Source: Candidatus Poribacteria bacterium
GTDB lineage: Bacteria; Poribacteria; WGA-4E; WGA-3G
Direction: 5' to 3'
Assembly: GCA_965220325.1 (NCBI GenBank)
Contig: OZ244821.1
Span: forward strand, 1,331,820-1,395,819
DNA: 64,000 bases
Part shown: positions 1 through 64,000 of the stretch, one piece after another
How positions within the stretch are numbered: the stretch's first letter is position 1
How the letters are laid out: each line of letters starts with the position of its first letter
Program-made: the position numbers and the translations under genes
The notes under the pieces: model-generated
Databases searched by the model: none
The model's input: only the letters and a program-made list of their open reading frames with translations
What the model was told of the DNA's origin: nothing

Positions 1-114
1 AGAACCCCTACGCTGATTAATTGGGAAGAACGTTTAGAAGCAGCTCGACAAAAATTGATCGCTGAGGGAAAGTACCCCGTGATGCCCAAATCAGCGTCAG
101 AGTCCCTGGATTAA
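1..114 (+). CDS. 3' end of an unidentified CDS entering from the left edge (partial)
   Basis: Frame +1 is open from base 1 and stops at TAA 112..114 (...RTPTLINWEERLEAARQKLIAEGKYPVMPKSASESLD*). It is convergent with the next gene. No family recognised. Confidence 0.3.
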   Translation, partial: RTPTLINWEERLEAARQKLIAEGKYPVMPKSASESLD

Positions 115-131
115 ACGGATTCGGATACAGG

Positions 132-2744
132 TTATTGTTTCCGCTTGGGGTTCCAGAAGGCGCAAATCACTGCGGTAATCGGAATTGCAAGCACTAAGCC
201 GAGCGTGCCAGCCAGCAGTCGTACAATCTCAGCGGATACAACGCCGATGCTCAGGAGCTGCACCGGTGGCGATTTGAAGAAATCTAAGTCCGGTGCTATA
301 ATCGTGACGACCAGCAACAACTCTACACCGAGATACGCGAAGACCAAGGTATTCACCATTGTCCCGAGGATATCCGTACCGACGTTGAGACCGGAGGCGA
401 TGAGTCGCCATGTTGGCATGTTCGGGTTGGCTTTACGAATTTCTTCCATGCTTGATGCCACCTCAATCGCGCCGTCAACAGCGACACCTAACACGCCCAT
501 CAACATCCCTGCTAAAAGGATCTGAACGAAATCGAAGGGTGGCGTGCGTGTTGCCTCTATAATGTCCGCCGAAATCGCGTTCTCTAAACCGGAGAAGTGG
601 AGATGCTGCTGCGCGAACAGGACAATCAGCCCCGCAACCAAAATACCGCCCATCGTACCCAGTACGGCTGAAAACGTTTTCCGACTCGGACCGATGACGA
701 ATACCAGAGACACAAACGCCACAGCGCCCGATGTCAGCGTAACGATGAACACTGCGTTCGCGCCGCCTGAAATTGATGGGAGCATAAAGAAATAGATAAC
801 AGCGGCAGAGATTAACATCGCACATGCTGTCCGGATGCCTTCAATCCGGCCGACGAGGATAATCAGCAGCAGCATCCCGCCAACCATCCAGATCAAGAAT
901 CCGTCTCTACCATAATCTTGGACGATGTTGACAAGACTCACCTGCTCAGGGATTCCGCCGACACGACAGAGAATAACGTCCCCCGGTTCTGCGGGGATGC
1001 TCAACAACGGCATGTTGTGATTCACGATGTTTCGGAACATCAAGCGTCTGCCTTTATACATCCCGCTCAGCATCTCTACTTCAAGGATATGATGCTCGCT
1101 TTTCGACTCATAGACGCTGAGAACGGTTTTCGCGGCGTGCTCCATTTCACGGACACTGTATGTCTGCTCGTATTTCTTATCCGAAAGCAGCCAACGACTG
1201 TCCTTCCACGGTTTGATTGCGACAATGACTTCGTGAGATAAAGGGATATTCTCGTTATTGAAGGCTTCACGCAGCGCAGCAGGAACGACGCCGTTGTTTA
1301 GATCGGTTACGGCACTGCTGTCAATGTTAAAGAGGAAATTCGCATTCGATTCAAGCAGTTGGACAACTCTTCCTTTCGCGTACTCCGATTTGTTGACCAG
1401 ATTTCCGTCTACATCCACTTGCTCCGAGATAGTCGCCGAAAGTTCATGCGTCCGAAAATAGACGAACGCTGTACCGAGCAGGACAACAAGCATCGCAATC
1501 GGGACGGCGATCCGTGCTGCGCTGCGAGGCGGATCGGCACGGAACAATTCCTCTAACTCTTCTTCGGAAGGCAGGTCCTCATGGATTTCGGATTTATCCA
1601 CTTTCGCGTATTGTGTCAGGAACCCTGCGACCGATGCAGCGATCGGGACCGTCAGCACCAGTCCGATAGTGCCTACCACCGCCTGAATAATCGCGACGGC
1701 TGTTGCTTCATCATTGACGAGTCGGAGAAATGGGTAGATGATACCGACTTCTGGGAAATCGATGCGCGGGAGTAGCATCGTCATCATGTGCGCGCCGAGG
1801 TAGGCGAAGATGAGTGTGTCTGCCATCGTTCCCATAATGTCGCGCCCGACATTCAACCCTGCACGAATCGCTTGCCGCACCGTGATGTTCGGATTCACCT
1901 GTTTGACTTCGTGAACACTTGAAGAGATGGACATGCTTACATCCATCATTGCACCGACTGCACCCAAGATGATGCCGGCGGACAGAATCCCTGTGAAGTT
2001 CCAGTGATGGGAGGCGGGGGTCCGCCACAGCGCGATTCCGAGTTCAAGGAAACCGAACTCTTGTGCCAATCCTGTCAGTGCCATGACGTGTTGACTGATG
2101 ATTGACAAGACACCGACAGCCGCCAATCCGCCGAGTGTGCCGAGTACACCGGAAATAACCTTGAAACTAAACCCCGTAATTAGCAGGAAGGTCGTTAAGG
2201 TCAGTAGTGCAGCGATGAGGAGAGCAACCGAGATCGGGTTATAACCACTGATCGTCAGCGGCACCAGCAAATAAAGCACAGCAAACGCAGTGACAAACAG
2301 CGTTAAGATCGCGCGGACACCTTTCATCCCAGCGACAAGGATCATCAGCACGCCTAACGCACCAGCGAGATACAGCAGGAACGGTGTCCGGAAGTACTCA
2401 CGCATCGATACGTTGTCAATTTTCGGATTCTTCGGATCACGGATCGGAATGTCAAGGAATAGGACATCGCCCTTTCGCAACACGCGGTCTCCGAAAGCGC
2501 GTCCTGTCCAGATGTTGTTTATCTGAACCGTCTCGCCACGAAACTGACCGGAGAGGATGCGAAACGACAACACTTGGTCGGCTTCATCACTCGTATCTAT
2601 ACCGGTAACACGTCCCAAACAGACGAGTACCTGTAACGCACCGTCGTACGTAACTTCCGCGAACCGATAAAGTCTCACATGGAACACCGCAACGCTCAGT
2701 AGAATAAGCACGATGCCGATGATTTTGATGTTTCTTTCTCGCAT
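132..2744 (-). CDS. Polytopic membrane protein built from two tandem YibE/F-like units
   Basis: 870-aa ORF. Both halves repeat the same layout: a soluble N-terminal segment followed by multiple TM helices. Matching motifs are ...AGLNVGRDIMGTMADTLIFAYLG... and ...SGLNVGTDILGTMVNTLVFAYLG..., typical of the YibE/F family. Confidence 0.7.
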   Translation of the reverse strand: MRERNIKIIGIVLILLSVAVFHVRLYRFAEVTYDGALQVLVCLGRVTGIDTSDEADQVLSFRILSGQFRGETVQINNIWTGRAFGDRVLRKGDVLFLDIPIRDPKNPKIDNVSMREYFRTPFLLYLAGALGVLMILVAGMKGVRAILTLFVTAFAVLYLLVPLTISGYNPISVALLIAALLTLTTFLLITGFSFKVISGVLGTLGGLAAVGVLSIISQHVMALTGLAQEFGFLELGIALWRTPASHHWNFTGILSAGIILGAVGAMMDVSMSISSSVHEVKQVNPNITVRQAIRAGLNVGRDIMGTMADTLIFAYLGAHMMTMLLPRIDFPEVGIIYPFLRLVNDEATAVAIIQAVVGTIGLVLTVPIAASVAGFLTQYAKVDKSEIHEDLPSEEELEELFRADPPRSAARIAVPIAMLVVLLGTAFVYFRTHELSATISEQVDVDGNLVNKSEYAKGRVVQLLESNANFLFNIDSSAVTDLNNGVVPAALREAFNNENIPLSHEVIVAIKPWKDSRWLLSDKKYEQTYSVREMEHAAKTVLSVYESKSEHHILEVEMLSGMYKGRRLMFRNIVNHNMPLLSIPAEPGDVILCRVGGIPEQVSLVNIVQDYGRDGFLIWMVGGMLLLIILVGRIEGIRTACAMLISAAVIYFFMLPSISGGANAVFIVTLTSGAVAFVSLVFVIGPSRKTFSAVLGTMGGILVAGLIVLFAQQHLHFSGLENAISADIIEATRTPPFDFVQILLAGMLMGVLGVAVDGAIEVASSMEEIRKANPNMPTWRLIASGLNVGTDILGTMVNTLVFAYLGVELLLVVTIIAPDLDFFKSPPVQLLSIGVVSAEIVRLLAGTLGLVLAIPITAVICAFWNPKRKQ

Positions 2745-3019
2745 ATTGTGTTTTTATTTTCAGTCCGAAAATGTGACACGTCTGTAAATATGACGTAACT
2801 GGAGTTCACATTTAATTGAATTGACAGGCACCATATCGTCAAATTCTTGAAATTCAGTAACCTTTCTTCGCAAATAATATGCCAACCAGAAACACTACAG
2901 GCCGCCGATCCGGGCGTTAAAACTGCCCAAATGAGTGCAGCGCACCGAAGGAATTGCACGCATCCGTGCAGAACAATGGACCGCGACGCTTCCGGTAGAA
3001 ACAACCGCCTAATCTCGAC

Positions 3020-4873
3020 TTAGAGGTGCTTCCGAATATTTTCAGCGACACTGCGTGGAATCCCTTTCACAGAGAGCAGACCGTCAAGACTCGCTTCACG
3101 GATTGCGTCAATAGAGCCGAAATGCTGAAGCAGTGCCTGTTTACGCTTTGGACCGACGTTCGGGATCTCATCAAGTACCGACTCACTCAATGACTTCTGA
3201 CGGAGCCGTCGATGATAAGTAACAGCGAACCGGTGAGCCTCATCTCGCAGGCGTTGGATCATGTGTAAGGTCGGGTTATCCTCTCGCAACACAATCGGTT
3301 CCGATTTATCTGGTACAAAAATTTCCTCAATCCGTTTCGCCAATGCGATCATCGGAATATCGGGGAGTTGAGAGGGCGCGAAGGTTTTCATAGCCGTCTT
3401 CGCCGCACTGAGCTGCCCTTTCCCACCATCAATCAGCATGAGGTCTGGCAGCTTATTAAATTTCTCATCGTCTGCAAGGGCGCGCCGGAAACGGCGGACG
3501 ATCACCTCTTGCATCATTGCAAAATCGTTCTGTCCGTCAACCGATCGGATCCTGAAGCGTCGGTATTCCGATGAAGCCGGTTTCCCGTCCTCCAAGACCA
3601 CCATCGACCCGACAGCGAACTGATCACCGAGATTGGAAATATCGTACGCCTCAATCCGTCTGAGCGGGTGTTTCAACGCAAGCAGTTCTTGGAGTTCAAC
3701 GAGTGCGGGTTCCACACCGCTGCTATAGACCACATTCTGCTCACGCTGGGTCAGGAGAATCTCGGCATTCTTTGATGCCAAAATCTGTAATTTCCGGAGT
3801 CTACCGGCTCTCGGCATAAGCAACCCGACACGGCTCCCCCGCTTTTCGCTCAGCCAATTTTCGATCAGTTCTACCGATTCAATCTGCATCGGTAAGACGA
3901 TTGTCTTAGGCACGAACACAGCGTTCTGATAATATTGCGAAATGAAAGCACTTAACGCCATTGCAAGCGATTCCGGATCTGCATCGTTAAGGTAGTAGTG
4001 TTCACGTTCAAGAAGTTTTCCATCACGTACACGCAACAGTTGAACACAGGCAATATCCGTTCGTGCTGCGATACCGATGACATCCTCATCTGCAGCGGAG
4101 ACGCTATCTATATTCTGTGTTGTAATCGCCTGTTGAACATCTTTAAGTGTGTCCCGATGCTTCGCTGCGGTCTCAAAATCGAGTGCCTCCGCAGCGGCTT
4201 GCATCTGTTCTGTCAACTCTTTAACAACGGCATCCGTATTCCCACCCAAGAACTGACACACCTTCCGAACGATATCGTCGTAATCTGCTGTATCTATTTT
4301 ATCTGCACAAGGCCCCGGACACCGCCCGATATGGTAATCCAAGCAGACTCGGTACCTGTTGCCTGTTTTCGTCAGCGGCAGGGTACAGGTACGGATCGGA
4401 AAGAATTTCGTCAACTGTTTAAGCACCTGTCGTGTTGAACGGACATGAACGAATGGACCGAAATATCGTGTCCCATCGTTCTTGGCAGTACGCGTAATAT
4501 GAATGCGCGGAAACGGCTCGTTCGTTGTCACGCGTAGGTACGGATAGCGTTTATCGTCCTTCAGTTTCACGTTGTAGCGGGGTTGGTGTGCCTTGATGAG
4601 ATTGTTTTCCAGAATCAGTGCTTCCACCTCTGTCTCGGTGGCGATATAATCGATCTCTGTGACATACCGCATCATCTGCGAAGTCAAGGCATGTGCAGAC
4701 TTTTCTTTGAAATAAGATCGCACCCGAGTCCGCAAACGGATCGCTTTCCCGACATAGATGACGCTGCCATCGGAGGCTTTCATCAGATAAACCCCGGGCA
4801 CATTCGGAAGCGACTGCCACAATTCAGGCGGTGCCTGTGTTTCTTTGGTGTTTTCTCGTTCTTCTGACTTCAT
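3020..4873 (-). CDS. uvrC: Excinuclease ABC subunit C (UvrC)
   Basis: N-terminal GIY-YIG motif (PGVYLMKASDGSVIYVGKAIRLRTRVRSYF), UvrBC-interaction region, and C-terminal RNaseH-like plus (HhH)2 end (NVGPKRKQALLQHFGS). The ATG at 4873 has an AAGGA upstream. The longer track ORF begins at a TTG at 4891. Confidence 0.9.
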   Translation of the reverse strand: MKSEERENTKETQAPPELWQSLPNVPGVYLMKASDGSVIYVGKAIRLRTRVRSYFKEKSAHALTSQMMRYVTEIDYIATETEVEALILENNLIKAHQPRYNVKLKDDKRYPYLRVTTNEPFPRIHITRTAKNDGTRYFGPFVHVRSTRQVLKQLTKFFPIRTCTLPLTKTGNRYRVCLDYHIGRCPGPCADKIDTADYDDIVRKVCQFLGGNTDAVVKELTEQMQAAAEALDFETAAKHRDTLKDVQQAITTQNIDSVSAADEDVIGIAARTDIACVQLLRVRDGKLLEREHYYLNDADPESLAMALSAFISQYYQNAVFVPKTIVLPMQIESVELIENWLSEKRGSRVGLLMPRAGRLRKLQILASKNAEILLTQREQNVVYSSGVEPALVELQELLALKHPLRRIEAYDISNLGDQFAVGSMVVLEDGKPASSEYRRFRIRSVDGQNDFAMMQEVIVRRFRRALADDEKFNKLPDLMLIDGGKGQLSAAKTAMKTFAPSQLPDIPMIALAKRIEEIFVPDKSEPIVLREDNPTLHMIQRLRDEAHRFAVTYHRRLRQKSLSESVLDEIPNVGPKRKQALLQHFGSIDAIREASLDGLLSVKGIPRSVAENIRKHL

Positions 4874-4979
4874 TTTTTTCGTCCTTTTCAAACGGATGGA
4901 AGGATGGGTCCCACTCTTCCACTCTTCTCTTCCATTCCTCCACTCCCTATTGGATTTTTTGCTCCATTTTTACTTGTGC

Positions 4980-5684
4980 TTAAAATAGGACCTTCTCATA
5001 CACCGCTCGATAGATCGGTCTGCCCTCCAAAACATACTTCATTTCATAGTGTGTGACAATATCGCTATCCGGTCTGAGACCTGCATTAATGGGACGAAGT
5101 ACCGATAAACCTGCAAGCCGTTCCTGAATCTCTTGAAAATATTCCTCGTGGTCTGTGACAATATAGAGTCTACCGCCCCCTGAATTGAGTGTGTGCGTCA
5201 AGGCTGCCAAAAAATCTTGGTTCCGAAAGATCCGTCGTTTCCGCTGTCGTTTTCTGGGCCACGGATCCGGGAAATAGATGTGATACGCCTGCACAGACAT
5301 CTCAGGCACATATCGTGTCAAAAAGTAGTTGGCATCCGTCCGCACGAGTCGGACATTCGAGAATGTGCCGGACGTTTTATCGATCCCGAAATGTCGGATA
5401 TGTTTTTCAAACCGCTCCCGCGTCAGTTCTACATATTTCTGTGCTCGCTCTACACCGATATAGTTAACCTTCGGATGCCGTTTTGATGCTTCAAGCAGAA
5501 AACGTCCTTTACCCGATCCGATTTCTATCTCCACTGGATAAGTGTTCCGAAAGAGTCGCTCCCAATTCATCGGTGCGTCTAATTCACTGAGCGGAATAAT
5601 CTGTTCTGTTACAATGTCAATCACTTGGGAGTGGGAAGTCGTATGCTGGTAGTAGATTTCGTTATAGTTCGGATTTTCACGCAT
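4980..5684 (-). CDS. trmB: tRNA (guanine46-N7)-methyltransferase TrmB
   Basis: SAM motif EIGSGKGRFLLE and the signature FPDPWPRKRQRKRR. Length of 234 aa is typical. Confidence 0.85.
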   Translation of the reverse strand: MRENPNYNEIYYQHTTSHSQVIDIVTEQIIPLSELDAPMNWERLFRNTYPVEIEIGSGKGRFLLEASKRHPKVNYIGVERAQKYVELTRERFEKHIRHFGIDKTSGTFSNVRLVRTDANYFLTRYVPEMSVQAYHIYFPDPWPRKRQRKRRIFRNQDFLAALTHTLNSGGGRLYIVTDHEEYFQEIQERLAGLSVLRPINAGLRPDSDIVTHYEMKYVLEGRPIYRAVYEKVLF

Positions 5685-5688
5685 TCTT

Positions 5689-6447
5689 TTAAGATTCCGA
5701 CAGATATTTATGGAGGTGCGTTTTAACCAAATTGTCCTGTGGTTGATACCCTAACACCTCAACGGCACCGCTGATATCGAGATAGCTCTGCTGATACCCG
5801 TCAGAGTTCGCCGAGCGTCCGTAGGTAATAAGATACTTAACTGGTCCATTGTAATCGACAGCCAAACCGAAGAGTTGAACGCAATCTCGGGGTGTCAGGA
5901 GTGTGCTACAGTGTCGGATTCCACTTGGCTCGTAAGTGCCGTTGAAGCTCCCGATACGGATACTGATGAATCGCATACCGTGTGCATCCACGAGATAGCG
6001 TCCTGCGATTTCCGCCATTCCCTTCATCGCACCGTACCAACCATCAGGTCGAAATTGATCTCCCGTTGAGAACCGGGGTGGCGAATTCAACCGCTCATTC
6101 CAACCTGAGACGTGATTCGTACTGGCGTATACAATCTTCTGAATCCCGCCCTCTCGTGCCGCTTCAAACAGCGTCATAGACGCGCCGATGTCACTAACTT
6201 CACCCGGCACCTTTCCAAGCGAATCTTGACGGATATAAGCGAGATGCAGCAACACATCGTGGTCACGGCAGAGTTCTTGCATCGCAGCGTAATCCCGAAT
6301 ATCTGCTTGGACGCCCCGTGAATTCGCCCCTACAATCGGATTGATATCCATCAATGTTAATGTGTAGGTATCCTGTTTTTCCCACGCTTTCCAGAGCGCG
6401 GTGCCGACGGTGCCGGCTGCTCCCGTAATCAATACGCGCTGTTTCAT
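5689..6447 (-). CDS. NAD-dependent epimerase/dehydratase family (extended SDR) protein
   Basis: N-terminal Rossmann motif VLITGAAGTVGTAL and a YGAMK catalytic-type motif. The stop lies 4 nt before the trmB start (operon-like). Confidence 0.7.
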   Translation of the reverse strand: MKQRVLITGAAGTVGTALWKAWEKQDTYTLTLMDINPIVGANSRGVQADIRDYAAMQELCRDHDVLLHLAYIRQDSLGKVPGEVSDIGASMTLFEAAREGGIQKIVYASTNHVSGWNERLNSPPRFSTGDQFRPDGWYGAMKGMAEIAGRYLVDAHGMRFISIRIGSFNGTYEPSGIRHCSTLLTPRDCVQLFGLAVDYNGPVKYLITYGRSANSDGYQQSYLDISGAVEVLGYQPQDNLVKTHLHKYLSES

Positions 6448-6467
6448 CTCGTTTCCTCAAATTGAAA

Positions 6468-9185
6468 CTATTTCCCATTTTCGGTGTCTAACGCCGCCAT
6501 AATATCAGCATGTACCGCTTTCGGGTCCGCCACTGGCTGGACGTAGAACCGATCAATCGCTCGTCCACCTAACCCCGAACATTTACACATCTCAACGTTC
6601 AATCCGAGCTTCGCCAAGATACCACTGAAGTAGTGGAGGAACCCGACCTTTTCCTCGCCAACGACGACAATCTCGGAGTAGCTGCGTGCTGTCTCAACGG
6701 TGACCTCGTCAACCTCCCACGTCTCATTGAGGTTTAGGTAGTGCTTCTGAAAAATCTGCTCAAGCGTACTTTCCTTTGCGAGGAGGCTCCGGATATCAAA
6801 ATCGATGTCACGCTTGAGTTCCTCGTCAAGCGGCATCGGTTCGCCGCGGTGATGCGGCGGTTGGTGCACAAGTCGATAAATTTCAAGTTCGATATTGGTG
6901 TCCTGTTTCGTGTAGACGCGGGCATCGCGAACATCTATACCATTGGCGTAAAAGAGTCCGCTTACTGTGTGCAATTTGCCGATTCGGCTGGGGCTACAGA
7001 GATGCAGTTCTGTAAACCCCGGGCGATCTACAAATTGGACGATCCCAGTAATTGCGGTTGTATCTTCCTCCGTAGTAGCCGCTTCGGCTTGTGTCGCCAT
7101 CTTTATATGCATGGCGATCTCCTCCGGAGAGACACTAATACGGTAAGAGACAGGCATGTGATGAAGGAATTGCTGAAATTCCTCAACCGGTGCGAAGGCT
7201 CCCCACTGTGTCTCCTCTTGCCCGACAAAACGGGTTCGCGCAGCCTCGTATAAACTCTTCAGGTTATGTTTAACAACGTGGCTGAAATTCTGTGAACCGT
7301 TGGCTTTGGAATCGCAATAAGTCAGTAGATAGAGTGCTGTCAAACGCTCCAACGAGTTAACCTTCTTACAGAATTCTGCGATCGTACGCTCGTCCCAATG
7401 GTGATAGCGTGCTAACTCTATCATTGCGAGATGTTCTCGAATGAGAAAACAGATATCGTCTGTCTGTTGCGAATTGAACCCAAATTCGGGTGCGATGCGT
7501 CTCGCTTTTTCTGCGCCGGTCGCGGGATGGTTTGGATCCGGCTTGTCTATATCGTGAATGAAAAGTGCCATATACAGTGGACTTGCATCTGAAAGCGAGC
7601 GGAATGCCGCGTTGAGCTCCTCTAATTCGGAAGTCGGGGACGGTGACACCGGCGAACCTAAACCGCCTGCCCCACCAAATGGACCGCTCGACTCAGTTTG
7701 ACGGATTTCATCGAGATAGCCAATCGCGACGAGCGTATGTTTGCCAACTGTATATGGATCGAGGCTCCGCTCACTGCGCGTCATCATTGCCCTTTCAAAA
7801 AGCCCGCCACCTTCTCCGAGACGCGAGAGAATGCTCAATCTGTGCAGACGGGTTAAAGTCTTGGCGACGTCACCAGGCATGTTTATCAATTCCGCCATTC
7901 GATGTTGGAAAGACCCCCAATCAAAGGCATCAACATAACGGAAGATGAACGTAGAAAGCGAGGCATCAATTTCAAAATCATACTGTTGGAAGTAGGTAAA
8001 CAGGGTAAAGAGATTATCTGCATCGAGTTCACCGAAGTTATTATCAATGCAATACAGCAGGTCTGTCCGGACGGCAAGGACATCGGAGATAGGAATCCCA
8101 TTGGCTAACATCTTTCGGATCAGAAGTTCCGCCTTGAGATGTAGATATTTCGCTTTGGCATAATATTCAGCCATGAACTCGTAACGCCCTTCGTCTGTTT
8201 CGTCCGTTAATCCGAGTACCCGTGCGATCTCTGCCTGCAATGTATCGCCCTTTTCCGGATGATAAGAGAGATCATCGTGCGGAGCATCGGCTAGGACATG
8301 CAGAAGATTCCGCACTTTAAACATGAAATCAAGCGAAGGCATCAGCTGTTCGTCGCTGTAGCGTTCGTAGAGTTCAGGAATCGACGTAAAGTTTGGCAGT
8401 CCACATATCCAGAGTGCGTACTGAAGCGTTCGCAGTCCACCTCTCCCGGTTTTTACATTCGGTTGGTTGAGGTAGATGGTATCCTCGGAAGCCTTGAAAG
8501 CATCCGCTTTCGATTTCAGGAGGTCCAGCACGAGCGAGATGTCCGATTTTTCGGAGTGCACGGCTTTCCGGAACCGCTCGGTTAGCGTCGAGTCGCCGGC
8601 AATAAAGCGCATATCAATCAACGCAGTCATATCCTGATAATTCCACTTCGAGATATCCGCAAGTGGACGATAGATAAAGCTGAACTCAAACCCCGGAATC
8701 ACCGAGTGAAGACTATCAAAAAAATCGTAGAACCATCGGATCAGTTCAAGCGTACTCTCATCGTAGATATCCTCTAAATCGACCGAGGATGTGTAGATGA
8801 CATCTACATCCGAAAAATAGCAGAGTTCGTTTCTACCGTAACTGCCGACCCCATAAAGTGCGACATCCGGTGCCCACCCTTCCAATTCTGCCGTTAAGTC
8901 GCTGGTATCAACGTCTGGAAGCTGGCTCAGGACATCGATCTGCTTCTGGAATTCATCGCGAATCTGAAAGGAGGCGACCTCATAAACTTTCTGAATAACG
9001 ACATCCCACATCTGCGTATGGGTCTGACATGCACCGAAGCCACTTTCACCCTTCAAGATACAGGTTTTTAGCCGCTCCCGTTCGGATTGGATGAAAGCAG
9101 CGAGTTGTTTTTGCAAGGCTTCAAAAGTTACATCCAGGTCCGGCACATAGGTATTGAGTCGTTTTTGAATATGTGTGGTATCCAT
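6468..9185 (-). CDS. glnD: GlnD-like [protein-PII] uridylyltransferase/uridylyl-removing enzyme
   Basis: 905 aa. Nucleotidyltransferase motif GSYGRNELCYFSDVDV, HD-domain motif FIHDIDKP, and two ACT-like segments at the C-terminus. SD GGAGAGGA precedes the ATG. Confidence 0.7.
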   Translation of the reverse strand: MDTTHIQKRLNTYVPDLDVTFEALQKQLAAFIQSERERLKTCILKGESGFGACQTHTQMWDVVIQKVYEVASFQIRDEFQKQIDVLSQLPDVDTSDLTAELEGWAPDVALYGVGSYGRNELCYFSDVDVIYTSSVDLEDIYDESTLELIRWFYDFFDSLHSVIPGFEFSFIYRPLADISKWNYQDMTALIDMRFIAGDSTLTERFRKAVHSEKSDISLVLDLLKSKADAFKASEDTIYLNQPNVKTGRGGLRTLQYALWICGLPNFTSIPELYERYSDEQLMPSLDFMFKVRNLLHVLADAPHDDLSYHPEKGDTLQAEIARVLGLTDETDEGRYEFMAEYYAKAKYLHLKAELLIRKMLANGIPISDVLAVRTDLLYCIDNNFGELDADNLFTLFTYFQQYDFEIDASLSTFIFRYVDAFDWGSFQHRMAELINMPGDVAKTLTRLHRLSILSRLGEGGGLFERAMMTRSERSLDPYTVGKHTLVAIGYLDEIRQTESSGPFGGAGGLGSPVSPSPTSELEELNAAFRSLSDASPLYMALFIHDIDKPDPNHPATGAEKARRIAPEFGFNSQQTDDICFLIREHLAMIELARYHHWDERTIAEFCKKVNSLERLTALYLLTYCDSKANGSQNFSHVVKHNLKSLYEAARTRFVGQEETQWGAFAPVEEFQQFLHHMPVSYRISVSPEEIAMHIKMATQAEAATTEEDTTAITGIVQFVDRPGFTELHLCSPSRIGKLHTVSGLFYANGIDVRDARVYTKQDTNIELEIYRLVHQPPHHRGEPMPLDEELKRDIDFDIRSLLAKESTLEQIFQKHYLNLNETWEVDEVTVETARSYSEIVVVGEEKVGFLHYFSGILAKLGLNVEMCKCSGLGGRAIDRFYVQPVADPKAVHADIMAALDTENGK

Positions 9186-9333
9186 TTCATCCTCTCCAAT
9201 GTATCAGAGCAGCCTAATTGTCGCGGCGTTCAATTTTCTTAAAAGAATAACCAACGTTTGAATCAAACCTATTATACAGCAACCCCGAAAAAAAGACAAG
9301 CCCGAATTAGGAGAAAAAAAACGCAAATTTAAT

Positions 9334-9363
9334 TTGACAACCTACTGTGTAATATTGTATAAT
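9334..9363 (+). promoter_or_regulatory. Sigma70-type promoter candidate for the RHH gene
   Basis: TTGACA (9334..9339), an 18-nt spacer, then TATAAT (9358..9363). It lies about 50 nt upstream of the ATG at 9415. Confidence 0.45.
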
Positions 9364-9414
9364 AATTACATGTAATTAAATTAAGTTGTATTTCAACAGA
9401 AAGGAGATTAGAAA

Positions 9415-9759
9415 ATGCCAAAATTTGGTCCAAAACAACAAGCCAGAAGACCGCGTGAGAGACGCGGCCCCCGACGCGCGAGAGGTCAGGGAAGAAGGAA
9501 TAATGTGGTTATGGTCAGGGTTGATGAGGAAAATCTCAGTCGGATTGATGAACTCGTGGCATCCGGACAATTTAACAGTCGGTCCGAAGCGACTGCGTTC
9601 CTCATCGGCGAGGGTATCAAATCCAAGCAGGAAATGTTCGATAAGATAGCCGAAAAAATTTCTCAGATAAAAAATTTGAGAACCGAGCTTGGGGAAATGA
9701 TTGCTGAAGATACCAAACCGTCCGAAACTGCTGATCAGAGCACCGATAGCGCACAATAG
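9415..9759 (+). CDS. Small ribbon-helix-helix (CopG/Arc-like) DNA-binding protein with an Arg-rich N-terminal tail
   Basis: The segment VVMVRVDEENLSRIDELVASGQFNSRSEATAFLIGEGI fits a beta-strand/helix/helix RHH pattern. Strong SD AAGGAG. No partner toxin gene is adjacent. Confidence 0.5.
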   Translation: MPKFGPKQQARRPRERRGPRRARGQGRRNNVVMVRVDEENLSRIDELVASGQFNSRSEATAFLIGEGIKSKQEMFDKIAEKISQIKNLRTELGEMIAEDTKPSETADQSTDSAQ

Positions 9760-9773
9760 TACAGAGGTAGTTG

Positions 9774-10694
9774 ATGCAAAAGCCAACAATACAGATGACA
9801 GTTTCTGTGACTTCAGTTCTGTTTTTTCTTCTCACGATTCCGATGTCGGCACAACGCCAAGGGACCCCCGATCCGCTAAAGGTTCCTGAAGGTATTACGG
9901 GGCATCGTGACATTGCTTACGTTACGGACGGGCACGAACGTCAGAAACTCGATCTCTATATCCCAGATGAAGGCGAGAATCTACCGCTTATTATCTGGAT
10001 ACACGGGGGAGCCTGGCGCGGCGGAAACAAGACGCACTATGTCCCGAAAGCATATCTCAATGCTGGCTATGCGGGGGCGAGTATCAACTACCGTTTAAGC
10101 CAGCACGCCATCTTTCCAGCACAAATTGAGGATGTGAAAGCCGCTGTGCGGTGGTTACGCGCCAATGCGGAAACTTACCGCATCGACCCAAGCCGTTTTG
10201 CAGTGTGGGGTTCGTCTGCCGGTGGACACCTCGGCGCTATGCTCGGCACGACAGGCGACATGAATGAATTTGAGGTGGGAGAAAACTTAGAAGTCTCCAG
10301 TCGAGTCCAAGCCGTCGTCGATTACTACGGTCCCACAGACTTCCTGCAGATGGACGCACATCGACTTCCTGATGGGTTGGTGCACGATGCCCCTGACTCG
10401 CCAGAATCAAAATTGGTCGGCGGACCGATTCAAGAACATAAGGATCGCGTCGCGAAAGCGAACCCAATCACTTATGTGTCCAAGGACGATCCACCTTTCC
10501 TTATCATCCACGGTGATCAAGACAAGCTTGTTCCGTATCACCAGAGTGTGTTGTTGAACGATGCATTGGAGAAAGCGGGTGTCCCGGTTACGTTCTACAA
10601 GGTAGAAGGCGGTGGGCACGGCTGGTTCAGGGATCCGAAAGTGCCAGAGTTGACAAAAGCGTTCCTTAAAAAGCACTTAAAACCGGTGCAATAG
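9774..10694 (+). CDS. Secreted alpha/beta-hydrolase (esterase/lipase-like)
   Basis: Oxyanion-type motif IWIHGGAWRGG, nucleophile elbow GSSAGGH, C-terminal HGDQD...GGGHG, and an N-terminal signal-like segment. ATG at 9774; the track begins at a TTG at 9771. Confidence 0.75.
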   Translation: MQKPTIQMTVSVTSVLFFLLTIPMSAQRQGTPDPLKVPEGITGHRDIAYVTDGHERQKLDLYIPDEGENLPLIIWIHGGAWRGGNKTHYVPKAYLNAGYAGASINYRLSQHAIFPAQIEDVKAAVRWLRANAETYRIDPSRFAVWGSSAGGHLGAMLGTTGDMNEFEVGENLEVSSRVQAVVDYYGPTDFLQMDAHRLPDGLVHDAPDSPESKLVGGPIQEHKDRVAKANPITYVSKDDPPFLIIHGDQDKLVPYHQSVLLNDALEKAGVPVTFYKVEGGGHGWFRDPKVPELTKAFLKKHLKPVQ

Positions 10695-10726
10695 GCGTGT
10701 TTCCCAACCGCATCTACGCAGCTACT

Positions 10727-11407
10727 TCAACGTTTCATTGCGACCGAGACCCCATCACGCAGCGGAATGATCGTCGTGAATACATCCGGTGAACTGTAGA
10801 GGAGTCGTGTTACCTCTTTGACACCGAGTGTCGCAGCGTGGAACCATTGCTCCCGCTCATCAAGTTCTTCTGGAGGACTACCCGGTTCCTGCGTAACAAC
10901 GCGACCACCCCAGATCATATTATCCGTAATAAACAGTCCACCACTCCTAATCCGTGGAATCGCCTTGTGAAAAGCTTCGGGATACCCGTCCTTGTCGATG
11001 TCGTTGTAGATGATGTCGAACTCACCTTCGGTTTCGTCAATGATTTCCAGAGCATCACCAACTTTATAATCAATACGATCTGCGATACCACCACGGGCAA
11101 GATACCCCGCTGCGCGCTCGGCGTTCTCCTGCGAACCATCGGTACAGATGATACGTGCCTCCGGTTTTTGGAGTGCCTTCGCCATCCAATACGCCGAATA
11201 ACCGAATCCTGACCCCATCTCGAAAATCCGTGTCGGATTCGTCAGCAGCACCAATTGATGTAAGACCCGCCCGACAAGTGGACCCACAATTGGAAAACGA
11301 TTTGCGCGTGCGTGTGCCTCCATCTCTGTGAGTACTTCATCTCGTTCAGGAATAATGTCAAGTAAGTAGTTGTCAATCGATGGGTGAAGAATATCCAAAC
11401 GTTGCAT
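10727..11407 (-). CDS. Class I SAM-dependent O-methyltransferase (caffeoyl-CoA OMT-like)
   Basis: SAM-binding motif EMGSGFGYSAYWMA and acidic-loop motifs (DGS..., NDIDKD) typical of cation-dependent OMTs. Confidence 0.75.
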   Translation of the reverse strand: MQRLDILHPSIDNYLLDIIPERDEVLTEMEAHARANRFPIVGPLVGRVLHQLVLLTNPTRIFEMGSGFGYSAYWMAKALQKPEARIICTDGSQENAERAAGYLARGGIADRIDYKVGDALEIIDETEGEFDIIYNDIDKDGYPEAFHKAIPRIRSGGLFITDNMIWGGRVVTQEPGSPPEELDEREQWFHAATLGVKEVTRLLYSSPDVFTTIIPLRDGVSVAMKR

Positions 11408-11464
11408 AGATCACTCCTATTTTGTCTGATGATGGATCAGTGCGCTTACAAAGTGCCTACCGAG

Positions 11465-12595
11465 TTAGGGGATGCCCACCTCTCTTTTCCACCTTTCAAG
11501 CGGATGTTCGCGTGGTGTGAGCGGCATAGGCACACGAGTCTTCTGACGATGCGATTCCCACGTCGCATGGATCATCTCAAGGCAATCTCGACCATCCCTA
11601 CCGCTCGCGAATGGATCTCGGTCTTTTTCAATCGCTTCAACGAGATCGCGTAGCATGAGGCGTTGTAATAGCAATCGTATTGATGCCTTATCCCGTGGAT
11701 TCCCCTGTCCGTCAAGGTCCTCGGAGGCAAGATGCACCGGTTCCCACGCTTCTGCCGGGGTCTTATGTTGTCCTTTGTGGATGAACATCGTTGTCCCGAC
11801 ACTTTCCCGGATCGCAATCCTGCCTTCAGTGCCGATAATGTCGATGCCGTAGGCGTTATCGTTGGTCTGTGGTTGCGCGAGGAACTGGACATCAGCATGG
11901 ATACCGTTCTTGAAGCGGAAAGAGGCATGCCCACGCTCTCCGAGCACAAGCCCCGCATCTCGGTCATGCGGGTGAACTTCTTGGGTATGTTTGATGTCGT
12001 CAACGGTTGACTCGCGTCCGTCCATCTGCACGAGGTGTGCGTGTGCCCATTCGACATCGCCGCCGAAGAGGCGCAACCAATCGTAGAGATGTGTGCCCAT
12101 TTCCATCAATGAGTTGCCGACCTTGCGTCCGCCTTTGTCGGTTGCCTTCATCAGCACGACATCGCCAATCTCGCCTTTCTCAATCAGTGAGAGGACGTGA
12201 CGGTTGTAAGGACTGGCGCGTTTGATGTGATTAATGGCAAACTTGACGTGATGCTGATCGCAGGTTTCGACCATCTCATCGGCTTCAATAAGGTTTAGGG
12301 CAGTCGGTTTTTCACAGAAGACGTGGATACCGCGCTGTGCTGCGGCAATCGTTGGTGGGTAATGCATGGGTGCCTGCGTTGGGACAATAACGATATCGGG
12401 TTGTTCTTCATCAAGCATCTTTTCGTAGTCGTCATAGATGGCTTTGACCCCGAACCGTTCGCTCCATGCTTTCGCTCGTTCAGGGTTGATTTCTGCTCCA
12501 GCGATGAGTTTGCAGTTCGTCTCTAACTCTACCGCTTGGGCATGAGATCCGCCCATGCCACCTAAGCCGATAATCGCGATACGATAGTTGTTCAT
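11465..12595 (-). CDS. Gfo/Idh/MocA family oxidoreductase
   Basis: N-terminal Rossmann motif IAIIGLGGMGGSHA and the conserved EKP motif (FCEKPTA). SD GGAGG. Confidence 0.8.
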   Translation of the reverse strand: MNNYRIAIIGLGGMGGSHAQAVELETNCKLIAGAEINPERAKAWSERFGVKAIYDDYEKMLDEEQPDIVIVPTQAPMHYPPTIAAAQRGIHVFCEKPTALNLIEADEMVETCDQHHVKFAINHIKRASPYNRHVLSLIEKGEIGDVVLMKATDKGGRKVGNSLMEMGTHLYDWLRLFGGDVEWAHAHLVQMDGRESTVDDIKHTQEVHPHDRDAGLVLGERGHASFRFKNGIHADVQFLAQPQTNDNAYGIDIIGTEGRIAIRESVGTTMFIHKGQHKTPAEAWEPVHLASEDLDGQGNPRDKASIRLLLQRLMLRDLVEAIEKDRDPFASGRDGRDCLEMIHATWESHRQKTRVPMPLTPREHPLERWKREVGIP

Positions 12596-12918
12596 GCCTG
12601 CCTCCGAAGTCTGCCAAGAAGAGTGTGCTATTTTATACCCATCATAGCAATTTCAGCGTTGGAGTGCAAGAAAAAATTGAAGAAAATTCTGTAAATATAG
12701 TTGAATAGAAGAAAGGGAGACAAATTCGGAAAAGGATGGGATGGAAGGAAGGAAGAATGGAAGGATAGGTCCCTTCAATCTTCAGTGCTTTGCCTTCCAG
12801 CGACCGATCTAATAGATAAGGAATATAGCAAATGACGAAAGAACGAATTCGGATTTTAGTTGATACTTCACGCGATACAGGCTGGTCGGGTGGATTAATA
12901 CGAGAAGTTTTACAAGTA

Positions 12919-13995
12919 TTATTGGATTTTCAGGTTTGCCCAAGTCGTTGTCGCCTTATTTGTATCGGGGGTAACATCGTAAAATCCGTCAGTGTCTAAA
13001 GCGATATCAAATGGGAAGTCCAGTCCAGTAAGAACATCTGTGACGTTTGAACCGTCAAGGTTTGCCCGCTGGATTTTGCCTATCTCGGTATTTACATCTA
13101 TGTCTATCCAGTACATTTTGCGTGAGTGGAGATCTAAAACGATATCGGCTGGATAGCGTAATCCGGTGGCGAGGTCTTTAACCCTATTTCCCTTAAGAGA
13201 TGCCCGCTGAATTTTCCCTGTACCAGTGTTTGTCCAGTACATCTGACGCGCGCCTAGGTCCAATGCTAAACCGCGTGCCATACGAATTCCGGTCACAAGG
13301 TCTTTAGCGTTGGATCCGTCGAGGTTTGCCCGTTGGATTTTGCCGCCATCTGCGTCAGTCCAGTAAATCTTACCTGCTTCTAAATCCAATGTCATGTTCA
13401 GCGGACGAATAAATTGTTTCATCTTAGCATCAAAAAAAGGTAAAGCCCGTTCTTCAATCGTAAGATCTTCAATATCGGATCCATCGAAGTTTGAACGCTG
13501 AAATATCTTTAAGTGCCCATTCCCCCAGTAGACTTTGCTTGCGTCGGTATCTATGGCGAGGCAGTTTGGATCAATGAGTTGTTCATGCGTTAATTCAATT
13601 GGGGCCCCACCTTTTGGAATCGCTGTGCCTTCACACCTCCGATTCCGGCACCGTATACTCATTTTTCCACCTTCAGGCGGCAGATCATATCCGGTGACGA
13701 TGTTTTCGATATTTGAACCATCAAGGTTTGAACGTTGGATTTTAGCTGTAAAGTTTTCCGCCCAGTACATCTTACGGTTGCGTAAATCCAAAGCGATATC
13801 TGTTGCTGGGGGTATTTCCGTAAGAACGTCTTCAATGGCGGATCCGTCAAGGTTCGCCCGTCTAATTTTGCCTATTTCTGTCCAGTAAATTTTGCCCCTT
13901 CCCTGTCCGTAACATATTTCTTGAACAACAGAAAACAACAAAACCCCAACCAAAATAAGGACGATCCACTTTTGCGTCAAAACTCGATTTTTCAT
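12919..13995 (-). CDS. Secreted six-bladed YWTD (LDL-receptor class B) beta-propeller protein
   Basis: Six repeats of (K/Q)(I/M/V)YW(T/A/G/I)(E/D/N)...IQR(A/S)NLDGS, plus a signal peptide. The ATG at 13995 is preferred because AAGGAG lies 8 nt upstream. The track ORF begins at 14013. Confidence 0.75.
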   Translation of the reverse strand: MKNRVLTQKWIVLILVGVLLFSVVQEICYGQGRGKIYWTEIGKIRRANLDGSAIEDVLTEIPPATDIALDLRNRKMYWAENFTAKIQRSNLDGSNIENIVTGYDLPPEGGKMSIRCRNRRCEGTAIPKGGAPIELTHEQLIDPNCLAIDTDASKVYWGNGHLKIFQRSNFDGSDIEDLTIEERALPFFDAKMKQFIRPLNMTLDLEAGKIYWTDADGGKIQRANLDGSNAKDLVTGIRMARGLALDLGARQMYWTNTGTGKIQRASLKGNRVKDLATGLRYPADIVLDLHSRKMYWIDIDVNTEIGKIQRANLDGSNVTDVLTGLDFPFDIALDTDGFYDVTPDTNKATTTWANLKIQ

Positions 13996-14084
13996 GCCAT
14001 AGACTCCTTGCATGTGAAAGTTTGCAAATCCGTTAGAATCTTCTCATACCATTTCTGATTATAAAATTCTCGTGATTGCCATAT

Positions 14085-17000
14085 TTAGAACCCGACCATC
14101 GCTCGAACAAACGTTGCATTACTGGTCGTCCGTTGAAACAGATTCGTGATTCTACGGTGTCCCGCAAGAATGACCATATAGAAACCGATCCAATTGCCTC
14201 TGTTGATGGCTTGGATTTCAAGGATACGGGTTCGCAGGTCGGGCCGATATAGGTTTGGAACGCTAACGTCAGCAGGAAAAGTGCGCAGATAGTTCCTGAA
14301 GTTTTGATCCCGATTGGAAAACTTCCGATATTGGAATCCGCCAATGATGTTTAACCGTTGTGTAAACTGATAATCGAGACGAACACCGAGCACATCCTCT
14401 CGACTGCGACGATTGAATCGCAAATATTCAACCGGTTCATTGTCAGTCGGAAGAAACAGGTCTGGGTCGAGTGTTTTCGGAATTTCTTCGGCAGTCCGGT
14501 CGAAAGCGCGGTCCCAGACGTATTTAACCATCGGTGTTAGCGTTAAATCGTTGACAATTTTGTTGACGAGCGGGAGTTTCGCAAATGGAATCTCATATTT
14601 CGCCTTCAGAATAGTGAGTTGACTCCGGATGTTCCGTTCGGGGTAACGGCGTTTTTTCCAATTCGCAGCATCATAGATTAAACCGGTGTCAGTCGGATCA
14701 AGTGCGTTAATCCCATGATCAGGATAGAACGGGGATGTCCGTCCCTCTACGTTAAGCCGGACCTGATCAATTGGCACCATAAAGTCAACGCGTTCATCGG
14801 GTTTAAAGTTCTCTGATACTGGGTCGTATTCAACATCCCTGAAAAGTGCCTTCTCTCCATCCTGTTCAAACTGTTTTTGCATGAGAACGAACAATTTGGC
14901 TTCAAGCGTCAAGTTTGATACTGCGGTATAGAGGCATTGAAGCGTTGTTGTATTCACACGTGCGTTGTAAAAATCGAGTGCGTCGTTAATGTGAATCACC
15001 TGCAATTCGCCAACAGGCAAGACGACAGCGTAATCCGGGATATCGTCTTGTACTCGGACAAATCGGTTTTGGAAGCGAATGCTGCCGAAATCGGGGATGT
15101 CGCGCTTATAAGTGACGTGTATGTATTTAGCGTTATTTTTTCGGCGACTCGAAATTTCGCTCTCATTTAACCAACCGGCTTCAACAGCGAGGTTATCAAA
15201 CACGTCGTATTTCGCTTTGAGGTGATACCCCTGACGGTCTATGCCATATTCGTATTCCGGTTCAAAGTCATCCTCAATCGGATCAACAGTCCCATTATTA
15301 TTCAGATCCATAAGGTTCGTAAATACAGGTGGGTCGGCTTCAAAAATAAGAAAATCTTCTTGGAAGTCTAATACGCCGTTCTGGTTTCGGTCGTCAGCGC
15401 GTGGAATTACGCCATCGAAGTCATTGTCATCGGGCGAGTCATCGTCATCATCGTCATCCTCAATGAGTGTATAAGTGGTTGCGTCCCATGGAACGAGTTC
15501 CTCCGCGATTCGTTCTTCCAAAGGTATATTGAGGCGTCCGCGTTCCAGTGTGTAAATTTGACCTCGGTTCGGATGTGCCCCAAAATTGAGGTAGTTGGTG
15601 GTGTAGCCCGGATCAATGTGGTACAAGACGCCTTCTAAGTGGAGTTTGCTAAACCGAGACTTCAGTTGGATGAACCATGCGGTTTCCCTACCGAGTTTTC
15701 CGTCGCCATTTTCATCTGTGCCGTCCCCGCCTAAAAAAGCCTCGAAACGTTCACCTTCGGTTTCCGAGTATGTCGGAATGCCATTTGCGTCGACCGGGAG
15801 TCCGTTCCTAAAATTAATAGAGATACCTGTCGGCTCCTCACCACCTGGTCCTTGAACAGTCGTTTTGATGCGACTAAATCCAACCTTATCTTTCGGTATG
15901 GTCGGATACTGTTTGTATTTACCGTTAACAGAATAGTGTGTCCTGATAAAAACATTGCCGACAGTCCCCTCAAGGTCAAATCCGTAGAGTGCTGCGGCAC
16001 GGGCGGCGCCATAGCGGTATCGGATTTTCCGAGGTCTCCCTTCACCTGTCCATTGCGTCGGGTTGTTTATAAGTTTTTTCCTATTTCTGATATAATCCGG
16101 AGATTGACCGTAATTCCCGGGTGCCTCAATGATATCGCGATACGGCATCTGAATGTGACCATCTGTCGTTTTAATCCACTCTTGCAGGTCCGGGTTTTCC
16201 GCTGCGCGATTTGCTGCACTAAAGCCGATAACAGCGATATTGTAATCGCCGGCGACAACCATATCAAATACAACAGATTTGACGGTTCGCGGGTCAATGT
16301 TAATCTCCGCATCGGTCAGAATAAGGTCGTATTTCATTTTATTGAAACCGTTGACGATCTTCCATTTCCCATCAACGGAATCGCGTATTTCGGAAGGCCC
16401 TCCGATGTGGTCAACCGGCACAAGTTCGTCAGCGAAGACTTCAAATCGGTGCGTCATTTCAGGGAGCGGTTCGGGTTCAATGCCTTGTTCTATATCTGTG
16501 GGGATTAATTCTTCAAGTTCTTGTGTGACGATCGTAACCTTCATGCTTTTGAAGGCTGCACCGACACCCTCTTGGATATGATGCCTATGCCTGTCTGGAT
16601 CATACCCATCAAAATCTGTGAAGACACCCGTGTGGTTATCTTCAGGCGAGTCATCACGGAAAACAACGGATATTGTTTCAGGGGGTGTATTGGCAACCGT
16701 CCCCATCAATGAGTTTATCAGGCGTTCAGGATGTTCTTTGTGCAAATTGACGTAAGTAAATCCGACGCGGAACAATCCACCTAAAACCCCTTGTCCGCGA
16801 AAACCGACGAGGCGTGCGTTTTCAATGTTCCTAACACCTGACACTGCGTTCAACCCGTTTCGCCGCCCAAGTTCCTGTCCGAGTCTTTGCCCTGGTGGAT
16901 CATCTGTTATATAGATAGGGTTAGAGATACGTGAGTGGATGAGGCTAAAAAGATGGTGCTCTTGCGCAAAAGAGATGTCCCACCGAAGTCCATCAAACTC

Positions 17001-17438
17001 GCTTTTGTATAGAATATATCGGTTTGGAAACAGGGTAGCCGGTTTCAACCGCAGGTGGTCGCCAATAATAAACTCGGTATGTCTACCGAGAAAGGTTTCT
17101 TCAGCTATAATCGTCCGGTCCAATTGAGCCGTGAAACGAAGACTATCGAGTTGTCCGCCCCAGCCAACAACTAATTTACCGTTTTGATCAAATTCTTTCT
17201 GATCGGTGTATGAATTGAGTTCGTTGCCTTCCACGATTTCTTTACCGTAAAGATCGTAGAAGAATTGGGGTTCTTCTTCCAGTTGGAATCTGTTTGAGAA
17301 CTTAGCCTCGCTTTCAACGGTAGGCAAAAGCGGTTGATAGGGTCCGAGACTGCTCGCACCACAACCGTAGAACACAGATATACTTAGAACGCAAGTCCCG
17401 ACAAGTATAAAATGAATCGCTCGTTTTAACGCGTTCAT
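14085..17438 (-). CDS. Large outer-membrane beta-barrel candidate with an Asp-rich Ca-binding-like insert (paralog of 52196..54148)
   Basis: The start at 17438 (MNALKRAIHFILVGTCVLSISVFYGCG, lipoprotein-like) avoids overlap with the upstream gene. Asp-rich stretch: EDDDDDDDSPDDNDFDG...DDRNQNGVLDFQEDFLIF...DLNNNGTVDPIEDD. C-terminal aromatic beta-signal-like end: ...TFVRAMVGF. Confidence 0.55.
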   Translation of the reverse strand: MNALKRAIHFILVGTCVLSISVFYGCGASSLGPYQPLLPTVESEAKFSNRFQLEEEPQFFYDLYGKEIVEGNELNSYTDQKEFDQNGKLVVGWGGQLDSLRFTAQLDRTIIAEETFLGRHTEFIIGDHLRLKPATLFPNRYILYKSEFDGLRWDISFAQEHHLFSLIHSRISNPIYITDDPPGQRLGQELGRRNGLNAVSGVRNIENARLVGFRGQGVLGGLFRVGFTYVNLHKEHPERLINSLMGTVANTPPETISVVFRDDSPEDNHTGVFTDFDGYDPDRHRHHIQEGVGAAFKSMKVTIVTQELEELIPTDIEQGIEPEPLPEMTHRFEVFADELVPVDHIGGPSEIRDSVDGKWKIVNGFNKMKYDLILTDAEINIDPRTVKSVVFDMVVAGDYNIAVIGFSAANRAAENPDLQEWIKTTDGHIQMPYRDIIEAPGNYGQSPDYIRNRKKLINNPTQWTGEGRPRKIRYRYGAARAAALYGFDLEGTVGNVFIRTHYSVNGKYKQYPTIPKDKVGFSRIKTTVQGPGGEEPTGISINFRNGLPVDANGIPTYSETEGERFEAFLGGDGTDENGDGKLGRETAWFIQLKSRFSKLHLEGVLYHIDPGYTTNYLNFGAHPNRGQIYTLERGRLNIPLEERIAEELVPWDATTYTLIEDDDDDDDSPDDNDFDGVIPRADDRNQNGVLDFQEDFLIFEADPPVFTNLMDLNNNGTVDPIEDDFEPEYEYGIDRQGYHLKAKYDVFDNLAVEAGWLNESEISSRRKNNAKYIHVTYKRDIPDFGSIRFQNRFVRVQDDIPDYAVVLPVGELQVIHINDALDFYNARVNTTTLQCLYTAVSNLTLEAKLFVLMQKQFEQDGEKALFRDVEYDPVSENFKPDERVDFMVPIDQVRLNVEGRTSPFYPDHGINALDPTDTGLIYDAANWKKRRYPERNIRSQLTILKAKYEIPFAKLPLVNKIVNDLTLTPMVKYVWDRAFDRTAEEIPKTLDPDLFLPTDNEPVEYLRFNRRSREDVLGVRLDYQFTQRLNIIGGFQYRKFSNRDQNFRNYLRTFPADVSVPNLYRPDLRTRILEIQAINRGNWIGFYMVILAGHRRITNLFQRTTSNATFVRAMVGF

Positions 17439-17506
17439 CGGTTTGTGCCTCTCCTTCGCCTTCACCAGCCCGATAGGATATTTCCGCGGATTTCCAAACC
17501 ATAAAT

Positions 17507-18298
17507 CTACTGACTTGATTGCTTTATGGCTGCCCATGTGGTTGCCAGTTTCCGTTGCGCTTCAACTGCCCAAACACCACTTCTCCAGAGGTCATAGCCA
17601 TTATCGGACGCATCTTTGAAAAGGATTGATCCGGGTGCTTCGTTGAAGTGCCAGAGTGAAATGGTATGTTCATCGACTTTGAATTTCTCTTTTGGGACTT
17701 CCCACTCCGGTCCTACATATCGCACGAGGTTGGAAATCCGAACTTCATCAATATACCCTTGTACTTTCACATTGTCCCCGACGAAATGGCTCCGATTGAG
17801 ATTTTGTGGCACGATTCCACCAATCCGAAGCGGCTTGTCTGACTTAATGAGGTGTCCGCCCGGGCAGCACCAGTTGCCACCTTTTCCGTTAAACCCCATT
17901 CCTGCTCCGGCATCGTAAATCGCTGTGACGTGTACCCATTTCTTTGTAGGTAAGGAGGCGCCTCCACTGGTCAGCGATCCCGCTGCACCTTCGGCGTATC
18001 CCCATGCCCCTAACGTGTTTCTATTCCCATGAATAATCAAATTAAATCGTCCCTCTTGCCCAATAATTGACCAGAAAGCGCCGGGTACAGGTGGCTCTTC
18101 ATAATAGATCCATGCTTCAGCGGTCAATCCTTCAAACTGTTCATCGGGAAACCACGCCTCAGCCGTCGCCACAAAATCGTGTTTTTCATCCAGCCTCAAT
18201 ATACCGCCGCCTGCTGGTGAAGGCGGTGGTAGTGCTTTGATACTGAATGGCATAAATATGAGTAAAAAGAGACATACAAAAATTGGTCGATCTATCAT
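17507..18298 (-). CDS. Secreted LamG/concanavalin-A-like lectin-fold protein
   Basis: Signal peptide plus a Laminin_G_3-like pattern (...WVHVTAIYD...LRIGG...GYIDEVRISN). Strong SD AAGGAGGT. Confidence 0.65.
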   Translation of the reverse strand: MIDRPIFVCLFLLIFMPFSIKALPPPSPAGGGILRLDEKHDFVATAEAWFPDEQFEGLTAEAWIYYEEPPVPGAFWSIIGQEGRFNLIIHGNRNTLGAWGYAEGAAGSLTSGGASLPTKKWVHVTAIYDAGAGMGFNGKGGNWCCPGGHLIKSDKPLRIGGIVPQNLNRSHFVGDNVKVQGYIDEVRISNLVRYVGPEWEVPKEKFKVDEHTISLWHFNEAPGSILFKDASDNGYDLWRSGVWAVEAQRKLATTWAAIKQSSQ

Positions 18299-18347
18299 TT
18301 TTACCTCCTTGGAATTCGATCTATTTCCGAATAAGCATTCTTGGCAT

Positions 18348-19292
18348 TTAATCGCTGTCAGATTTCTTCAGTCTGCCCCATAAAGTCGTTTGTGTGTTCG
18401 CAGTTGGAGAAACCGAGAGAAAACCGGCAGGGACCCACGCCGGAAAACTATCCATTGCAGGATGATCTGTTAATCGGCGTGATTTGCCGCCAATGGGACT
18501 GATGAGATAGATATTTGAATCTCGGTTCAGGTTACCCCACGGGTTTTCAAGCTCTGATTCATAGGCAATCCATTGACCGTCCGGCGACCACGCAGGGCTC
18601 TCGCTCCATATTTTCTCCGGTGTCAACCGCCGACTGTTTTTGCCTTCTGCGTTCATAACATAAACGCCGCTTCCCGCAATGTCTAAAGTATAGACAATCT
18701 GTTTCCCATCGGGAGACCACATCGGACTGCTCCCGTCTGCCAACCTTCTTTGCCTTCTCCCATCGGCAGTCATCACGTAGACCGACAAAAATATCTCCTG
18801 ATCCCGATTGGAACTGAAGATAATCGATTCGCCATCCGGCGACCACGACGGATTGCCATTACTCGCCTCGTTTGTCAGTTGTTGAACCGCTTCGCCGTTG
18901 ACATCTATTTTGTAGATATTGGACTGACCTGATCGACTGGAAGTAAAAACAATGGATTCACCGTCTGGAGACCAGTCAGGACTCCTACCTTCTGTGAGCC
19001 GGTGACGTTCTTTTCTTGCTAAATTCATCAGATAAATATCTCGGTCAGATACATAAGCCATCCATCGTCCATCCGGTGAGAACGTTGGCGAAAAATCCCA
19101 GGATGGGTGGTTTGTGAAGTTTTCGATATGTTTTCCTTCTATATCCATAATATAGATATCACTATTCCCTGTTCGCCGGGAACTGAAGGCAATATGCGTA
19201 ACATCAGATGCGTATACGCAAGGGTTTACGGCAAGCAGAGCACCCACTAACAGCATTATTGTTCCGAAAATATAGGTAAATTTTTGTTTCAT
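18348..19292 (-). CDS. Periplasmic PD40 (TolB-like) beta-propeller protein
   Basis: Signal peptide, then repeated PD40 motifs: FSPDGRWMAYVS, WSPDGESIVFTS, WSPDGESIIFSS, WSPDGKQIVYT, WSPDGQWIAYES. Confidence 0.75.
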   Translation of the reverse strand: MKQKFTYIFGTIMLLVGALLAVNPCVYASDVTHIAFSSRRTGNSDIYIMDIEGKHIENFTNHPSWDFSPTFSPDGRWMAYVSDRDIYLMNLARKERHRLTEGRSPDWSPDGESIVFTSSRSGQSNIYKIDVNGEAVQQLTNEASNGNPSWSPDGESIIFSSNRDQEIFLSVYVMTADGRRQRRLADGSSPMWSPDGKQIVYTLDIAGSGVYVMNAEGKNSRRLTPEKIWSESPAWSPDGQWIAYESELENPWGNLNRDSNIYLISPIGGKSRRLTDHPAMDSFPAWVPAGFLSVSPTANTQTTLWGRLKKSDSD

Positions 19293-19397
19293 TTTATAAT
19301 CCTATCACTACGCCTCCGAACTTCTATACTTCCAACCTTCCAACCCATCCGAAGATCAAAACGTCCATTTAATATCGGCACTTGCTTATAGAAAAAC

Positions 19398-19787
19398 TTA
19401 ATCTTCTTTTTCTACAGCCGTGTAAAACTGAATTGTCTCAATGCGGCTGTTGACTGTTCTTGAGAGTTTTATGATTTTGACAGCATCTGTCTCAGCAGTG
19501 AGCGGGATTTCAAACGGAAGCCTTCCGCCGGGTACTTTCTTAACGAGTTCCCACTGTCTGCTCTCATCACGAACATGGATTTCGAGGTTTCGCAATAGTC
19601 CAGAACCGAGCAGTACAATTTTGTGAATGTCTGCGCTTTCGGGGAGCCAGTAAATTTCGCCGTGGAAAGTTACCATCCCGTCCACTGGACGATCAATCAA
19701 AGTATACTCCGGCCCCGTAAAAAATGTTGCGCAGCCGATCTGTGATAGACATAAGAGCATAAAAAGTAGACATTTCCATTTCTTCAC
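19398..19787 (-). CDS. Small lipoprotein, copy A of a tandem paralog pair (family not recognised)
   Basis: GTG start with SD AAGGAGGT. Signal/lipobox-like MKKWKCLLFMLLCLSQIGCA. Aligns along its full length with the product of 20061..20453. Confidence 0.6.
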   Translation of the reverse strand: MKKWKCLLFMLLCLSQIGCATFFTGPEYTLIDRPVDGMVTFHGEIYWLPESADIHKIVLLGSGLLRNLEIHVRDESRQWELVKKVPGGRLPFEIPLTAETDAVKIIKLSRTVNSRIETIQFYTAVEKED

Positions 19788-19850
19788 GGTTTTACCTCCT
19801 TAGGTAGAGGACACCAGGTTAATGGATGGATCGATCCAAGCAATCGAGAG

Positions 19851-19904
19851 ATGGGAAAGCCGTTACATCGCTCCGTATTTACCCAAGGAGGAAGGCTTTC
19901 CCAT
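19851..19904 (-). promoter_or_regulatory. Conserved 54-nt leader hairpin, copy A
   Basis: On the transcript, AUGGGAAAGCC pairs perfectly (11 bp) with GGCUUUCCCAU. The 32-nt loop contains CCUCCUUGGG. It sits between the sigma54 promoter and the RBS. Confidence 0.5.
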
Positions 19905-19943
19905 AGGTTACTCAGCGTTCTAATATTTCTAATATACTGACTG

Positions 19944-19959
19944 AGCAATTTTCGTGCCA
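19944..19959 (-). promoter_or_regulatory. Sigma54 (-24/-12) promoter, copy A
   Basis: The reverse complement reads TGGCACGAAAATTGCT, an exact fit to TGGCACG-N4-TTGCW. Confidence 0.7.
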
Positions 19960-20060
19960 ATGCCAAATACGTTAAATATGCTCATAATCTTGGTATTACA
20001 GTTGTTAAGTTGCACAAAAAGGAACAAGACTGACTAAAAATGCCCGAAGAGGTGCAGCCT

Positions 20061-20453
20061 TTAATCTCCTTTATCAGCAACGGTGTAAAATTGAACCCGC
20101 TCAATGCGACCGGATCCAGTCATTGCGTGTTTTACGATTTTGACAGCATCTGTCTCAGCGATCAGTAGGATTTCAAACGGGAATTCGATTCCGCCGGGTA
20201 CTTTTTTGACCGGTTCCCATCGATTTCTTTTGTCCCGTGCATGAATTTCAATGTTTCGGATTTTCCCAGAACCGAGCAGCACGATTTTCCGAACATCCGC
20301 TCTCTCTGGGAGTGAATAAATTTCGCCATGGAAAGTCATCTTTTCACTGACTGGGCGATCAATCAAAACATACGTCTGCTCTGTTAAAAGCGCGGCGCAG
20401 CCAATCTGTGATAAACACGCGAGTATAAAGAGTAAACACATCCACCTATTCAT
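20061..20453 (-). CDS. Small lipoprotein, copy B of the tandem paralog pair
   Basis: ATG at 20453 with SD AAGGAG. Signal/lipobox-like MNRWMCLLFILACLSQIGCA. The 44-codon upstream extension in the track ORF runs through the leader and promoter and is not coding. Confidence 0.6.
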   Translation of the reverse strand: MNRWMCLLFILACLSQIGCAALLTEQTYVLIDRPVSEKMTFHGEIYSLPERADVRKIVLLGSGKIRNIEIHARDKRNRWEPVKKVPGGIEFPFEILLIAETDAVKIVKHAMTGSGRIERVQFYTVADKGD

Positions 20454-20498
20454 AATCTTTTCTCCTTTGCACACGGCACAGACAAGTAAGTAAGTGAA

Positions 20499-20552
20499 AT
20501 GGGAAAGCCTTTGCATCGCCCCATATTCACCCAAGGAGGGAGGCTCTCCCAT
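20499..20552 (-). promoter_or_regulatory. Conserved 54-nt leader hairpin, copy B
   Basis: Same 11-bp stem as copy A. Its single stem difference gives a G.U pair (AUGGGAGAGCC / GGCUUUCCCAU). The loop again carries CCUCCUUGGG. Confidence 0.5.
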
Positions 20553-20572
20553 TGGTTTACTAAGCAATTTCC

Positions 20573-20588
20573 GTGCCAAAGACAATTC
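20573..20588 (-). promoter_or_regulatory. Sigma54 (-24/-12) promoter, copy B
   Basis: The reverse complement reads TGGCACGGAAATTGCT. A 12-bp perfect palindrome TTCACGCGTGAA (20596..20607) lies immediately upstream. Confidence 0.7.
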
Positions 20589-20697
20589 ACGCGTGAAATC
20601 GTGTTTTAATACATATTTCCCGCACTTTTATCCAACAATACACTTTTCAGTGTTCAATTTCTGGACAGTTTTGTTCAAATGGATTCTGTAGAACTTC

Positions 20698-20726
20698 TTG
20701 ACATTCGCGAATCCTCCAAGTATACT
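20698..20726 (+). promoter_or_regulatory. Sigma70-type promoter candidate
   Basis: TTGACA (20698..20703), a 17-nt spacer, then TATACT (20721..20726). The TTG that opens the track ORF is the -35 hexamer. Confidence 0.45.
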
Positions 20727-20751
20727 TAGCGGTAGAAAGAATGTTTATCTT

Positions 20752-21846
20752 ATGAACGGAACACCAAGCACAATGGCAGACTTTTACACGGTTAAGAAAC
20801 AGGATGGACGTTGGTGGTTCATCACACCCGACGATGCGCGGTTCTGGTCCATCGGCATGAACCATATCGACTCGGCTGCGTTGCGGTATATAGAGTCGGA
20901 TGGCGTGTGGAACCGAGAGTTCGGCAATAGCCATGAACAGTGGCTGCGCACAGTCGCCGATGATCTGCGTGACTGGGGCTTTAACACGATCGGCTGGACC
21001 CAGGAAGTCGTAATTATCACGCCAGGCTACCACCGCCATTCGCGACCCTTCACTTATGAGGAATACCAATGGGCGGATATGCCTTACTGCCACCTGTTAC
21101 CTTTTACCGAGGCGCATCAGTGGCAGGTCGAGGTACGTATGCCCGACCTAATGCGTGCTGACTTCGAGGAATGGTGCGACTACGTCGCCCGTGATGAATG
21201 CAAACGCTTGCGCGACGATCCGAAGCTTATCGGTTACTTCTACTGTGATTGTCCGCAGTGGGTGCACACCTCGCCTGACACGAAGTGGCGCGGGTCGTTA
21301 GTCGATCCAGAGTTGCTCGAATCGGAGGCAGGGCGGCGCGAACTCTCGGCGATTGCCGAACGCTACTATAGGGTTACCCGGGACGCTATCCGCCGCTACG
21401 ACCCGAACCACCTAATCCTCGGTGACCGGTGGGAGGCAAACGCACTGTTGCCCGAGGAAGTCGTCCAAGCCGCGCTGCCCTACGTCGATGTGCTTAGTTT
21501 TCAATGTTTTGGGACGGTGGGGAACATCACCACGAAGATGCAGCGCTGGGCAGGCTTTGCAGACAAACCGGTTCTGCTGGCAGACGCGGCGGGACATATA
21601 CGCGCCCATGGCGACACTAAATGGCCACCGACAGCGGACCGCTTGCACGATACAGACCACTACCGTCAAGTGATGGACGCGCTCTGGGATATCCCACAAT
21701 GCGTCGGATACCACCTCTGTGGTGCTTACATTAAGAATAACGCCCGCAAGTACGGATTTCGCGACCACAAAAACAATCAGATTAACGAGACGATCGCTGG
21801 TATTTGCGCCGTCAACACCGAAATGCAACGGAGACAAAACCGGTGA
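20752..21846 (+). CDS. Glycoside-hydrolase-like (TIM-barrel type) protein; family uncertain
   Basis: The N-terminus ...FYTVKKQDGRWWFITPDDARFWSIGMNH... resembles the start of many GH catalytic modules. No signal peptide. The first ATG downstream of the promoter candidate is at 20752. Confidence 0.4.
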   Translation: MNGTPSTMADFYTVKKQDGRWWFITPDDARFWSIGMNHIDSAALRYIESDGVWNREFGNSHEQWLRTVADDLRDWGFNTIGWTQEVVIITPGYHRHSRPFTYEEYQWADMPYCHLLPFTEAHQWQVEVRMPDLMRADFEEWCDYVARDECKRLRDDPKLIGYFYCDCPQWVHTSPDTKWRGSLVDPELLESEAGRRELSAIAERYYRVTRDAIRRYDPNHLILGDRWEANALLPEEVVQAALPYVDVLSFQCFGTVGNITTKMQRWAGFADKPVLLADAAGHIRAHGDTKWPPTADRLHDTDHYRQVMDALWDIPQCVGYHLCGAYIKNNARKYGFRDHKNNQINETIAGICAVNTEMQRRQNR

Positions 21847-21914
21847 TAATTTTCACGGCTGCGTTTTTCCCAAGTATAGTGTCTACCGCGGATGCACAAA
21901 ATTCGGAGGTGAAT

Positions 21915-24245
21915 ATGATTGAACGCTGGAATATATTTGAAGTGACTTTGAATGGATCAGATACAGAAAATCCGTTCACCGAGGTTGAATTAACAGCAGA
22001 ATTTAAACAAAACAATCGGACTTTTGAACCACACGGATTCTACGACGGAAACGGAATATACAAAATCCGATTCATGCCTGATGAAGTTGGCGAATGGACG
22101 TACACGACGAAAAGTAATCGCGCCGAACTCGATGGTCAGACTGGGCAATTTACGTGCATCGAACCGTCTGAGGGGAACCACGGACCCGTACGTGTCTATA
22201 AAGATTTCTATTTGCAATACGCTGATGGCACACCGTATCACCAATTTGGGACGACCTGCTATGCTTGGGCGCATCAAGGGAGTGTGATGGAGGAACAGAC
22301 CGTCAAAACGCTCGCCGAGGCACCCTTCAACAAGATGCGGATGTGCATTTTCCCAAAAGATTATGTTTACAACAAAAATGAACCCGTCTACTACCCGTTT
22401 GAAGGCAAACCGCTAAAGGATTGGGACTTCACAAGATTCAACCCTGAATTCTGGCAACACTTTGAGCAACGCGTTCAAGACCTCTTGAATCTCGGTATCG
22501 AGGCGGACATCATCTTATTTCATACCTATGATCGATGGGATTTTGAGAATATGGATGCCGAAAGCGATGACCGCTATATCCGATATGCTGTCGCGCGATT
22601 GGCAGCTTTTCGGAACGTCTGGTGGTCCCTCGCAAATGAATTTGACATCATGCCTGCGAAAGAAGAATCCGACTGGGACCGGTTTTTCCAAGTTATCCGA
22701 GATCACGATCCCTATCAACGTTTACGCGGGATCCATAACTGCAGACGTTGGTATGACCACAGCAAGCCTTGGGTGACGCACACGAGCATTCAGACCTCTA
22801 ACATGGCACAGGGTATCCGCTATCGTACGCAATACGGAAAGCCTGTTATTTATGATGAGTGTCGTTACGAGGGTAACATTCCGCAGGGTTGGGGCAATAT
22901 CACTGCGGAAGAGATGGTGCAAAACTTCTGGGCAGGCACACTTTCCGGGTGCTACGTCGGGCACGGAGAGACATACGAACACCCAGAAGATCTTCTCTGG
23001 TGGGCGAAAGGTGGCATCCTTCGGGGTGAAAGTCCACCGCGGATTGCGTTCCTCAAGGACTTCATGGCGGACGCACCCCCGTTTGATACGCTTGAACCGA
23101 TCGGTGATGACAAGGGACAATATATCCTAGCGAAACACGGAGAGTACTACCTAACTTACACAACCGCACCGCAGACGATAACACTGGATTTGCAAGGCGA
23201 ACAGCCGTATAAAGTTGATCGTGTGGATACCTGGAACATGAAGATCGTCCCCGTCGGCACGGCGCAACCTGGGGAATATACGTTTGCTTCGCCGTATGGC
23301 GGAGTTGCGTATCGCTTTACACCGTATGCACCGGGCGAGAAATTCCGTCCGGAAGCGAAAGCCTCCGCCAATGTGCTTCAAGGCAGCGCACCGCTGACAG
23401 TGAAATTCTCTGCAGCAGGGGATCTGGCACACCATTGGACTTTCGGAGATGGCACAACGTCCACTGAATCGAATCCGACGCACATCTATGAAAGCCTTGG
23501 TCAATACCTTGCAACGCTCACGGTGATGGACCCAGAGGGTGACACGGCAACGACATCCCTCGCAATCCATGTATCACCGGAAGCACCGGCTGACATCGAA
23601 ACGCACACAGAATTCCCCGGCTCGCGCGAGGGACTTGTGTTTCTCTGGCACGGCACGCTTGCGGACAGCGCGGAAATTGAATCCCGCGGCGATGCGACAA
23701 TCGGTGAAGATGGACAGATGGATTTGACAGGCGGTGCCTTTCTCACTAAGCGTGTGAATGAAACGCTTCTCGCAGCGTGTCAAGCGAGCAACCAGTTGAC
23801 GCTTGAGTGTCTCGTTACGACGGATAATCTGAATCAGAGCGGGCCCGCGCGGATTATCTCGTTCTCGAAGGACATTACGCATCGCAACTTCACCTTTGGG
23901 CAGGATGGCAACCGTTTTACCATGAGAATCCGTACACCGCAGACGGGAGCAAATGGGTTAGGTGGCGAGTTTTCTTTCGGGAAAATTGAGGCGGGGAAAC
24001 CGACGCACGTTATCGTCAGTTATTTTGATGGGAATGTCTACTGTTATATTAATGGCGAACTCGTCTATGTTAGTAACGGCACGCAAGGCGATTTCAGCAA
24101 TTGGCAGCTCTACTCGTTGCTTTTCGGAGATGAAGCAAGTGGTGGTCGAAATTGGGAAGGCAAACTCAGTCGTATAGCAATCTACAGTCGATTCGTCGGT
24201 GTAGAAGAAGCCATGAATAAGTTCAAACTAATTCAAGCCGAGTGA
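21915..24245 (+). CDS. DUF5060-type glycoside-hydrolase-like protein with C-terminal PKD and LamG domains
   Basis: N-terminal Ig-like segment (WNIFEVTL...GFYDGNGIYKIRFMPDEVGEWTY), a TIM-barrel-like core (MRMCIFPKDYVYNKNEP), a PKD motif (WTFGDGTTS...NPTHIY) and a LamG-like end (GKLSRIAIYS). The ATG at 21915 has GGAGGTG upstream. Alternative starts at 21804 or 21843 would add a hydrophobic N-terminus. Confidence 0.6.
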   Translation: MIERWNIFEVTLNGSDTENPFTEVELTAEFKQNNRTFEPHGFYDGNGIYKIRFMPDEVGEWTYTTKSNRAELDGQTGQFTCIEPSEGNHGPVRVYKDFYLQYADGTPYHQFGTTCYAWAHQGSVMEEQTVKTLAEAPFNKMRMCIFPKDYVYNKNEPVYYPFEGKPLKDWDFTRFNPEFWQHFEQRVQDLLNLGIEADIILFHTYDRWDFENMDAESDDRYIRYAVARLAAFRNVWWSLANEFDIMPAKEESDWDRFFQVIRDHDPYQRLRGIHNCRRWYDHSKPWVTHTSIQTSNMAQGIRYRTQYGKPVIYDECRYEGNIPQGWGNITAEEMVQNFWAGTLSGCYVGHGETYEHPEDLLWWAKGGILRGESPPRIAFLKDFMADAPPFDTLEPIGDDKGQYILAKHGEYYLTYTTAPQTITLDLQGEQPYKVDRVDTWNMKIVPVGTAQPGEYTFASPYGGVAYRFTPYAPGEKFRPEAKASANVLQGSAPLTVKFSAAGDLAHHWTFGDGTTSTESNPTHIYESLGQYLATLTVMDPEGDTATTSLAIHVSPEAPADIETHTEFPGSREGLVFLWHGTLADSAEIESRGDATIGEDGQMDLTGGAFLTKRVNETLLAACQASNQLTLECLVTTDNLNQSGPARIISFSKDITHRNFTFGQDGNRFTMRIRTPQTGANGLGGEFSFGKIEAGKPTHVIVSYFDGNVYCYINGELVYVSNGTQGDFSNWQLYSLLFGDEASGGRNWEGKLSRIAIYSRFVGVEEAMNKFKLIQAE

Positions 24246-24267
24246 AAGTTAAAACTCCGTACCGTTG

Positions 24268-24292
24268 CTGGCGAGGTTCACAACTTCGCCAG
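24268..24292. terminator. Hairpin between convergent genes (weak terminator candidate)
   Basis: CTGGCGA, an 11-nt loop, then TCGCCAG. No clear U-tract on either strand. Confidence 0.25.
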
Positions 24293-24331
24293 TGATAAAC
24301 TTCGGTCGTAGATTCGGATATCCCAGTATTT

Positions 24332-25228
24332 TCAGATATGTTTTACAATTTCGTCTGTACCATTGACTGGGTCGAGGTTATAGCCACCTAACGCGATTAA
24401 GTCGGCATTGCCTTTCGGTGGGTTGTTAAGGCAGTTTGGATTGAGCACGAAAAGCGGTAGACTCATGTCCAGCGCCGTTTTTGCGGTGTAAAACGTTCCA
24501 CTCATTTTACCGTGAGCATCCCGCTCAGGTCCGGATTCAATAACGACAACTGCCTTAGAGAGAGCACACACAAGTTGATTTCGCGCCAGTGCATACCACA
24601 AGTGCCGCTTGGTCTCTGGGTCAAATTGCGAAACTGTAAGTACATCTCGATCCCAATTGAATTTCTTAAAGGCACTTTTTTGACGCAGGTGCTTGATGCC
24701 GTTGGACAGCACGAGTGTCGTTGTTCCGCCCGCTGCTAACGCCGCTAAGTGTGCCTCTGCGTCAACACCTTCGGCATATCCAGAGACGATATTTATGCCG
24801 TTATCTACAAGTTCACCAGATAGGTTTCTCGTAATCTGAACCCCATTGTCCGATACATCCCGCGCTCCAACAATCGTTACGCTATCTGACATGAGACGTT
24901 TTTGCTGCCCCTTAACAAACAGAACCGGTGCAATTTCAAGGAGATGCGGCGGAAAATATGGGTGACCGGGGTAGATAATATTGATTCCGTAATCTGTCAG
25001 TTGATCGTATGCTGTAGATACCTTCTCTCTATCCTCTGCTCGAATTTTTCCTGTAAAGATTTTCGCCAATTCCGGAAATTGTGCCGAGAGATCGCTTTGG
25101 TTGCGCGGCAATATTTCTGGATTTAGGTTTTTTGCTTCCAATATTTTGGCAATAGAACCCAGAAGCTTGGGACCTATACCCTGTGTCTTAAAGAGTCGAA
25201 ACCAAAAATAACCGCTGTCGAGGCTCAT
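24332..25228 (-). CDS. dprA: DNA-processing protein DprA (Smf)
   Basis: Motifs GIGPKLL and IVSGYAEGVDAEAHLAALAAGGTTTLVLSNGI (Rossmann-like DprA core). The ATG at 25228 has GGAGGA upstream. The track ORF starts 10 codons earlier. Confidence 0.85.
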   Translation of the reverse strand: MSLDSGYFWFRLFKTQGIGPKLLGSIAKILEAKNLNPEILPRNQSDLSAQFPELAKIFTGKIRAEDREKVSTAYDQLTDYGINIIYPGHPYFPPHLLEIAPVLFVKGQQKRLMSDSVTIVGARDVSDNGVQITRNLSGELVDNGINIVSGYAEGVDAEAHLAALAAGGTTTLVLSNGIKHLRQKSAFKKFNWDRDVLTVSQFDPETKRHLWYALARNQLVCALSKAVVVIESGPERDAHGKMSGTFYTAKTALDMSLPLFVLNPNCLNNPPKGNADLIALGGYNLDPVNGTDEIVKHI

Positions 25229-25287
25229 CTTTTCCTCCTCTACTTTCTTGTGTGCCAAACGGTTCAGCTTGGCGCATCACTTCATGT

Positions 25288-25342
25288 AACCCCGCCTGTC
25301 ATTGCGTATTACATGGGTCCTCATGAAAAATACGTAAGTCCT
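25288..25342 (+). repeat. 55-nt intergenic repeat, copy 1
   Basis: AACCCCGCCTG, 27 variable nt, then AAAAATACGTAAGTCCT. Same length and conserved ends as 26061..26115 and 57208..57262 (reverse orientation). Confidence 0.6.
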
Positions 25343-26060
25343 ATATTAACTTGTTTTTTTCCTAAAAAGGTTATATAATTTGGGCTTGTTGTATATAGGC
25401 ATTTAAATTTAATTTGATTAATAATAGAATTATGTCATATCATAACTTAATTATACTAAAGTTTGGACAATTTTAGAAAATCCGAGCGTGAGAGTTGATG
25501 TAAGTTGGGTTGAGCGGTAAATACGCAGATACCTCTCGTTTCTACCGAAAAGGTACACGACTAAAGTGCTGTTTTAATAACCAGTGATAGCGAAACCCAA
25601 CAAGCATACGATACACTTATACTTGCGTTTTTTCTACGAGTTCACCTCCTCTCAAAACTCATAGAAAAATAGAACGGTTTCCCTTGAAAACACGACACGA
25701 AACAGGCAGAAACTGTCCAAACTATTGTTTGCTATAGTTGACAAAGCATTAGGTTTTCATACAAGCAGACCGCACGCTGATTTAACTGGCAGGTATCCTC
25801 CAGAGGTCATCTTGACTCTGTTAGCCTGTTAGCCAAGCGGCACGTCGGGTACTCACTGAACCTGCTTTTGTAGGTTGTGCAGGGATATTATAAACAACCT
25901 ACTTTTATTTTAACTTAAGCACGTCTCGCTGCAGGCGGGGTTTGATGAAGATTAATTTATTAACTCGGTAATTCCATATTCTGCACAAGGCGGGTGCCCT
26001 TCGCTGCAGGCGAGGATTGTATCCTCCCCCAATTACCGATTTATTTTCTTAAACTTCATT

Positions 26061-26115
26061 AACCCCGTCTGTAAAGCTTATTATGTCAGGATTCATAAAA
26101 AAATGCGTAAGTCCT
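26061..26115 (+). repeat. 55-nt intergenic repeat, copy 2
   Basis: AACCCCGTCTG ... AAAAATGCGTAAGTCCT, lying 77 nt upstream of the 26192 start. Confidence 0.6.
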
Positions 26116-26191
26116 AAACTAAATATTTCGGCAATTTTGGTAGGAATAGTATTAGATTATCTATCGCAACGGAAATCAACAAAAGGAGTTC

Positions 26192-29100
26192 ATGATGAAA
26201 TCGCTATTTGGAAATGGAAAAAGCATTGTATCTATTTTAGCGATCCTTATATTCGTTTTAGGTATCGATGTGACGGGTTATGCGTTACCTGTCAGTCAAC
26301 GTACGCCACAGGTGCGGGATGCTATCGTTGCTGCAGTGCCCGGTGTGAATAATGCCAATAATGTGACCACAGCGCATCTTGCGGCAATTACATATTTGGA
26401 TCTATCAGGCCCATACCAGGGGCGTAACATCTCACTGAAAGCCGGAGATCTCGATGGACTCACCGTACTGACATCTCTCACATTGCGCAAGAACGGTTTG
26501 ACTTCATTGCCATCTGGCATATTTGACGACCTAACTACCCTGACAGACCTCGACTTGACCGCTAACGAGTTGACTTCATTGCCATCTGGCATATTTGAAA
26601 ATCTCACCACACTGACACATCTCAACTTGGGTAGTAACGATTTGACCGCATTGCCCTCCAATATATTTGACAACCTTATCAAACTAACACATCTCTACAT
26701 AGATCATAACGATTTGACCTCAATACCAGCAGGGATTTTTGACAATCTTACCACACTGACACATTTCAGTTTGCATGATAACGGCATAACCTCATTGCCA
26801 GCCGATATATTTAAAAATCTCACCAAACTGCTAATATTTAGCTTGCGTAGCAATAAAATCGATGATGTCTCTGAACTTGAAAGTTTGACTTCGCTAACAA
26901 CGTTATATATCGATCATAATCCGATTTCAGATTATGGACCGCTCCGTAGACTCAAAGCAGCGATTGAGGCGATTGAAGATCATCCGGGTTTAACCTTAGA
27001 TATTACAATTCCTCCTGAGGCTACTAACACTGCCCCTGTATTCACAGACGGCACCAGCACAACGCGCACCATCGCAGAGAACACGGCATCGGGTGAACAC
27101 ATCGGCACGGCTATAACTGCTACTGATGCAGACAATGATACCTTAACCTACACCCTCAGTGGCACGGATGCCACAGCGTTCGAGATTGATGCGACAACCG
27201 GACAACTAAAAACCAAGGCAGTACTCGACTACGAAACCAAGGCCATCTATACAGTAACTGTTACTGTCTCTGATGGTAGTTTGACAGATACGATCACTGT
27301 TACAATCAACATCACCAATATAAATGAATTGTCCACAACTACAGCAAGTTGTAAAGTTGGTGATGTCCTTAAGCCCGGTCAAAGCTGCACTTACCCCGGC
27401 ACGGATGCGGTATTTTCTGTGCTTGGTAATGGGACAGCACAATGGCATATCCCGAATTTGCCAGCCTGGCTTGAATGGATTAACCAAACACCTGTTAGCC
27501 GTTCACTGCGTGTCTCTACGACTGTCAACGGGCAGGCGTATCACTTCGTTGCTGAACAGGTCGGCACCTCTTGGGAAATCAAGGAGATTGGTGACGACAA
27601 AAGCGATCCCCAACCTGAGACACCTGAAGTTCCTGAGCCCCCTATAGTAACTGAGAAATCGATAGAGAGCGATTATGATTATATAGAAGGCCCCTGGCTA
27701 TGGATGATTGCACCGGGTGGAGATATAGACACGGATAATCTCTCCGAAGCAAGTGAAGGCGTGATTACGGAACCGCAAATCGCTCAAAATGGTGTTAATG
27801 AGGGGGATCACTTCGACACACTGCAATGGACAAGCGGACGTTTACTGCCTACCACCGTTTGCGGTATTTTCTTATGTTCGTCAGATAATGTCATCAACGT
27901 GGTCAGAGAGATTGGACTCACGAATAGTCGTCAACTCAGTCAATATTCTGCTTATGCTTTGATTAACATTTCCTCGCCACGCGATCAAAACGATGTTTTG
28001 ATGGGTGTTGGGAGTGATGATTCTATCAAAGTTTGGCTCAACGGTTCAGTTGTTTACAAAAATGATGTTACAAGAAGAACAAAAGGCATACAAAACCATT
28101 TTCCTGTAAATCTGAATGCTGGTAACAATCTACTGTTAATTAAAGTTTGCAATCACGGTACGCTGATCTCCAATAACGATTGGGGCATGTTTTTTAAGAT
28201 ATATCTTGACACGCAGGATTACGCTCTATCTATTCCAATGGGAGATGGCAATAATTGGCAACCCGTAACACCTGAAGTACCTGAAACGCCAGAACAGCCA
28301 CAACAGCTCGGAAATACGGGTGGTACACCAACGCTTACCCCATCAACTGCAGCCCCATTGACTGAAGCCACACTCCACAGTAGCATTGTGACACTTACAC
28401 TCAGCGGTGGTACTTATGAGTCCTCCAGTTGGAGAATTAGAGAGGCAGTGACCGTTTCTGGTATTACCGGGGTGACTGTTGACACATTCGATGTGGATCG
28501 CGTGAACGATATTAAGATTACGGTTGAACTGACGTATGCCGGTAACATAAACTCCAACGGCACACTCACCTTCACCGTTGACTCGGATGGGATTAAAGAC
28601 TATGATGGAGCAGCACTTACCGCACAAATACAGGTTACTGCCAACACGGAATCCGTAGCTGCGTCAACTCCATCACCGTTGAAAGAGGCTACATTGGATG
28701 GCAGCGTTGTCACACTTACGCTCAGTGGTGCTAAATACGCAGAGTCTATCTGGGACATAAGAGAGGCGGTTTCAGTATCCGGTATTGATGGCGTAACAAT
28801 CCCTTGGCACCAACCCCGGCGAAAAAGTGATACTCAAATTACGATTGAACTGGAATTTGATGGAGACATGACCACAGATGGTACGCTCACATTCACTGTC
28901 GGGGCAGACGCTATTGCAGGCTATAATGCTGCACTTACCGCACAAGTGACTGTTACTGCTGACAGAGAGAACATCCTTTTGGCAAACTTCCCGAACCCGT
29001 TCAATCCTGAGACGTGGATACCCTATCAACTCGCAAAACCCGCTGACGTTACGCTGACTATCTACGCCGTGAATGGACAGGTAGTTCGGACGTTGGCACT

Positions 29101-29257
29101 CGGACATCAACCCGTGGGTGTGTATCAGACCCGCAGCCGTGCGGCGTATTGGGATGGTAAAAACGCATTCGGCGAACCCGTGGCGAGTGGTGTCTATTTT
29201 TACACACTCACAGCAGGCGACTTCACCGCAACCCGCAAGCTGTTAATACGGAAGTAA
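26192..29257 (+). CDS. Secreted surface protein: LRR, cadherin, jelly roll, 2 novel ~100-aa modules, T9SS-type C-terminal domain
   Basis: Signal peptide. About 7 LRRs of 24 residues (LTxLxLxxNxLTSLPSGIFDNLTT). One cadherin repeat (APVFTDG...DADND...LDYE). A jelly roll (GSDDSIKVWLNGSVVY...NAGNNLLLIKV). Two PLTEATL... modules. Tail: NFPNPFNPETWIPY...SGVYFYTLTAGDFTATRKLLIRK. Confidence 0.8.
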   Translation: MMKSLFGNGKSIVSILAILIFVLGIDVTGYALPVSQRTPQVRDAIVAAVPGVNNANNVTTAHLAAITYLDLSGPYQGRNISLKAGDLDGLTVLTSLTLRKNGLTSLPSGIFDDLTTLTDLDLTANELTSLPSGIFENLTTLTHLNLGSNDLTALPSNIFDNLIKLTHLYIDHNDLTSIPAGIFDNLTTLTHFSLHDNGITSLPADIFKNLTKLLIFSLRSNKIDDVSELESLTSLTTLYIDHNPISDYGPLRRLKAAIEAIEDHPGLTLDITIPPEATNTAPVFTDGTSTTRTIAENTASGEHIGTAITATDADNDTLTYTLSGTDATAFEIDATTGQLKTKAVLDYETKAIYTVTVTVSDGSLTDTITVTINITNINELSTTTASCKVGDVLKPGQSCTYPGTDAVFSVLGNGTAQWHIPNLPAWLEWINQTPVSRSLRVSTTVNGQAYHFVAEQVGTSWEIKEIGDDKSDPQPETPEVPEPPIVTEKSIESDYDYIEGPWLWMIAPGGDIDTDNLSEASEGVITEPQIAQNGVNEGDHFDTLQWTSGRLLPTTVCGIFLCSSDNVINVVREIGLTNSRQLSQYSAYALINISSPRDQNDVLMGVGSDDSIKVWLNGSVVYKNDVTRRTKGIQNHFPVNLNAGNNLLLIKVCNHGTLISNNDWGMFFKIYLDTQDYALSIPMGDGNNWQPVTPEVPETPEQPQQLGNTGGTPTLTPSTAAPLTEATLHSSIVTLTLSGGTYESSSWRIREAVTVSGITGVTVDTFDVDRVNDIKITVELTYAGNINSNGTLTFTVDSDGIKDYDGAALTAQIQVTANTESVAASTPSPLKEATLDGSVVTLTLSGAKYAESIWDIREAVSVSGIDGVTIPWHQPRRKSDTQITIELEFDGDMTTDGTLTFTVGADAIAGYNAALTAQVTVTADRENILLANFPNPFNPETWIPYQLAKPADVTLTIYAVNGQVVRTLALGHQPVGVYQTRSRAAYWDGKNAFGEPVASGVYFYTLTAGDFTATRKLLIRK

Positions 29258-29295
29258 GTTTCTATCAAACCTAAAAAAATAAGGTGCGCGAACCT

Positions 29296-31050
29296 ATGAA
29301 CCGAAAAATCGTAGTCTCAATTTTAGCAACTGTTTTCCTCGGTACATTGCTTACCATTATCGGCTGTGGCTTGTTTGACAACAACAGCCAGCCAGAAATT
29401 GAACCAATAACTGATAAAACGCTTGATGTAGGAGATGAAACAACAGTGGATATCAACATCACCGATGCTGATGTTGACGACACACATATCATCAATGCGT
29501 TTTCTGACAACATAAACGTTGCTGCCGTTTCAGTAAACGATACATCTATTACCATCACAGGTAAAGCAGCGGGGGTGACAGCCATCACAGTTACCGTCAT
29601 AGACGACAGTGATCAGGAAAACAACACCTCAATACCCGTAACGTTTCAGGTTATTGTCAATGAACCCCCACCTATAGAAATAGATCCACTGGAAGATGAC
29701 AACTATGATCATATAGAAGGCCCCTGGCTCTGGATGATTACACCCGGTGGACATATAGATGTTGATAATCTCTCTAAAACAAGTGACGGTGTTATTACGG
29801 AGACACAGATTGCTCGAAAAGGTGTAAATGAAGGGAATCACTTTGATACGCTGCAATGGACAAGTGGACGTTTACTTCCTACCACCGTTTGCGGTATTTT
29901 CTTATGTTCCTCAGATAATGTCATCAACGTCGTTAGAGAGATTGGACTTACCAATAGCTATAATCTCAGTCAATATTCTGCTTATGCGTTGATTAACATT
30001 TTCTCTCCACATGATCAAAACGATGTTTTGATGGGCGTAGGGAGCGATGATTCTATCAAAGTTTGGTTTAATGGCGCAGTTGTTTACAAAAACAATGCTG
30101 ACAGAAGAACAACAGGGATACAAAACCGGTTCCATGTAGATCTGAATGCTGGTAACAATCTACTGCTCATTAAAGTCAGCAACTTCTTTGGGGATTGGGG
30201 TATGTTTTTTAAAATCTACCTTGACCCAGAAGCGTATACTATATCTCTTCCAGTAGGACATAACAATAACTGGCGACCTGTGACACCTGAACCTCCACAA
30301 CAACCAGAAGAACCACAGCAACCAGAAGAACCACAGCAACCAGAAGAACCACAGCAACCAGAAGAACCACAGCAACCAGAAGAACCACAGCAACCAGAAG
30401 AATCTTTTCCAATTACCATCAGTGAAATCATGTATGGTTCTGAAGCGCGGTTTTCGCCACCCCAATGGATAGAATTATCCAATACTGGAACAGATCCAGT
30501 GAATATGACTGGATGGAAACTAACGATTCAGAACGTGGACTCGGCGGATTTAACCGGACCCGTGAATGGGACAATTGTCTTTAGAGACGAATTTTGGGGG
30601 GAAGCCCCTAAGATTTGGCCAAACGAAACCCTCCTCATAGTAGCAGATGAAGACGATACTAACTCCGGTGGATTCTTGGAGGAGCAAATATTCGCCCTTA
30701 TGTGGCGAGGCGGATTAAAAATAGGCTTATGGGATACATTTTTGAGTGCAGAGGGATTCTACATAAAGTTGACCGATAAAAATGGCAACTTGGTAGATGA
30801 AGTCGGAAACTACGACGGAAGTAAGACGCTTTGGGATTTACCTTACGGCTTTAACAGAGGTAGAATTTGGGAAGGCAATCGGACATCACTCCTTCGCCGT
30901 TATGCCAATAGTGTTGCCCTTGACGGCAGAAAAAAAGAGAGTTGGGTGTCCGCAGTTGACGCGAATCTCACCGAGGACCAAAAAACCTATTATGGAGATA
31001 AGAACGATGTCAGTTCACCCGGCATCCTCGGCCCAGAAACAGGTGAATAA
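29296..31050 (+). CDS. Lipoprotein: Ig-like domain, jelly roll, (PEEPQQ)6 linker, lamin-tail domain
   Basis: ATG at 29296 with a lipobox-like LLTIIGCG. The jelly roll is near-identical to that of the upstream gene. LTD pattern: ITISEIMYG...PQWIELSNTGTDPVNMTGWKL. No T9SS-type tail. Confidence 0.75.
   Translation: MNRKIVVSILATVFLGTLLTIIGCGLFDNNSQPEIEPITDKTLDVGDETTVDINITDADVDDTHIINAFSDNINVAAVSVNDTSITITGKAAGVTAITVTVIDDSDQENNTSIPVTFQVIVNEPPPIEIDPLEDDNYDHIEGPWLWMITPGGHIDVDNLSKTSDGVITETQIARKGVNEGNHFDTLQWTSGRLLPTTVCGIFLCSSDNVINVVREIGLTNSYNLSQYSAYALINIFSPHDQNDVLMGVGSDDSIKVWFNGAVVYKNNADRRTTGIQNRFHVDLNAGNNLLLIKVSNFFGDWGMFFKIYLDPEAYTISLPVGHNNNWRPVTPEPPQQPEEPQQPEEPQQPEEPQQPEEPQQPEEPQQPEESFPITISEIMYGSEARFSPPQWIELSNTGTDPVNMTGWKLTIQNVDSADLTGPVNGTIVFRDEFWGEAPKIWPNETLLIVADEDDTNSGGFLEEQIFALMWRGGLKIGLWDTFLSAEGFYIKLTDKNGNLVDEVGNYDGSKTLWDLPYGFNRGRIWEGNRTSLLRRYANSVALDGRKKESWVSAVDANLTEDQKTYYGDKNDVSSPGILGPETGE
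30295..30402 (+). repeat. 18-bp tandem repeat x6 encoding (PQQPEE)n
   Basis: CCACAGCAACCAGAAGAA occurs five times perfectly, plus one variant first unit (CCACAACAACCAGAAGAA). Confidence 0.95.
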
Positions 31051-31374
31051 TTCTATAACGCGAGTCCCGTATTTGTACGATGGTTTGGACAATTTGTATC
31101 CTATCAACCCAACCTACAGGATCAATGATAGATGATTGCTACAAGAAATTGTCCAAAGTTTAGTATCGTGTATAGAACCGGAGTTATTTTTGATTGTTTA
31201 GGTTCACGATAGCAAGTATAATATTGTGTTCAATGGGCATATTGAGATCAACAAATATCACACTGTTTTTTCTTCCTTTGTCTATAAGGTGGACAATCCA
31301 CTTGTATGACGTGAAGGAACAAATGTATCCCGCAAAGGCAATCGGGCAATAGAAAAGAATGAAAAGGAGACATT

Positions 31375-34300
31375 ATGAAAATGCTAATCCTGAACCGAAA
31401 AATTATGCTGTCAATCGTCACAGCAATGTTATTAATATACGGAATACAAGGCACAAACTACGCGCAGGCGCAAAACAACGCCCATGAATTGACCCCCGTC
31501 GGCGACCGGACGCAGCAGATCCGCGATATGATTGTTGCCCTGGTGCCGGGCGTAGATTCTGCCAACGATGTGACCGCCGCACATCTCGCTTTAATTACCC
31601 GTCTTAATCTGAGTGATCAGAAAATTACGGCACTGAAATCCGGCGATTTTGACGGATTGTCGGCGTTGCGTTCTCTCTCCTTAGCGAAAAACGCGCTCAG
31701 CAGCCTACCTGCCGACATCTTTTCGGGACTCTCTGCTATGGACAGTCTTGACTTAGGGAGTAACGAACTCAGCAGCCTGCCAGCAGAAATCTTTTCGGGA
31801 CTCTCTGCCATGAATAGACTCAACTTGGCATACAACAACCTGGATAACTTATCAGCAAATACATTCTCCGAGATGTCTTCGTTGACTGGGCTGGACTTAG
31901 GTAATAACGAACTCAGCAGTCTGCCAGCTGGTCTATTTTCCGGACTCCCTTCACTGAATTGGCTCAGCTTGTCTTCCAATCAACTCAGCAGTCTACCTGA
32001 CGGTCTATTTTCCGGACTCCCTTCGTTAAATTCGCTTTACCTCAGTGACAACACCATCAACTTATCTATCACTGTGTCCCTGGAGAAGGTTAGCGGAAAC
32101 CAGTTCAAGGCAATCGCACCTACCGGCGCGCCCTTTAATATGGTGCTGCCGATTGCCGTTACGAATGGGAGCATTGCTGACGGGGTAACTACCATTACAA
32201 TTCCGGCTGGCAGCGCCCAAAGCGGACCCCTCACTGTGATTCCTATCCCCGGTACGACTGCCCATGTCACCGCAAATATTGGAACGTTGCCTGAGCTGCC
32301 GACAAGTCATTACGGTTATAGTCTTGTGAAACCGAGCAGCGATGATAACACCCTCAGTTTCGCTCTCGGTTTCCCCAAACCTACAGGCGATTCAAACGTG
32401 AACCATGCCCCGATTTTTACAGAGGGGAGCAGCACGACACGCTCTATAGCGGAGAACACGCCGGCTGGAAAAAACATCGGCAGCCCCGTCACCGCTACAG
32501 ATGAAGATGAAGATGTCCTGACCTATAGTCTCAGTGGGGCAGATGCAGTGTCCTTCAGCATCGTCAGCACCACAGGACAATTACAAACGCATGCACCGCT
32601 TGACTATGAAGAAAAGAACACCTATGCCGTTACTGTCACCGTCTCCGATGGCAGTGCCACTGACACCATCAGTGTCACGATTGATGTCACGGACGTAAAT
32701 GAGAACAATGCACCCGTTTTCGTAGAAGGTAGCAACACAACGCGATCCATAGCAGAAAACACGCCGGCTGGAACAAAAATCGGCAGCCCTGTTACAGCCA
32801 GAGATGCAGATGAAGATACTTTAACTTACACCCTCGGCGGCACAGATGCAGCATCCTTTGGTATCGTCAGCACAACCGGGCAACTGCAAACACGCGACCC
32901 ACTTGACTATGAACAGAAGAACACTTACGCTGTCACCGTCCATGTTTCCGATGGCAATGGCGGCACAGATACCATTGCTGTTGCTATCAACGTCACTGAT
33001 GTAAATGAGAACAACGCACCCGTCTTCGTAGAAGGTAACAGCACAACGCGAGCCGTAGCGGAGAACACGCCGGCTGGAAAAAACATCGGCAGCCCCGTCA
33101 CCGCTACAGACGAAGATGAGGATGTCTTAACCTACAGTCTCAGTGGCAAGGATGCAGCATCCTTTGGTATCGTCAGCACGACCGGGCAACTGCAAACACG
33201 GGATCCGCTCGACTATGAACAAAAGAATACCTACGCTGTGACGGTCACCGTCTCTGATGGCAATGGCGGAACAGATACTATTGCCGTTGCTATCAACGTC
33301 ACGGATGTAAATGAGAACAACGCACCCGTTTTCGTAGAAGGTAGCAGCACAACGCGAGCCGTAGCAGAAAACACGCCTGCCGGAACAAACATCGGCAGCC
33401 CCGTCACGGCTACAGACGAAGATGAAGATACTTTAACTTACGCCCTCGGTGGCACGGATGCAGTGGACTTCGGTATCGTCAGTGCCACTGGACAGTTAAG
33501 AACTCGTGCACCCCTCGACTATGAACAGAAGAACGTCTATTCGGTGGCGGTTATTGTCTCCGATGGCAATGGTGGAACGGATACCATCGGTGTCGCTATC
33601 AACGTCACGGACATAGATGAAACACCCACGGCACATGCGCCGGTTTTCGTAGAGGGGAGTGCTACGGAACGCTCTATTCCTGAGAACACACCCGCTGGAA
33701 AAAACATTGGCGGGCCAGTCATCGCTACGGATGAGGATGAAGAAGATGTCTTGACTTACAGCCTTTCAGGTGTAGACGCACCCTCCTTTGGCATCGTCAG
33801 CAACATTGGACAGTTGCAGACGCGCGCACCGCTTGATTATGAACAGAAGAATGCCTATTCGGTAGTAGTTACCGTCTCCGATGGCACACTCACGGATACC
33901 ATCAGTGTTGCTATCAATGTCACGGATGTCGCGGAGAACCGCGCACCTGTGTTCGTTGAAGGGAGTAGCACGACACGCACTATCGCAGAGAACACACCCG
34001 CTGGGGAAAACATCGGCAGTCCTGTTGCAGCTAGAGATGCAGATGAAGATACTTTAACTTATACCCTCGGCGGCACGGATGCAGCGTCCTTTGGCATCGT
34101 CAGCACAACCGGGCAGCTGCAAACACGGGACCCGCTCGACTATGAAGAAGAGAACACCTATGCGGTGACCGTCATCGCCTCTGATGGCAACGGTGGGATA
34201 GACACCATTGCCGTTGCTATCAACGTCACTGATGTAAATGAGAACAGGGCACCTGTGTTTGTGGCCGGTCTCACGAAGCGTTCAGTGTCAGAAAACACAC

Positions 34301-36228
34301 CGGCTGGTGTAAACATCGGTAACCCTGTGGTTGCTAGAGATAAGGATAACGACAAATTGACATACATCCTCGGTGGTATAGATGCAGTGTCCTTCAGCAT
34401 CGTCAGCACCACCGGACAATTGCAAACGCGGGCACCACTGGATTATGAACAGAAGAACGCCTATTCGGTAGTAGTTACCGCCTCCGATGGAATGCTCACG
34501 GATACCATCAATGTGGCTATCAATGTTACCGATGTCAACGAGAACAACGCACCCGTTTTCGCCAGCAGTAGCACAACGCGAACTATCGCGGAAAACACAC
34601 CGGCTGGCAGAAACATCGGCAGCCCTATCACCGCTACGGATGCGGATGGTGATCCTCTGACATATACACTCGGCGGTCCAGATGCAGCAACCTTCAGCAT
34701 CATCAGCACCACCGGACAGTTGCAAACGCGGGCACCGCTGGATTATGAAACGAAGAAGGCTTATGCGGTAACGGTCACCGTCTCTGATGGTAAGGGTGGC
34801 ACAGACATCATCAGCGTGACTATCAATGTCACTGACTTAAACGAAGCGCCGCCGACTGTAGAGGAAGCGCCAGTGACGGTAAACGAAACGCCAGTGACGG
34901 TAAACGAAACGCCGCCGACTGTGGATGTCCCCCCACAACCCGCGCAGATACAGAGCGCCGTCAGCATTAGTGAAATTATGTATGCTGCAGAATCCCGATT
35001 CACACCGCAGCAATGGATAGAATTACACAATGCCAGTTCAGATATAATCAGTCTCAACGGATGGACAGTGACCATCCAAAACAAAAATACATCAGATTTG
35101 ACCGACCCAGAGAATGTGAATGTGACATTCACTTTTGAGGATGATTTCTGGGGGGATGCCCCCACGCTTTGGCCAAATGAGACTGTCCTGATTGTTTCAT
35201 CAGACGTGAGTGATCACGAACACAATACCGACCTTCGTGAAAACCAATTTTACGATCTACGGTGGCGGACAGATTTACCCTTTAGTTTGTGGGACACAAT
35301 GCTGAGTGTAGAAGCATTCTCTATAAAACTGATGGATGGTGATGGAAATTTGGTAGACGAGGCTGGAAACTTTGATGGAAATATTCAACTATGGAAATTT
35401 AATCTGGGGCATAGAGGTAAGACCAAAGATGAATTCCGTAGTTCCGTGATACGCCGTTATCGCGATGGAATCGCACTGGATGGCACCCTAAAAGATAGCT
35501 GGATTCCTGCTGTGTTCGCGAATTTAACAGAAGATCAACTCACCTATGTTGGGGCGGAGACTGACATCAGCACCCCTGGTATCGGGATCGTCATCAACGA
35601 CATCTCTCAACGGAACACAGCATACGATGTTAACAAGGATGGAGTCGTTGATGTCTCCGATCTGGTAATTGTTGCCGGACGGGTCGGTCAATCCGGGCCC
35701 AATATCGCAGACGTTAACGGTGATGGCGTTGTCAATATCCAAGATTTGATACTCGTGGCGGGGGCAATCAGTGAAGCACAAGCGGCACCCTCACTGTATC
35801 CCGCATCACTCGCAATGTTTACCGCTGCCGATATTCGCGGGTGGCTGACCGAAGCACACGGATTAGATTTCAGGGATCCGAAACTCCAAAGCGGCATCCA
35901 CTTCTTAGAACAACTCCTGTTAGTCTTAGTCCCGAAAGAGACAGAACTGCTGCCGAACTATCCAAATCCGTTCAACCCGGAAACGTGGATACCGTATCGG
36001 TTGGCGGAAGATGCTTTCGTCGCGGTGACGATCTACGATCAACGCGGGCGTGTCGTCCGTAGACTCAACGTCGGATACCGGATCGTCGCAGCTTACGAGA
36101 GCCGGTCAAAAGCGATCTATTGGGACGGCAGAAACGAGGTCGGCGACAAGGTCGCCAGTGGAATTTATTTCTACACCCTCACCGCAGGCGACTATTCCGC
36201 CACACGAAAGATGCTAATCGTCAAGTAA
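31375..36228 (+). CDS. Giant surface protein (1617 aa): LRR, 8 cadherin repeats, lamin-tail domain, dockerin-like pair, T9SS-type C-terminal domain
   Basis: Signal peptide. LRRs (LxxLxLxxNxLSSLPAxxFSGL). Eight ~100-aa units (APVFVEG..T.R...ENTPAG.NIG.PV.A.D.DED.LTY.L.G.DA..F.I...TGQLQTR.PLDYE). LTD (SISEIMYA...QQWIELHNAS). Dockerin-like pair: DVNKDGVVDVSDLVIV...DVNGDGVVNIQDLILV. Tail: NYPNPFNPETWIPY...GIYFYTLTAGDYSATRKMLIVK. Confidence 0.85.
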   Translation: MKMLILNRKIMLSIVTAMLLIYGIQGTNYAQAQNNAHELTPVGDRTQQIRDMIVALVPGVDSANDVTAAHLALITRLNLSDQKITALKSGDFDGLSALRSLSLAKNALSSLPADIFSGLSAMDSLDLGSNELSSLPAEIFSGLSAMNRLNLAYNNLDNLSANTFSEMSSLTGLDLGNNELSSLPAGLFSGLPSLNWLSLSSNQLSSLPDGLFSGLPSLNSLYLSDNTINLSITVSLEKVSGNQFKAIAPTGAPFNMVLPIAVTNGSIADGVTTITIPAGSAQSGPLTVIPIPGTTAHVTANIGTLPELPTSHYGYSLVKPSSDDNTLSFALGFPKPTGDSNVNHAPIFTEGSSTTRSIAENTPAGKNIGSPVTATDEDEDVLTYSLSGADAVSFSIVSTTGQLQTHAPLDYEEKNTYAVTVTVSDGSATDTISVTIDVTDVNENNAPVFVEGSNTTRSIAENTPAGTKIGSPVTARDADEDTLTYTLGGTDAASFGIVSTTGQLQTRDPLDYEQKNTYAVTVHVSDGNGGTDTIAVAINVTDVNENNAPVFVEGNSTTRAVAENTPAGKNIGSPVTATDEDEDVLTYSLSGKDAASFGIVSTTGQLQTRDPLDYEQKNTYAVTVTVSDGNGGTDTIAVAINVTDVNENNAPVFVEGSSTTRAVAENTPAGTNIGSPVTATDEDEDTLTYALGGTDAVDFGIVSATGQLRTRAPLDYEQKNVYSVAVIVSDGNGGTDTIGVAINVTDIDETPTAHAPVFVEGSATERSIPENTPAGKNIGGPVIATDEDEEDVLTYSLSGVDAPSFGIVSNIGQLQTRAPLDYEQKNAYSVVVTVSDGTLTDTISVAINVTDVAENRAPVFVEGSSTTRTIAENTPAGENIGSPVAARDADEDTLTYTLGGTDAASFGIVSTTGQLQTRDPLDYEEENTYAVTVIASDGNGGIDTIAVAINVTDVNENRAPVFVAGLTKRSVSENTPAGVNIGNPVVARDKDNDKLTYILGGIDAVSFSIVSTTGQLQTRAPLDYEQKNAYSVVVTASDGMLTDTINVAINVTDVNENNAPVFASSSTTRTIAENTPAGRNIGSPITATDADGDPLTYTLGGPDAATFSIISTTGQLQTRAPLDYETKKAYAVTVTVSDGKGGTDIISVTINVTDLNEAPPTVEEAPVTVNETPVTVNETPPTVDVPPQPAQIQSAVSISEIMYAAESRFTPQQWIELHNASSDIISLNGWTVTIQNKNTSDLTDPENVNVTFTFEDDFWGDAPTLWPNETVLIVSSDVSDHEHNTDLRENQFYDLRWRTDLPFSLWDTMLSVEAFSIKLMDGDGNLVDEAGNFDGNIQLWKFNLGHRGKTKDEFRSSVIRRYRDGIALDGTLKDSWIPAVFANLTEDQLTYVGAETDISTPGIGIVINDISQRNTAYDVNKDGVVDVSDLVIVAGRVGQSGPNIADVNGDGVVNIQDLILVAGAISEAQAAPSLYPASLAMFTAADIRGWLTEAHGLDFRDPKLQSGIHFLEQLLLVLVPKETELLPNYPNPFNPETWIPYRLAEDAFVAVTIYDQRGRVVRRLNVGYRIVAAYESRSKAIYWDGRNEVGDKVASGIYFYTLTAGDYSATRKMLIVK
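32401..34846 (+). repeat. Tandem array of 8 cadherin-repeat coding units (~300 bp each)
   Basis: Units delimited by the recurring ...DVNEN(N/R)APVF(V)EG... junctions. Long near-identical nucleotide runs occur between units. Confidence 0.85.
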
Positions 36229-36426
36229 CATGAGAAGGACAGAACTTATGTAAACAGCTGTGCTTGGATATTTCTGCGGACTTCTTCAAGGGCACCGCCG
36301 TAGGGGTTGGTCACCTAACCCCTACGAAATGTCCACATATTTTTAGATTTTGCTATATATCAAGCTTATGTTTATATAAGTTCAGCCTTTATCAAGAAGA
36401 TATATTGTCCAATACAAAGGGTTAGA

Positions 36427-39400
36427 GTGGCCGTGCAAATTATAAAACTGACAATTTCCTTTTTGATATGTATGCTACTTGGATTGACCCCTCGCGCCAT
36501 GAGTCGAGATGCAGTACCGGGACAACGGTCAGGGACACTTGAAGATCCGTCAACAGTAAACCCAACGCCCCGAGACAAAACACTGAAGCGGATGAGCGTT
36601 TTATACGGAACCAATGAAAACGCGAATACAAGCATTCCGCCACCTCTGATGCAGCAGCTATACCCAAACGGTGACTTTCTCGCGACAGAACACTCCCAAT
36701 TTATCGTAACTTACGACGGTTTTACAGATGAAGCCATGGCAGCATTCCAATATGCAGTCGATATTTGGAACTCGTTCATCCGATCGCCTGTGCCAATCCG
36801 GATTGACGCATCTTTCACGGACTTGGGCGGTTTTGACGGTACCGCTATTATTTTAGGCGGCGCGCGCCCGGCAGACTGGCAATCACCCAGATCCTTGGGT
36901 TTGTGGTTCCCAGAAGCACTCGCGGATAAGAGAGCCGATAGAGACATCGCAGCGGGTGAACCCGATATCATCACAAGATTCAACAGTCACGAAGACGCAA
37001 ATTGGTACTTTGGCACGGATGGAAATACACCAGCAGGAAAACAGGACTTCGTTAGTACTGTACTTCATGAGATCGCTCACGGCCTTGGGTTTACCAGTTT
37101 TGCTACCGTCCGGACATTTTCCGCGTCTGTTGGTCAAGGGAAACTTAGGGATGGCGATCCCAGGTTACCCCAGATTTACGATTTTTTTGTAGAAAACGGC
37201 TCTGGAAAAACTATTATGTCTCTAACGGACCCGTCTGTTGACCTTGAAAACCAACTCACGAGCAATGACCTCTTCTGGAATGGAAAAAGAGGCGTTGCAG
37301 CAAACAGTGGTATTCTCCCACATCTCTACACCCCCAGTTCATGGGCAGAAGGTTCAAGCTACGTCCACTTGAATGAAATGACTTTTCCGGTCGGCGATGC
37401 GAACTCCCTAATGACCCCATACCTTGACAACCAGGAAGCGATTCACGACCCTGGCCCCATCGCACTCGGCATGCTTGAAGATATGGGATGGATAATCAAT
37501 AAAGCCCCCGTGTTCACCGACGGTTCGAGTACCGACCGTACAGTGGTGAACGGAAGTGTTGGAAGACCAGTGGCGGCGACAGATGCTAACAACGATCCGC
37601 TCACCTATTATCTAAACCGAAATCCAGAGGCAGCAGCTTTTGATATTGATAACATCACCGGACAACTGAAAACCAAGGTAGCGCATACCTACAACAAGGC
37701 ATCTTATACCGTAACTGTCGCTGTTTCCGATGGCACCTTGATGGATGAAATCACTGTCACCATCCATATCACCAGCACAGCAACTGAAACGCCTCCGAAT
37801 AGCAGACCGAACTTCGTGGATGGCAATCACACCCGTCGCACCATAGCAGAGAATACAGCGAAAGGCGTAGATATCGGCAAACCCGTCGCAGCGACGGATG
37901 CAGACAACGATGCTCTCACCTACACCCTCAGCGGTCCCGACGCGGCAGCTTTTGACATTGATAGCACCACCGGACAACTGAAAACCAGTGCCGAGCTGGA
38001 TTATGAAACCAAGAACACCTACACCGTAACGGTTACCGTCTCCGATAGCGATCTCGCGATTACCATCACCGTCATTATCATTATCATCAATCTGGACGAT
38101 CAGAAAAGTCCAACGCTAATGTTAACTTCACAACCGCTAACGGAAGCAACGCTAAACGGAAGCGTTGTGACACTGACTTTGAACAACCGAATCTATGAAA
38201 ACTGGCTCAGTGATCCCGTAACAGTGTCTGGTATTCCCGGTGTAACCGTTAGACCGTTTGATGTCCTTCGTCTGAGCGATACAGGGTTGTCAGTCCAACT
38301 GACATTTTACGGAACATCCCTCAATACGGATACCACCCTTACCCTCACAGTAAAAGCGGATGCCATTGAGAACTATGAGGGTCCTGCACTGATCGCAACA
38401 GCACGCGTCACGGCGAATGCGGAATCGGTGGCCGCATCAACGATAACACCCTTAACAGAAGCCACACTTAATGGAAGTGTTGTCACATTAACGTTAAACG
38501 GTGGTATTTATGAATCTCAGTATACTGTCGGCAACAGTGTGACGGTATCCGGTATTTCCGGTGTCACTGTTAACGTCTATAATGTGGAACGCCTCAGTGG
38601 GACGCAGGTGAATGTTGAACTCATATTTGACGGGACCGACTTTGATACGGATGCCACGCTGACCTTCACAGTCGGAACGAATGCCATAGTAGAATACAAG
38701 GGTACGGCACTCACCGCACAATTACGCGTTAGTGCCGTAATAGAGGAGATCCCAATAGTAACGGCTTATGCGACACACCCCTTGACAGAGGCAACCCTTG
38801 ATGAGCGTATCGTCACACTCACCCTATCAAGCGGCGTGTATACACACTCCAGTGCTGACATTAGCAGCGCAGTGCAAGTATCGGGTGTTGCAGGTGTTAC
38901 GTTTCGCCGGTCCGATGTCGTACGCGTCAGTGATACAAAAGTAACCGTTCAACTGACATTCAAAGGTCCGGACTTTGATACGGATGCCATGCTGACCTTC
39001 ACAGTCGGATCGGATGCTATCGTGAACTACCATGGTTCCGCACGCATCACGAGGCTACCTATCATCGCTGTGGTCGAAGAAAGACCTACAATAACGGCTT
39101 ATGCGACACACCCCTTGACGGAGGCAACCCTCAATGGCAGCGTTATCCGGTTAACACTTAATAATGGAACTTACGTACGATCTAACTTCGATATTGAAGA
39201 TGCTGTGACAGTATCCGGTATTGCAGGCGTTACCGTTGGATTCTTCGGGGTGGAACGCGTGAGCAACACAATAATTACCTTTGAACTGGAATTCAATGGT
39301 AACCTTGACACTAATACCACACTCACTTTCATAGTGGGCGCGGATGCTATTGCCGAATACGAGGGTCCCGCACGCATCGCGCAGCTACCTGTTACCGGTG

Positions 39401-40332
39401 GACAGGAATCGATCGTCGCATCAACTGAGGCTCCCTTGACAGAAACAACACTAAATGGTAGTATCGTTACATTCACGCTCAACGGTGCCATTTACGAGCA
39501 ATCTACCTTTGATCTCAGGGACGCTGTTGAGGTATCTGGCATTGAGGGGGTCACTTTTCATTGGTTTGATTTGGACCGCGTCAGTGATACGGAACTAACG
39601 GTTGCATTGACATTCAGAGGCAACATTGACACGGATACCATCCTCACTTTTACAGTGGGCGCGGATGCTATTGCCGAATACGAAGGGCCCGCACGCATCG
39701 CACAAATAATTGTCGCTGGTAGCAAAGAGTCGGTTGCTATTTCAACAGAAGCACCGTTGGTGGAAGCGACGCTGGACGGTAGCCTCGTCACATTGACACT
39801 CAGCGGACGCATTTATGAACGATCCTATTTCAGACTCAGAGAAGCTGTCTTAGTCTCCGGTATTGACGGCGTGACCGTAGACGATATAGATCGTATCAGC
39901 GACGCAAAGATTACCCTTGAACTGGCATTCAATGGGGATTTTGATACCGACACCACACTCACCTTTACTGTCGGTGCAGATGCATTATTGAGATATAGCG
40001 GACCCGCCCTCACAGCGCAACTCCCTGTCATCGCAGATAGAGAGAACGCACTTTTGACAAACTTCCCGAATCCGTTCAACCCGGAAACGTGGATACCCTA
40101 TCAACTCGCAAAACCCGCAGATGTTAGCATCTCCATCCATGCTATAGACGGCAAGTTGGTACGCGCTTTGGATTTAGGACATCAACCCGCAGGGAGGTAT
40201 CACAACCGTAGCCGTGCAGCGTATTGGGACAGTAAAAACGCATTCGGCGAACCTGTCGCAAGCGGCGTATATTTCTATACCATCACAGCAGGCGACTTCA
40301 CCGCTACACGCAAAATGTTAATACGCAAATAG
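36427..40332 (+). CDS. Surface protein (1301 aa): metzincin-like Zn-protease head, 2 cadherin repeats, 6 novel ~100-aa modules, T9SS-type C-terminal domain
   Basis: GTG start. Signal-like N-terminus. Zinc motif VLHEIAHGLGF (37066..37080 encodes HEIAH) with a downstream SLMTPY Met-turn-like motif. Cadherin units (APVFTDG..., PNFVDG...). Six PLTEATLNGS... modules. Tail: NFPNPFNPETWIPY...YFYTITAGDFTATRKMLIRK. Confidence 0.8.
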   Translation: MAVQIIKLTISFLICMLLGLTPRAMSRDAVPGQRSGTLEDPSTVNPTPRDKTLKRMSVLYGTNENANTSIPPPLMQQLYPNGDFLATEHSQFIVTYDGFTDEAMAAFQYAVDIWNSFIRSPVPIRIDASFTDLGGFDGTAIILGGARPADWQSPRSLGLWFPEALADKRADRDIAAGEPDIITRFNSHEDANWYFGTDGNTPAGKQDFVSTVLHEIAHGLGFTSFATVRTFSASVGQGKLRDGDPRLPQIYDFFVENGSGKTIMSLTDPSVDLENQLTSNDLFWNGKRGVAANSGILPHLYTPSSWAEGSSYVHLNEMTFPVGDANSLMTPYLDNQEAIHDPGPIALGMLEDMGWIINKAPVFTDGSSTDRTVVNGSVGRPVAATDANNDPLTYYLNRNPEAAAFDIDNITGQLKTKVAHTYNKASYTVTVAVSDGTLMDEITVTIHITSTATETPPNSRPNFVDGNHTRRTIAENTAKGVDIGKPVAATDADNDALTYTLSGPDAAAFDIDSTTGQLKTSAELDYETKNTYTVTVTVSDSDLAITITVIIIIINLDDQKSPTLMLTSQPLTEATLNGSVVTLTLNNRIYENWLSDPVTVSGIPGVTVRPFDVLRLSDTGLSVQLTFYGTSLNTDTTLTLTVKADAIENYEGPALIATARVTANAESVAASTITPLTEATLNGSVVTLTLNGGIYESQYTVGNSVTVSGISGVTVNVYNVERLSGTQVNVELIFDGTDFDTDATLTFTVGTNAIVEYKGTALTAQLRVSAVIEEIPIVTAYATHPLTEATLDERIVTLTLSSGVYTHSSADISSAVQVSGVAGVTFRRSDVVRVSDTKVTVQLTFKGPDFDTDAMLTFTVGSDAIVNYHGSARITRLPIIAVVEERPTITAYATHPLTEATLNGSVIRLTLNNGTYVRSNFDIEDAVTVSGIAGVTVGFFGVERVSNTIITFELEFNGNLDTNTTLTFIVGADAIAEYEGPARIAQLPVTGGQESIVASTEAPLTETTLNGSIVTFTLNGAIYEQSTFDLRDAVEVSGIEGVTFHWFDLDRVSDTELTVALTFRGNIDTDTILTFTVGADAIAEYEGPARIAQIIVAGSKESVAISTEAPLVEATLDGSLVTLTLSGRIYERSYFRLREAVLVSGIDGVTVDDIDRISDAKITLELAFNGDFDTDTTLTFTVGADALLRYSGPALTAQLPVIADRENALLTNFPNPFNPETWIPYQLAKPADVSISIHAIDGKLVRALDLGHQPAGRYHNRSRAAYWDSKNAFGEPVASGVYFYTITAGDFTATRKMLIRK
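38127..40035 (+). repeat. Array of 6 copies of the unrecognised ~100-aa module (coding)
   Basis: Each unit reads ...PLTEATL(N/D)GS(V/I)VTLTL(N/S)G..Y.......(A)V.VSGI.GVT......R(V/L)S.T...V.L.F.G...TD..LTFTVG.DAI..Y.G.A....L.V.A. Confidence 0.85.
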
Positions 40333-40388
40333 TAGTCAGTAGAAAAACCGTACTGAAAACTGACATCCATTATAATAAGGAATTCATT

Positions 40389-42722
40389 ATGAAAACCCTA
40401 ATCATGAAGCAGAAATACCTTGTGTCCATATTAGTTACCATCTTCACAATCTTGGGAATACAAAGCAGTTACGCACAGACGATAACCGCTTCAACGCCAC
40501 ACCCCTTGACAGAGGCAAACCTACACGAAAGTGTAGTCACCCTCACGCTCAGCGGGCGTAGTTTTACTGGGTGGTCATCAGACATCGGAGAGGCAATGAC
40601 GATATCCGGCATTGACGGTGTCACTTTTGATAATTATTGGGATGTGGATCGTATAAGCGACACAAAAGTGACCGTAGAACTCACATTCTCTGGCAATATT
40701 GATGCAGACACACCGCTTGTCTTTACCGTAGGAGCAGGGGGAATAGCTAACTATGATGGTGAGGCACTCACCGCACAACTCCCTGTGACTGCTGTTGAAG
40801 AGTCGTTAGTCCCAACAACAGAAGCACCTTTGACAGAGACAACGCTTAGCGGCAGCCTTGTGACACTCACACTCAGTGGCCGTAGTTTCGCGAGTTGGGA
40901 ATCTTCCATTCAATCGGCTCTGACAATATCCGGTGCTGAGGGTGTCACTTTTGATTCGTGGGACGTGAATCGTATAAGCGACACAAAAGTGACCGTAGAA
41001 CTCACATTCTCTGGCAATATTGATGCAGACACGCCGCTTATCTTTACGGTAGGAGCAGGGGGAATAGCTGACTATGATGGTGATGCACTCACCGCACAAA
41101 TACCTGTCACAGCTGTAGCGGAGACACTTGTCGCAACAACAGAAACGCCTCTGACAGAGACAACGCTTAGCGGAAGTGTCGTAACCCTTACACTCAGCGG
41201 GCGGCATTTTACAGATGAATGGGACATTGAGCGTGCGTTGACTATATCCGGTATTGAAGGCGTGACCATACACGATGTTGATCGCAACAGTAATATGGAG
41301 GCAACTGTTGATATAAGGTTCTCCGGCAACATAGACATAGATGCGACACTCATTATCACCGTGGGGGCGGGCGCAATAGTGAACTACAATGAGGCGTTCA
41401 CTGTTCAAGTTCCTGTCACAGCTGTAGAGGAGACGTTAATCGCAACTACGACGGCACCTCTAACAGAGGCAACGCTGAGTAGTAGTGTTGTGACACTCAC
41501 ACTCAACGGGCGTGTTTTCAACACCTCTGGCACTGTGTCTGTATCTGGCATTGATGGTGTAACCATAAGTAGGATCAGCCGCGTCAGTAACACACAGATG
41601 ACGGTGTCACTTACTTTCTCCGGGAATATTGACGCGGATAGCACGCTTACAATCACCGTAAGTGCAGCCCGTATAGCCGGCTACAATGATGCATTCACTG
41701 TCCAACTCCCTGTCACAGCTGTTGAAGAGTCGTTAGTCGCAACAATAGAGGCACCCTTGACAGAGACAACACTTAGCGGCAGCGTTGTGAAACTCACGCT
41801 CAGTGGACGGTCTTTTGTTGCTCACTCTTCCAACATTGCACGTGCTTCGTCAATATCTGGCATTGAAGGCGTAACAGGTAGCTTCAGACGCGTAAGTAAT
41901 ACAGAGGCTAAAATTACATTGGGTTTCTCCGAGAACATAGACGCAGATAGTACACTCACAATCACCGTAGGTGCGGATGCGATAGTAGGCTACAACGAGG
42001 CGTTCACTGTCCAGTTACCTGTTACGGCAGTAGTGGAGACGCTTGTCGCAACAACAGAAGCACCTTTGACAGAGACAACACTTAGCGGAAGTGTAGTAAC
42101 GCTTACGCTCAGCGGGCGGTCTTTCAATGATAGATACGATGTCTATAATGCTCTGACGGTCTCCGGCATTGAAGGCGCATCATTTTACAAGTTTGGTGTA
42201 GATCGCATAAGTAATACGAAGGTAACCGTGCCACTGACATTCTTTGGTAACATAGACGCAGATAGTACACTCACTCTCACCGTGGGAGCAAATGCTATCG
42301 TAGGCTACAACGAGGCGTTCACTCTTCAACTCCCTGTCACAGCAGTAGCGGAGTCATTAGTCGCAACTACGGAAGCACCTTTGACAGAGACAACACTTAG
42401 CGGCAGCGTTGTAACACTCACACTCAACGGGCGGTCTTTCGATTCGTCACGTCATGACATTGAGCGTGCGCTAACTATTTCCGGTATTGAAGGTGTCACG
42501 GTTTATAGGGCAAACCGCGTGAGCGATACCAAAGTGACAGTTGTGTTGATTTCTACCGAAGATTTTGATACAGATAGTGTGCTGACTCTCACCGTCGGTG
42601 CGGATGCTATTGTAGGCTACAATCAAGAATTTTCCTTTGAATTCCCTGTGACTGGTGTAGAAGAGTCGCTTATTGCAACAACAGAAACCCCTTTGACAGA
42701 AGCGAACCTTACGGGTGTGTAA
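40389..42722 (+). CDS. 5' part of an IS-disrupted surface-protein gene (signal peptide plus 7.2 copies of the ~100-aa module)
   Basis: The reading frame runs into the left IS end and stops at a TAA inside the inverted repeat (42720..42722). As it stands, the product lacks the cohesin/dockerin region and the T9SS-type tail. Confidence 0.8.
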   Translation: MKTLIMKQKYLVSILVTIFTILGIQSSYAQTITASTPHPLTEANLHESVVTLTLSGRSFTGWSSDIGEAMTISGIDGVTFDNYWDVDRISDTKVTVELTFSGNIDADTPLVFTVGAGGIANYDGEALTAQLPVTAVEESLVPTTEAPLTETTLSGSLVTLTLSGRSFASWESSIQSALTISGAEGVTFDSWDVNRISDTKVTVELTFSGNIDADTPLIFTVGAGGIADYDGDALTAQIPVTAVAETLVATTETPLTETTLSGSVVTLTLSGRHFTDEWDIERALTISGIEGVTIHDVDRNSNMEATVDIRFSGNIDIDATLIITVGAGAIVNYNEAFTVQVPVTAVEETLIATTTAPLTEATLSSSVVTLTLNGRVFNTSGTVSVSGIDGVTISRISRVSNTQMTVSLTFSGNIDADSTLTITVSAARIAGYNDAFTVQLPVTAVEESLVATIEAPLTETTLSGSVVKLTLSGRSFVAHSSNIARASSISGIEGVTGSFRRVSNTEAKITLGFSENIDADSTLTITVGADAIVGYNEAFTVQLPVTAVVETLVATTEAPLTETTLSGSVVTLTLSGRSFNDRYDVYNALTVSGIEGASFYKFGVDRISNTKVTVPLTFFGNIDADSTLTLTVGANAIVGYNEAFTLQLPVTAVAESLVATTEAPLTETTLSGSVVTLTLNGRSFDSSRHDIERALTISGIEGVTVYRANRVSDTKVTVVLISTEDFDTDSVLTLTVGADAIVGYNQEFSFEFPVTGVEESLIATTETPLTEANLTGV

Positions 42723-44152
42723 AGTTTTTGGCAGCGTATTTTTGAAGATATGAGTTGAAGTTTGTCAATAAAAATGGTATCCTCTCGCAAAGATGATAAA
42801 GTTGAGTATCGTAAGGAGAAGATACCATGTCTAACATTGTAGCAGAAATTCAGCAAGAAATGGAAGATATTTTTCAAGAGTTAAGTGATACCGAGGACGT
42901 TTCGGTTTCGACCGTAGAGGCGCGTGTGTCTAAGGCTGCCGATTCTTGGGCACAAAGGTTATCCGAGTCGGTTCTATCAGAGACAGCGAGTTGTAAGGAG
43001 ACATCGCCTGTGAGTGTTGCGTGTCCATCTTGTCAAGGGCATAGTCATAGGTATCGGTGCCGGGCGCGCAACTTCACGACGGTTTGTGGTGTTCTGCGTA
43101 TCTCAAGATGGGCGTATAAATGTCAATGTGGTTATATTCATGTGCCTTGGGAGGCTAAGCAAGGGTTGAAAGGACGGTATACACAGGCGGTTGCCAAAGC
43201 GATGATGCGTGTCGCTGCACAGTTGAACTATCGTGCGGCGGCGGCGGAGTTGAAGCATCAAGGCATTGAAGTGAGTCATACGACGCTGCATCAGAAGGTT
43301 CAGGAGTGGTCAGCAGGCGAAGTTATCTCTGATTATGTGGCATCGGAATGCTTGGAGTCTGATGCGCGTTGGTATGTCAGTTTTGATGGGTGCCACACGA
43401 ACTCACCTGTCGGTTGGCAGGAGGTGAAAGTCGGGTGCATCGGTAAAGATTATCCGCACCAGAACGCGACCTCGGTGATGAAAATCCGTCCACCGAGTCT
43501 CCGTTATATCGCTTCTCGGAGTTGTGCGTCGGATTTCGGAGAGCAGTTGTCTGCGTTAGCGACACAGACCGGTATTTATCAAGACGAAAAAACGATAGAC
43601 ACCGAAGAAGTCGTTGTTATCGGTGATGGGGCAGTGTGGATATGGAACTTGGCAGATGAACACTTCCCGGGTGCCACCGAAATCGTTGACTTTATGCATG
43701 CCAAGAAACATTTACATGATGTTGCCAAACTTGCTTTCGGCGAAGATGACTCAGACCGTGTAGAGACTTGGGTGCGGACAACCGAGACCCCCCTTTACAA
43801 TGGAGAGACATCGCAAGTCGTCGCACGCATACGAGAGTTGGCAACAGAAAACCCAGCGATAGGAGATGTCCTCGAAAAAGAAGTCCGCTATTTTCAAAAA
43901 AATGCTCATCGCATGCAATATCGGACGTTCAACGAAAAAGGCTATCAGATCGGCAGTGGTGTCATTGAGAGTGCTTGTAAACACGTCGTCGCTGAACGCT
44001 GTAAACAAGCAGGCATGCGATGGAGCACACCCGGGATAAATGCCATACTCTTTTGGCGATGTTTGCTAAAGAATGACGCAGCAGATACTTATTGGGATAC
44101 ACAAACTATGCCAAACGCAGCATAAATACGCTGCCAAAAACTTTACACACCC
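42713..44152 (+). mobile_element. Insertion sequence, 1440 bp, single DDE-type transposase (ISKra4/ISLre2-like)
   Basis: Perfect 29-bp terminal inverted repeats: GGGTGTGTAAAGTTTTTGGCAGCGTATTT at 42713..42741, and its reverse complement at 44124..44152. Flanked by a 9-bp direct repeat GAACCTTAC (42704..42712 and 44153..44161). Confidence 0.9.
42827..44125 (+). CDS. IS transposase (432 aa; ISKra4/ISLre2-like, family assignment tentative)
   Basis: N-terminal Cys-rich segment (CPSCQGHSHRYRC...CQCG). Motifs VIGDGAVWIWN, DFMHAKKHL and YQIGSGVIESACKHVV..RCKQAGMRWS. SD AAGGAG. The stop lies inside the right inverted repeat. Confidence 0.8.
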   Translation: MSNIVAEIQQEMEDIFQELSDTEDVSVSTVEARVSKAADSWAQRLSESVLSETASCKETSPVSVACPSCQGHSHRYRCRARNFTTVCGVLRISRWAYKCQCGYIHVPWEAKQGLKGRYTQAVAKAMMRVAAQLNYRAAAAELKHQGIEVSHTTLHQKVQEWSAGEVISDYVASECLESDARWYVSFDGCHTNSPVGWQEVKVGCIGKDYPHQNATSVMKIRPPSLRYIASRSCASDFGEQLSALATQTGIYQDEKTIDTEEVVVIGDGAVWIWNLADEHFPGATEIVDFMHAKKHLHDVAKLAFGEDDSDRVETWVRTTETPLYNGETSQVVARIRELATENPAIGDVLEKEVRYFQKNAHRMQYRTFNEKGYQIGSGVIESACKHVVAERCKQAGMRWSTPGINAILFWRCLLKNDAADTYWDTQTMPNAA

Positions 44153-46115
44153 GAACCTTACTGGCAGCGTGGTGACACTCACGCTCAGCGGGCGGCATTT
44201 TACAGACGAATGGGACATTGAGCGTGCTTTGACGTTCTCTGGTATTGAGGGTGTTTCTATTCCAAGCTACGACGGTGTAGAACGTGTAAGTAACACGGAA
44301 GCAAAGGTTACCTTGTCATACTCTGGCAATATAGACACAGATAGCACGTTTACTTTGGAAGTAGGCGCGGGTGCTATAACCAGCTACAATGAAGGATTTA
44401 CCTTTGAATTTCCCGTCACTGCTGTTGAAGAGAGGTTGGAAATCTCAACAGAATCTCCTTTGACAGAAGCAGCACTGAATGGTGGCACTATCACACTCAA
44501 GCTCATCGGACGTCAATTCACATGGTGGCGACAGGATATTGAAGAGGCAGTGACATTAACTGGCATTGAAGGTCTGAGCATCGGCAGATTCAGTGTTGAT
44601 CGTGAAACTGGAGATGTGGTGCTAATTCCGCTTGTCTTTAATGGCAATATAGACACAGATGCTACACTTACCATTGAGGTCGGAGCAGGTGCAATCGCAG
44701 GCTATAACGAAGCATTCACCACACAAATACCTGTTACGTCGGTAGAGGAGTCACTGGATATATCATCTAAGTTTAACTTGAATGAGGCAACGCTTAACGG
44801 AACTGAAGTTATATTAAAACTGAATGGTCGTTCTTATGTGTCGTCATTCTCTGACATCCGCAATGAAGTGTCAGTTACTGGTATTGAAGGTGTCACTTTC
44901 GATGATTTCTTTGATGTGGACCGTGTCAATGACAATGAGGTGGTGGTTGAACTGAGTTTTGACGGAACAGATTTTGATATTGACAGCACGCTCACCTTTA
45001 CTGTCGGTGCAGAGGCAATTTCTGGTTACGGCGAAGCATTGACTGCCCAACTTCCGGTTACTGCGATAAAGCAATCCAACGGGACAATCAGCATCTCGCC
45101 GAACCCGGTCGTATCTCCACCACTTTTTGAACAGTTGACTGTCAGTCTAAATATTACAAGCGGGGAGAATGTTGCTGGGTTTCAAGCTATCGTTTGGTAT
45201 GATGATGACACACTCAGATATGTGGAAAGTGCTAAAGGCAATTATCTGCCAGCGGATGCGTTCTTTGTGGCCCCAACTGTTCCAGAGTATGAATATTATC
45301 CGTATCCTTATGTGCCAATTGCTACAACCGCTCTTGACGGCGTAAGTAATGGTAACGGCACACTCGCCACCGTCACCTTTGAAGTTTATGATGATATTAA
45401 AGAATCTGAGATAACCTTGACGAATGTCTACATTGTAGACCGTGAGGGTATTCGGTGGGAAGTTGAGATTGAAGGCACTGATGTGACTGAACCGGCGCAC
45501 GATGTCGTTGGAGATATTAACCGTGATGGTCTGGTGAACATCCGCGATTTAGTGCTTGTGAGTTGGCGTTTTGGTTTACGTGACGAAAATCGCGCGGATA
45601 TTAACGGAGACGGCATTGTTGATATAGCTGACCTTGTGCTCGTTGCAAATGCGTTGGGTGCGGATGCAGCTGCGCCATCCTTAAATCCACAGATATTGGA
45701 ACAGCTCACCGCCGCAGATGTGAAAGAATGGCTAACCCAAGCGCAGAAAATCACACTGACCGACCCCGATTATAAGCGCGGAATTAGTGTGCTGGAGCAA
45801 CTCCATAAGGCGCTGACCCCTAAAACGACAGCACTCTTGCCAAACTTCCCTAATCCGTTCAACCCGGAAACGTGGATACCCTACCACTTATCAAAAGATG
45901 CGGATGTCACACTGCACATCTATGCTGTGAACGGCATATTGGTGCGAACGCTGGTACTTGGGCATCAAGCTGCAGGTCGGTATCAAAGTCGTTCCCGTGC
46001 GGCATATTGGGATGGCAGAAACGAACGCGGTGAACCCGTCGCAAGCGGTGTTTACTTCTACACACTCACGGCAGGCGATTTCACTGCTACACGTAAGATG
46101 TTGATACGCAAGTAG
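44153..46115 (+). pseudogene. 3' part of the IS-disrupted gene: 2.8 modules, cohesin-like domain, dockerin-like pair, T9SS-type C-terminal domain
   Basis: Removing 42713..44161 rejoins ...PLTEANLT|GSVVTLTLSGRHF... in frame, giving a ~1425-aa protein with 10 modules. The 27 N-terminal codons of the 44073 track ORF are IS sequence. Confidence 0.8.
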
Positions 46116-46446
46116 GACCGGTAGGTGCGGTTTTGCGGTGTACTTGAAGAAATCCGCAGAAACACCCAAGCAAAAACCGCATAAGCGATCTGCATTCCTA
46201 ACCGCACCTAACCCCATCTAAAAAGGAATATTTATTCTGACAACAACACATTCCTAATACCATTTCTAAATAAACGCCTGTCATTAATCAAAAACTGGAA
46301 ACCCGTAGTAGGGCAATTCATTGCCCGTCTTACATGCGGATGTCCCATAGCGTTTCAAAATCTCTATAATGCAGCTTTATTTTTTAGATTTGGTATAAGA
46401 TCAATTTTCGGGAAAAACTGCATTATAGTAGATCCGGTAATTTACT

Positions 46447-47472
46447 TCATACATCTATCCGATAAACGCGAACAGCAGTATCGTGGAACAGCGCATCGCG
46501 TTCATCAGCCGAGTATCCTGATGACAACCGTTTGAAGGCGTTATACATCACGTTGTAGGAAAACGAGACCTTGTCGACGGGGAAATTGCTTTCAAACATA
46601 CAGCGTTCTGGACCGAACTGCTCAATACAATAATTCATAATGGGTGCTATAGATTCCGCCAACTCTTCAGAACCGATCGGTTTTTCGCGTTCGTGCCAAT
46701 CAAAACCGGTGCGCGGCATCCCGATGCCACCGAGTTTGATGTTAACATTCGGGCATGCTGCTACAGCAGCGATACCGCTTCGCCAAGTCGCTAACACTTC
46801 ATCATCCCTTCCACCGTAAGGACCGACCCGCAGCAACCCACCAATATGATTAAGAATAATCGTCAAATCCGGTACAGTTTTCGCAAAATCGGCGAGTTCC
46901 GGGAGTTGAGGGAAGAACAACCACGCCTCAAAAGACATCCCCATACCTTCCAGCACCCGCGCACCCGCCCGGAAATCATCGCGCGCCAATTGTCCCGCTG
47001 TCTTGTATGCAGAAGGACCTCCGATCTCTGGGTACGGATCCGAGGTGACAGAATGCCGGATACCGCGAAACCGATTCGAACTTGCTGCCTGCAAGGCTTC
47101 CAGTACAGGCTCTACGCGTTCACCTAAGTTCAGGTTGGCGTGTCCAACAATCGCAGCGGCAGCGCGGCTCGTGCCGTATAGACCGCTTGCACTCGCAGCG
47201 GCTAACCCTTGCACAAATTCCACTTCACCGACAGGACGCATCTCTTCCGGTCCGTCAGCGCGATACATCGCTCGCGCCTCAACAAACACAGTAGAGCGCA
47301 CATTGTGCCCGCTATCAATGTCTGCAATTAACTCATGGAGCAGATAGCGTTGGTAAGGAATACGCTCGGTTCGGAAATCCCAAAAATGGTGGTGCGGATC
47401 GCAGATTGGGATGTCTGGTTCCAGCGTCGGTTCTTCGGTTAAAGCGAGCCAGTCGTTGCCTCCATAAGGCAT
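46447..47472 (-). CDS. Amidohydrolase-2 family (TIM-barrel metal-dependent hydrolase)
   Basis: The N-terminal CDPHHHFWD metal-binding motif is typical of PF04909-like enzymes. The ATG at 47472 has GGAGGT upstream. The track ORF is 27 codons longer. Confidence 0.7.
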   Translation of the reverse strand: MPYGGNDWLALTEEPTLEPDIPICDPHHHFWDFRTERIPYQRYLLHELIADIDSGHNVRSTVFVEARAMYRADGPEEMRPVGEVEFVQGLAAASASGLYGTSRAAAAIVGHANLNLGERVEPVLEALQAASSNRFRGIRHSVTSDPYPEIGGPSAYKTAGQLARDDFRAGARVLEGMGMSFEAWLFFPQLPELADFAKTVPDLTIILNHIGGLLRVGPYGGRDDEVLATWRSGIAAVAACPNVNIKLGGIGMPRTGFDWHEREKPIGSEELAESIAPIMNYCIEQFGPERCMFESNFPVDKVSFSYNVMYNAFKRLSSGYSADERDALFHDTAVRVYRIDV

Positions 47473-47583
47473 TATGAATACCTCCATATCTATAGTTACT
47501 CGATTTGTTCCATTTCGCAAGTACACTGTAGGGCATCCGTGCCTTTTTGTCAAACAAGTTTTGATTCTTTAATTCTGCTTTTC

Positions 47584-47612
47584 TTGCTTATGAAATGTAT
47601 TTATGCGATAAT
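47584..47612 (+). promoter_or_regulatory. Sigma70-type promoter candidate for the Reg_prop gene
   Basis: TTGCTT (47584..47589), a 17-nt spacer, then GATAAT (47607..47612). It lies about 60 nt upstream of the ATG at 47671. Confidence 0.35.
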
Positions 47613-47670
47613 AGTTGTCAAATCATAAAACAACGCTTGGATTAACTCCCATGAAGGGGTAACTTTAGAA

Positions 47671-50600
47671 ATGATGAACCGATTAGATGACAACGATCCT
47701 CCGATTATGCTTGAAAGTGTAGGATTCAAGGGCAAACGCTCGTCCATCGTTCTAGTTGTATGTCTTTTATTTTTATTTTCTCTCTTCGTAATTACGAGTT
47801 GCGGTCCACTGGTAACCACCGATCCGCAATCTGGCATTCCGCTTAAGGATTCTGATACAAACTCGCGTCCTAAAAAGATGTGGCCCGTGAAACGGACGCT
47901 CGTCAGCAACGAAGTCAACTGTATTGCAGCAGATTCGGAGAACGTATGGATTGCAACAGCACACGGGATTTCGCGTTGGGAACGCACCGAAGATAAATGG
48001 CTGCACTACACGATGGAAGACGGACTGGCGAACGATATGGTGAACGCCGTTGCGATTGATGGGCAGTGGGTCTGGTTCGCTACGGATGAAGGCGTGAGTC
48101 GCTACGATATACAAACGGATACCTTTGCGACCTTCCGAACTATTGACGGCTTAGCGAGCGACCAGGTCTCCTCTATTGCTATTGATGGAAATTACGTCTG
48201 GTTCGGAACGTCTAATGGACTCAACCGCTATGACAAAACAATTGACAGTTGGGCGGTACGTACCCGGAAAGACGGGTTGGTCAGCAAAATAATTACAACC
48301 ATCGCTGTTGAGCCGGAGTACGTCTGGGTCGGCACCGATAGGGAAATCAACCCCGATCCGCATGGATGGGATCGGGATCCGAGGTTCAGCAAAGGCGGTG
48401 TGAGCCGCTACCATCGAGATACGGATTCATGGAATAATTATACAAAATCAGATGGTTTGATAGGCAGCGAAATCGCTACTATTGCCGTGGACGATGACAG
48501 CGTTTGGTTTGGGACAGAAAAAGAAGGGGTCAGTCAATACAATCAGGTCGATCAGACCTTCATTAAGACGTATACGAAAACCGACCTGTTGAAAAGCAAT
48601 ATGATGACCTGTATCCGTACAGATGGCTTCCAAGTCTGGTTCGGGACCGCCAACGCCGGTGTACACCGATTTATCAAACCCGTCAATACCTGGGTGCATT
48701 ACACCAAAGCAGACGGACTGTCAAGCAATCATGTGAGTTGGATTACCACACACGGTAATGATGTCTGGTTTGCGAGTAAAGAGGATGGGGTGAGCCGCTT
48801 TGATAAAGTAACCGGTGAATGGATAATTTACAAACAAGCCGATTTTCTTGCAGATAACGATGTCCGAGCGATAACACGTGATACCGATGGGAACCTCTGG
48901 ATGGCAACAGTCGGCGGAATCTCGGTTTACGTGCCTCAAACGCGGAGTTGGGAAATTATATCCAAAGAAGATGGACTGCCAACGCCATACATCACGTCAA
49001 TACTTATTAGCCAGAATAGTCAACAGCCATCAGGTAAAAAGGCTGGTCAGTTAAGAGATGGATCCACTGAACCAGATTCCTCTTTGCTGATAGCCGACAA
49101 CCGACAGCAGACAGCCATTTGGATCGGCAGCGATCGAGGGCTTGGTACAGCTACAGATATAAGCACCGAATGGACTTTTCATACGCCGCGAAATAGCAAT
49201 CGGCAGTCAGCAGACAGCAGACAGCAAGAGGCTGTCGGAGCATCGAAAACATCTTCGCCGACAGCAGACAGCAGACAGTTTCCGACAGCCATTCACAGCG
49301 AAGCGTTTGTGACCGCCCTTGATACCGATGCGGCACGCGCAAACTCTGTTATCTGGCTCGGTACCAGTTTAGGACCCGCCATGTATGATCCAATATCTCA
49401 AAAATGGACCCAGCTTGACGTGCCGGATGCCCCCAAAGATCCGCTTATATTATCTGTGCTTGTTCACGATGGGAGTGTTTGGTTCGGGGGTGCTGAGGGG
49501 GTTTGGCGATATTTGATCGCCGATAAGCAGATGCACCCTGCTATCGATGGGCTTCCCGACCTGTATGTTAATGTCCTCTTCTCCACGGGTGAAAAAGGGA
49601 AAGAGGAGACACTTTGGGCAGGAACACGCCGTGGGCTTGCCAGGTATGACATCAACCGCCAGCGTTGGGTCCCGTTATCCTTTAACGCACAATTACCCTC
49701 CCCCAATGTTACTGCGCTCGCTTTTCGAGATGGCACGCTCTGGATTGGCACACCACAAGGTCTCGGAAGCTACACGATTGTTTCCGATTCTTGGAATTCG
49801 CTCTCAAACGTACCGTATAACATTCGCGACATACTGTGTGCGGAAACCGATGAAATACTTTGGCTAGCGACGGACATCGGTCTCGTTGAATATCATAGCC
49901 GTGAAAAAACCGAAAACGTAGTCCGTAATGTAATGAAGGACGGGTCCACGGAGAAGCACTTGAAAACACTGGGGAAACACCCCAGCAAAAACACCCGCCT
50001 CACCGAACCGCAAGGTACTATAAAAATACATCAATCCCGTCCCGTGCGGGAACCGTTCTTTGAGACCAGAGTCTCACACATCAAATTTGATGGCGCTTAC
50101 ATCTGGTTTAATAATTGGAGAGCTTCGCCGAACGGTAGTATCGTGCGTTTTCATCGCCCAACAGCAACGTGGCGACGTTTCACGCGTTTAGATATTCTGC
50201 AATCCACGCAGAAGAGATCCATGACCTTTATCCGTTGGACCTACGTCGATACTAATGCCGTCTGGTTCACCACGGACTACGGTGTTCTCCGTTATAATAA
50301 AACTACGGATACGTGGCAGCATTTTACGACAGAAGATGGACTCTCTACAGACGATGTGGATAAAATTGCTGTCAGTGAGCAGAGCGTCTGGGTTATTCCG
50401 ATGATAGGTTTGGAATTAAACCGTTATGATAAAGCAACTGGAACGTGGGAAGTGGTAGAAGAAGAGGGGCACCGTGAGATTGAGACTATAAAATCACTCG
50501 GGGTTGATGGCCCGAACGTCTGGTTCGCGTCTGGGCGCGGACTCACGCGTTACAATGAGGTCACCGGTGAATGGAAAAATTTCGGACCCAGGGACGGATT

Positions 50601-52146
50601 GGCAGGTAGAGGCGCCGAATGGATTACTGTGGATGACGATTTTATTTGGGTTGCGCGTTCGGAATGGGACAGAGGCAGCAACCGTCCATTATCCCGATAC
50701 GATAAGAAAACAAAAAAGTGGACAACTTTCTCAACGAATGACGTACTTGCTGCTAGGACCATTAGACGCATTATCGCTACAGAGAACGATGTCTGGATAC
50801 TCTACAGACCCTGGGATGACGCCGGTGTCACCCGATACGATCGGCGTACAAAAGAGTGGACGACAATCCGCTCTGGCCGCGGAACGCTCGAACTCGCAGC
50901 CGATGACGATTATCTCTGGTTAGCTGCACCCAACGAAGGGCTTCGACGATTTCATTTTGCCTCCGGCACCTGGACAACGTTTAAAGATATCGAGGGGCTG
51001 CTCCATAATCACGTCGGTGAGTACGGGCTTGCAGTCGATCAAGACTATGTATGGGTCGGAACCTTACGAGGGCTTTCGCGTTATGACAAGCGGAAGGAAT
51101 CCTGGACACCTCTGACATCACTGCCAACCCTTTTGGGACGCACCATCCGGACGGTAGATACAGATGAACGTTTCGTCTGGATCGGTTCCGATAAAGGGAT
51201 GTCCCGCTACGACAAGGTTTTAGGTACCTGGAAAAATTATCGACAGAAGGGTGGGTCTGAAAACATAGAAACCCACGGCGGTCATTGGCACCGACATGGC
51301 AGGAAAAAGAGGGACTCCCTCTCCGATAACGTTGTGAGTTCTATCGTTGTTGATGAACAATACGTCTGGATCGGGACACGCGATGGCGCGAACCGTTTTG
51401 ATAAGATAGCATTGCGGTGGGACCAATACAAAACTGAGCATGGGTTGCCTGCGAATAATATAACTTCTGTTAGTAGCGATGGCAGTAGCATCTGGGTGGG
51501 AACTAATTCCGGGATTGGGAAGTATCCGCGCACAGCGGATGACCTCAACGCATGGATTACTTACACATCTGGCACTGAAATCCAACCGTCTGCCGTATCT
51601 AAAGAGTTCGCAGAATCATTGGTTACCGATCAAATCTGGTGTATCACGGCGAGTAAGAGACACGTCTGGGTCGGCACACGCCGCGGGGTGAGCAAATACG
51701 ATGTGGGTAAAGACATCTGGAAAACAATCACAGTGGAAGATGGACTCGCAAGCGATGAAGTCAGTTGTATCGCTATCGATGGCGATCGCGTCTGGTTTGG
51801 CAGTGATCGTGGTGTAACGCTCTATAATGAAAAGGCAGACGTTTGGGCTGCCTATACAACAGAAGATGGACTCGCAAGCAACAAGGTTACCACCATCGGT
51901 GTTGATGGCACAGAAGTCTGGATCGGTACTTACAATGCCGGGGTCAGCCGGTTCGATCAGTTGACGAATACCTGGACAACTTACACACGAGATGATGGTT
52001 TGGCACATAATGGTATCCTTTCCATGGCTATTGATAGTAACTATGTCTGGTTCGGCACCTATCGCGGGTTGAGCCGCTTCGATAAACGCACAGGCATCTG
52101 GACGGTCTTCACAGAGGTCTATGGACCAGAAGACATTTTGAGGTAG
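47671..52146 (+). CDS. Membrane-anchored/lipoprotein giant (1491 aa) made almost entirely of two-component-regulator propeller (Reg_prop) repeats
   Basis: N-terminal hydrophobic segment ending ...FVITSCG. More than 25 repeats of the pattern V..IA.D...VW(F/I/V)(G/A)T..G(L/V)SRYD....W..YT..DGL. No kinase, HTH or other output domain. Confidence 0.75.
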   Translation: MMNRLDDNDPPIMLESVGFKGKRSSIVLVVCLLFLFSLFVITSCGPLVTTDPQSGIPLKDSDTNSRPKKMWPVKRTLVSNEVNCIAADSENVWIATAHGISRWERTEDKWLHYTMEDGLANDMVNAVAIDGQWVWFATDEGVSRYDIQTDTFATFRTIDGLASDQVSSIAIDGNYVWFGTSNGLNRYDKTIDSWAVRTRKDGLVSKIITTIAVEPEYVWVGTDREINPDPHGWDRDPRFSKGGVSRYHRDTDSWNNYTKSDGLIGSEIATIAVDDDSVWFGTEKEGVSQYNQVDQTFIKTYTKTDLLKSNMMTCIRTDGFQVWFGTANAGVHRFIKPVNTWVHYTKADGLSSNHVSWITTHGNDVWFASKEDGVSRFDKVTGEWIIYKQADFLADNDVRAITRDTDGNLWMATVGGISVYVPQTRSWEIISKEDGLPTPYITSILISQNSQQPSGKKAGQLRDGSTEPDSSLLIADNRQQTAIWIGSDRGLGTATDISTEWTFHTPRNSNRQSADSRQQEAVGASKTSSPTADSRQFPTAIHSEAFVTALDTDAARANSVIWLGTSLGPAMYDPISQKWTQLDVPDAPKDPLILSVLVHDGSVWFGGAEGVWRYLIADKQMHPAIDGLPDLYVNVLFSTGEKGKEETLWAGTRRGLARYDINRQRWVPLSFNAQLPSPNVTALAFRDGTLWIGTPQGLGSYTIVSDSWNSLSNVPYNIRDILCAETDEILWLATDIGLVEYHSREKTENVVRNVMKDGSTEKHLKTLGKHPSKNTRLTEPQGTIKIHQSRPVREPFFETRVSHIKFDGAYIWFNNWRASPNGSIVRFHRPTATWRRFTRLDILQSTQKRSMTFIRWTYVDTNAVWFTTDYGVLRYNKTTDTWQHFTTEDGLSTDDVDKIAVSEQSVWVIPMIGLELNRYDKATGTWEVVEEEGHREIETIKSLGVDGPNVWFASGRGLTRYNEVTGEWKNFGPRDGLAGRGAEWITVDDDFIWVARSEWDRGSNRPLSRYDKKTKKWTTFSTNDVLAARTIRRIIATENDVWILYRPWDDAGVTRYDRRTKEWTTIRSGRGTLELAADDDYLWLAAPNEGLRRFHFASGTWTTFKDIEGLLHNHVGEYGLAVDQDYVWVGTLRGLSRYDKRKESWTPLTSLPTLLGRTIRTVDTDERFVWIGSDKGMSRYDKVLGTWKNYRQKGGSENIETHGGHWHRHGRKKRDSLSDNVVSSIVVDEQYVWIGTRDGANRFDKIALRWDQYKTEHGLPANNITSVSSDGSSIWVGTNSGIGKYPRTADDLNAWITYTSGTEIQPSAVSKEFAESLVTDQIWCITASKRHVWVGTRRGVSKYDVGKDIWKTITVEDGLASDEVSCIAIDGDRVWFGSDRGVTLYNEKADVWAAYTTEDGLASNKVTTIGVDGTEVWIGTYNAGVSRFDQLTNTWTTYTRDDGLAHNGILSMAIDSNYVWFGTYRGLSRFDKRTGIWTVFTEVYGPEDILR

Positions 52147-52195
52147 TTGTCAGCATGTAGAGACGAGGTCCCCTCGCCCCTACGACTCATAAAAT

Positions 52196-54148
52196 ATGAA
52201 GATAAAAACAGATGCCCGAAAGTACCTGATCCTTGGCTCGCTCCTCTTGTTGTTCAACGGTTCTCTGGTGTTCTATGCTGAGGCAGAGGACGTTTACAGT
52301 CTATTTGGTAAGTTGTTCTTGTCCGGACGGGTCGAATACGATTTCACAAACCGACGCAACTTCCTCGCTGGCACAGAGGAGGAACAGGTTAGGCAAGATA
52401 ATTTCGATTTTGATCGCCTTTTTCGACGCGGTTTCCACAGCGTTATGGTGATTGAAGAGACCGCAGGGAGCGTCAAAAATATCCTGAGTCTCGGAGAAGT
52501 TCCGACAACCTTCACCAAATTTACCTTCGATCAGATTGACCTAAGCGGCGTCCGCTGGGAGGTCCGCTCCAACCGCACCGATTGGACAATTCTAATGGTA
52601 CCCGGTTTGCTGAACCGACTGAACGGTCAAGAGGAACAGACTGAAGGTTCGGGGATCGGTTTGCGCGAAGTAACAAAGTTCGGTAGGTCGCAGCTGGGGC
52701 TTTCTTGGTATTTCCGTGAAGTCCCCGTATGGGCAGTGGACTTGGAAACCAATTTCACAAACTACGGTGTGAAAGCGGAGATAGCTATCACTCCCAAAAA
52801 TGCATTGCAAAAGAACTTGGGCTCACGGTTCGATGCAATGACGACAGTTTTCAAAGCCTTCCAAACCGTTGGTGATACCATTTTTCAGGCAGAAGCGTTT
52901 CGCGTCGGTCCACGATTTGATGCCTCCCGATCCGTCGGCGATAACGATGACCAAGACCGCTACTCCGATAACACGTTTCCTGACCCACCATCTCTGATTA
53001 TTCCTGGCGACCTTGATAAAAATAACAACGGCATCTTCGACTATGAGGATGACATCCTCCTTTTCGATGTCGATGAGGATTTCCTTGACGAGAGTGACCG
53101 GAATAACAACGGTATTCGGGATGAGGAGGAAAATGATAAGGACCCCAATTACGAATTCGATGTCGGACTCCGAGGCATTCGGCTTTTTATGAACCGTAAG
53201 ATAAGTCAACAGGCGAGCGTTGTTGACCTTGATCTCGGATTGCAGATAGAAGAAAACCTCAGACTCAGAAATACGCCCACCTCAACGAAAGCACTCGCTA
53301 ACCTCGTTTACCAGAGACAACTTGCACAAGCTTCCTCGCTCATTTTCGAGAACGAACTCAAATTGGTGAAGGATCGGATTCCCGACGAAACGTGGTATTA
53401 CGCCGGATTTTTGGGGAGACAGGATGAACGGCTCTATCGATCGCAACCAGAAATCCAGAAAATGGTGAGAGAGGGAGACCTGCAGTTCTTTTATGTTGAT
53501 GGGGGTGTCGAAGTCGAAAAAAGGCGCAGGGATCCCCGATTGATGCAGAACGATCTCATTAACACGGCTAAAGTCACATGGGAATATCGCGGAATTGAAC
53601 GAATGGTTACGACCGCTCGTGCCAAAATTCAGTACGATTATGATTTCGACAAAGATAACGAACATTACGAAGTCGGCATTTTCAAGACGCTGTACCGCCT
53701 ACGTCCCTCCAAATCTCTGGAGATCAGTCCCATGTTCAAGTATACTATTCGGAACGGTTTTCGGATGGCAGAGGACCGAGTCGAATATCTTCCGCTAAGT
53801 GCGGAAATTGACGGCGAAGAGGTATCGCGCAGGCTTCGATTGCGTGAGATTGAACAGACGCACGTACGCGATATGACACCAGCACTTATCCTTAAGGTCG
53901 TCTATCAGTTCACGAAAACCATCAAGCTCACCGGTGGTGGTCAAATCCTTTTGTTCAACGATATGCGTGATGATGCGAACGATTTTGTCCGTCAAGCACT
54001 TTTAGCAGAGATGGAGAAGAGTTTTGTCGCTTACGAGAAGCAGCTTTTTCTGCATATCGGCGCACGGTACATAGACCAACGCGCAATCGGAGATGTTAAC
54101 GATCAGAATTATATGGAAACTTTTGTCAGAGTTTTTGGGAAATTTTAA
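52196..54148 (+). CDS. Outer-membrane beta-barrel candidate with Asp-rich Ca-binding-like insert (paralog of 14085..17438)
   Basis: Signal peptide. Asp-rich stretch: DNDDQDRYSDN...DLDKNNNGIFDYEDDILLFDVDEDFLDESDRNNNGIRDEEENDKDPNYEF. C-terminal ...TFVRVFGKF matches ...TFVRAMVGF of the paralog. Confidence 0.55.
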   Translation: MKIKTDARKYLILGSLLLLFNGSLVFYAEAEDVYSLFGKLFLSGRVEYDFTNRRNFLAGTEEEQVRQDNFDFDRLFRRGFHSVMVIEETAGSVKNILSLGEVPTTFTKFTFDQIDLSGVRWEVRSNRTDWTILMVPGLLNRLNGQEEQTEGSGIGLREVTKFGRSQLGLSWYFREVPVWAVDLETNFTNYGVKAEIAITPKNALQKNLGSRFDAMTTVFKAFQTVGDTIFQAEAFRVGPRFDASRSVGDNDDQDRYSDNTFPDPPSLIIPGDLDKNNNGIFDYEDDILLFDVDEDFLDESDRNNNGIRDEEENDKDPNYEFDVGLRGIRLFMNRKISQQASVVDLDLGLQIEENLRLRNTPTSTKALANLVYQRQLAQASSLIFENELKLVKDRIPDETWYYAGFLGRQDERLYRSQPEIQKMVREGDLQFFYVDGGVEVEKRRRDPRLMQNDLINTAKVTWEYRGIERMVTTARAKIQYDYDFDKDNEHYEVGIFKTLYRLRPSKSLEISPMFKYTIRNGFRMAEDRVEYLPLSAEIDGEEVSRRLRLREIEQTHVRDMTPALILKVVYQFTKTIKLTGGGQILLFNDMRDDANDFVRQALLAEMEKSFVAYEKQLFLHIGARYIDQRAIGDVNDQNYMETFVRVFGKF

Positions 54149-54197
54149 GAAAAAATAGTGAAATTGTAGAGAATTATGCATTTTTTTGTAAATTAAC

Positions 54198-54226
54198 TTG
54201 ACAAACAGTTTTATAGGGTGTATAAT
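54198..54226 (+). promoter_or_regulatory. Consensus sigma70 promoter with candidate BlaI-type operator just downstream
   Basis: TTGACA (54198..54203), a 17-nt spacer, then TATAAT (54221..54226). Downstream are the dyad ATTACG (54233..54238) / CGTAAT (54263..54268) and direct GTATTTA repeats. Confidence 0.55.
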
Positions 54227-54335
54227 ACTATTATTACGTATTTAGAATTAGTATTTACAGATCGTAATTCGCAACATGAACATTAACCTTCTGGTTCATG
54301 AGTCAAAGTCACCTTATATCTAAGGAGCATATCCG

Positions 54336-54722
54336 ATGAAAACCAAAAGATTACACCCATTAGAACTTGAAGTGATGAAAGTGGTATGGAAACTGACGCG
54401 TGCCACGGTCAACGATGTCCTTGATAATATTAACCGTAAGCTCGCCTATACTACTGTCGCTACAACGATGAAAAGTCTCGAAAAGAAGGGTTTTTTGTCG
54501 CATCAAGTGGATGGTAGGACGTTCGTTTACCAGCCTTTGGTCAAAGAGGCAGAGATTACGCATTCCATGCTCAGCGATTTACTGGAACGCCTTTTTGACA
54601 ACTCTGCCGAAAAACTGGTGAACACACTCCTTGAAGTGCGACAAACCAGCGCAGATGAACACAATCGCTTACAAGCGTTGATTAACAACTACCAGCCTGA
54701 AGGAGAAGAAACCGATGACTAA
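54336..54722 (+). CDS. BlaI/MecI/CopY family transcriptional repressor
   Basis: Winged-helix N-terminus: LHPLELEVMKVVWKLTRATVNDVLDNINRKLAYTTVATTMKSLEKKGFLSHQVDGRTFVYQP. Overlaps the next gene by 8 nt. Confidence 0.85.
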   Translation: MKTKRLHPLELEVMKVVWKLTRATVNDVLDNINRKLAYTTVATTMKSLEKKGFLSHQVDGRTFVYQPLVKEAEITHSMLSDLLERLFDNSAEKLVNTLLEVRQTSADEHNRLQALINNYQPEGEETDD

Positions 54723-57105
54723 GCAAATTTTCCTTTCTTTACTAAATTGCTCGTGGCAGTGGGTGCTATTGGGTGGTTTGACATGGTTCATCACCGGTGC
54801 TGTGTTTCGCAAAAAGCGTCGTTCTAACACCACTGTTCACCTGTTATGGTTGTTGTCTTTACTCAGTTTACCGATCCTGTTCGGTTTAAATCAGTTTGTG
54901 CCAGCACTCTCTATAGGCGGAAACCCGGTGTCAGAATTAACACAGGTGGAATTAACACAGGTGGAGCCAGTAAACATGTCGGGTTTAGCTGTGCCAGCTA
55001 CAGACCTACCGCAGGTTTCATCCGTGGGCAGCGACACGCAAACCGGAAATCAACGCCTTACAGCGGATAAGTCCTTTTTCAGTTGGGAAACCAAGACGGA
55101 ACTGCTCTTGGGCATCTGGGCAATCGGGGCGTTCACTATGCTCGTCCGTTTCGTGTTCGGCTTGTGCCGAATCTATCAACTCCGACGCAATGCCGTAGTC
55201 GCTGATGATTCATATCAGGCAATCTGTCGAGGCTTGGCGCGGCAGCTGGACATAAAACGGACGGTCACCGTGTGCATCTCGGATCGGATAGCATCACCGA
55301 TCTCATTTGGTTGGTTATCACCGTCCATCCTGATTCCACGAAAGCTGAATTTGGAGCAGTTTGAGTTGGTAGCGGCCCATGAATTAGCACATCTACAACG
55401 ACTTGATTGGTTAACGACCCTCTTTTCGCACGTGATTGGGGTTGTTTTCTTTTTTCATCCAATTTACTACTTCCTCAATCGCGAACTCGTCCGCCTACGG
55501 GAACGCATCTGTGACGATTGGGTTATCCGATTGACAGGTGCCAGAAAAAACTACGCGCAGTGTCTATTGGATCTGGTTCGCCACAGAGATAGAACTATTC
55601 CACTCGCTTTGTCCCTCAATCAGCCGTCGCAGTTGGAATCTCGGATTGACGCTATTTTGAAAGACAATCGGCAGTTAGACGTACAATTGAAGCCGCGCTT
55701 GCGGCTGATAGCAGCAACCTTGCTCCTTACCTGTCTGCCCTTATTGGCAATGGCACAACTGGTTCCGCTGAAAACTTTCCAGGTCTCGCTGTTCGCTCAG
55801 ACACCTGAGAAATCAGAAGAAGCGGTTGAAAAGCAGCACGGACAAGAAGCGAAAGTTGAGAAAATCGGTGAGAAAGCGGACACCGAGGATTCGGGCATTG
55901 AAGTGGAAGACCCGACGCTATTTGACGGGTCCGAGGAAAACGGAATCGTCTCCGGACCACAGCCCGGGGAAAAATTGCCGCCGTTGAAAGTAACTGGCAT
56001 TCGTGGCGACCTCGACGGTGAAACGTTTGATATCACCGCTAAAGCAGATGGAAAACCGATCATCTTATTCTTGCAAGACCCCGATGAAGCTGGCATAAAG
56101 GGACTTGTTCACGTGTTCGAGTGGCTGAAAAAAATTGGTGATTTCAAGAAAAAACAGAACAACGCGTCTGGTCTTGAATTTCAGATAGGCGTTGTGTTCC
56201 TTACAGATGATGCTGATGCGTTGCCTGAATCGGCTCGGGATGTTTTTGAAAAGCACCTTCCAGACGAGATTATAGTAGGGATCTCTCCCGATGGGCGTGA
56301 AGGGCCAAGCAGCTACCGGTTGAATCGGAGTGTTGCACAGACCGTTCTTATCGCTGAGGATGGGCAAGTGCTGCACAACTTCGCGTTCACAGAACCGATG
56401 CGCTCTCTCGGTTCACGCGTCGTTGGTACTATCGCCGATACGATCGGCGTAGTGTTTGTGCCGAAGCCTGTCGTCATTACCGAGATTGAGAGAGACAACG
56501 CTTCTGATCTTCCTGAGTGGGTAGAACTCCGCAACCTAAACGATAGCGAACTGAACTTGGAAGGTTGGACACTGGGCTCTACCACTACTATATTGAATGG
56601 CACGGAGTGGACTATCCAATTCAATGAAGATGTTAAAATCCCTGCTAACGGTTATCTGCTCCTTGACGCGGAATCGGTGAAAAAATTAGACATTACTGAG
56701 GGTGGATATGTGGTACTCCTGAGAAGAAAAGGGGAACGCAGTCCGACAATGGAGAAGGGCGCTGCTCACAATCGGGACCAAGACCCCTCGCTGGAAGAAA
56801 TCATTAAAAAGTTGGAGGAAAACGGGGTATTGATTCAACGATTCCTCATGGAGAAAGATGGGGCGCGTAATCATAAGCAGGGTCTCTCGCTGGAAGAAAC
56901 CATCAAAGAAGTGACGAAGGACACAGAGTTGATCCAACAACTCCTCGAGCAGCTGAAGGAAGGTGAGGGTGCGCGCAAGCGTTTGCGGGATCTCTCGCTG
57001 GAAGAAACCATCAAAGGGTTGAAGGAAGACATCGCACAACTCAAAGAACACCTCAAGCAACTCGAGGAAAAACACAAGCGAGTTTTTTCACCAAAAGAGG
57101 ACTAA
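54715..57105 (+). CDS. BlaR1/MecR1-like M56 membrane metalloprotease with a non-canonical extracytoplasmic region (thioredoxin-like segment, lamin-tail domain, coiled-coil repeats)
   Basis: N-terminal TM helices. M56 zinc motif AAHELAHLQRLDW. A further TM helix (LIAATLLLTCLPLLAMA). LTD pattern VVITEIERDNASDLPEWVELRNLNDSELNLEGWTL. Three LSLEE(T/I)IK-containing heptad-rich segments at the C-terminus. No penicillin-binding-type sensor domain recognised. Confidence 0.75.
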   Translation: MTKQIFLSLLNCSWQWVLLGGLTWFITGAVFRKKRRSNTTVHLLWLLSLLSLPILFGLNQFVPALSIGGNPVSELTQVELTQVEPVNMSGLAVPATDLPQVSSVGSDTQTGNQRLTADKSFFSWETKTELLLGIWAIGAFTMLVRFVFGLCRIYQLRRNAVVADDSYQAICRGLARQLDIKRTVTVCISDRIASPISFGWLSPSILIPRKLNLEQFELVAAHELAHLQRLDWLTTLFSHVIGVVFFFHPIYYFLNRELVRLRERICDDWVIRLTGARKNYAQCLLDLVRHRDRTIPLALSLNQPSQLESRIDAILKDNRQLDVQLKPRLRLIAATLLLTCLPLLAMAQLVPLKTFQVSLFAQTPEKSEEAVEKQHGQEAKVEKIGEKADTEDSGIEVEDPTLFDGSEENGIVSGPQPGEKLPPLKVTGIRGDLDGETFDITAKADGKPIILFLQDPDEAGIKGLVHVFEWLKKIGDFKKKQNNASGLEFQIGVVFLTDDADALPESARDVFEKHLPDEIIVGISPDGREGPSSYRLNRSVAQTVLIAEDGQVLHNFAFTEPMRSLGSRVVGTIADTIGVVFVPKPVVITEIERDNASDLPEWVELRNLNDSELNLEGWTLGSTTTILNGTEWTIQFNEDVKIPANGYLLLDAESVKKLDITEGGYVVLLRRKGERSPTMEKGAAHNRDQDPSLEEIIKKLEENGVLIQRFLMEKDGARNHKQGLSLEETIKEVTKDTELIQQLLEQLKEGEGARKRLRDLSLEETIKGLKEDIAQLKEHLKQLEEKHKRVFSPKED

Positions 57106-57207
57106 ATTATAACCCAAGTTGCCACTTTGTGACGCGACAAAGTCAACGATATGGCACATCTCTGAGAACCCAAGCAAAATTAACTGGCACAAGCCGTAAA
57201 TTTTGTC

Positions 57208-57262
57208 AGGACTTACGCATTTTTCCGTGATAACGGACATCCGATACACTGCAGGCGGGGTT
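57208..57262 (-). repeat. 55-nt intergenic repeat, copy 3 (reverse orientation)
   Basis: The reverse complement reads AACCCCGCCTG, 27 nt, then AAAAATGCGTAAGTCCT. Same length as copies 1 and 2. Confidence 0.6.
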
Positions 57263-57421
57263 TCAAACCCTGAAGAAACGCCCAAGCAAAAACCCTGCAG
57301 TGGGCTGCGTAAGTCCTGTTATTGCGTTTTTTGGATAGAATTATGCACCCGTTCCATCCATAAGTAGCGTCACCAGAAATGAAAGCACAATTATGCAACC
57401 ATCTATTTGTGGAGACGACCA

Positions 57422-60400
57422 ATGAAAAACAACGATGCCGAACTCATCCAACGCGTCCTTGAAGGCGACGATGATGCCTTCACTGTGCTGGTGAGAAAAT
57501 ACCAGAAGCAGGTGCACGCACTCGCATGGCGGAAAATCGGGGATTTCCATATCGCTGAGGAAATCACGCAGGACACTTTTCTGAAAGCATACAAACGGCT
57601 TTCCACACTCAAGAAACCGCAGCGGTTCGCAAGTTGGCTTTATGTCATCGCAGCGAATCGTTGTAGCTCATGGCTCCGGAAAAAGCGGTTGTGGACGCAG
57701 CCACTTGAGAACCTTGAGGAAACAGACGACAAGCAGCTACAACAATCGACGTATTCTGGATACGTCGCTGCGGAAAACGAACGCACAACCGTAGAGGCAC
57801 AACGCGATGTTGTTAAAAGGCTGCTTGCGAAACTACAGGAAAGTGAACGAACTATCATGACACTACACTACTTCGGTGAAATGTCCTGCACAGAGATCGG
57901 CACCTTTTTGGGAGTATCCAAAAATACTATCAAGAGCCGCCTCCGCCGCGCACAACAGCGCTTAAAGAAGGAGGAACCGATGATTCGAGAGGCTTTAGAA
58001 AACTTCCAGATCACGCCGAACCTCACAGAGAGTATCATGCAAGAGATCGCTCGCATTAAACCCGCTGCACCGTCGGGGAGTAAGCCATTCATGCCGTGGG
58101 CAGTCGCAGCTTCCACGGTGGCGGTGGTGTTACTAATGCTGGGCATCGGAAACCAACAACACGCACTCCGTTTCCAGAAACCCTATAACCTCGATGCCGC
58201 ATCGGAGATGACGGTTGAACTTATTGAAGCACCTGTTGTGCTGAACGTCGTATCTAAACCAGATACACGCACACAAATAGGGAGCACCAATACACCGGGC
58301 AAAAGTAGCAAGTCCGAACGACCACCAGATGATGCACCAGCACTCGTCGCAGAAGCACACGCGGATGAGCTTGTCGATGATTATACAAAATGGCATCTCC
58401 CAAAAGAAGCGAAAGCGCGGTTTGGAAAGGGAGGAATTAATGTCCTTCAGTTTTCACCGGATGGTACACAAATCGCTGTCGGAAGCAGCATCGGTGTGTG
58501 GCTATATGACCTAAATACTGGAAAAGAGATTACTATGTTCCCGGGAATGTGTGAATCTATCGCTTTTTCACCTGATGGGCAATTTATCGCAAGCGGTGGC
58601 GGGAAATATACATTTCATGCAGGATTCAGACTGTGGGAGATTGCGACTAGTCAAAAAGTGGCACTTATTGATGGCCCTCCTGCTGTCTCAGCACTGCAAT
58701 TTTCTGAAGATGGCGAAACACTACTCGGTTTGGGGAACTGGGGAGATTCAATCAGCAAGTTAAACGTTGAAACTGGAGAGGGAAATGTGAAAAATATTGA
58801 AGACCGTTCTTGGGAAAAAATACCAAGGAGAAGTATGCCGGAACCGTATGCCCTCACGGACGATAAATTTGCCGTTGGTGGCGAGAACGGAAAAATTCAG
58901 TTGTGGGGCACAACGATTGGTGAACAACTATCTACCCTCAGCGGACATGGAGAGGATTTAAAGAATCCGTTAATTGAGAAGCTTCAAGAGATGATTCAGG
59001 GTCAGCCGCCTGTTCCAGAGGGAAATAACCATGTTTTAGTCTTGGAATTTTCGCCTGATGGCACTAAACTCGCCAGCGGAAGCAAAGACAAAACAGTGCG
59101 ATTATGGAACACTACTACCGGCAACGAATTGGCTATTCTACGAAAACACACAGGATGGACAAACGTGTTAGCATTCTCTCCAAACGGGGAAAGGCTCGCA
59201 AGTGGAGGCACCGATAAAACAGTGCATTTGTGGGATACTGACACAGGTAAACTGATCACGACACTCAACAAACATCTCAGTAGTATTGCTGCACTCTCGT
59301 TTTCGCCTGATGGTAGAACACTTGCAAGTGGAAGCGCGGATGGCACTATTCGGTTCTGGAACACAGAAACCGGAGATTTACTACCCCTCAATATTACGGA
59401 ACACACGGAGTGGGTGAAAGCAGCCTCTTTCGTTAAAGATAGTTCTACACTTGCAAGCATCGCTTTTAATGGCGTAATTACTTTTTGGGATCTGCAGACA
59501 TCTCAAAAAACCGATGTTCAGATGACAGGACATCGAGATTTCTTACCGGCTTTGGCGTTTTCATCGGATGGGATTAAACTCGCAAACGTTAGCGCAAAAG
59601 CCACTATGTTCTTTGATCAAAGTTCCGGTATTTCAACATGGAGTGCAGACCATCTGGTTCGGCTGACGGATGTGACGACAGGGCGTGAGTTAGGGACATT
59701 AAATGAGACAAATGCTGGTGTTAATCCAGGCGCAAGTATGACTTTTTCGCCTGACAAAAAAACGGTGGCATTCGGAGAACAAGGCAAAATTCATTTATGG
59801 AATACGGAGACTGGTGCCAGCTTTGAAATCCCTCTTGTAGATAAACACAATGCTGATGGAAATGACGAGTTGGCACCTCCACCAGATATGATGATGCTTC
59901 TCCCAGTCCCTCAAATCGGTGCCCTGGTGTTCTCACCAGATGGGAAAAAACTTGTCAGTGGAACCATGGGCGGAAAGGTCCAGATGTGGGACGCTGAAAC
60001 TGGCGTTGAATTAGCCCCTTTCTTTGACGATGAAACCAAAAAAGAACCCGGTAAACTGAAGGCTACGGTCTCGTATCAGGATGGTATCACAGCGTTGGCA
60101 TTCTCTCCAAATGGTGCCTTGCTTGCTGTCGGAAGTTATAAACGTATCCGTTTACTCGGAAGCCATAAACAGAGTCGTCTTAAGGAAGTCCCCCACGGCG
60201 TCGAAACGTTAGTGTTTTCACCTGATAGTACTATGTTTGTTACTGGGCTCAGAAACGGAGGGATTGAATTATGGGATTTGCCAACCGGAGATAAACTCAC
60301 AATACTTGATGGGCATTCAGAACCAGTGGGAACCTTGGTATTTTCACCTGATGGAAAAACACTCGTCAGCACGGGACAAGACGGAACTATCCTCGTTTGG

Positions 60401-60448
60401 GATTGGAACGAAGTGCTCAAAAACTCGACTGTACAGGAAAAAGAGTGA
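57422..60448 (+). CDS. ECF sigma factor fused via one TM helix to a large extracytoplasmic WD40 repeat region
   Basis: Sigma70 region 2 (HIAEEITQDTFLKAYKRL...WLYVIAANRCSSWLRKK) and region 4 (IMTLHYFGEMSCTEIGTFLGVSKNTIKSRLRRAQQRLKK). TM helix WAVAASTVAVVLLMLGI. About 14 WD40-type repeats (FSPDG..LASGS.D.T(V/I)(R/H)(L/F)W(D/N)). ATG at 57422 with GGAG upstream. Confidence 0.8.
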   Translation: MKNNDAELIQRVLEGDDDAFTVLVRKYQKQVHALAWRKIGDFHIAEEITQDTFLKAYKRLSTLKKPQRFASWLYVIAANRCSSWLRKKRLWTQPLENLEETDDKQLQQSTYSGYVAAENERTTVEAQRDVVKRLLAKLQESERTIMTLHYFGEMSCTEIGTFLGVSKNTIKSRLRRAQQRLKKEEPMIREALENFQITPNLTESIMQEIARIKPAAPSGSKPFMPWAVAASTVAVVLLMLGIGNQQHALRFQKPYNLDAASEMTVELIEAPVVLNVVSKPDTRTQIGSTNTPGKSSKSERPPDDAPALVAEAHADELVDDYTKWHLPKEAKARFGKGGINVLQFSPDGTQIAVGSSIGVWLYDLNTGKEITMFPGMCESIAFSPDGQFIASGGGKYTFHAGFRLWEIATSQKVALIDGPPAVSALQFSEDGETLLGLGNWGDSISKLNVETGEGNVKNIEDRSWEKIPRRSMPEPYALTDDKFAVGGENGKIQLWGTTIGEQLSTLSGHGEDLKNPLIEKLQEMIQGQPPVPEGNNHVLVLEFSPDGTKLASGSKDKTVRLWNTTTGNELAILRKHTGWTNVLAFSPNGERLASGGTDKTVHLWDTDTGKLITTLNKHLSSIAALSFSPDGRTLASGSADGTIRFWNTETGDLLPLNITEHTEWVKAASFVKDSSTLASIAFNGVITFWDLQTSQKTDVQMTGHRDFLPALAFSSDGIKLANVSAKATMFFDQSSGISTWSADHLVRLTDVTTGRELGTLNETNAGVNPGASMTFSPDKKTVAFGEQGKIHLWNTETGASFEIPLVDKHNADGNDELAPPPDMMMLLPVPQIGALVFSPDGKKLVSGTMGGKVQMWDAETGVELAPFFDDETKKEPGKLKATVSYQDGITALAFSPNGALLAVGSYKRIRLLGSHKQSRLKEVPHGVETLVFSPDSTMFVTGLRNGGIELWDLPTGDKLTILDGHSEPVGTLVFSPDGKTLVSTGQDGTILVWDWNEVLKNSTVQEKE

Positions 60449-60584
60449 CCAACCCTATCTGCTTGGCAATCCTCCGCTCTAATGGTGTATAATTAATTGA
60501 ACGAAAGTTTACAGTTAATGTGATTTGAAAATAAGCGTGTGTCTTCTACAATAGCTCTGATTCAAAAACGTGAGCGGAGGAATA

Positions 60585-62855
60585 ATGAACAGGTTTTATA
60601 GGGTTCTACTTATATCTACACTGCTAATCGGTTCGGTTGTATTCGCAATCGAAGCACAAAAGGACGAAGCAACCGAAAATTATACAAAATGGGAACTTCC
60701 AAAAGCAGCGAAAGCACGATTCGGAAAAGGTGGGATTAATGCCATTCAATTCTCACCAGATGGCACACAAATCGCTGTCGCAAGTAGCATCGGTATATGG
60801 ATTTACGACCTAAAAACTGGAAAAGAGATAGACATACTACCGGGAAGATCTCAATCCATCGCTTTTTCACCGGATGGCAGATTTATCGCAAGTGGCGGCG
60901 GAAAATTCGCATTTCGTGGCGGCGGACTTCAATTGTGGGAAACAGCCACCGGTCAGAAACTTCAACTTATTGATGGGCATCACTCGGCATCAGAACTGCA
61001 CTTCTCTGAAGATGGAAAAACACTTGTCACTTTAGAAGGCTGGGGAGATGCAATCGGTAGATTAGATGTTGAAACTGGAGAAGGGAATGTCAAAAATATT
61101 GAAGACCGTTCTTGGGAAAAGATGACGCAGCGGAGCAGTCCTGAACCTTATGCACTCACGCACGACAAATTTGCGATCGGAGGTCAGGTCGGGAAGATTG
61201 AATTGTGGGATACAACGACAGGCGAAAAACTGTCTATGCTCAGTGGTCACGGCGGACCTTTACCGGCAGTAGATAGAGAGATCGTAATTCCGGAGGGGGT
61301 TCGTGATCAGATGTTTTTCCCGGACGCGGGTGTTCACGTGTTAGTCTTGAAATTTTCGCCGGACGGAACAAAACTCGCAAGCGGAAGTAAAGATAAAACC
61401 GTCCGATTATGGGATACAAACACTAACGAAGAATTGGTTATCCTACAAAAACATACTGGATGGATAAATGCATTAGCATTCTCCTCCGATGGTAAACAAC
61501 TCGCCAGTGGCTGCACCGACAAAACAGTGAATATATGGGATACCGATACGGGTGAACTCATCGCAACATTCACCGGACATCTAAACGGTATTGTCGCACT
61601 ATCGTTTTCACCCGACGGTAGCATGCTCGCAAGTGGTAGCACGGATGGAACGATAAAATTCTGGAACACCCAAACAAAAGATTTGCTACCTATCAGCATT
61701 ACAGAACATACGAAGTGGGTCAAAACGGTGTCCTTCTCTGAAGATAATTCCGCGCTCGTAAGTGTCGCATTTAACGGCATCATTGACTTTTGGAACCTGA
61801 AGACATGGCAAAAAACCGGTTCTCAAAATGCTGTACATGGGGATTTATTGCGCGGCTCAGTACTTTCACCCGACGGAACAAAACTCGCAAGCGCTGGCGC
61901 AAAAGCCACTATGTTTTTTGAGGCAGGCAGTTCAGGTGCAACCCTCTCCTCTCAAATGGCGGATCGACGAGTTCAGCTAACGGAGGTGGGGACAGGACAT
62001 GAATTAGCAGCCCTAAATGAGACAGATGGTGTAATGGATCCAGGCAACAGTATGGCTTTTTCGCCGGATGGAAAAACAGTAGCCTTTGATGGCTCGGGCA
62101 AAATTTATGTGTGGAATACAGAGACAGGGAACAGCGTTAACATCTCGCTTATAGATGAAGAAAATGTGCCAGAAAATCCAAACAATGCCGATGGAAACGG
62201 TGATTTCGAGTTTCCACCCGGCCTGATGCAGCGTCATATTATACCTTCCATCAGCGCCTTGGTGTTCTCGTCTGACGGAAAGAAACTTATTAGTGGAAAT
62301 ATGGGCGGGAAGGTACAGATGTGGGACGCTGAAACCGGTGTCGCGTTAGCTCCTTTTCTTGCGGGACAGGATATGGAGAAAGCTGTAAAAGGCGGCCCTG
62401 GTAATTTTACTGTTACATATAGTGATATTGTTAGGGCACTTGCGTTCTCTTCAAACGGCACGTTGCTCGCTGTCGGAAGTAACCAAAAAATCCGTTTGTT
62501 GGGGAACAGCAAGCAGCCTCCTCTTAAAGATGCACCACGCGGTGCTGAATCGTTAGTGTTTTCTCCTGATGATACCATCCTCGTTGTGGGACTTAGAATG
62601 GGCGGAATCGAATTATTCGATTTGACAACGGGTAAGAAAATTACCACGCTCAATGGACACACAGCAACAGTAGAGACGTTAGTCTTTTCACCCGATGGAA
62701 AACACTCGTCAGCACAGGACAGGACGGAACTATCCTTGCGTGGGATTGGAACGAAGCCGTTAAATAGTTATAAGTTAAGAACTTGTGTCTGGTACATTTT
62801 CTATTACTGCCACAATAATACTCTTAACCTACCACTTATAACTTACCACTTATAA
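60585..62855 (+). CDS. Secreted WD40 repeat protein, paralog of the sigma-fused WD40 region; 3' end frameshifted
   Basis: ATG at 60585 with GGAGG upstream. Signal peptide MNRFYRVLLISTLLIGSVVFAIEA. Collinear with residues ~330-1008 of the upstream protein. After 62702 the frame departs from the paralog, at an A4 versus A5 run. The paralog-like frame would stop at 62765..62767. Confidence 0.75.
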   Translation: MNRFYRVLLISTLLIGSVVFAIEAQKDEATENYTKWELPKAAKARFGKGGINAIQFSPDGTQIAVASSIGIWIYDLKTGKEIDILPGRSQSIAFSPDGRFIASGGGKFAFRGGGLQLWETATGQKLQLIDGHHSASELHFSEDGKTLVTLEGWGDAIGRLDVETGEGNVKNIEDRSWEKMTQRSSPEPYALTHDKFAIGGQVGKIELWDTTTGEKLSMLSGHGGPLPAVDREIVIPEGVRDQMFFPDAGVHVLVLKFSPDGTKLASGSKDKTVRLWDTNTNEELVILQKHTGWINALAFSSDGKQLASGCTDKTVNIWDTDTGELIATFTGHLNGIVALSFSPDGSMLASGSTDGTIKFWNTQTKDLLPISITEHTKWVKTVSFSEDNSALVSVAFNGIIDFWNLKTWQKTGSQNAVHGDLLRGSVLSPDGTKLASAGAKATMFFEAGSSGATLSSQMADRRVQLTEVGTGHELAALNETDGVMDPGNSMAFSPDGKTVAFDGSGKIYVWNTETGNSVNISLIDEENVPENPNNADGNGDFEFPPGLMQRHIIPSISALVFSSDGKKLISGNMGGKVQMWDAETGVALAPFLAGQDMEKAVKGGPGNFTVTYSDIVRALAFSSNGTLLAVGSNQKIRLLGNSKQPPLKDAPRGAESLVFSPDDTILVVGLRMGGIELFDLTTGKKITTLNGHTATVETLVFSPDGKHSSAQDRTELSLRGIGTKPLNSYKLRTCVWYIFYYCHNNTLNLPLITYHL

Positions 62856-62858
62856 CTA

Positions 62859-63887
62859 TTAAAACCTAATCCTAAGAGACATGCGGTGGCTGCCGCCTAA
62901 TGCGGGGTGATTCGCGAACGCGTAGTCTAACCCAGCACCGGCACCGGTAACGAAGCTTAGGTTCAATCCTGCACCTGCTGTCAAACGTCGAATGCTTTCG
63001 ATACCCTTGCGTTCATCAAAACCGATGCGCAGCGAAAGCAGATCAAAGAGAGTCCATTCAGCACCGCCATGCAACTCAACACCCTCCTGAATATAGGTAT
63101 CCAAAGCGAAAATGAGTGTGCTTTGGAAAATAGCGAGTGCATGTGTCGTCGCAATGCCGATTTTCAGATTCGGCGATATTGTCTCGGTGTGCGAGGCCAA
63201 GTCTGCTGATGGCGGAGGCGTGTTCCAATAAATTTTTGTTTGAAATGCGTCGCTCGCTTGCAATCCGAGCGTCAGGCGATGCGGTCTCTCGGCAGATGTC
63301 GTTGCAACGAAACCGATATCAGCACCCCCACCGATAGCGTTTGTGGTCCGATAGCCACTCATGTAGAGAAGTTTAAGGGTACCGCCGAGATGGAAATTGA
63401 CACCACTGAAGGAAGGGATCGTCCAACCAGAGGAGAGCAGGAACGCGTTGTCTGTATTGTTGAAAGTTCCCATTACCTGTGGACGGTTTGTTGGTCCGAC
63501 AGGACGACTCACGACTGGCAGGCTGGTGATCGGAATATCGTTAACACCGACACGTAGCCAACTGACACCAATCGCGCCACGATTTTTCAGGGGATGGATG
63601 TAACTCACAAAATCGTAAGCATCCTGTCCGTTGAGTGTGGAATGCATGAAACTGACCTCATATCGGGTAAGTTGCCCCAACCCAGCAGGGTTCCAGTAAG
63701 CCGCGTAAGCGTTATCACTCAACGCAGTACCCGCGCCTCCCATAGCGAGCGCGCGCGCACCGACACCAAGCGTCAGGAAGTCCGCCGTATATCTTGCATC
63801 CACAGATTGGATGGTCCCCGCAAAGAAGGTTATTATGGTCACAAAGAAGTAGACAATATTTTTTTTAAGATGTTTCATTTTTTTCAT
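62859..63887 (-). CDS. PorV/PorQ-like outer-membrane beta-barrel protein (T9SS-associated family; tentative)
   Basis: Signal peptide, then FLTLGVGARALAMGGAGTALSDNAYAAYWNPAGLGQL, a motif characteristic of PorV/PorQ-type proteins. C-terminal ...HRMSLRIRF. The ATG at 63887 has GAGGTG upstream. Confidence 0.5.
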   Translation of the reverse strand: MKKMKHLKKNIVYFFVTIITFFAGTIQSVDARYTADFLTLGVGARALAMGGAGTALSDNAYAAYWNPAGLGQLTRYEVSFMHSTLNGQDAYDFVSYIHPLKNRGAIGVSWLRVGVNDIPITSLPVVSRPVGPTNRPQVMGTFNNTDNAFLLSSGWTIPSFSGVNFHLGGTLKLLYMSGYRTTNAIGGGADIGFVATTSAERPHRLTLGLQASDAFQTKIYWNTPPPSADLASHTETISPNLKIGIATTHALAIFQSTLIFALDTYIQEGVELHGGAEWTLFDLLSLRIGFDERKGIESIRRLTAGAGLNLSFVTGAGAGLDYAFANHPALGGSHRMSLRIRF

Positions 63888-64000
63888 GATTAACACCTCA
63901 GTACTGATCCATTTCATTACACGGTGGTTTCCAACGTGTTCAAACCCCTTCGGATGCTTCTAAACCAGCTGGAACTGACCAAAAACCATCGTGAAACGTA

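Follow-up and report, generated by a model that had tools for sequence, protein, structure and literature searches.

A Poribacteria family of ECF sigma factors fused to a transmembrane helix and exchangeable ectodomains

The gene at positions 57422..60448 (+) of the 64,000-nucleotide stretch of Candidatus Poribacteria DNA analyzed here (the window) encodes a 1008-aa protein in which an ECF sigma factor is followed by a 40-aa linker, one transmembrane (TM) helix, and, beyond a disordered tether of 83 aa, 14 WD40 blades. This layout recurs in a family whose conserved sigma-linker-TM module carries swapped ectodomains, and a promoter element upstream of the family genes varies together with region 4 of the sigma domain. 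We lean toward the view that the gene product is a one-component transmembrane signal transducer, with a sigma part that would be released by proteolysis and an ECF-type promoter from which it would direct its own transcription. An earlier note on this DNA had described the fusion in a single polypeptide, and we recovered each of its features in place, with small corrections only. The features given below for this gene and its downstream paralog, promoters included, all lie on the forward (+) strand.

The sigma domain belongs to the ECF group

The mechanical ORF opens at a TTG codon (57407), upstream of the ATG at 57422. We take this ATG as the true start, because all relatives open with MKNxD..LIQRV and a GGAG motif sits 8 nt upstream of it. 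The complete sigma70 regions 2 and 4 that had been proposed near the N terminus both exceeded their Pfam and NCBIfam cutoffs. Region 2 (aa 23-89; 57488..57688) matched PF04542 (Sigma70_r2) with 56.1 bits (cutoff, 24), while region 4 (aa 131-184; 57812..57973), which contains the recognition helix ..NTIKSRLRRAQQRL.. with Arg175, matched PF04545 with 45 bits (cutoff, 24.1) and PF08281 with 44.1 bits (cutoff, 25.7). The Pfam model Sigma70_ECF (PF07638) gave 32.7 bits (cutoff, 21.1) and the NCBIfam model TIGR02937 (sigma70-ECF) gave 94.4 bits (cutoff, 42.9), and a family profile search of the fusion protein returned no match to region 3 or region 1.1. With regions 2 and 4 only, both above curated thresholds, the sigma part belongs to the ECF (group IV) branch of the sigma-70 family.

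AlphaFold modeled region 2 with a pLDDT of 80-92. By comparison with the PDB, the nearest solved sigma factors were SigW (5wuq), an AlgU-type factor, and E. coli sigma-E, with E values from 8e-25 to 6e-18. All NCBIfam equivalog models nevertheless scored far under cutoff for the sigma domain, including those of SigW (NF007223, 108 bits versus a cutoff of 209) and RpoE (TIGR02939, 90.6 bits versus 236). Cys81 in region 2 is kept in 107/107 family sequences; position 156 in region 4 is Cys in 69 of the 107 and Tyr in 27, and the copy in the window has both Cys81 and Cys156.

One transmembrane helix separates the sigma domain from a double propeller

Region 4 is followed by a predicted cytoplasmic linker (aa 187-225; 57980..58096), MIREALENFQITPNLTESIMQEIARIKP.., which has no Cys or His and equals the sigma domain in conservation (80-88% consensus in the family alignment). 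The single hydrophobic helix predicted in the earlier note then appears as the only segment with a Kyte-Doolittle 19-aa mean above 1.6; it covers aa 222-245 and holds WAVAASTVAVVLLMLGI, the Ala/Ser/Thr/Gly-rich TM helix, at aa 226-242 (58097..58147). Exactly one such segment was found in 181/193 relatives. What had been described as a Pro/Ser/Ala-rich linker of ~100 aa is shorter, at 83 aa (243-325), and Pro, Ser, and Ala make up 22 of these 83 residues. Its low-complexity character holds for the last ~40 aa, a variable tether (aa 286-325; 58277..58396) with a family-wide median identity of 43.5% and a pLDDT of ~30, but not for the first ~43 aa, which are conserved across the family. This juxtamembrane segment (aa 243-285; 58148..58276), probably extracytoplasmic and of the form ..RFQKPYxxDAxSEMTVELIEAPxVLN.., reaches 76-80% consensus and is modeled as disordered by AlphaFold. 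It could be a site for a protease or a partner.

The segment from linker to juxtamembrane region gave a weak match to the NCBIfam model NF052375 (anti-sigma factor; profile positions 44-155 of 217, E = 5.6e-5), which recurred in 6/12 relatives, so the stretch after region 4 is probably a remnant of an anti-sigma cytoplasmic region. At 40 aa and lacking Cys and His, the linker is too short for a classical anti-sigma domain. A search of aa 181-330 with FecR (PF04773), zf-HC2, and other anti-sigma Pfam models yielded no match even at E ≤ 10, and a linker-TM profile run against PDB sequences retrieved nothing relevant. The AlphaFold model of aa 1-330, built on a 78-sequence alignment, is confident for the sigma domains, whereas the linker, drawn as two short helices, and the TM helix remain below a pLDDT of 50 (pTM, 0.32; pLDDT < 50 for aa 195-321). 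Since the linker is modeled with low confidence and makes no confident contact with the sigma domain, cis-inhibition is unsupported, and the model speaks neither for nor against docking of the helix after region 4 onto region 2 or region 4.

Several indirect lines agree with the earlier placement of the WD40 region outside the cytoplasm. A functional sigma domain has to lie in the cytoplasm, and only one TM helix follows it here; Lys and Arg are in excess on the N-terminal side of the helix relative to the C-terminal side in 157/185 family members, in keeping with the positive-inside pattern; and in a free paralog of the ectodomain a cleavable-looking signal peptide replaces the sigma and TM parts. 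Together, these observations argue for an N-in/C-out topology.

The ectodomain was said to hold ~14 WD40-type repeats, and we counted 14 blades by motif, with a Pfam WD40 E value of 6e-75. AlphaFold folded it into beta-propellers (pTM, 0.74) forming two seven-bladed units, and the best PDB fold matches obtained with Foldseek include the tandem seven-bladed double propellers 2ymu and Aip1 (1nr0). From blade motifs and these two structural analyses, propeller 1 comprises blades 1-7 (~aa 326-655; 58397..59386) and propeller 2 comprises blades 8-14 (~aa 656-1008; 59387..60445), with approximate boundaries.

The architecture recurs in a modular family

The earlier note had allowed that the ORF might be a chimera, which read support across ~58000..58400 would show. 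One observation fits an assembly or annotation artifact in which a sigma gene and an independent WD40 gene have been fused: the short-read unitigs break at 57970-57991, between region 4 and the linker, with an ~8-fold spike in depth. We attribute the break and the spike to the fact that this stretch is common to many paralogs. The depth flanking the break is equal on both sides (161 versus 151 and 62 versus 64), and collinearity with the closest ortholog, locus L001, extends to either side of the junction (95/92/82/81% identity). Moreover, a homolog from another assembly (P0278), itself 1008 aa long, matches the 766-aa ectodomain query with 98% identity. More than 100 complete, uninterrupted ORFs of 850-1280 aa from independent Candidatus Poribacteria assemblies, closed long-read chromosomes included, have the same layout. 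An artifact is therefore extremely improbable; the most that remains is a possible mispairing of sigma and ectodomain in short-read assemblies, and there is no doubt about the architecture.

A single 6.7-Mb genome holds at least 14 paralogs, often in tandem. Homologs with E < 1e-30 formed 247 clusters at 50% identity, nearly all of long proteins, and ~94 of the best 120 ectodomain homologs were sigma fusions of ~1000 aa. One homolog search had listed only truncated architectures of 255-590 aa; genome loci and two other searches established ~1000 aa as the norm. All 79 of 79 related loci came from Candidatus Poribacteria or from unlabelled sponge or coral metagenome-assembled genomes, and all named homologs were from Candidatus Poribacteria. 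The family thus appears to be large, specific to Poribacteria, and resident in a sponge-symbiont lineage. It has apparently not been described so far: the literature that we searched contained no paper linking Poribacteria with ECF sigma factors or sigma-WD40 fusions.

Conservation is distributed unevenly along the proteins. The median family identity is 77% for the sigma domain and 72.5% for the linker-TM-juxtamembrane part, and the ectodomains range from 17 to 81% and fall into at least 10 unrelated clusters, with WD40, BNR, PD40, LRR, LamG, transglutaminase, and DnaN-like types mounted on the common sigma module. Between paralogs of one genome, 4-fold degenerate sites were 48% identical and amino acids 72%, which points to purifying selection rather than recent gene conversion.

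A conserved upstream element varies with sigma region 4

The search for a cognate promoter proposed in the earlier note yielded a candidate upstream of 57422. A family-wide element at 57330..57373, which we read from its conservation as an ECF-type autoregulatory promoter, contains the upstream block TTTGGATAGAATTATG (family consensus, TTTGCAGAATTnTG), a -35 motif TGCACC (57344-57349), an N18 spacer, and a -10 motif GCGTCAC (57367-57373) whose CGTC lies 54 nt ahead of the ATG. It resembles the SigW type (TGAAAC-N16-CGTA). The element was present at a fixed distance upstream of 150/193 distinct family genes. In 596 Gb of genomes scanned for exact matches, at least 118 such promoter stretches turned up, nearly all in Poribacteria, with ~4 expected by chance; approximately 108 of 123 distinct sites directly precede a sigma gene of the family, and another 5 stand at the front of an operon that includes such a gene. 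In the whole window, TGCACC-N17-19-CGTCA occurs at one site, that of the 57422 gene, with no further target. A search of RNA sequencing runs for the locus retrieved none that contained it.

The -35 class paired with the residue at position 175 of region 4 (TGCACC with Arg in 88 genes, TG[TA]GAC with Tyr in 30, TGCAAC with Ser in 17, and TGAAAC with His in 5), an association confounded by the common ancestry of subfamilies. Other discriminating residues were 151, 160, 167, and 178 in region 4 and 47 in region 2. The covariation points to autoregulation, and most likely each copy would be transcribed by its own sigma or by that of a close paralog, in a positive feedback loop.

Neighboring genes and a potential internal start

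As the earlier note had observed, no separate anti-sigma gene is adjacent; the downstream gene (60585..62855) instead encodes a WD40 paralog predicted to be secreted. This free copy of the ectodomain, likewise noticed before, shares 62% identity with the ectodomain across 671 aa and carries a double WD40 propeller behind the signal peptide MNRFYRVLLISTLLIGSVVFAIEA|Q; orthologs have a cleavage-like site AEA|Q. The ECF-type motif, for which the earlier note had also proposed a search upstream of 60585, is absent there. In its place a consensus scan identified a sigma-70-like promoter, TTGAAA-16-TACAAT (60525..60552; 10/12 matches), and this promoter region is conserved in orthologous loci. The paralog is not, however, a constant companion of the fusion: it is absent from some orthologous loci, L001 for example, and is frameshifted here. 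A 1-nt deletion in an A run (62699-62702), which the unitigs of three runs show alike, puts the final ~24 aa out of frame; without the shift, the stop codon would lie at 62765-62767.

Clustering of all ORFs of 195 loci revealed no conserved neighboring protease, anti-sigma, or other partner gene. The recurrent neighbors were restricted to the family itself, antisense artifacts, a UPF0164 barrel gene, ABC-2 permeases, and housekeeping genes. The BlaI/BlaR1-like pair directly upstream of the fusion (54336-57105) was considered as a partner and rejected, as it is syntenic in no orthologous locus. At another locus (L062), a classical ECF sigma gene lies a few kilobases upstream and is not followed by an anti-sigma gene.

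An in-frame AAGGAGG lies 5 nt ahead of the ATG of Met187 (57968..57982), at the unitig break described above and at the point where sigma-less relatives start. The gene might accordingly have two products, with an internal start at Met187 yielding a sigma-less linker-TM-WD40 protein that would compete for ligand or protease or bind the sigma as an anti-sigma or decoy; in that case, the free paralogs downstream would represent this isoform in fixed, stand-alone form. In five loci (L024, L028, L030, L032, and L033), the downstream sigma-less gene indeed opens at the counterpart of Met187, behind the same Shine-Dalgarno sequence, and retains the linker and TM helix. GGAGG is found at this site in 58/83 family genes (70%), compared with 13% expected from codon usage, and the copy in the window has the perfect AAGGAGG. 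Yet synonymous-codon conservation at the codons of the site, 0.4-0.66 bits, does not stand out from the median of 0.4, and several other 5-codon windows of the N-terminal module score higher, so common ancestry can explain the GGAGG. Free paralogs are also missing at many orthologous loci, again including L001. We regard a second product as quite improbable.

Proposed release of the sigma domain

For activation, we consider regulated proteolysis the most likely release mechanism. At rest, the sigma domain would be kept at the membrane, inactive or poorly active, with the periplasmic double propeller as a ligand-binding sensor. Ligand on the propeller would give a site-1 protease access to the conserved juxtamembrane segment, an RseP-type site-2 protease would then cut inside the Ala/Ser/Gly-rich TM helix, and the freed sigma would associate with RNA polymerase to drive its own promoter and further targets. 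This reading is favored because the nearest solved sigma factors, SigW, sigma-E, and AlgU, are all freed by regulated intramembrane proteolysis, and because of the SigW-like promoter, the weak NF052375 match, and the precedent of IutY (see below). Several points count against it, namely, the missing conserved protease gene nearby, the missing confident contact between linker and sigma, and the shortness of the linker. In addition, after site-2 cleavage the sigma would keep an ..AIAA-like C-terminal tail, which could mark it for degradation.

Alternatively, the sigma might never be released and would work while tethered, in the manner of the membrane-bound transcription activators ToxR and CadC, with ligand altering its oligomerization or conformation so that it engages RNA polymerase and promoters near the membrane. 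The linker, TM helix, and juxtamembrane segment are as conserved as the sigma domain, which suggests signal transmission rather than a disposable tether; the protein has no recognizable anti-sigma domain and its gene no neighboring protease gene; and double propellers are typical platforms for protein-protein interaction. On the other hand, a 40-aa linker gives little reach for a sigma buried in a holoenzyme on chromosomal DNA, and all characterized close relatives of the sigma domain, like the one characterized sigma/anti-sigma hybrid, use proteolytic release. The literature searched gave no precedent for a sigma factor that functions while anchored in the membrane. We therefore judge tethered activity unlikely and prefer proteolytic release.

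A possible array of sensors

In the sponge-symbiosis literature, the WD40 and LRR "eukaryote-like repeat proteins" of Poribacteria are discussed as effectors that manipulate the host. The family described here suggests that many of them may instead be signal receptors wired to transcription. We tentatively propose, as a possible though doubtful extension, that a dozen or more tethered ECF sigmas per genome form a lineage-specific array that reads host or community molecules through WD40, LRR, and BNR sensors, with promoter specificity set by region 4 and with sigma-less paralogs, and possibly the Met187 isoform, as decoys. If so, the symbiont would turn host- or community-derived molecules directly into transcription. 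In this family, one sigma-linker-TM module occurs in hundreds of natural variants with interchangeable sensors, and the defined cognate promoter together with the candidate specificity residue 175 makes both activation and the -35 code testable in a heterologous host.

Relation to known systems

ECF01-Gob, which Jogler and colleagues reportedly described in 2012, comprises planctomycetal ECF sigma factors with C-terminal TM and WD40 extensions. Like ECF57, it shares with the Poribacteria family an ECF sigma and a long C-terminal WD40-type extension in one polypeptide, several copies per genome, and the absence of a separate anti-sigma. Both groups are planctomycetal, whereas all relatives found here are from Poribacteria, and their extensions are WD40-like, whereas the Poribacteria module also bears BNR, PD40, LRR, LamG, transglutaminase, and DnaN-like domains. 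The resemblance is one of architecture. ECF57 has 5.3 copies per planctomycetal genome (Casas-Pastor et al. 2021; PMC7826278). Its regulatory mechanism is not settled in a review (PMC8999054), which proposes control by protein interaction, not membrane tethering as in the Poribacteria family. ECF57 is described with two conserved cysteines, one in region 2 and one in region 4; the Poribacteria proteins have an invariant cysteine in region 2 and, in ~65% of members, one in region 4.

IutY of Pseudomonas putida (ECF243), a sigma/anti-sigma hybrid, is the sole experimentally characterized ECF sigma with a fused TM extension, and experiments showed that proteolysis by Prc and RseP frees its sigma part (PMC8999054). 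As in the Poribacteria protein, its single polypeptide begins with an ECF sigma, crosses the membrane by one TM helix, and ends in a periplasmic domain. However, IutY joins a FecI-type sigma to a FecR-type anti-sigma and receives its signal from a TonB-dependent receptor, whereas the Poribacteria fusion has a SigW/RpoE-like sigma, no FecR match, a double WD40 sensor, and no adjacent TonB receptor gene. The actinobacterial ECF52/53 proteins are likewise similar, since their sigma is fused to a TM helix, a tether rich in Pro, and a binding domain outside the cytoplasm. In members of ECF48/52/53, such as SCO4117, a zinc-finger anti-sigma domain separates the sigma from the TM helix (PMC8999054). 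The zinc-binding HxxxCxxC of this domain is not found in the Poribacteria linker, which has no Cys or His and no zf-HC2 match.

RpoE, SigW, and AlgU are freed by proteolysis of the single-pass anti-sigma factors RseA, RsiW, and MucA, respectively. These systems share with the Poribacteria family the closest solved sigma factors, a promoter of the ..AAC..-N16-18-CGT type, and a single-pass membrane part with extracytoplasmic sensing. Sigma and membrane partner are separate there but fused in Poribacteria, without the N-terminal sigma-binding anti-sigma helices, and the downstream gene, an anti-sigma gene for SigW and RpoE, is here that of the WD40 paralog. Finally, the SigI-RsgI systems of cellulolytic clostridia comprise many paralogous sets per genome, with differing ectodomains and autoregulated promoters. 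There, two separate proteins are involved and SigI is not an ECF factor, whereas in Poribacteria an ECF sigma and its ectodomain form one polypeptide.

An ECF sigma factor fused to a transmembrane helix and a WD40 ectodomain

The fusion gene occupies an uninterrupted plus-strand ORF of the window (TTG at 57407 or ATG at 57422 to 60448). We place its true start at ATG 57422, since MKNxDxxLIQRV is the N terminus of all relatives and a GGAG precedes this ATG by 8 nt. In the encoded 1008-aa protein, Pfam models detected Sigma70_r2 (aa 23 to 89) and Sigma70_r4/r4_2 (aa 131 to 184) above their gathering scores, and the NCBIfam ECF superfamily model TIGR02937 scored 94 bits for a cutoff of 43. A hydropathy scan showed exactly one hydrophobic segment, at aa 222 to 245, which includes WAVAASTVAVVLLMLGI. 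This transmembrane (TM) helix is followed by 83 residues without predicted structure and then by 14 WD40 blades, which form beta-propellers in an AlphaFold model (pTM 0.74). The best PDB fold matches of the WD40 part include the tandem seven-bladed double propellers 2ymu and Aip1 (1nr0). An earlier note, made from the sequence, had described sigma70 regions 2 and 4, a single TM helix and ∼14 WD40 repeats in one polypeptide; this finding is real and was correctly read, except that the linker of ∼100 aa placed after the helix is 83 aa long and low in complexity in its second half only.

That note had also considered an assembly chimera of two genes. Logan unitigs of the runs holding the window sequence stop at 57970 to 57991, exactly between sigma-4 and the linker, with an about 8-fold rise in depth. 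We attribute both features to a repeat effect, because this stretch is common to many paralogs. The depths of the two unitigs flanking the break matched (161 versus 151 in one run and 62 versus 64 in another). Furthermore, more than 100 complete ORFs of 850 to 1280 aa with the same layout were present in 79 loci of relatives, many of them on closed long-read chromosomes. The nearest ortholog, at locus L001, is collinear with the window copy across the sigma/linker junction and shares with it 95% identity in the sigma domain, 92% in the linker-TM-juxtamembrane segment, 82% in the tether (the variable low-complexity stretch before the WD40 part) and 81% in the ectodomain. A 1008-aa protein of another assembly was 98% identical over a 766-aa ectodomain query. 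On this evidence, we rejected a chimeric origin of the architecture.

A large family with interchangeable ectodomains

Among genomes sampled at one per species, a search detected 391 relatives, from which 79 loci were kept, all from Candidatus Poribacteria or unlabelled sponge or coral metagenome-assembled genomes (MAGs). When 1.8 billion representative proteins were searched exhaustively with a profile, 247 clusters (50% identity) matched the sigma domain with E < 1e-30, and nearly all of the best 150 of these 247 had lengths of 400 to 1380 aa. When the N-terminal 340 aa served as query in a word-seeded homolog search, the list contained solely proteins of 255 to 590 aa, although relatives of ∼1000 aa are abundant in the same database; judged by this list, long fusions would wrongly seem rare, as the other searches and the loci show. 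The fetched loci contained 256 distinct sigma domains. At least 14 family sigma domains are encoded on one closed 6.66-Mb chromosome and at least 12 on another, and tandem arrangements are frequent, with two to four copies in 13 kb.

The 193 distinct complete proteins of the family have a median length of 985 aa, and exactly one hydrophobic segment is present in 181 of them. Median identity to the window copy was 77% in the sigma domain, 72.5% in the linker-TM-juxtamembrane segment and 43.5% in the tether, and ectodomain identity ranged from 17 to 81%. The 193 proteins fell into at least 10 unrelated ectodomain groups: WD40 (138 proteins), BNR/sortilin-type propellers (29), a TM-less DnaN-like extension (8), PD40/DPPIV_N (5), DUF3108-like (4), transglutaminase core (3), LRR (1), LamG plus TPR (1), and a group of three and a singleton without an ectodomain Pfam match. 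Between paralogs of one genome, the N-terminal module showed 72% amino acid identity versus just 48% identity at four-fold degenerate sites, from which we infer that it is maintained by purifying selection and not by recent gene conversion.

The DnaN-like proteins form a branch of the same sigma clade. In these proteins of 575 to 577 aa, which lack a TM helix, all three DNA polymerase III beta-clamp (DnaN) domains immediately follow sigma-4; examples outside the window are L115:4638-6368, L148:4844-6577, L160:3278-5005 and L194:3541-5274. Their operons read family promoter, ABC exporter, sigma-DnaN gene and ABC-2 permeases. To our knowledge, the fusion of a sigma factor with a sliding-clamp fold has not been described before.

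A family promoter whose -35 element covaries with sigma-4

Upstream of nearly every family copy we found a conserved element, TTTGCAGAATTnTG-N20/21-GCGTCAC, with a CGTC-to-ATG distance of about 54 nt (about 30 nt in one subtype). In the window it spans 57330 to 57373 on the plus strand, with the -35 hexamer TGCACC at 57344 to 57349, an 18-nt spacer and GCGTCAC at 57367 to 57373. Exact matches to the element were sought in 596 Gb of genomes of bacteria and archaea; at least 118 stretches matched, versus about 4 expected by chance, and only 3 of the matches listed lay outside Poribacteria and unlabelled MAGs. Among the matches listed, a family sigma gene directly follows the promoter at about 108 of 123 distinct sites, and 5 further sites head an operon in which an ABC exporter precedes the family sigma gene. 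A candidate for the cognate promoter sought by the earlier note lies before 57422; no ECF motif was found before the downstream gene at 60585, and the 64-kb window holds no further site of the type seen at the window copy.

The upstream block and GCGTCAC are invariant, whereas the hexamer 17 to 18 nt upstream of CGTC is subfamily specific. This hexamer covaries with the sigma-4 recognition helix and was therefore identified as the -35 element. TGCACC is paired with Arg at residue 175 (88 genes), TG[T/A]GAC, with a spacing one nt shorter, with Tyr (30 genes), TGCAAC with Ser (17 genes) and TGAAAC with His (5 genes); these counts are not independent events, because promoter and sigma factor are inherited together. 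The two largest -35 classes are also separated by residues 151, 160, 167 and 178 in sigma-4 and 47 in sigma-2. Such a pattern would be expected of ECF sigma factors that regulate their own transcription and diverge in specificity. In sequence, the element is similar to SigW-type promoters (TGAAAC-N16-CGTA).

The sigma promoter is closely preceded by a perfect inverted repeat of 13 bp (CAGGACTTACGCA / TGCGTAAGTCCTG), whose arms lie at 57207 to 57219 and 57306 to 57318, 86 nt apart. The motif GCTGCGTAAGTCCT also precedes other family promoters (loci L063 and L050), and TGCGTAAGTCCT is present in unitig sequence that departs from that of the window shortly past 62856. The motif may be a dispersed intergenic palindromic element.

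The linker-TM segment and a proposed activation mechanism

Residues 187 to 225 (MIREALENFQITPNLTESIMQEIARIKP...) were as conserved as the sigma domain, as were the TM helix and the next 43 extracytoplasmic residues. The segment behind sigma-4 (linker, TM helix and juxtamembrane residues) gave no Pfam match even at E = 10. Positions 44 to 155 of the 217-position NCBIfam "anti-sigma factor" model NF052375 aligned with aa 190 to 289 (E = 5.6e-5), and the model also matched 6 of 12 diverse relatives, all with scores far below the cutoff. We read the segment as what is probably left of a single-pass anti-sigma factor after loss of the sigma-binding helices at its N terminus. An AlphaFold model did not confidently place the linker on the sigma domain and gave no support for an autoinhibitory contact.

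The nearest solved sigma domains are those of SigW, an AlgU-type factor and E. coli sigma-E; in each of these systems, a single-pass anti-sigma factor is cleaved at site 1 and site 2 to set the sigma factor free. The sole characterized sigma/anti-sigma hybrid, IutY, is activated likewise, via Prc and RseP (PMC8999054). Given these precedents, a linker-TM segment that resembles part of an anti-sigma factor, a TM helix rich in small residues and the conservation of the juxtamembrane residues, we favor, with some reserve, a mechanism in which a ligand would trigger proteolytic release of the sigma factor from the membrane-tethered fusion. The unusual conservation of linker and TM helix speaks for the main alternative, a sigma factor that signals while tethered, which we consider unlikely in view of the geometry and the lack of a precedent in the literature searched. 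Clustering the ORFs of 195 loci revealed no conserved partner gene near family members.

The fusion gene might also yield a second, sigma-less product by internal initiation at Met187. AAGGAGG lies 5 nt before this ATG in the window gene, and GGAGG is found at the site in 70% of family genes versus 13% expected from codon usage. Yet synonymous conservation there (0.4 to 0.66 bits) is unexceptional for an N-terminal module with a median of 0.4 and several 5-codon windows at ∼1.0, and such a product seems quite improbable.

Relation to known sigma factors

The planctomycetal ECF57/ECF01-Gob factors carry WD40-like C-terminal extensions, occur in several copies per genome and have two conserved cysteines and no known mechanism (reviews PMC7826278 and PMC8999054). 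The architecture of the fusion protein matches that described in these reviews, but we do not assign the protein to the group. The organisms here are Poribacteria. Cys81 is invariant in the family, whereas the sigma-4 cysteine occurs in just 65% of members. The protein is not a FecI/FecR-type hybrid and, unlike ECF48/52/53, has no ZAS. A literature search found no work linking Poribacteria to ECF sigma factors or sigma-WD40 fusions; in the literature searched, poribacterial WD40 repeats are treated only as eukaryote-like repeat proteins. What gives the finding its value is less the single gene than its family, a large, modular and apparently undescribed set of membrane-tethered ECF sigma factors for which both a promoter element and a candidate for the specificity code are defined.

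The downstream paralog and other neighbors

A sigma-less WD40 gene (60585 to 62855, plus strand) follows the fusion gene. As the earlier note had claimed, it is a free paralog of the ectodomain (62% identity), but it is not an obligatory partner, since in other genomes, including the closest (L001), the next gene is a syntenic UPF0164 barrel-like gene with no paralog between. The paralog begins with a signal peptide, MNRFYRVLLISTLLIGSVVFAIEA|Q (AEA|Q in orthologs), and a sigma-70-like promoter, TTGAAA-16-TACAAT, lies at 60525 to 60552 on the plus strand. About 12 related genomes have an ortholog of the paralog behind the fusion gene; these orthologs share 75 to 92% identity with the window copy in their first 120 aa, which makes the duplication an old one. 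Five genomes have an intermediate form at this place, a downstream gene that retains linker and TM helix without sigma domain; these genes begin at the equivalent of Met187, with GGAGG from the Lys-Glu-Glu codons as ribosome-binding site.

In the window, the paralog carries a 1-nt deletion in the A-run at 62699 to 62702 (A4, versus A5 at the corresponding position in the fusion gene, 60355 to 60359). The resulting frameshift replaces the last ∼24 residues, part of blade 14; read without the shift, the gene would end ..KTLVSTGQDGTILAWDWNEAVK at 62767. Unitigs from three runs invariably carried the deletion, which is therefore real, and the paralog of this genome is probably impaired, with its last blade broken.

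Upstream, positions 47671 to 52146 encode a 1491-aa protein that consists of Reg_prop repeats (two-component regulator propeller) and shows PorZ-like similarity; the next ORF (52196 to 54148, 650 aa) has no Pfam match. At 54336 to 57105, a BlaI-type repressor gene (128 aa) overlaps the start of a gene for a BlaR1-type M56 peptidase (796 aa), whose extracytoplasmic part has a lamin-tail domain and a C terminus that is long, repetitive and charged; this pair shows no synteny with the sigma gene in related genomes. The sole conserved neighbor, in 28 orthologous loci, is the UPF0164-family outer-membrane-barrel-like gene at 62859 to 63917 on the minus strand, convergent to the sigma/paralog pair.
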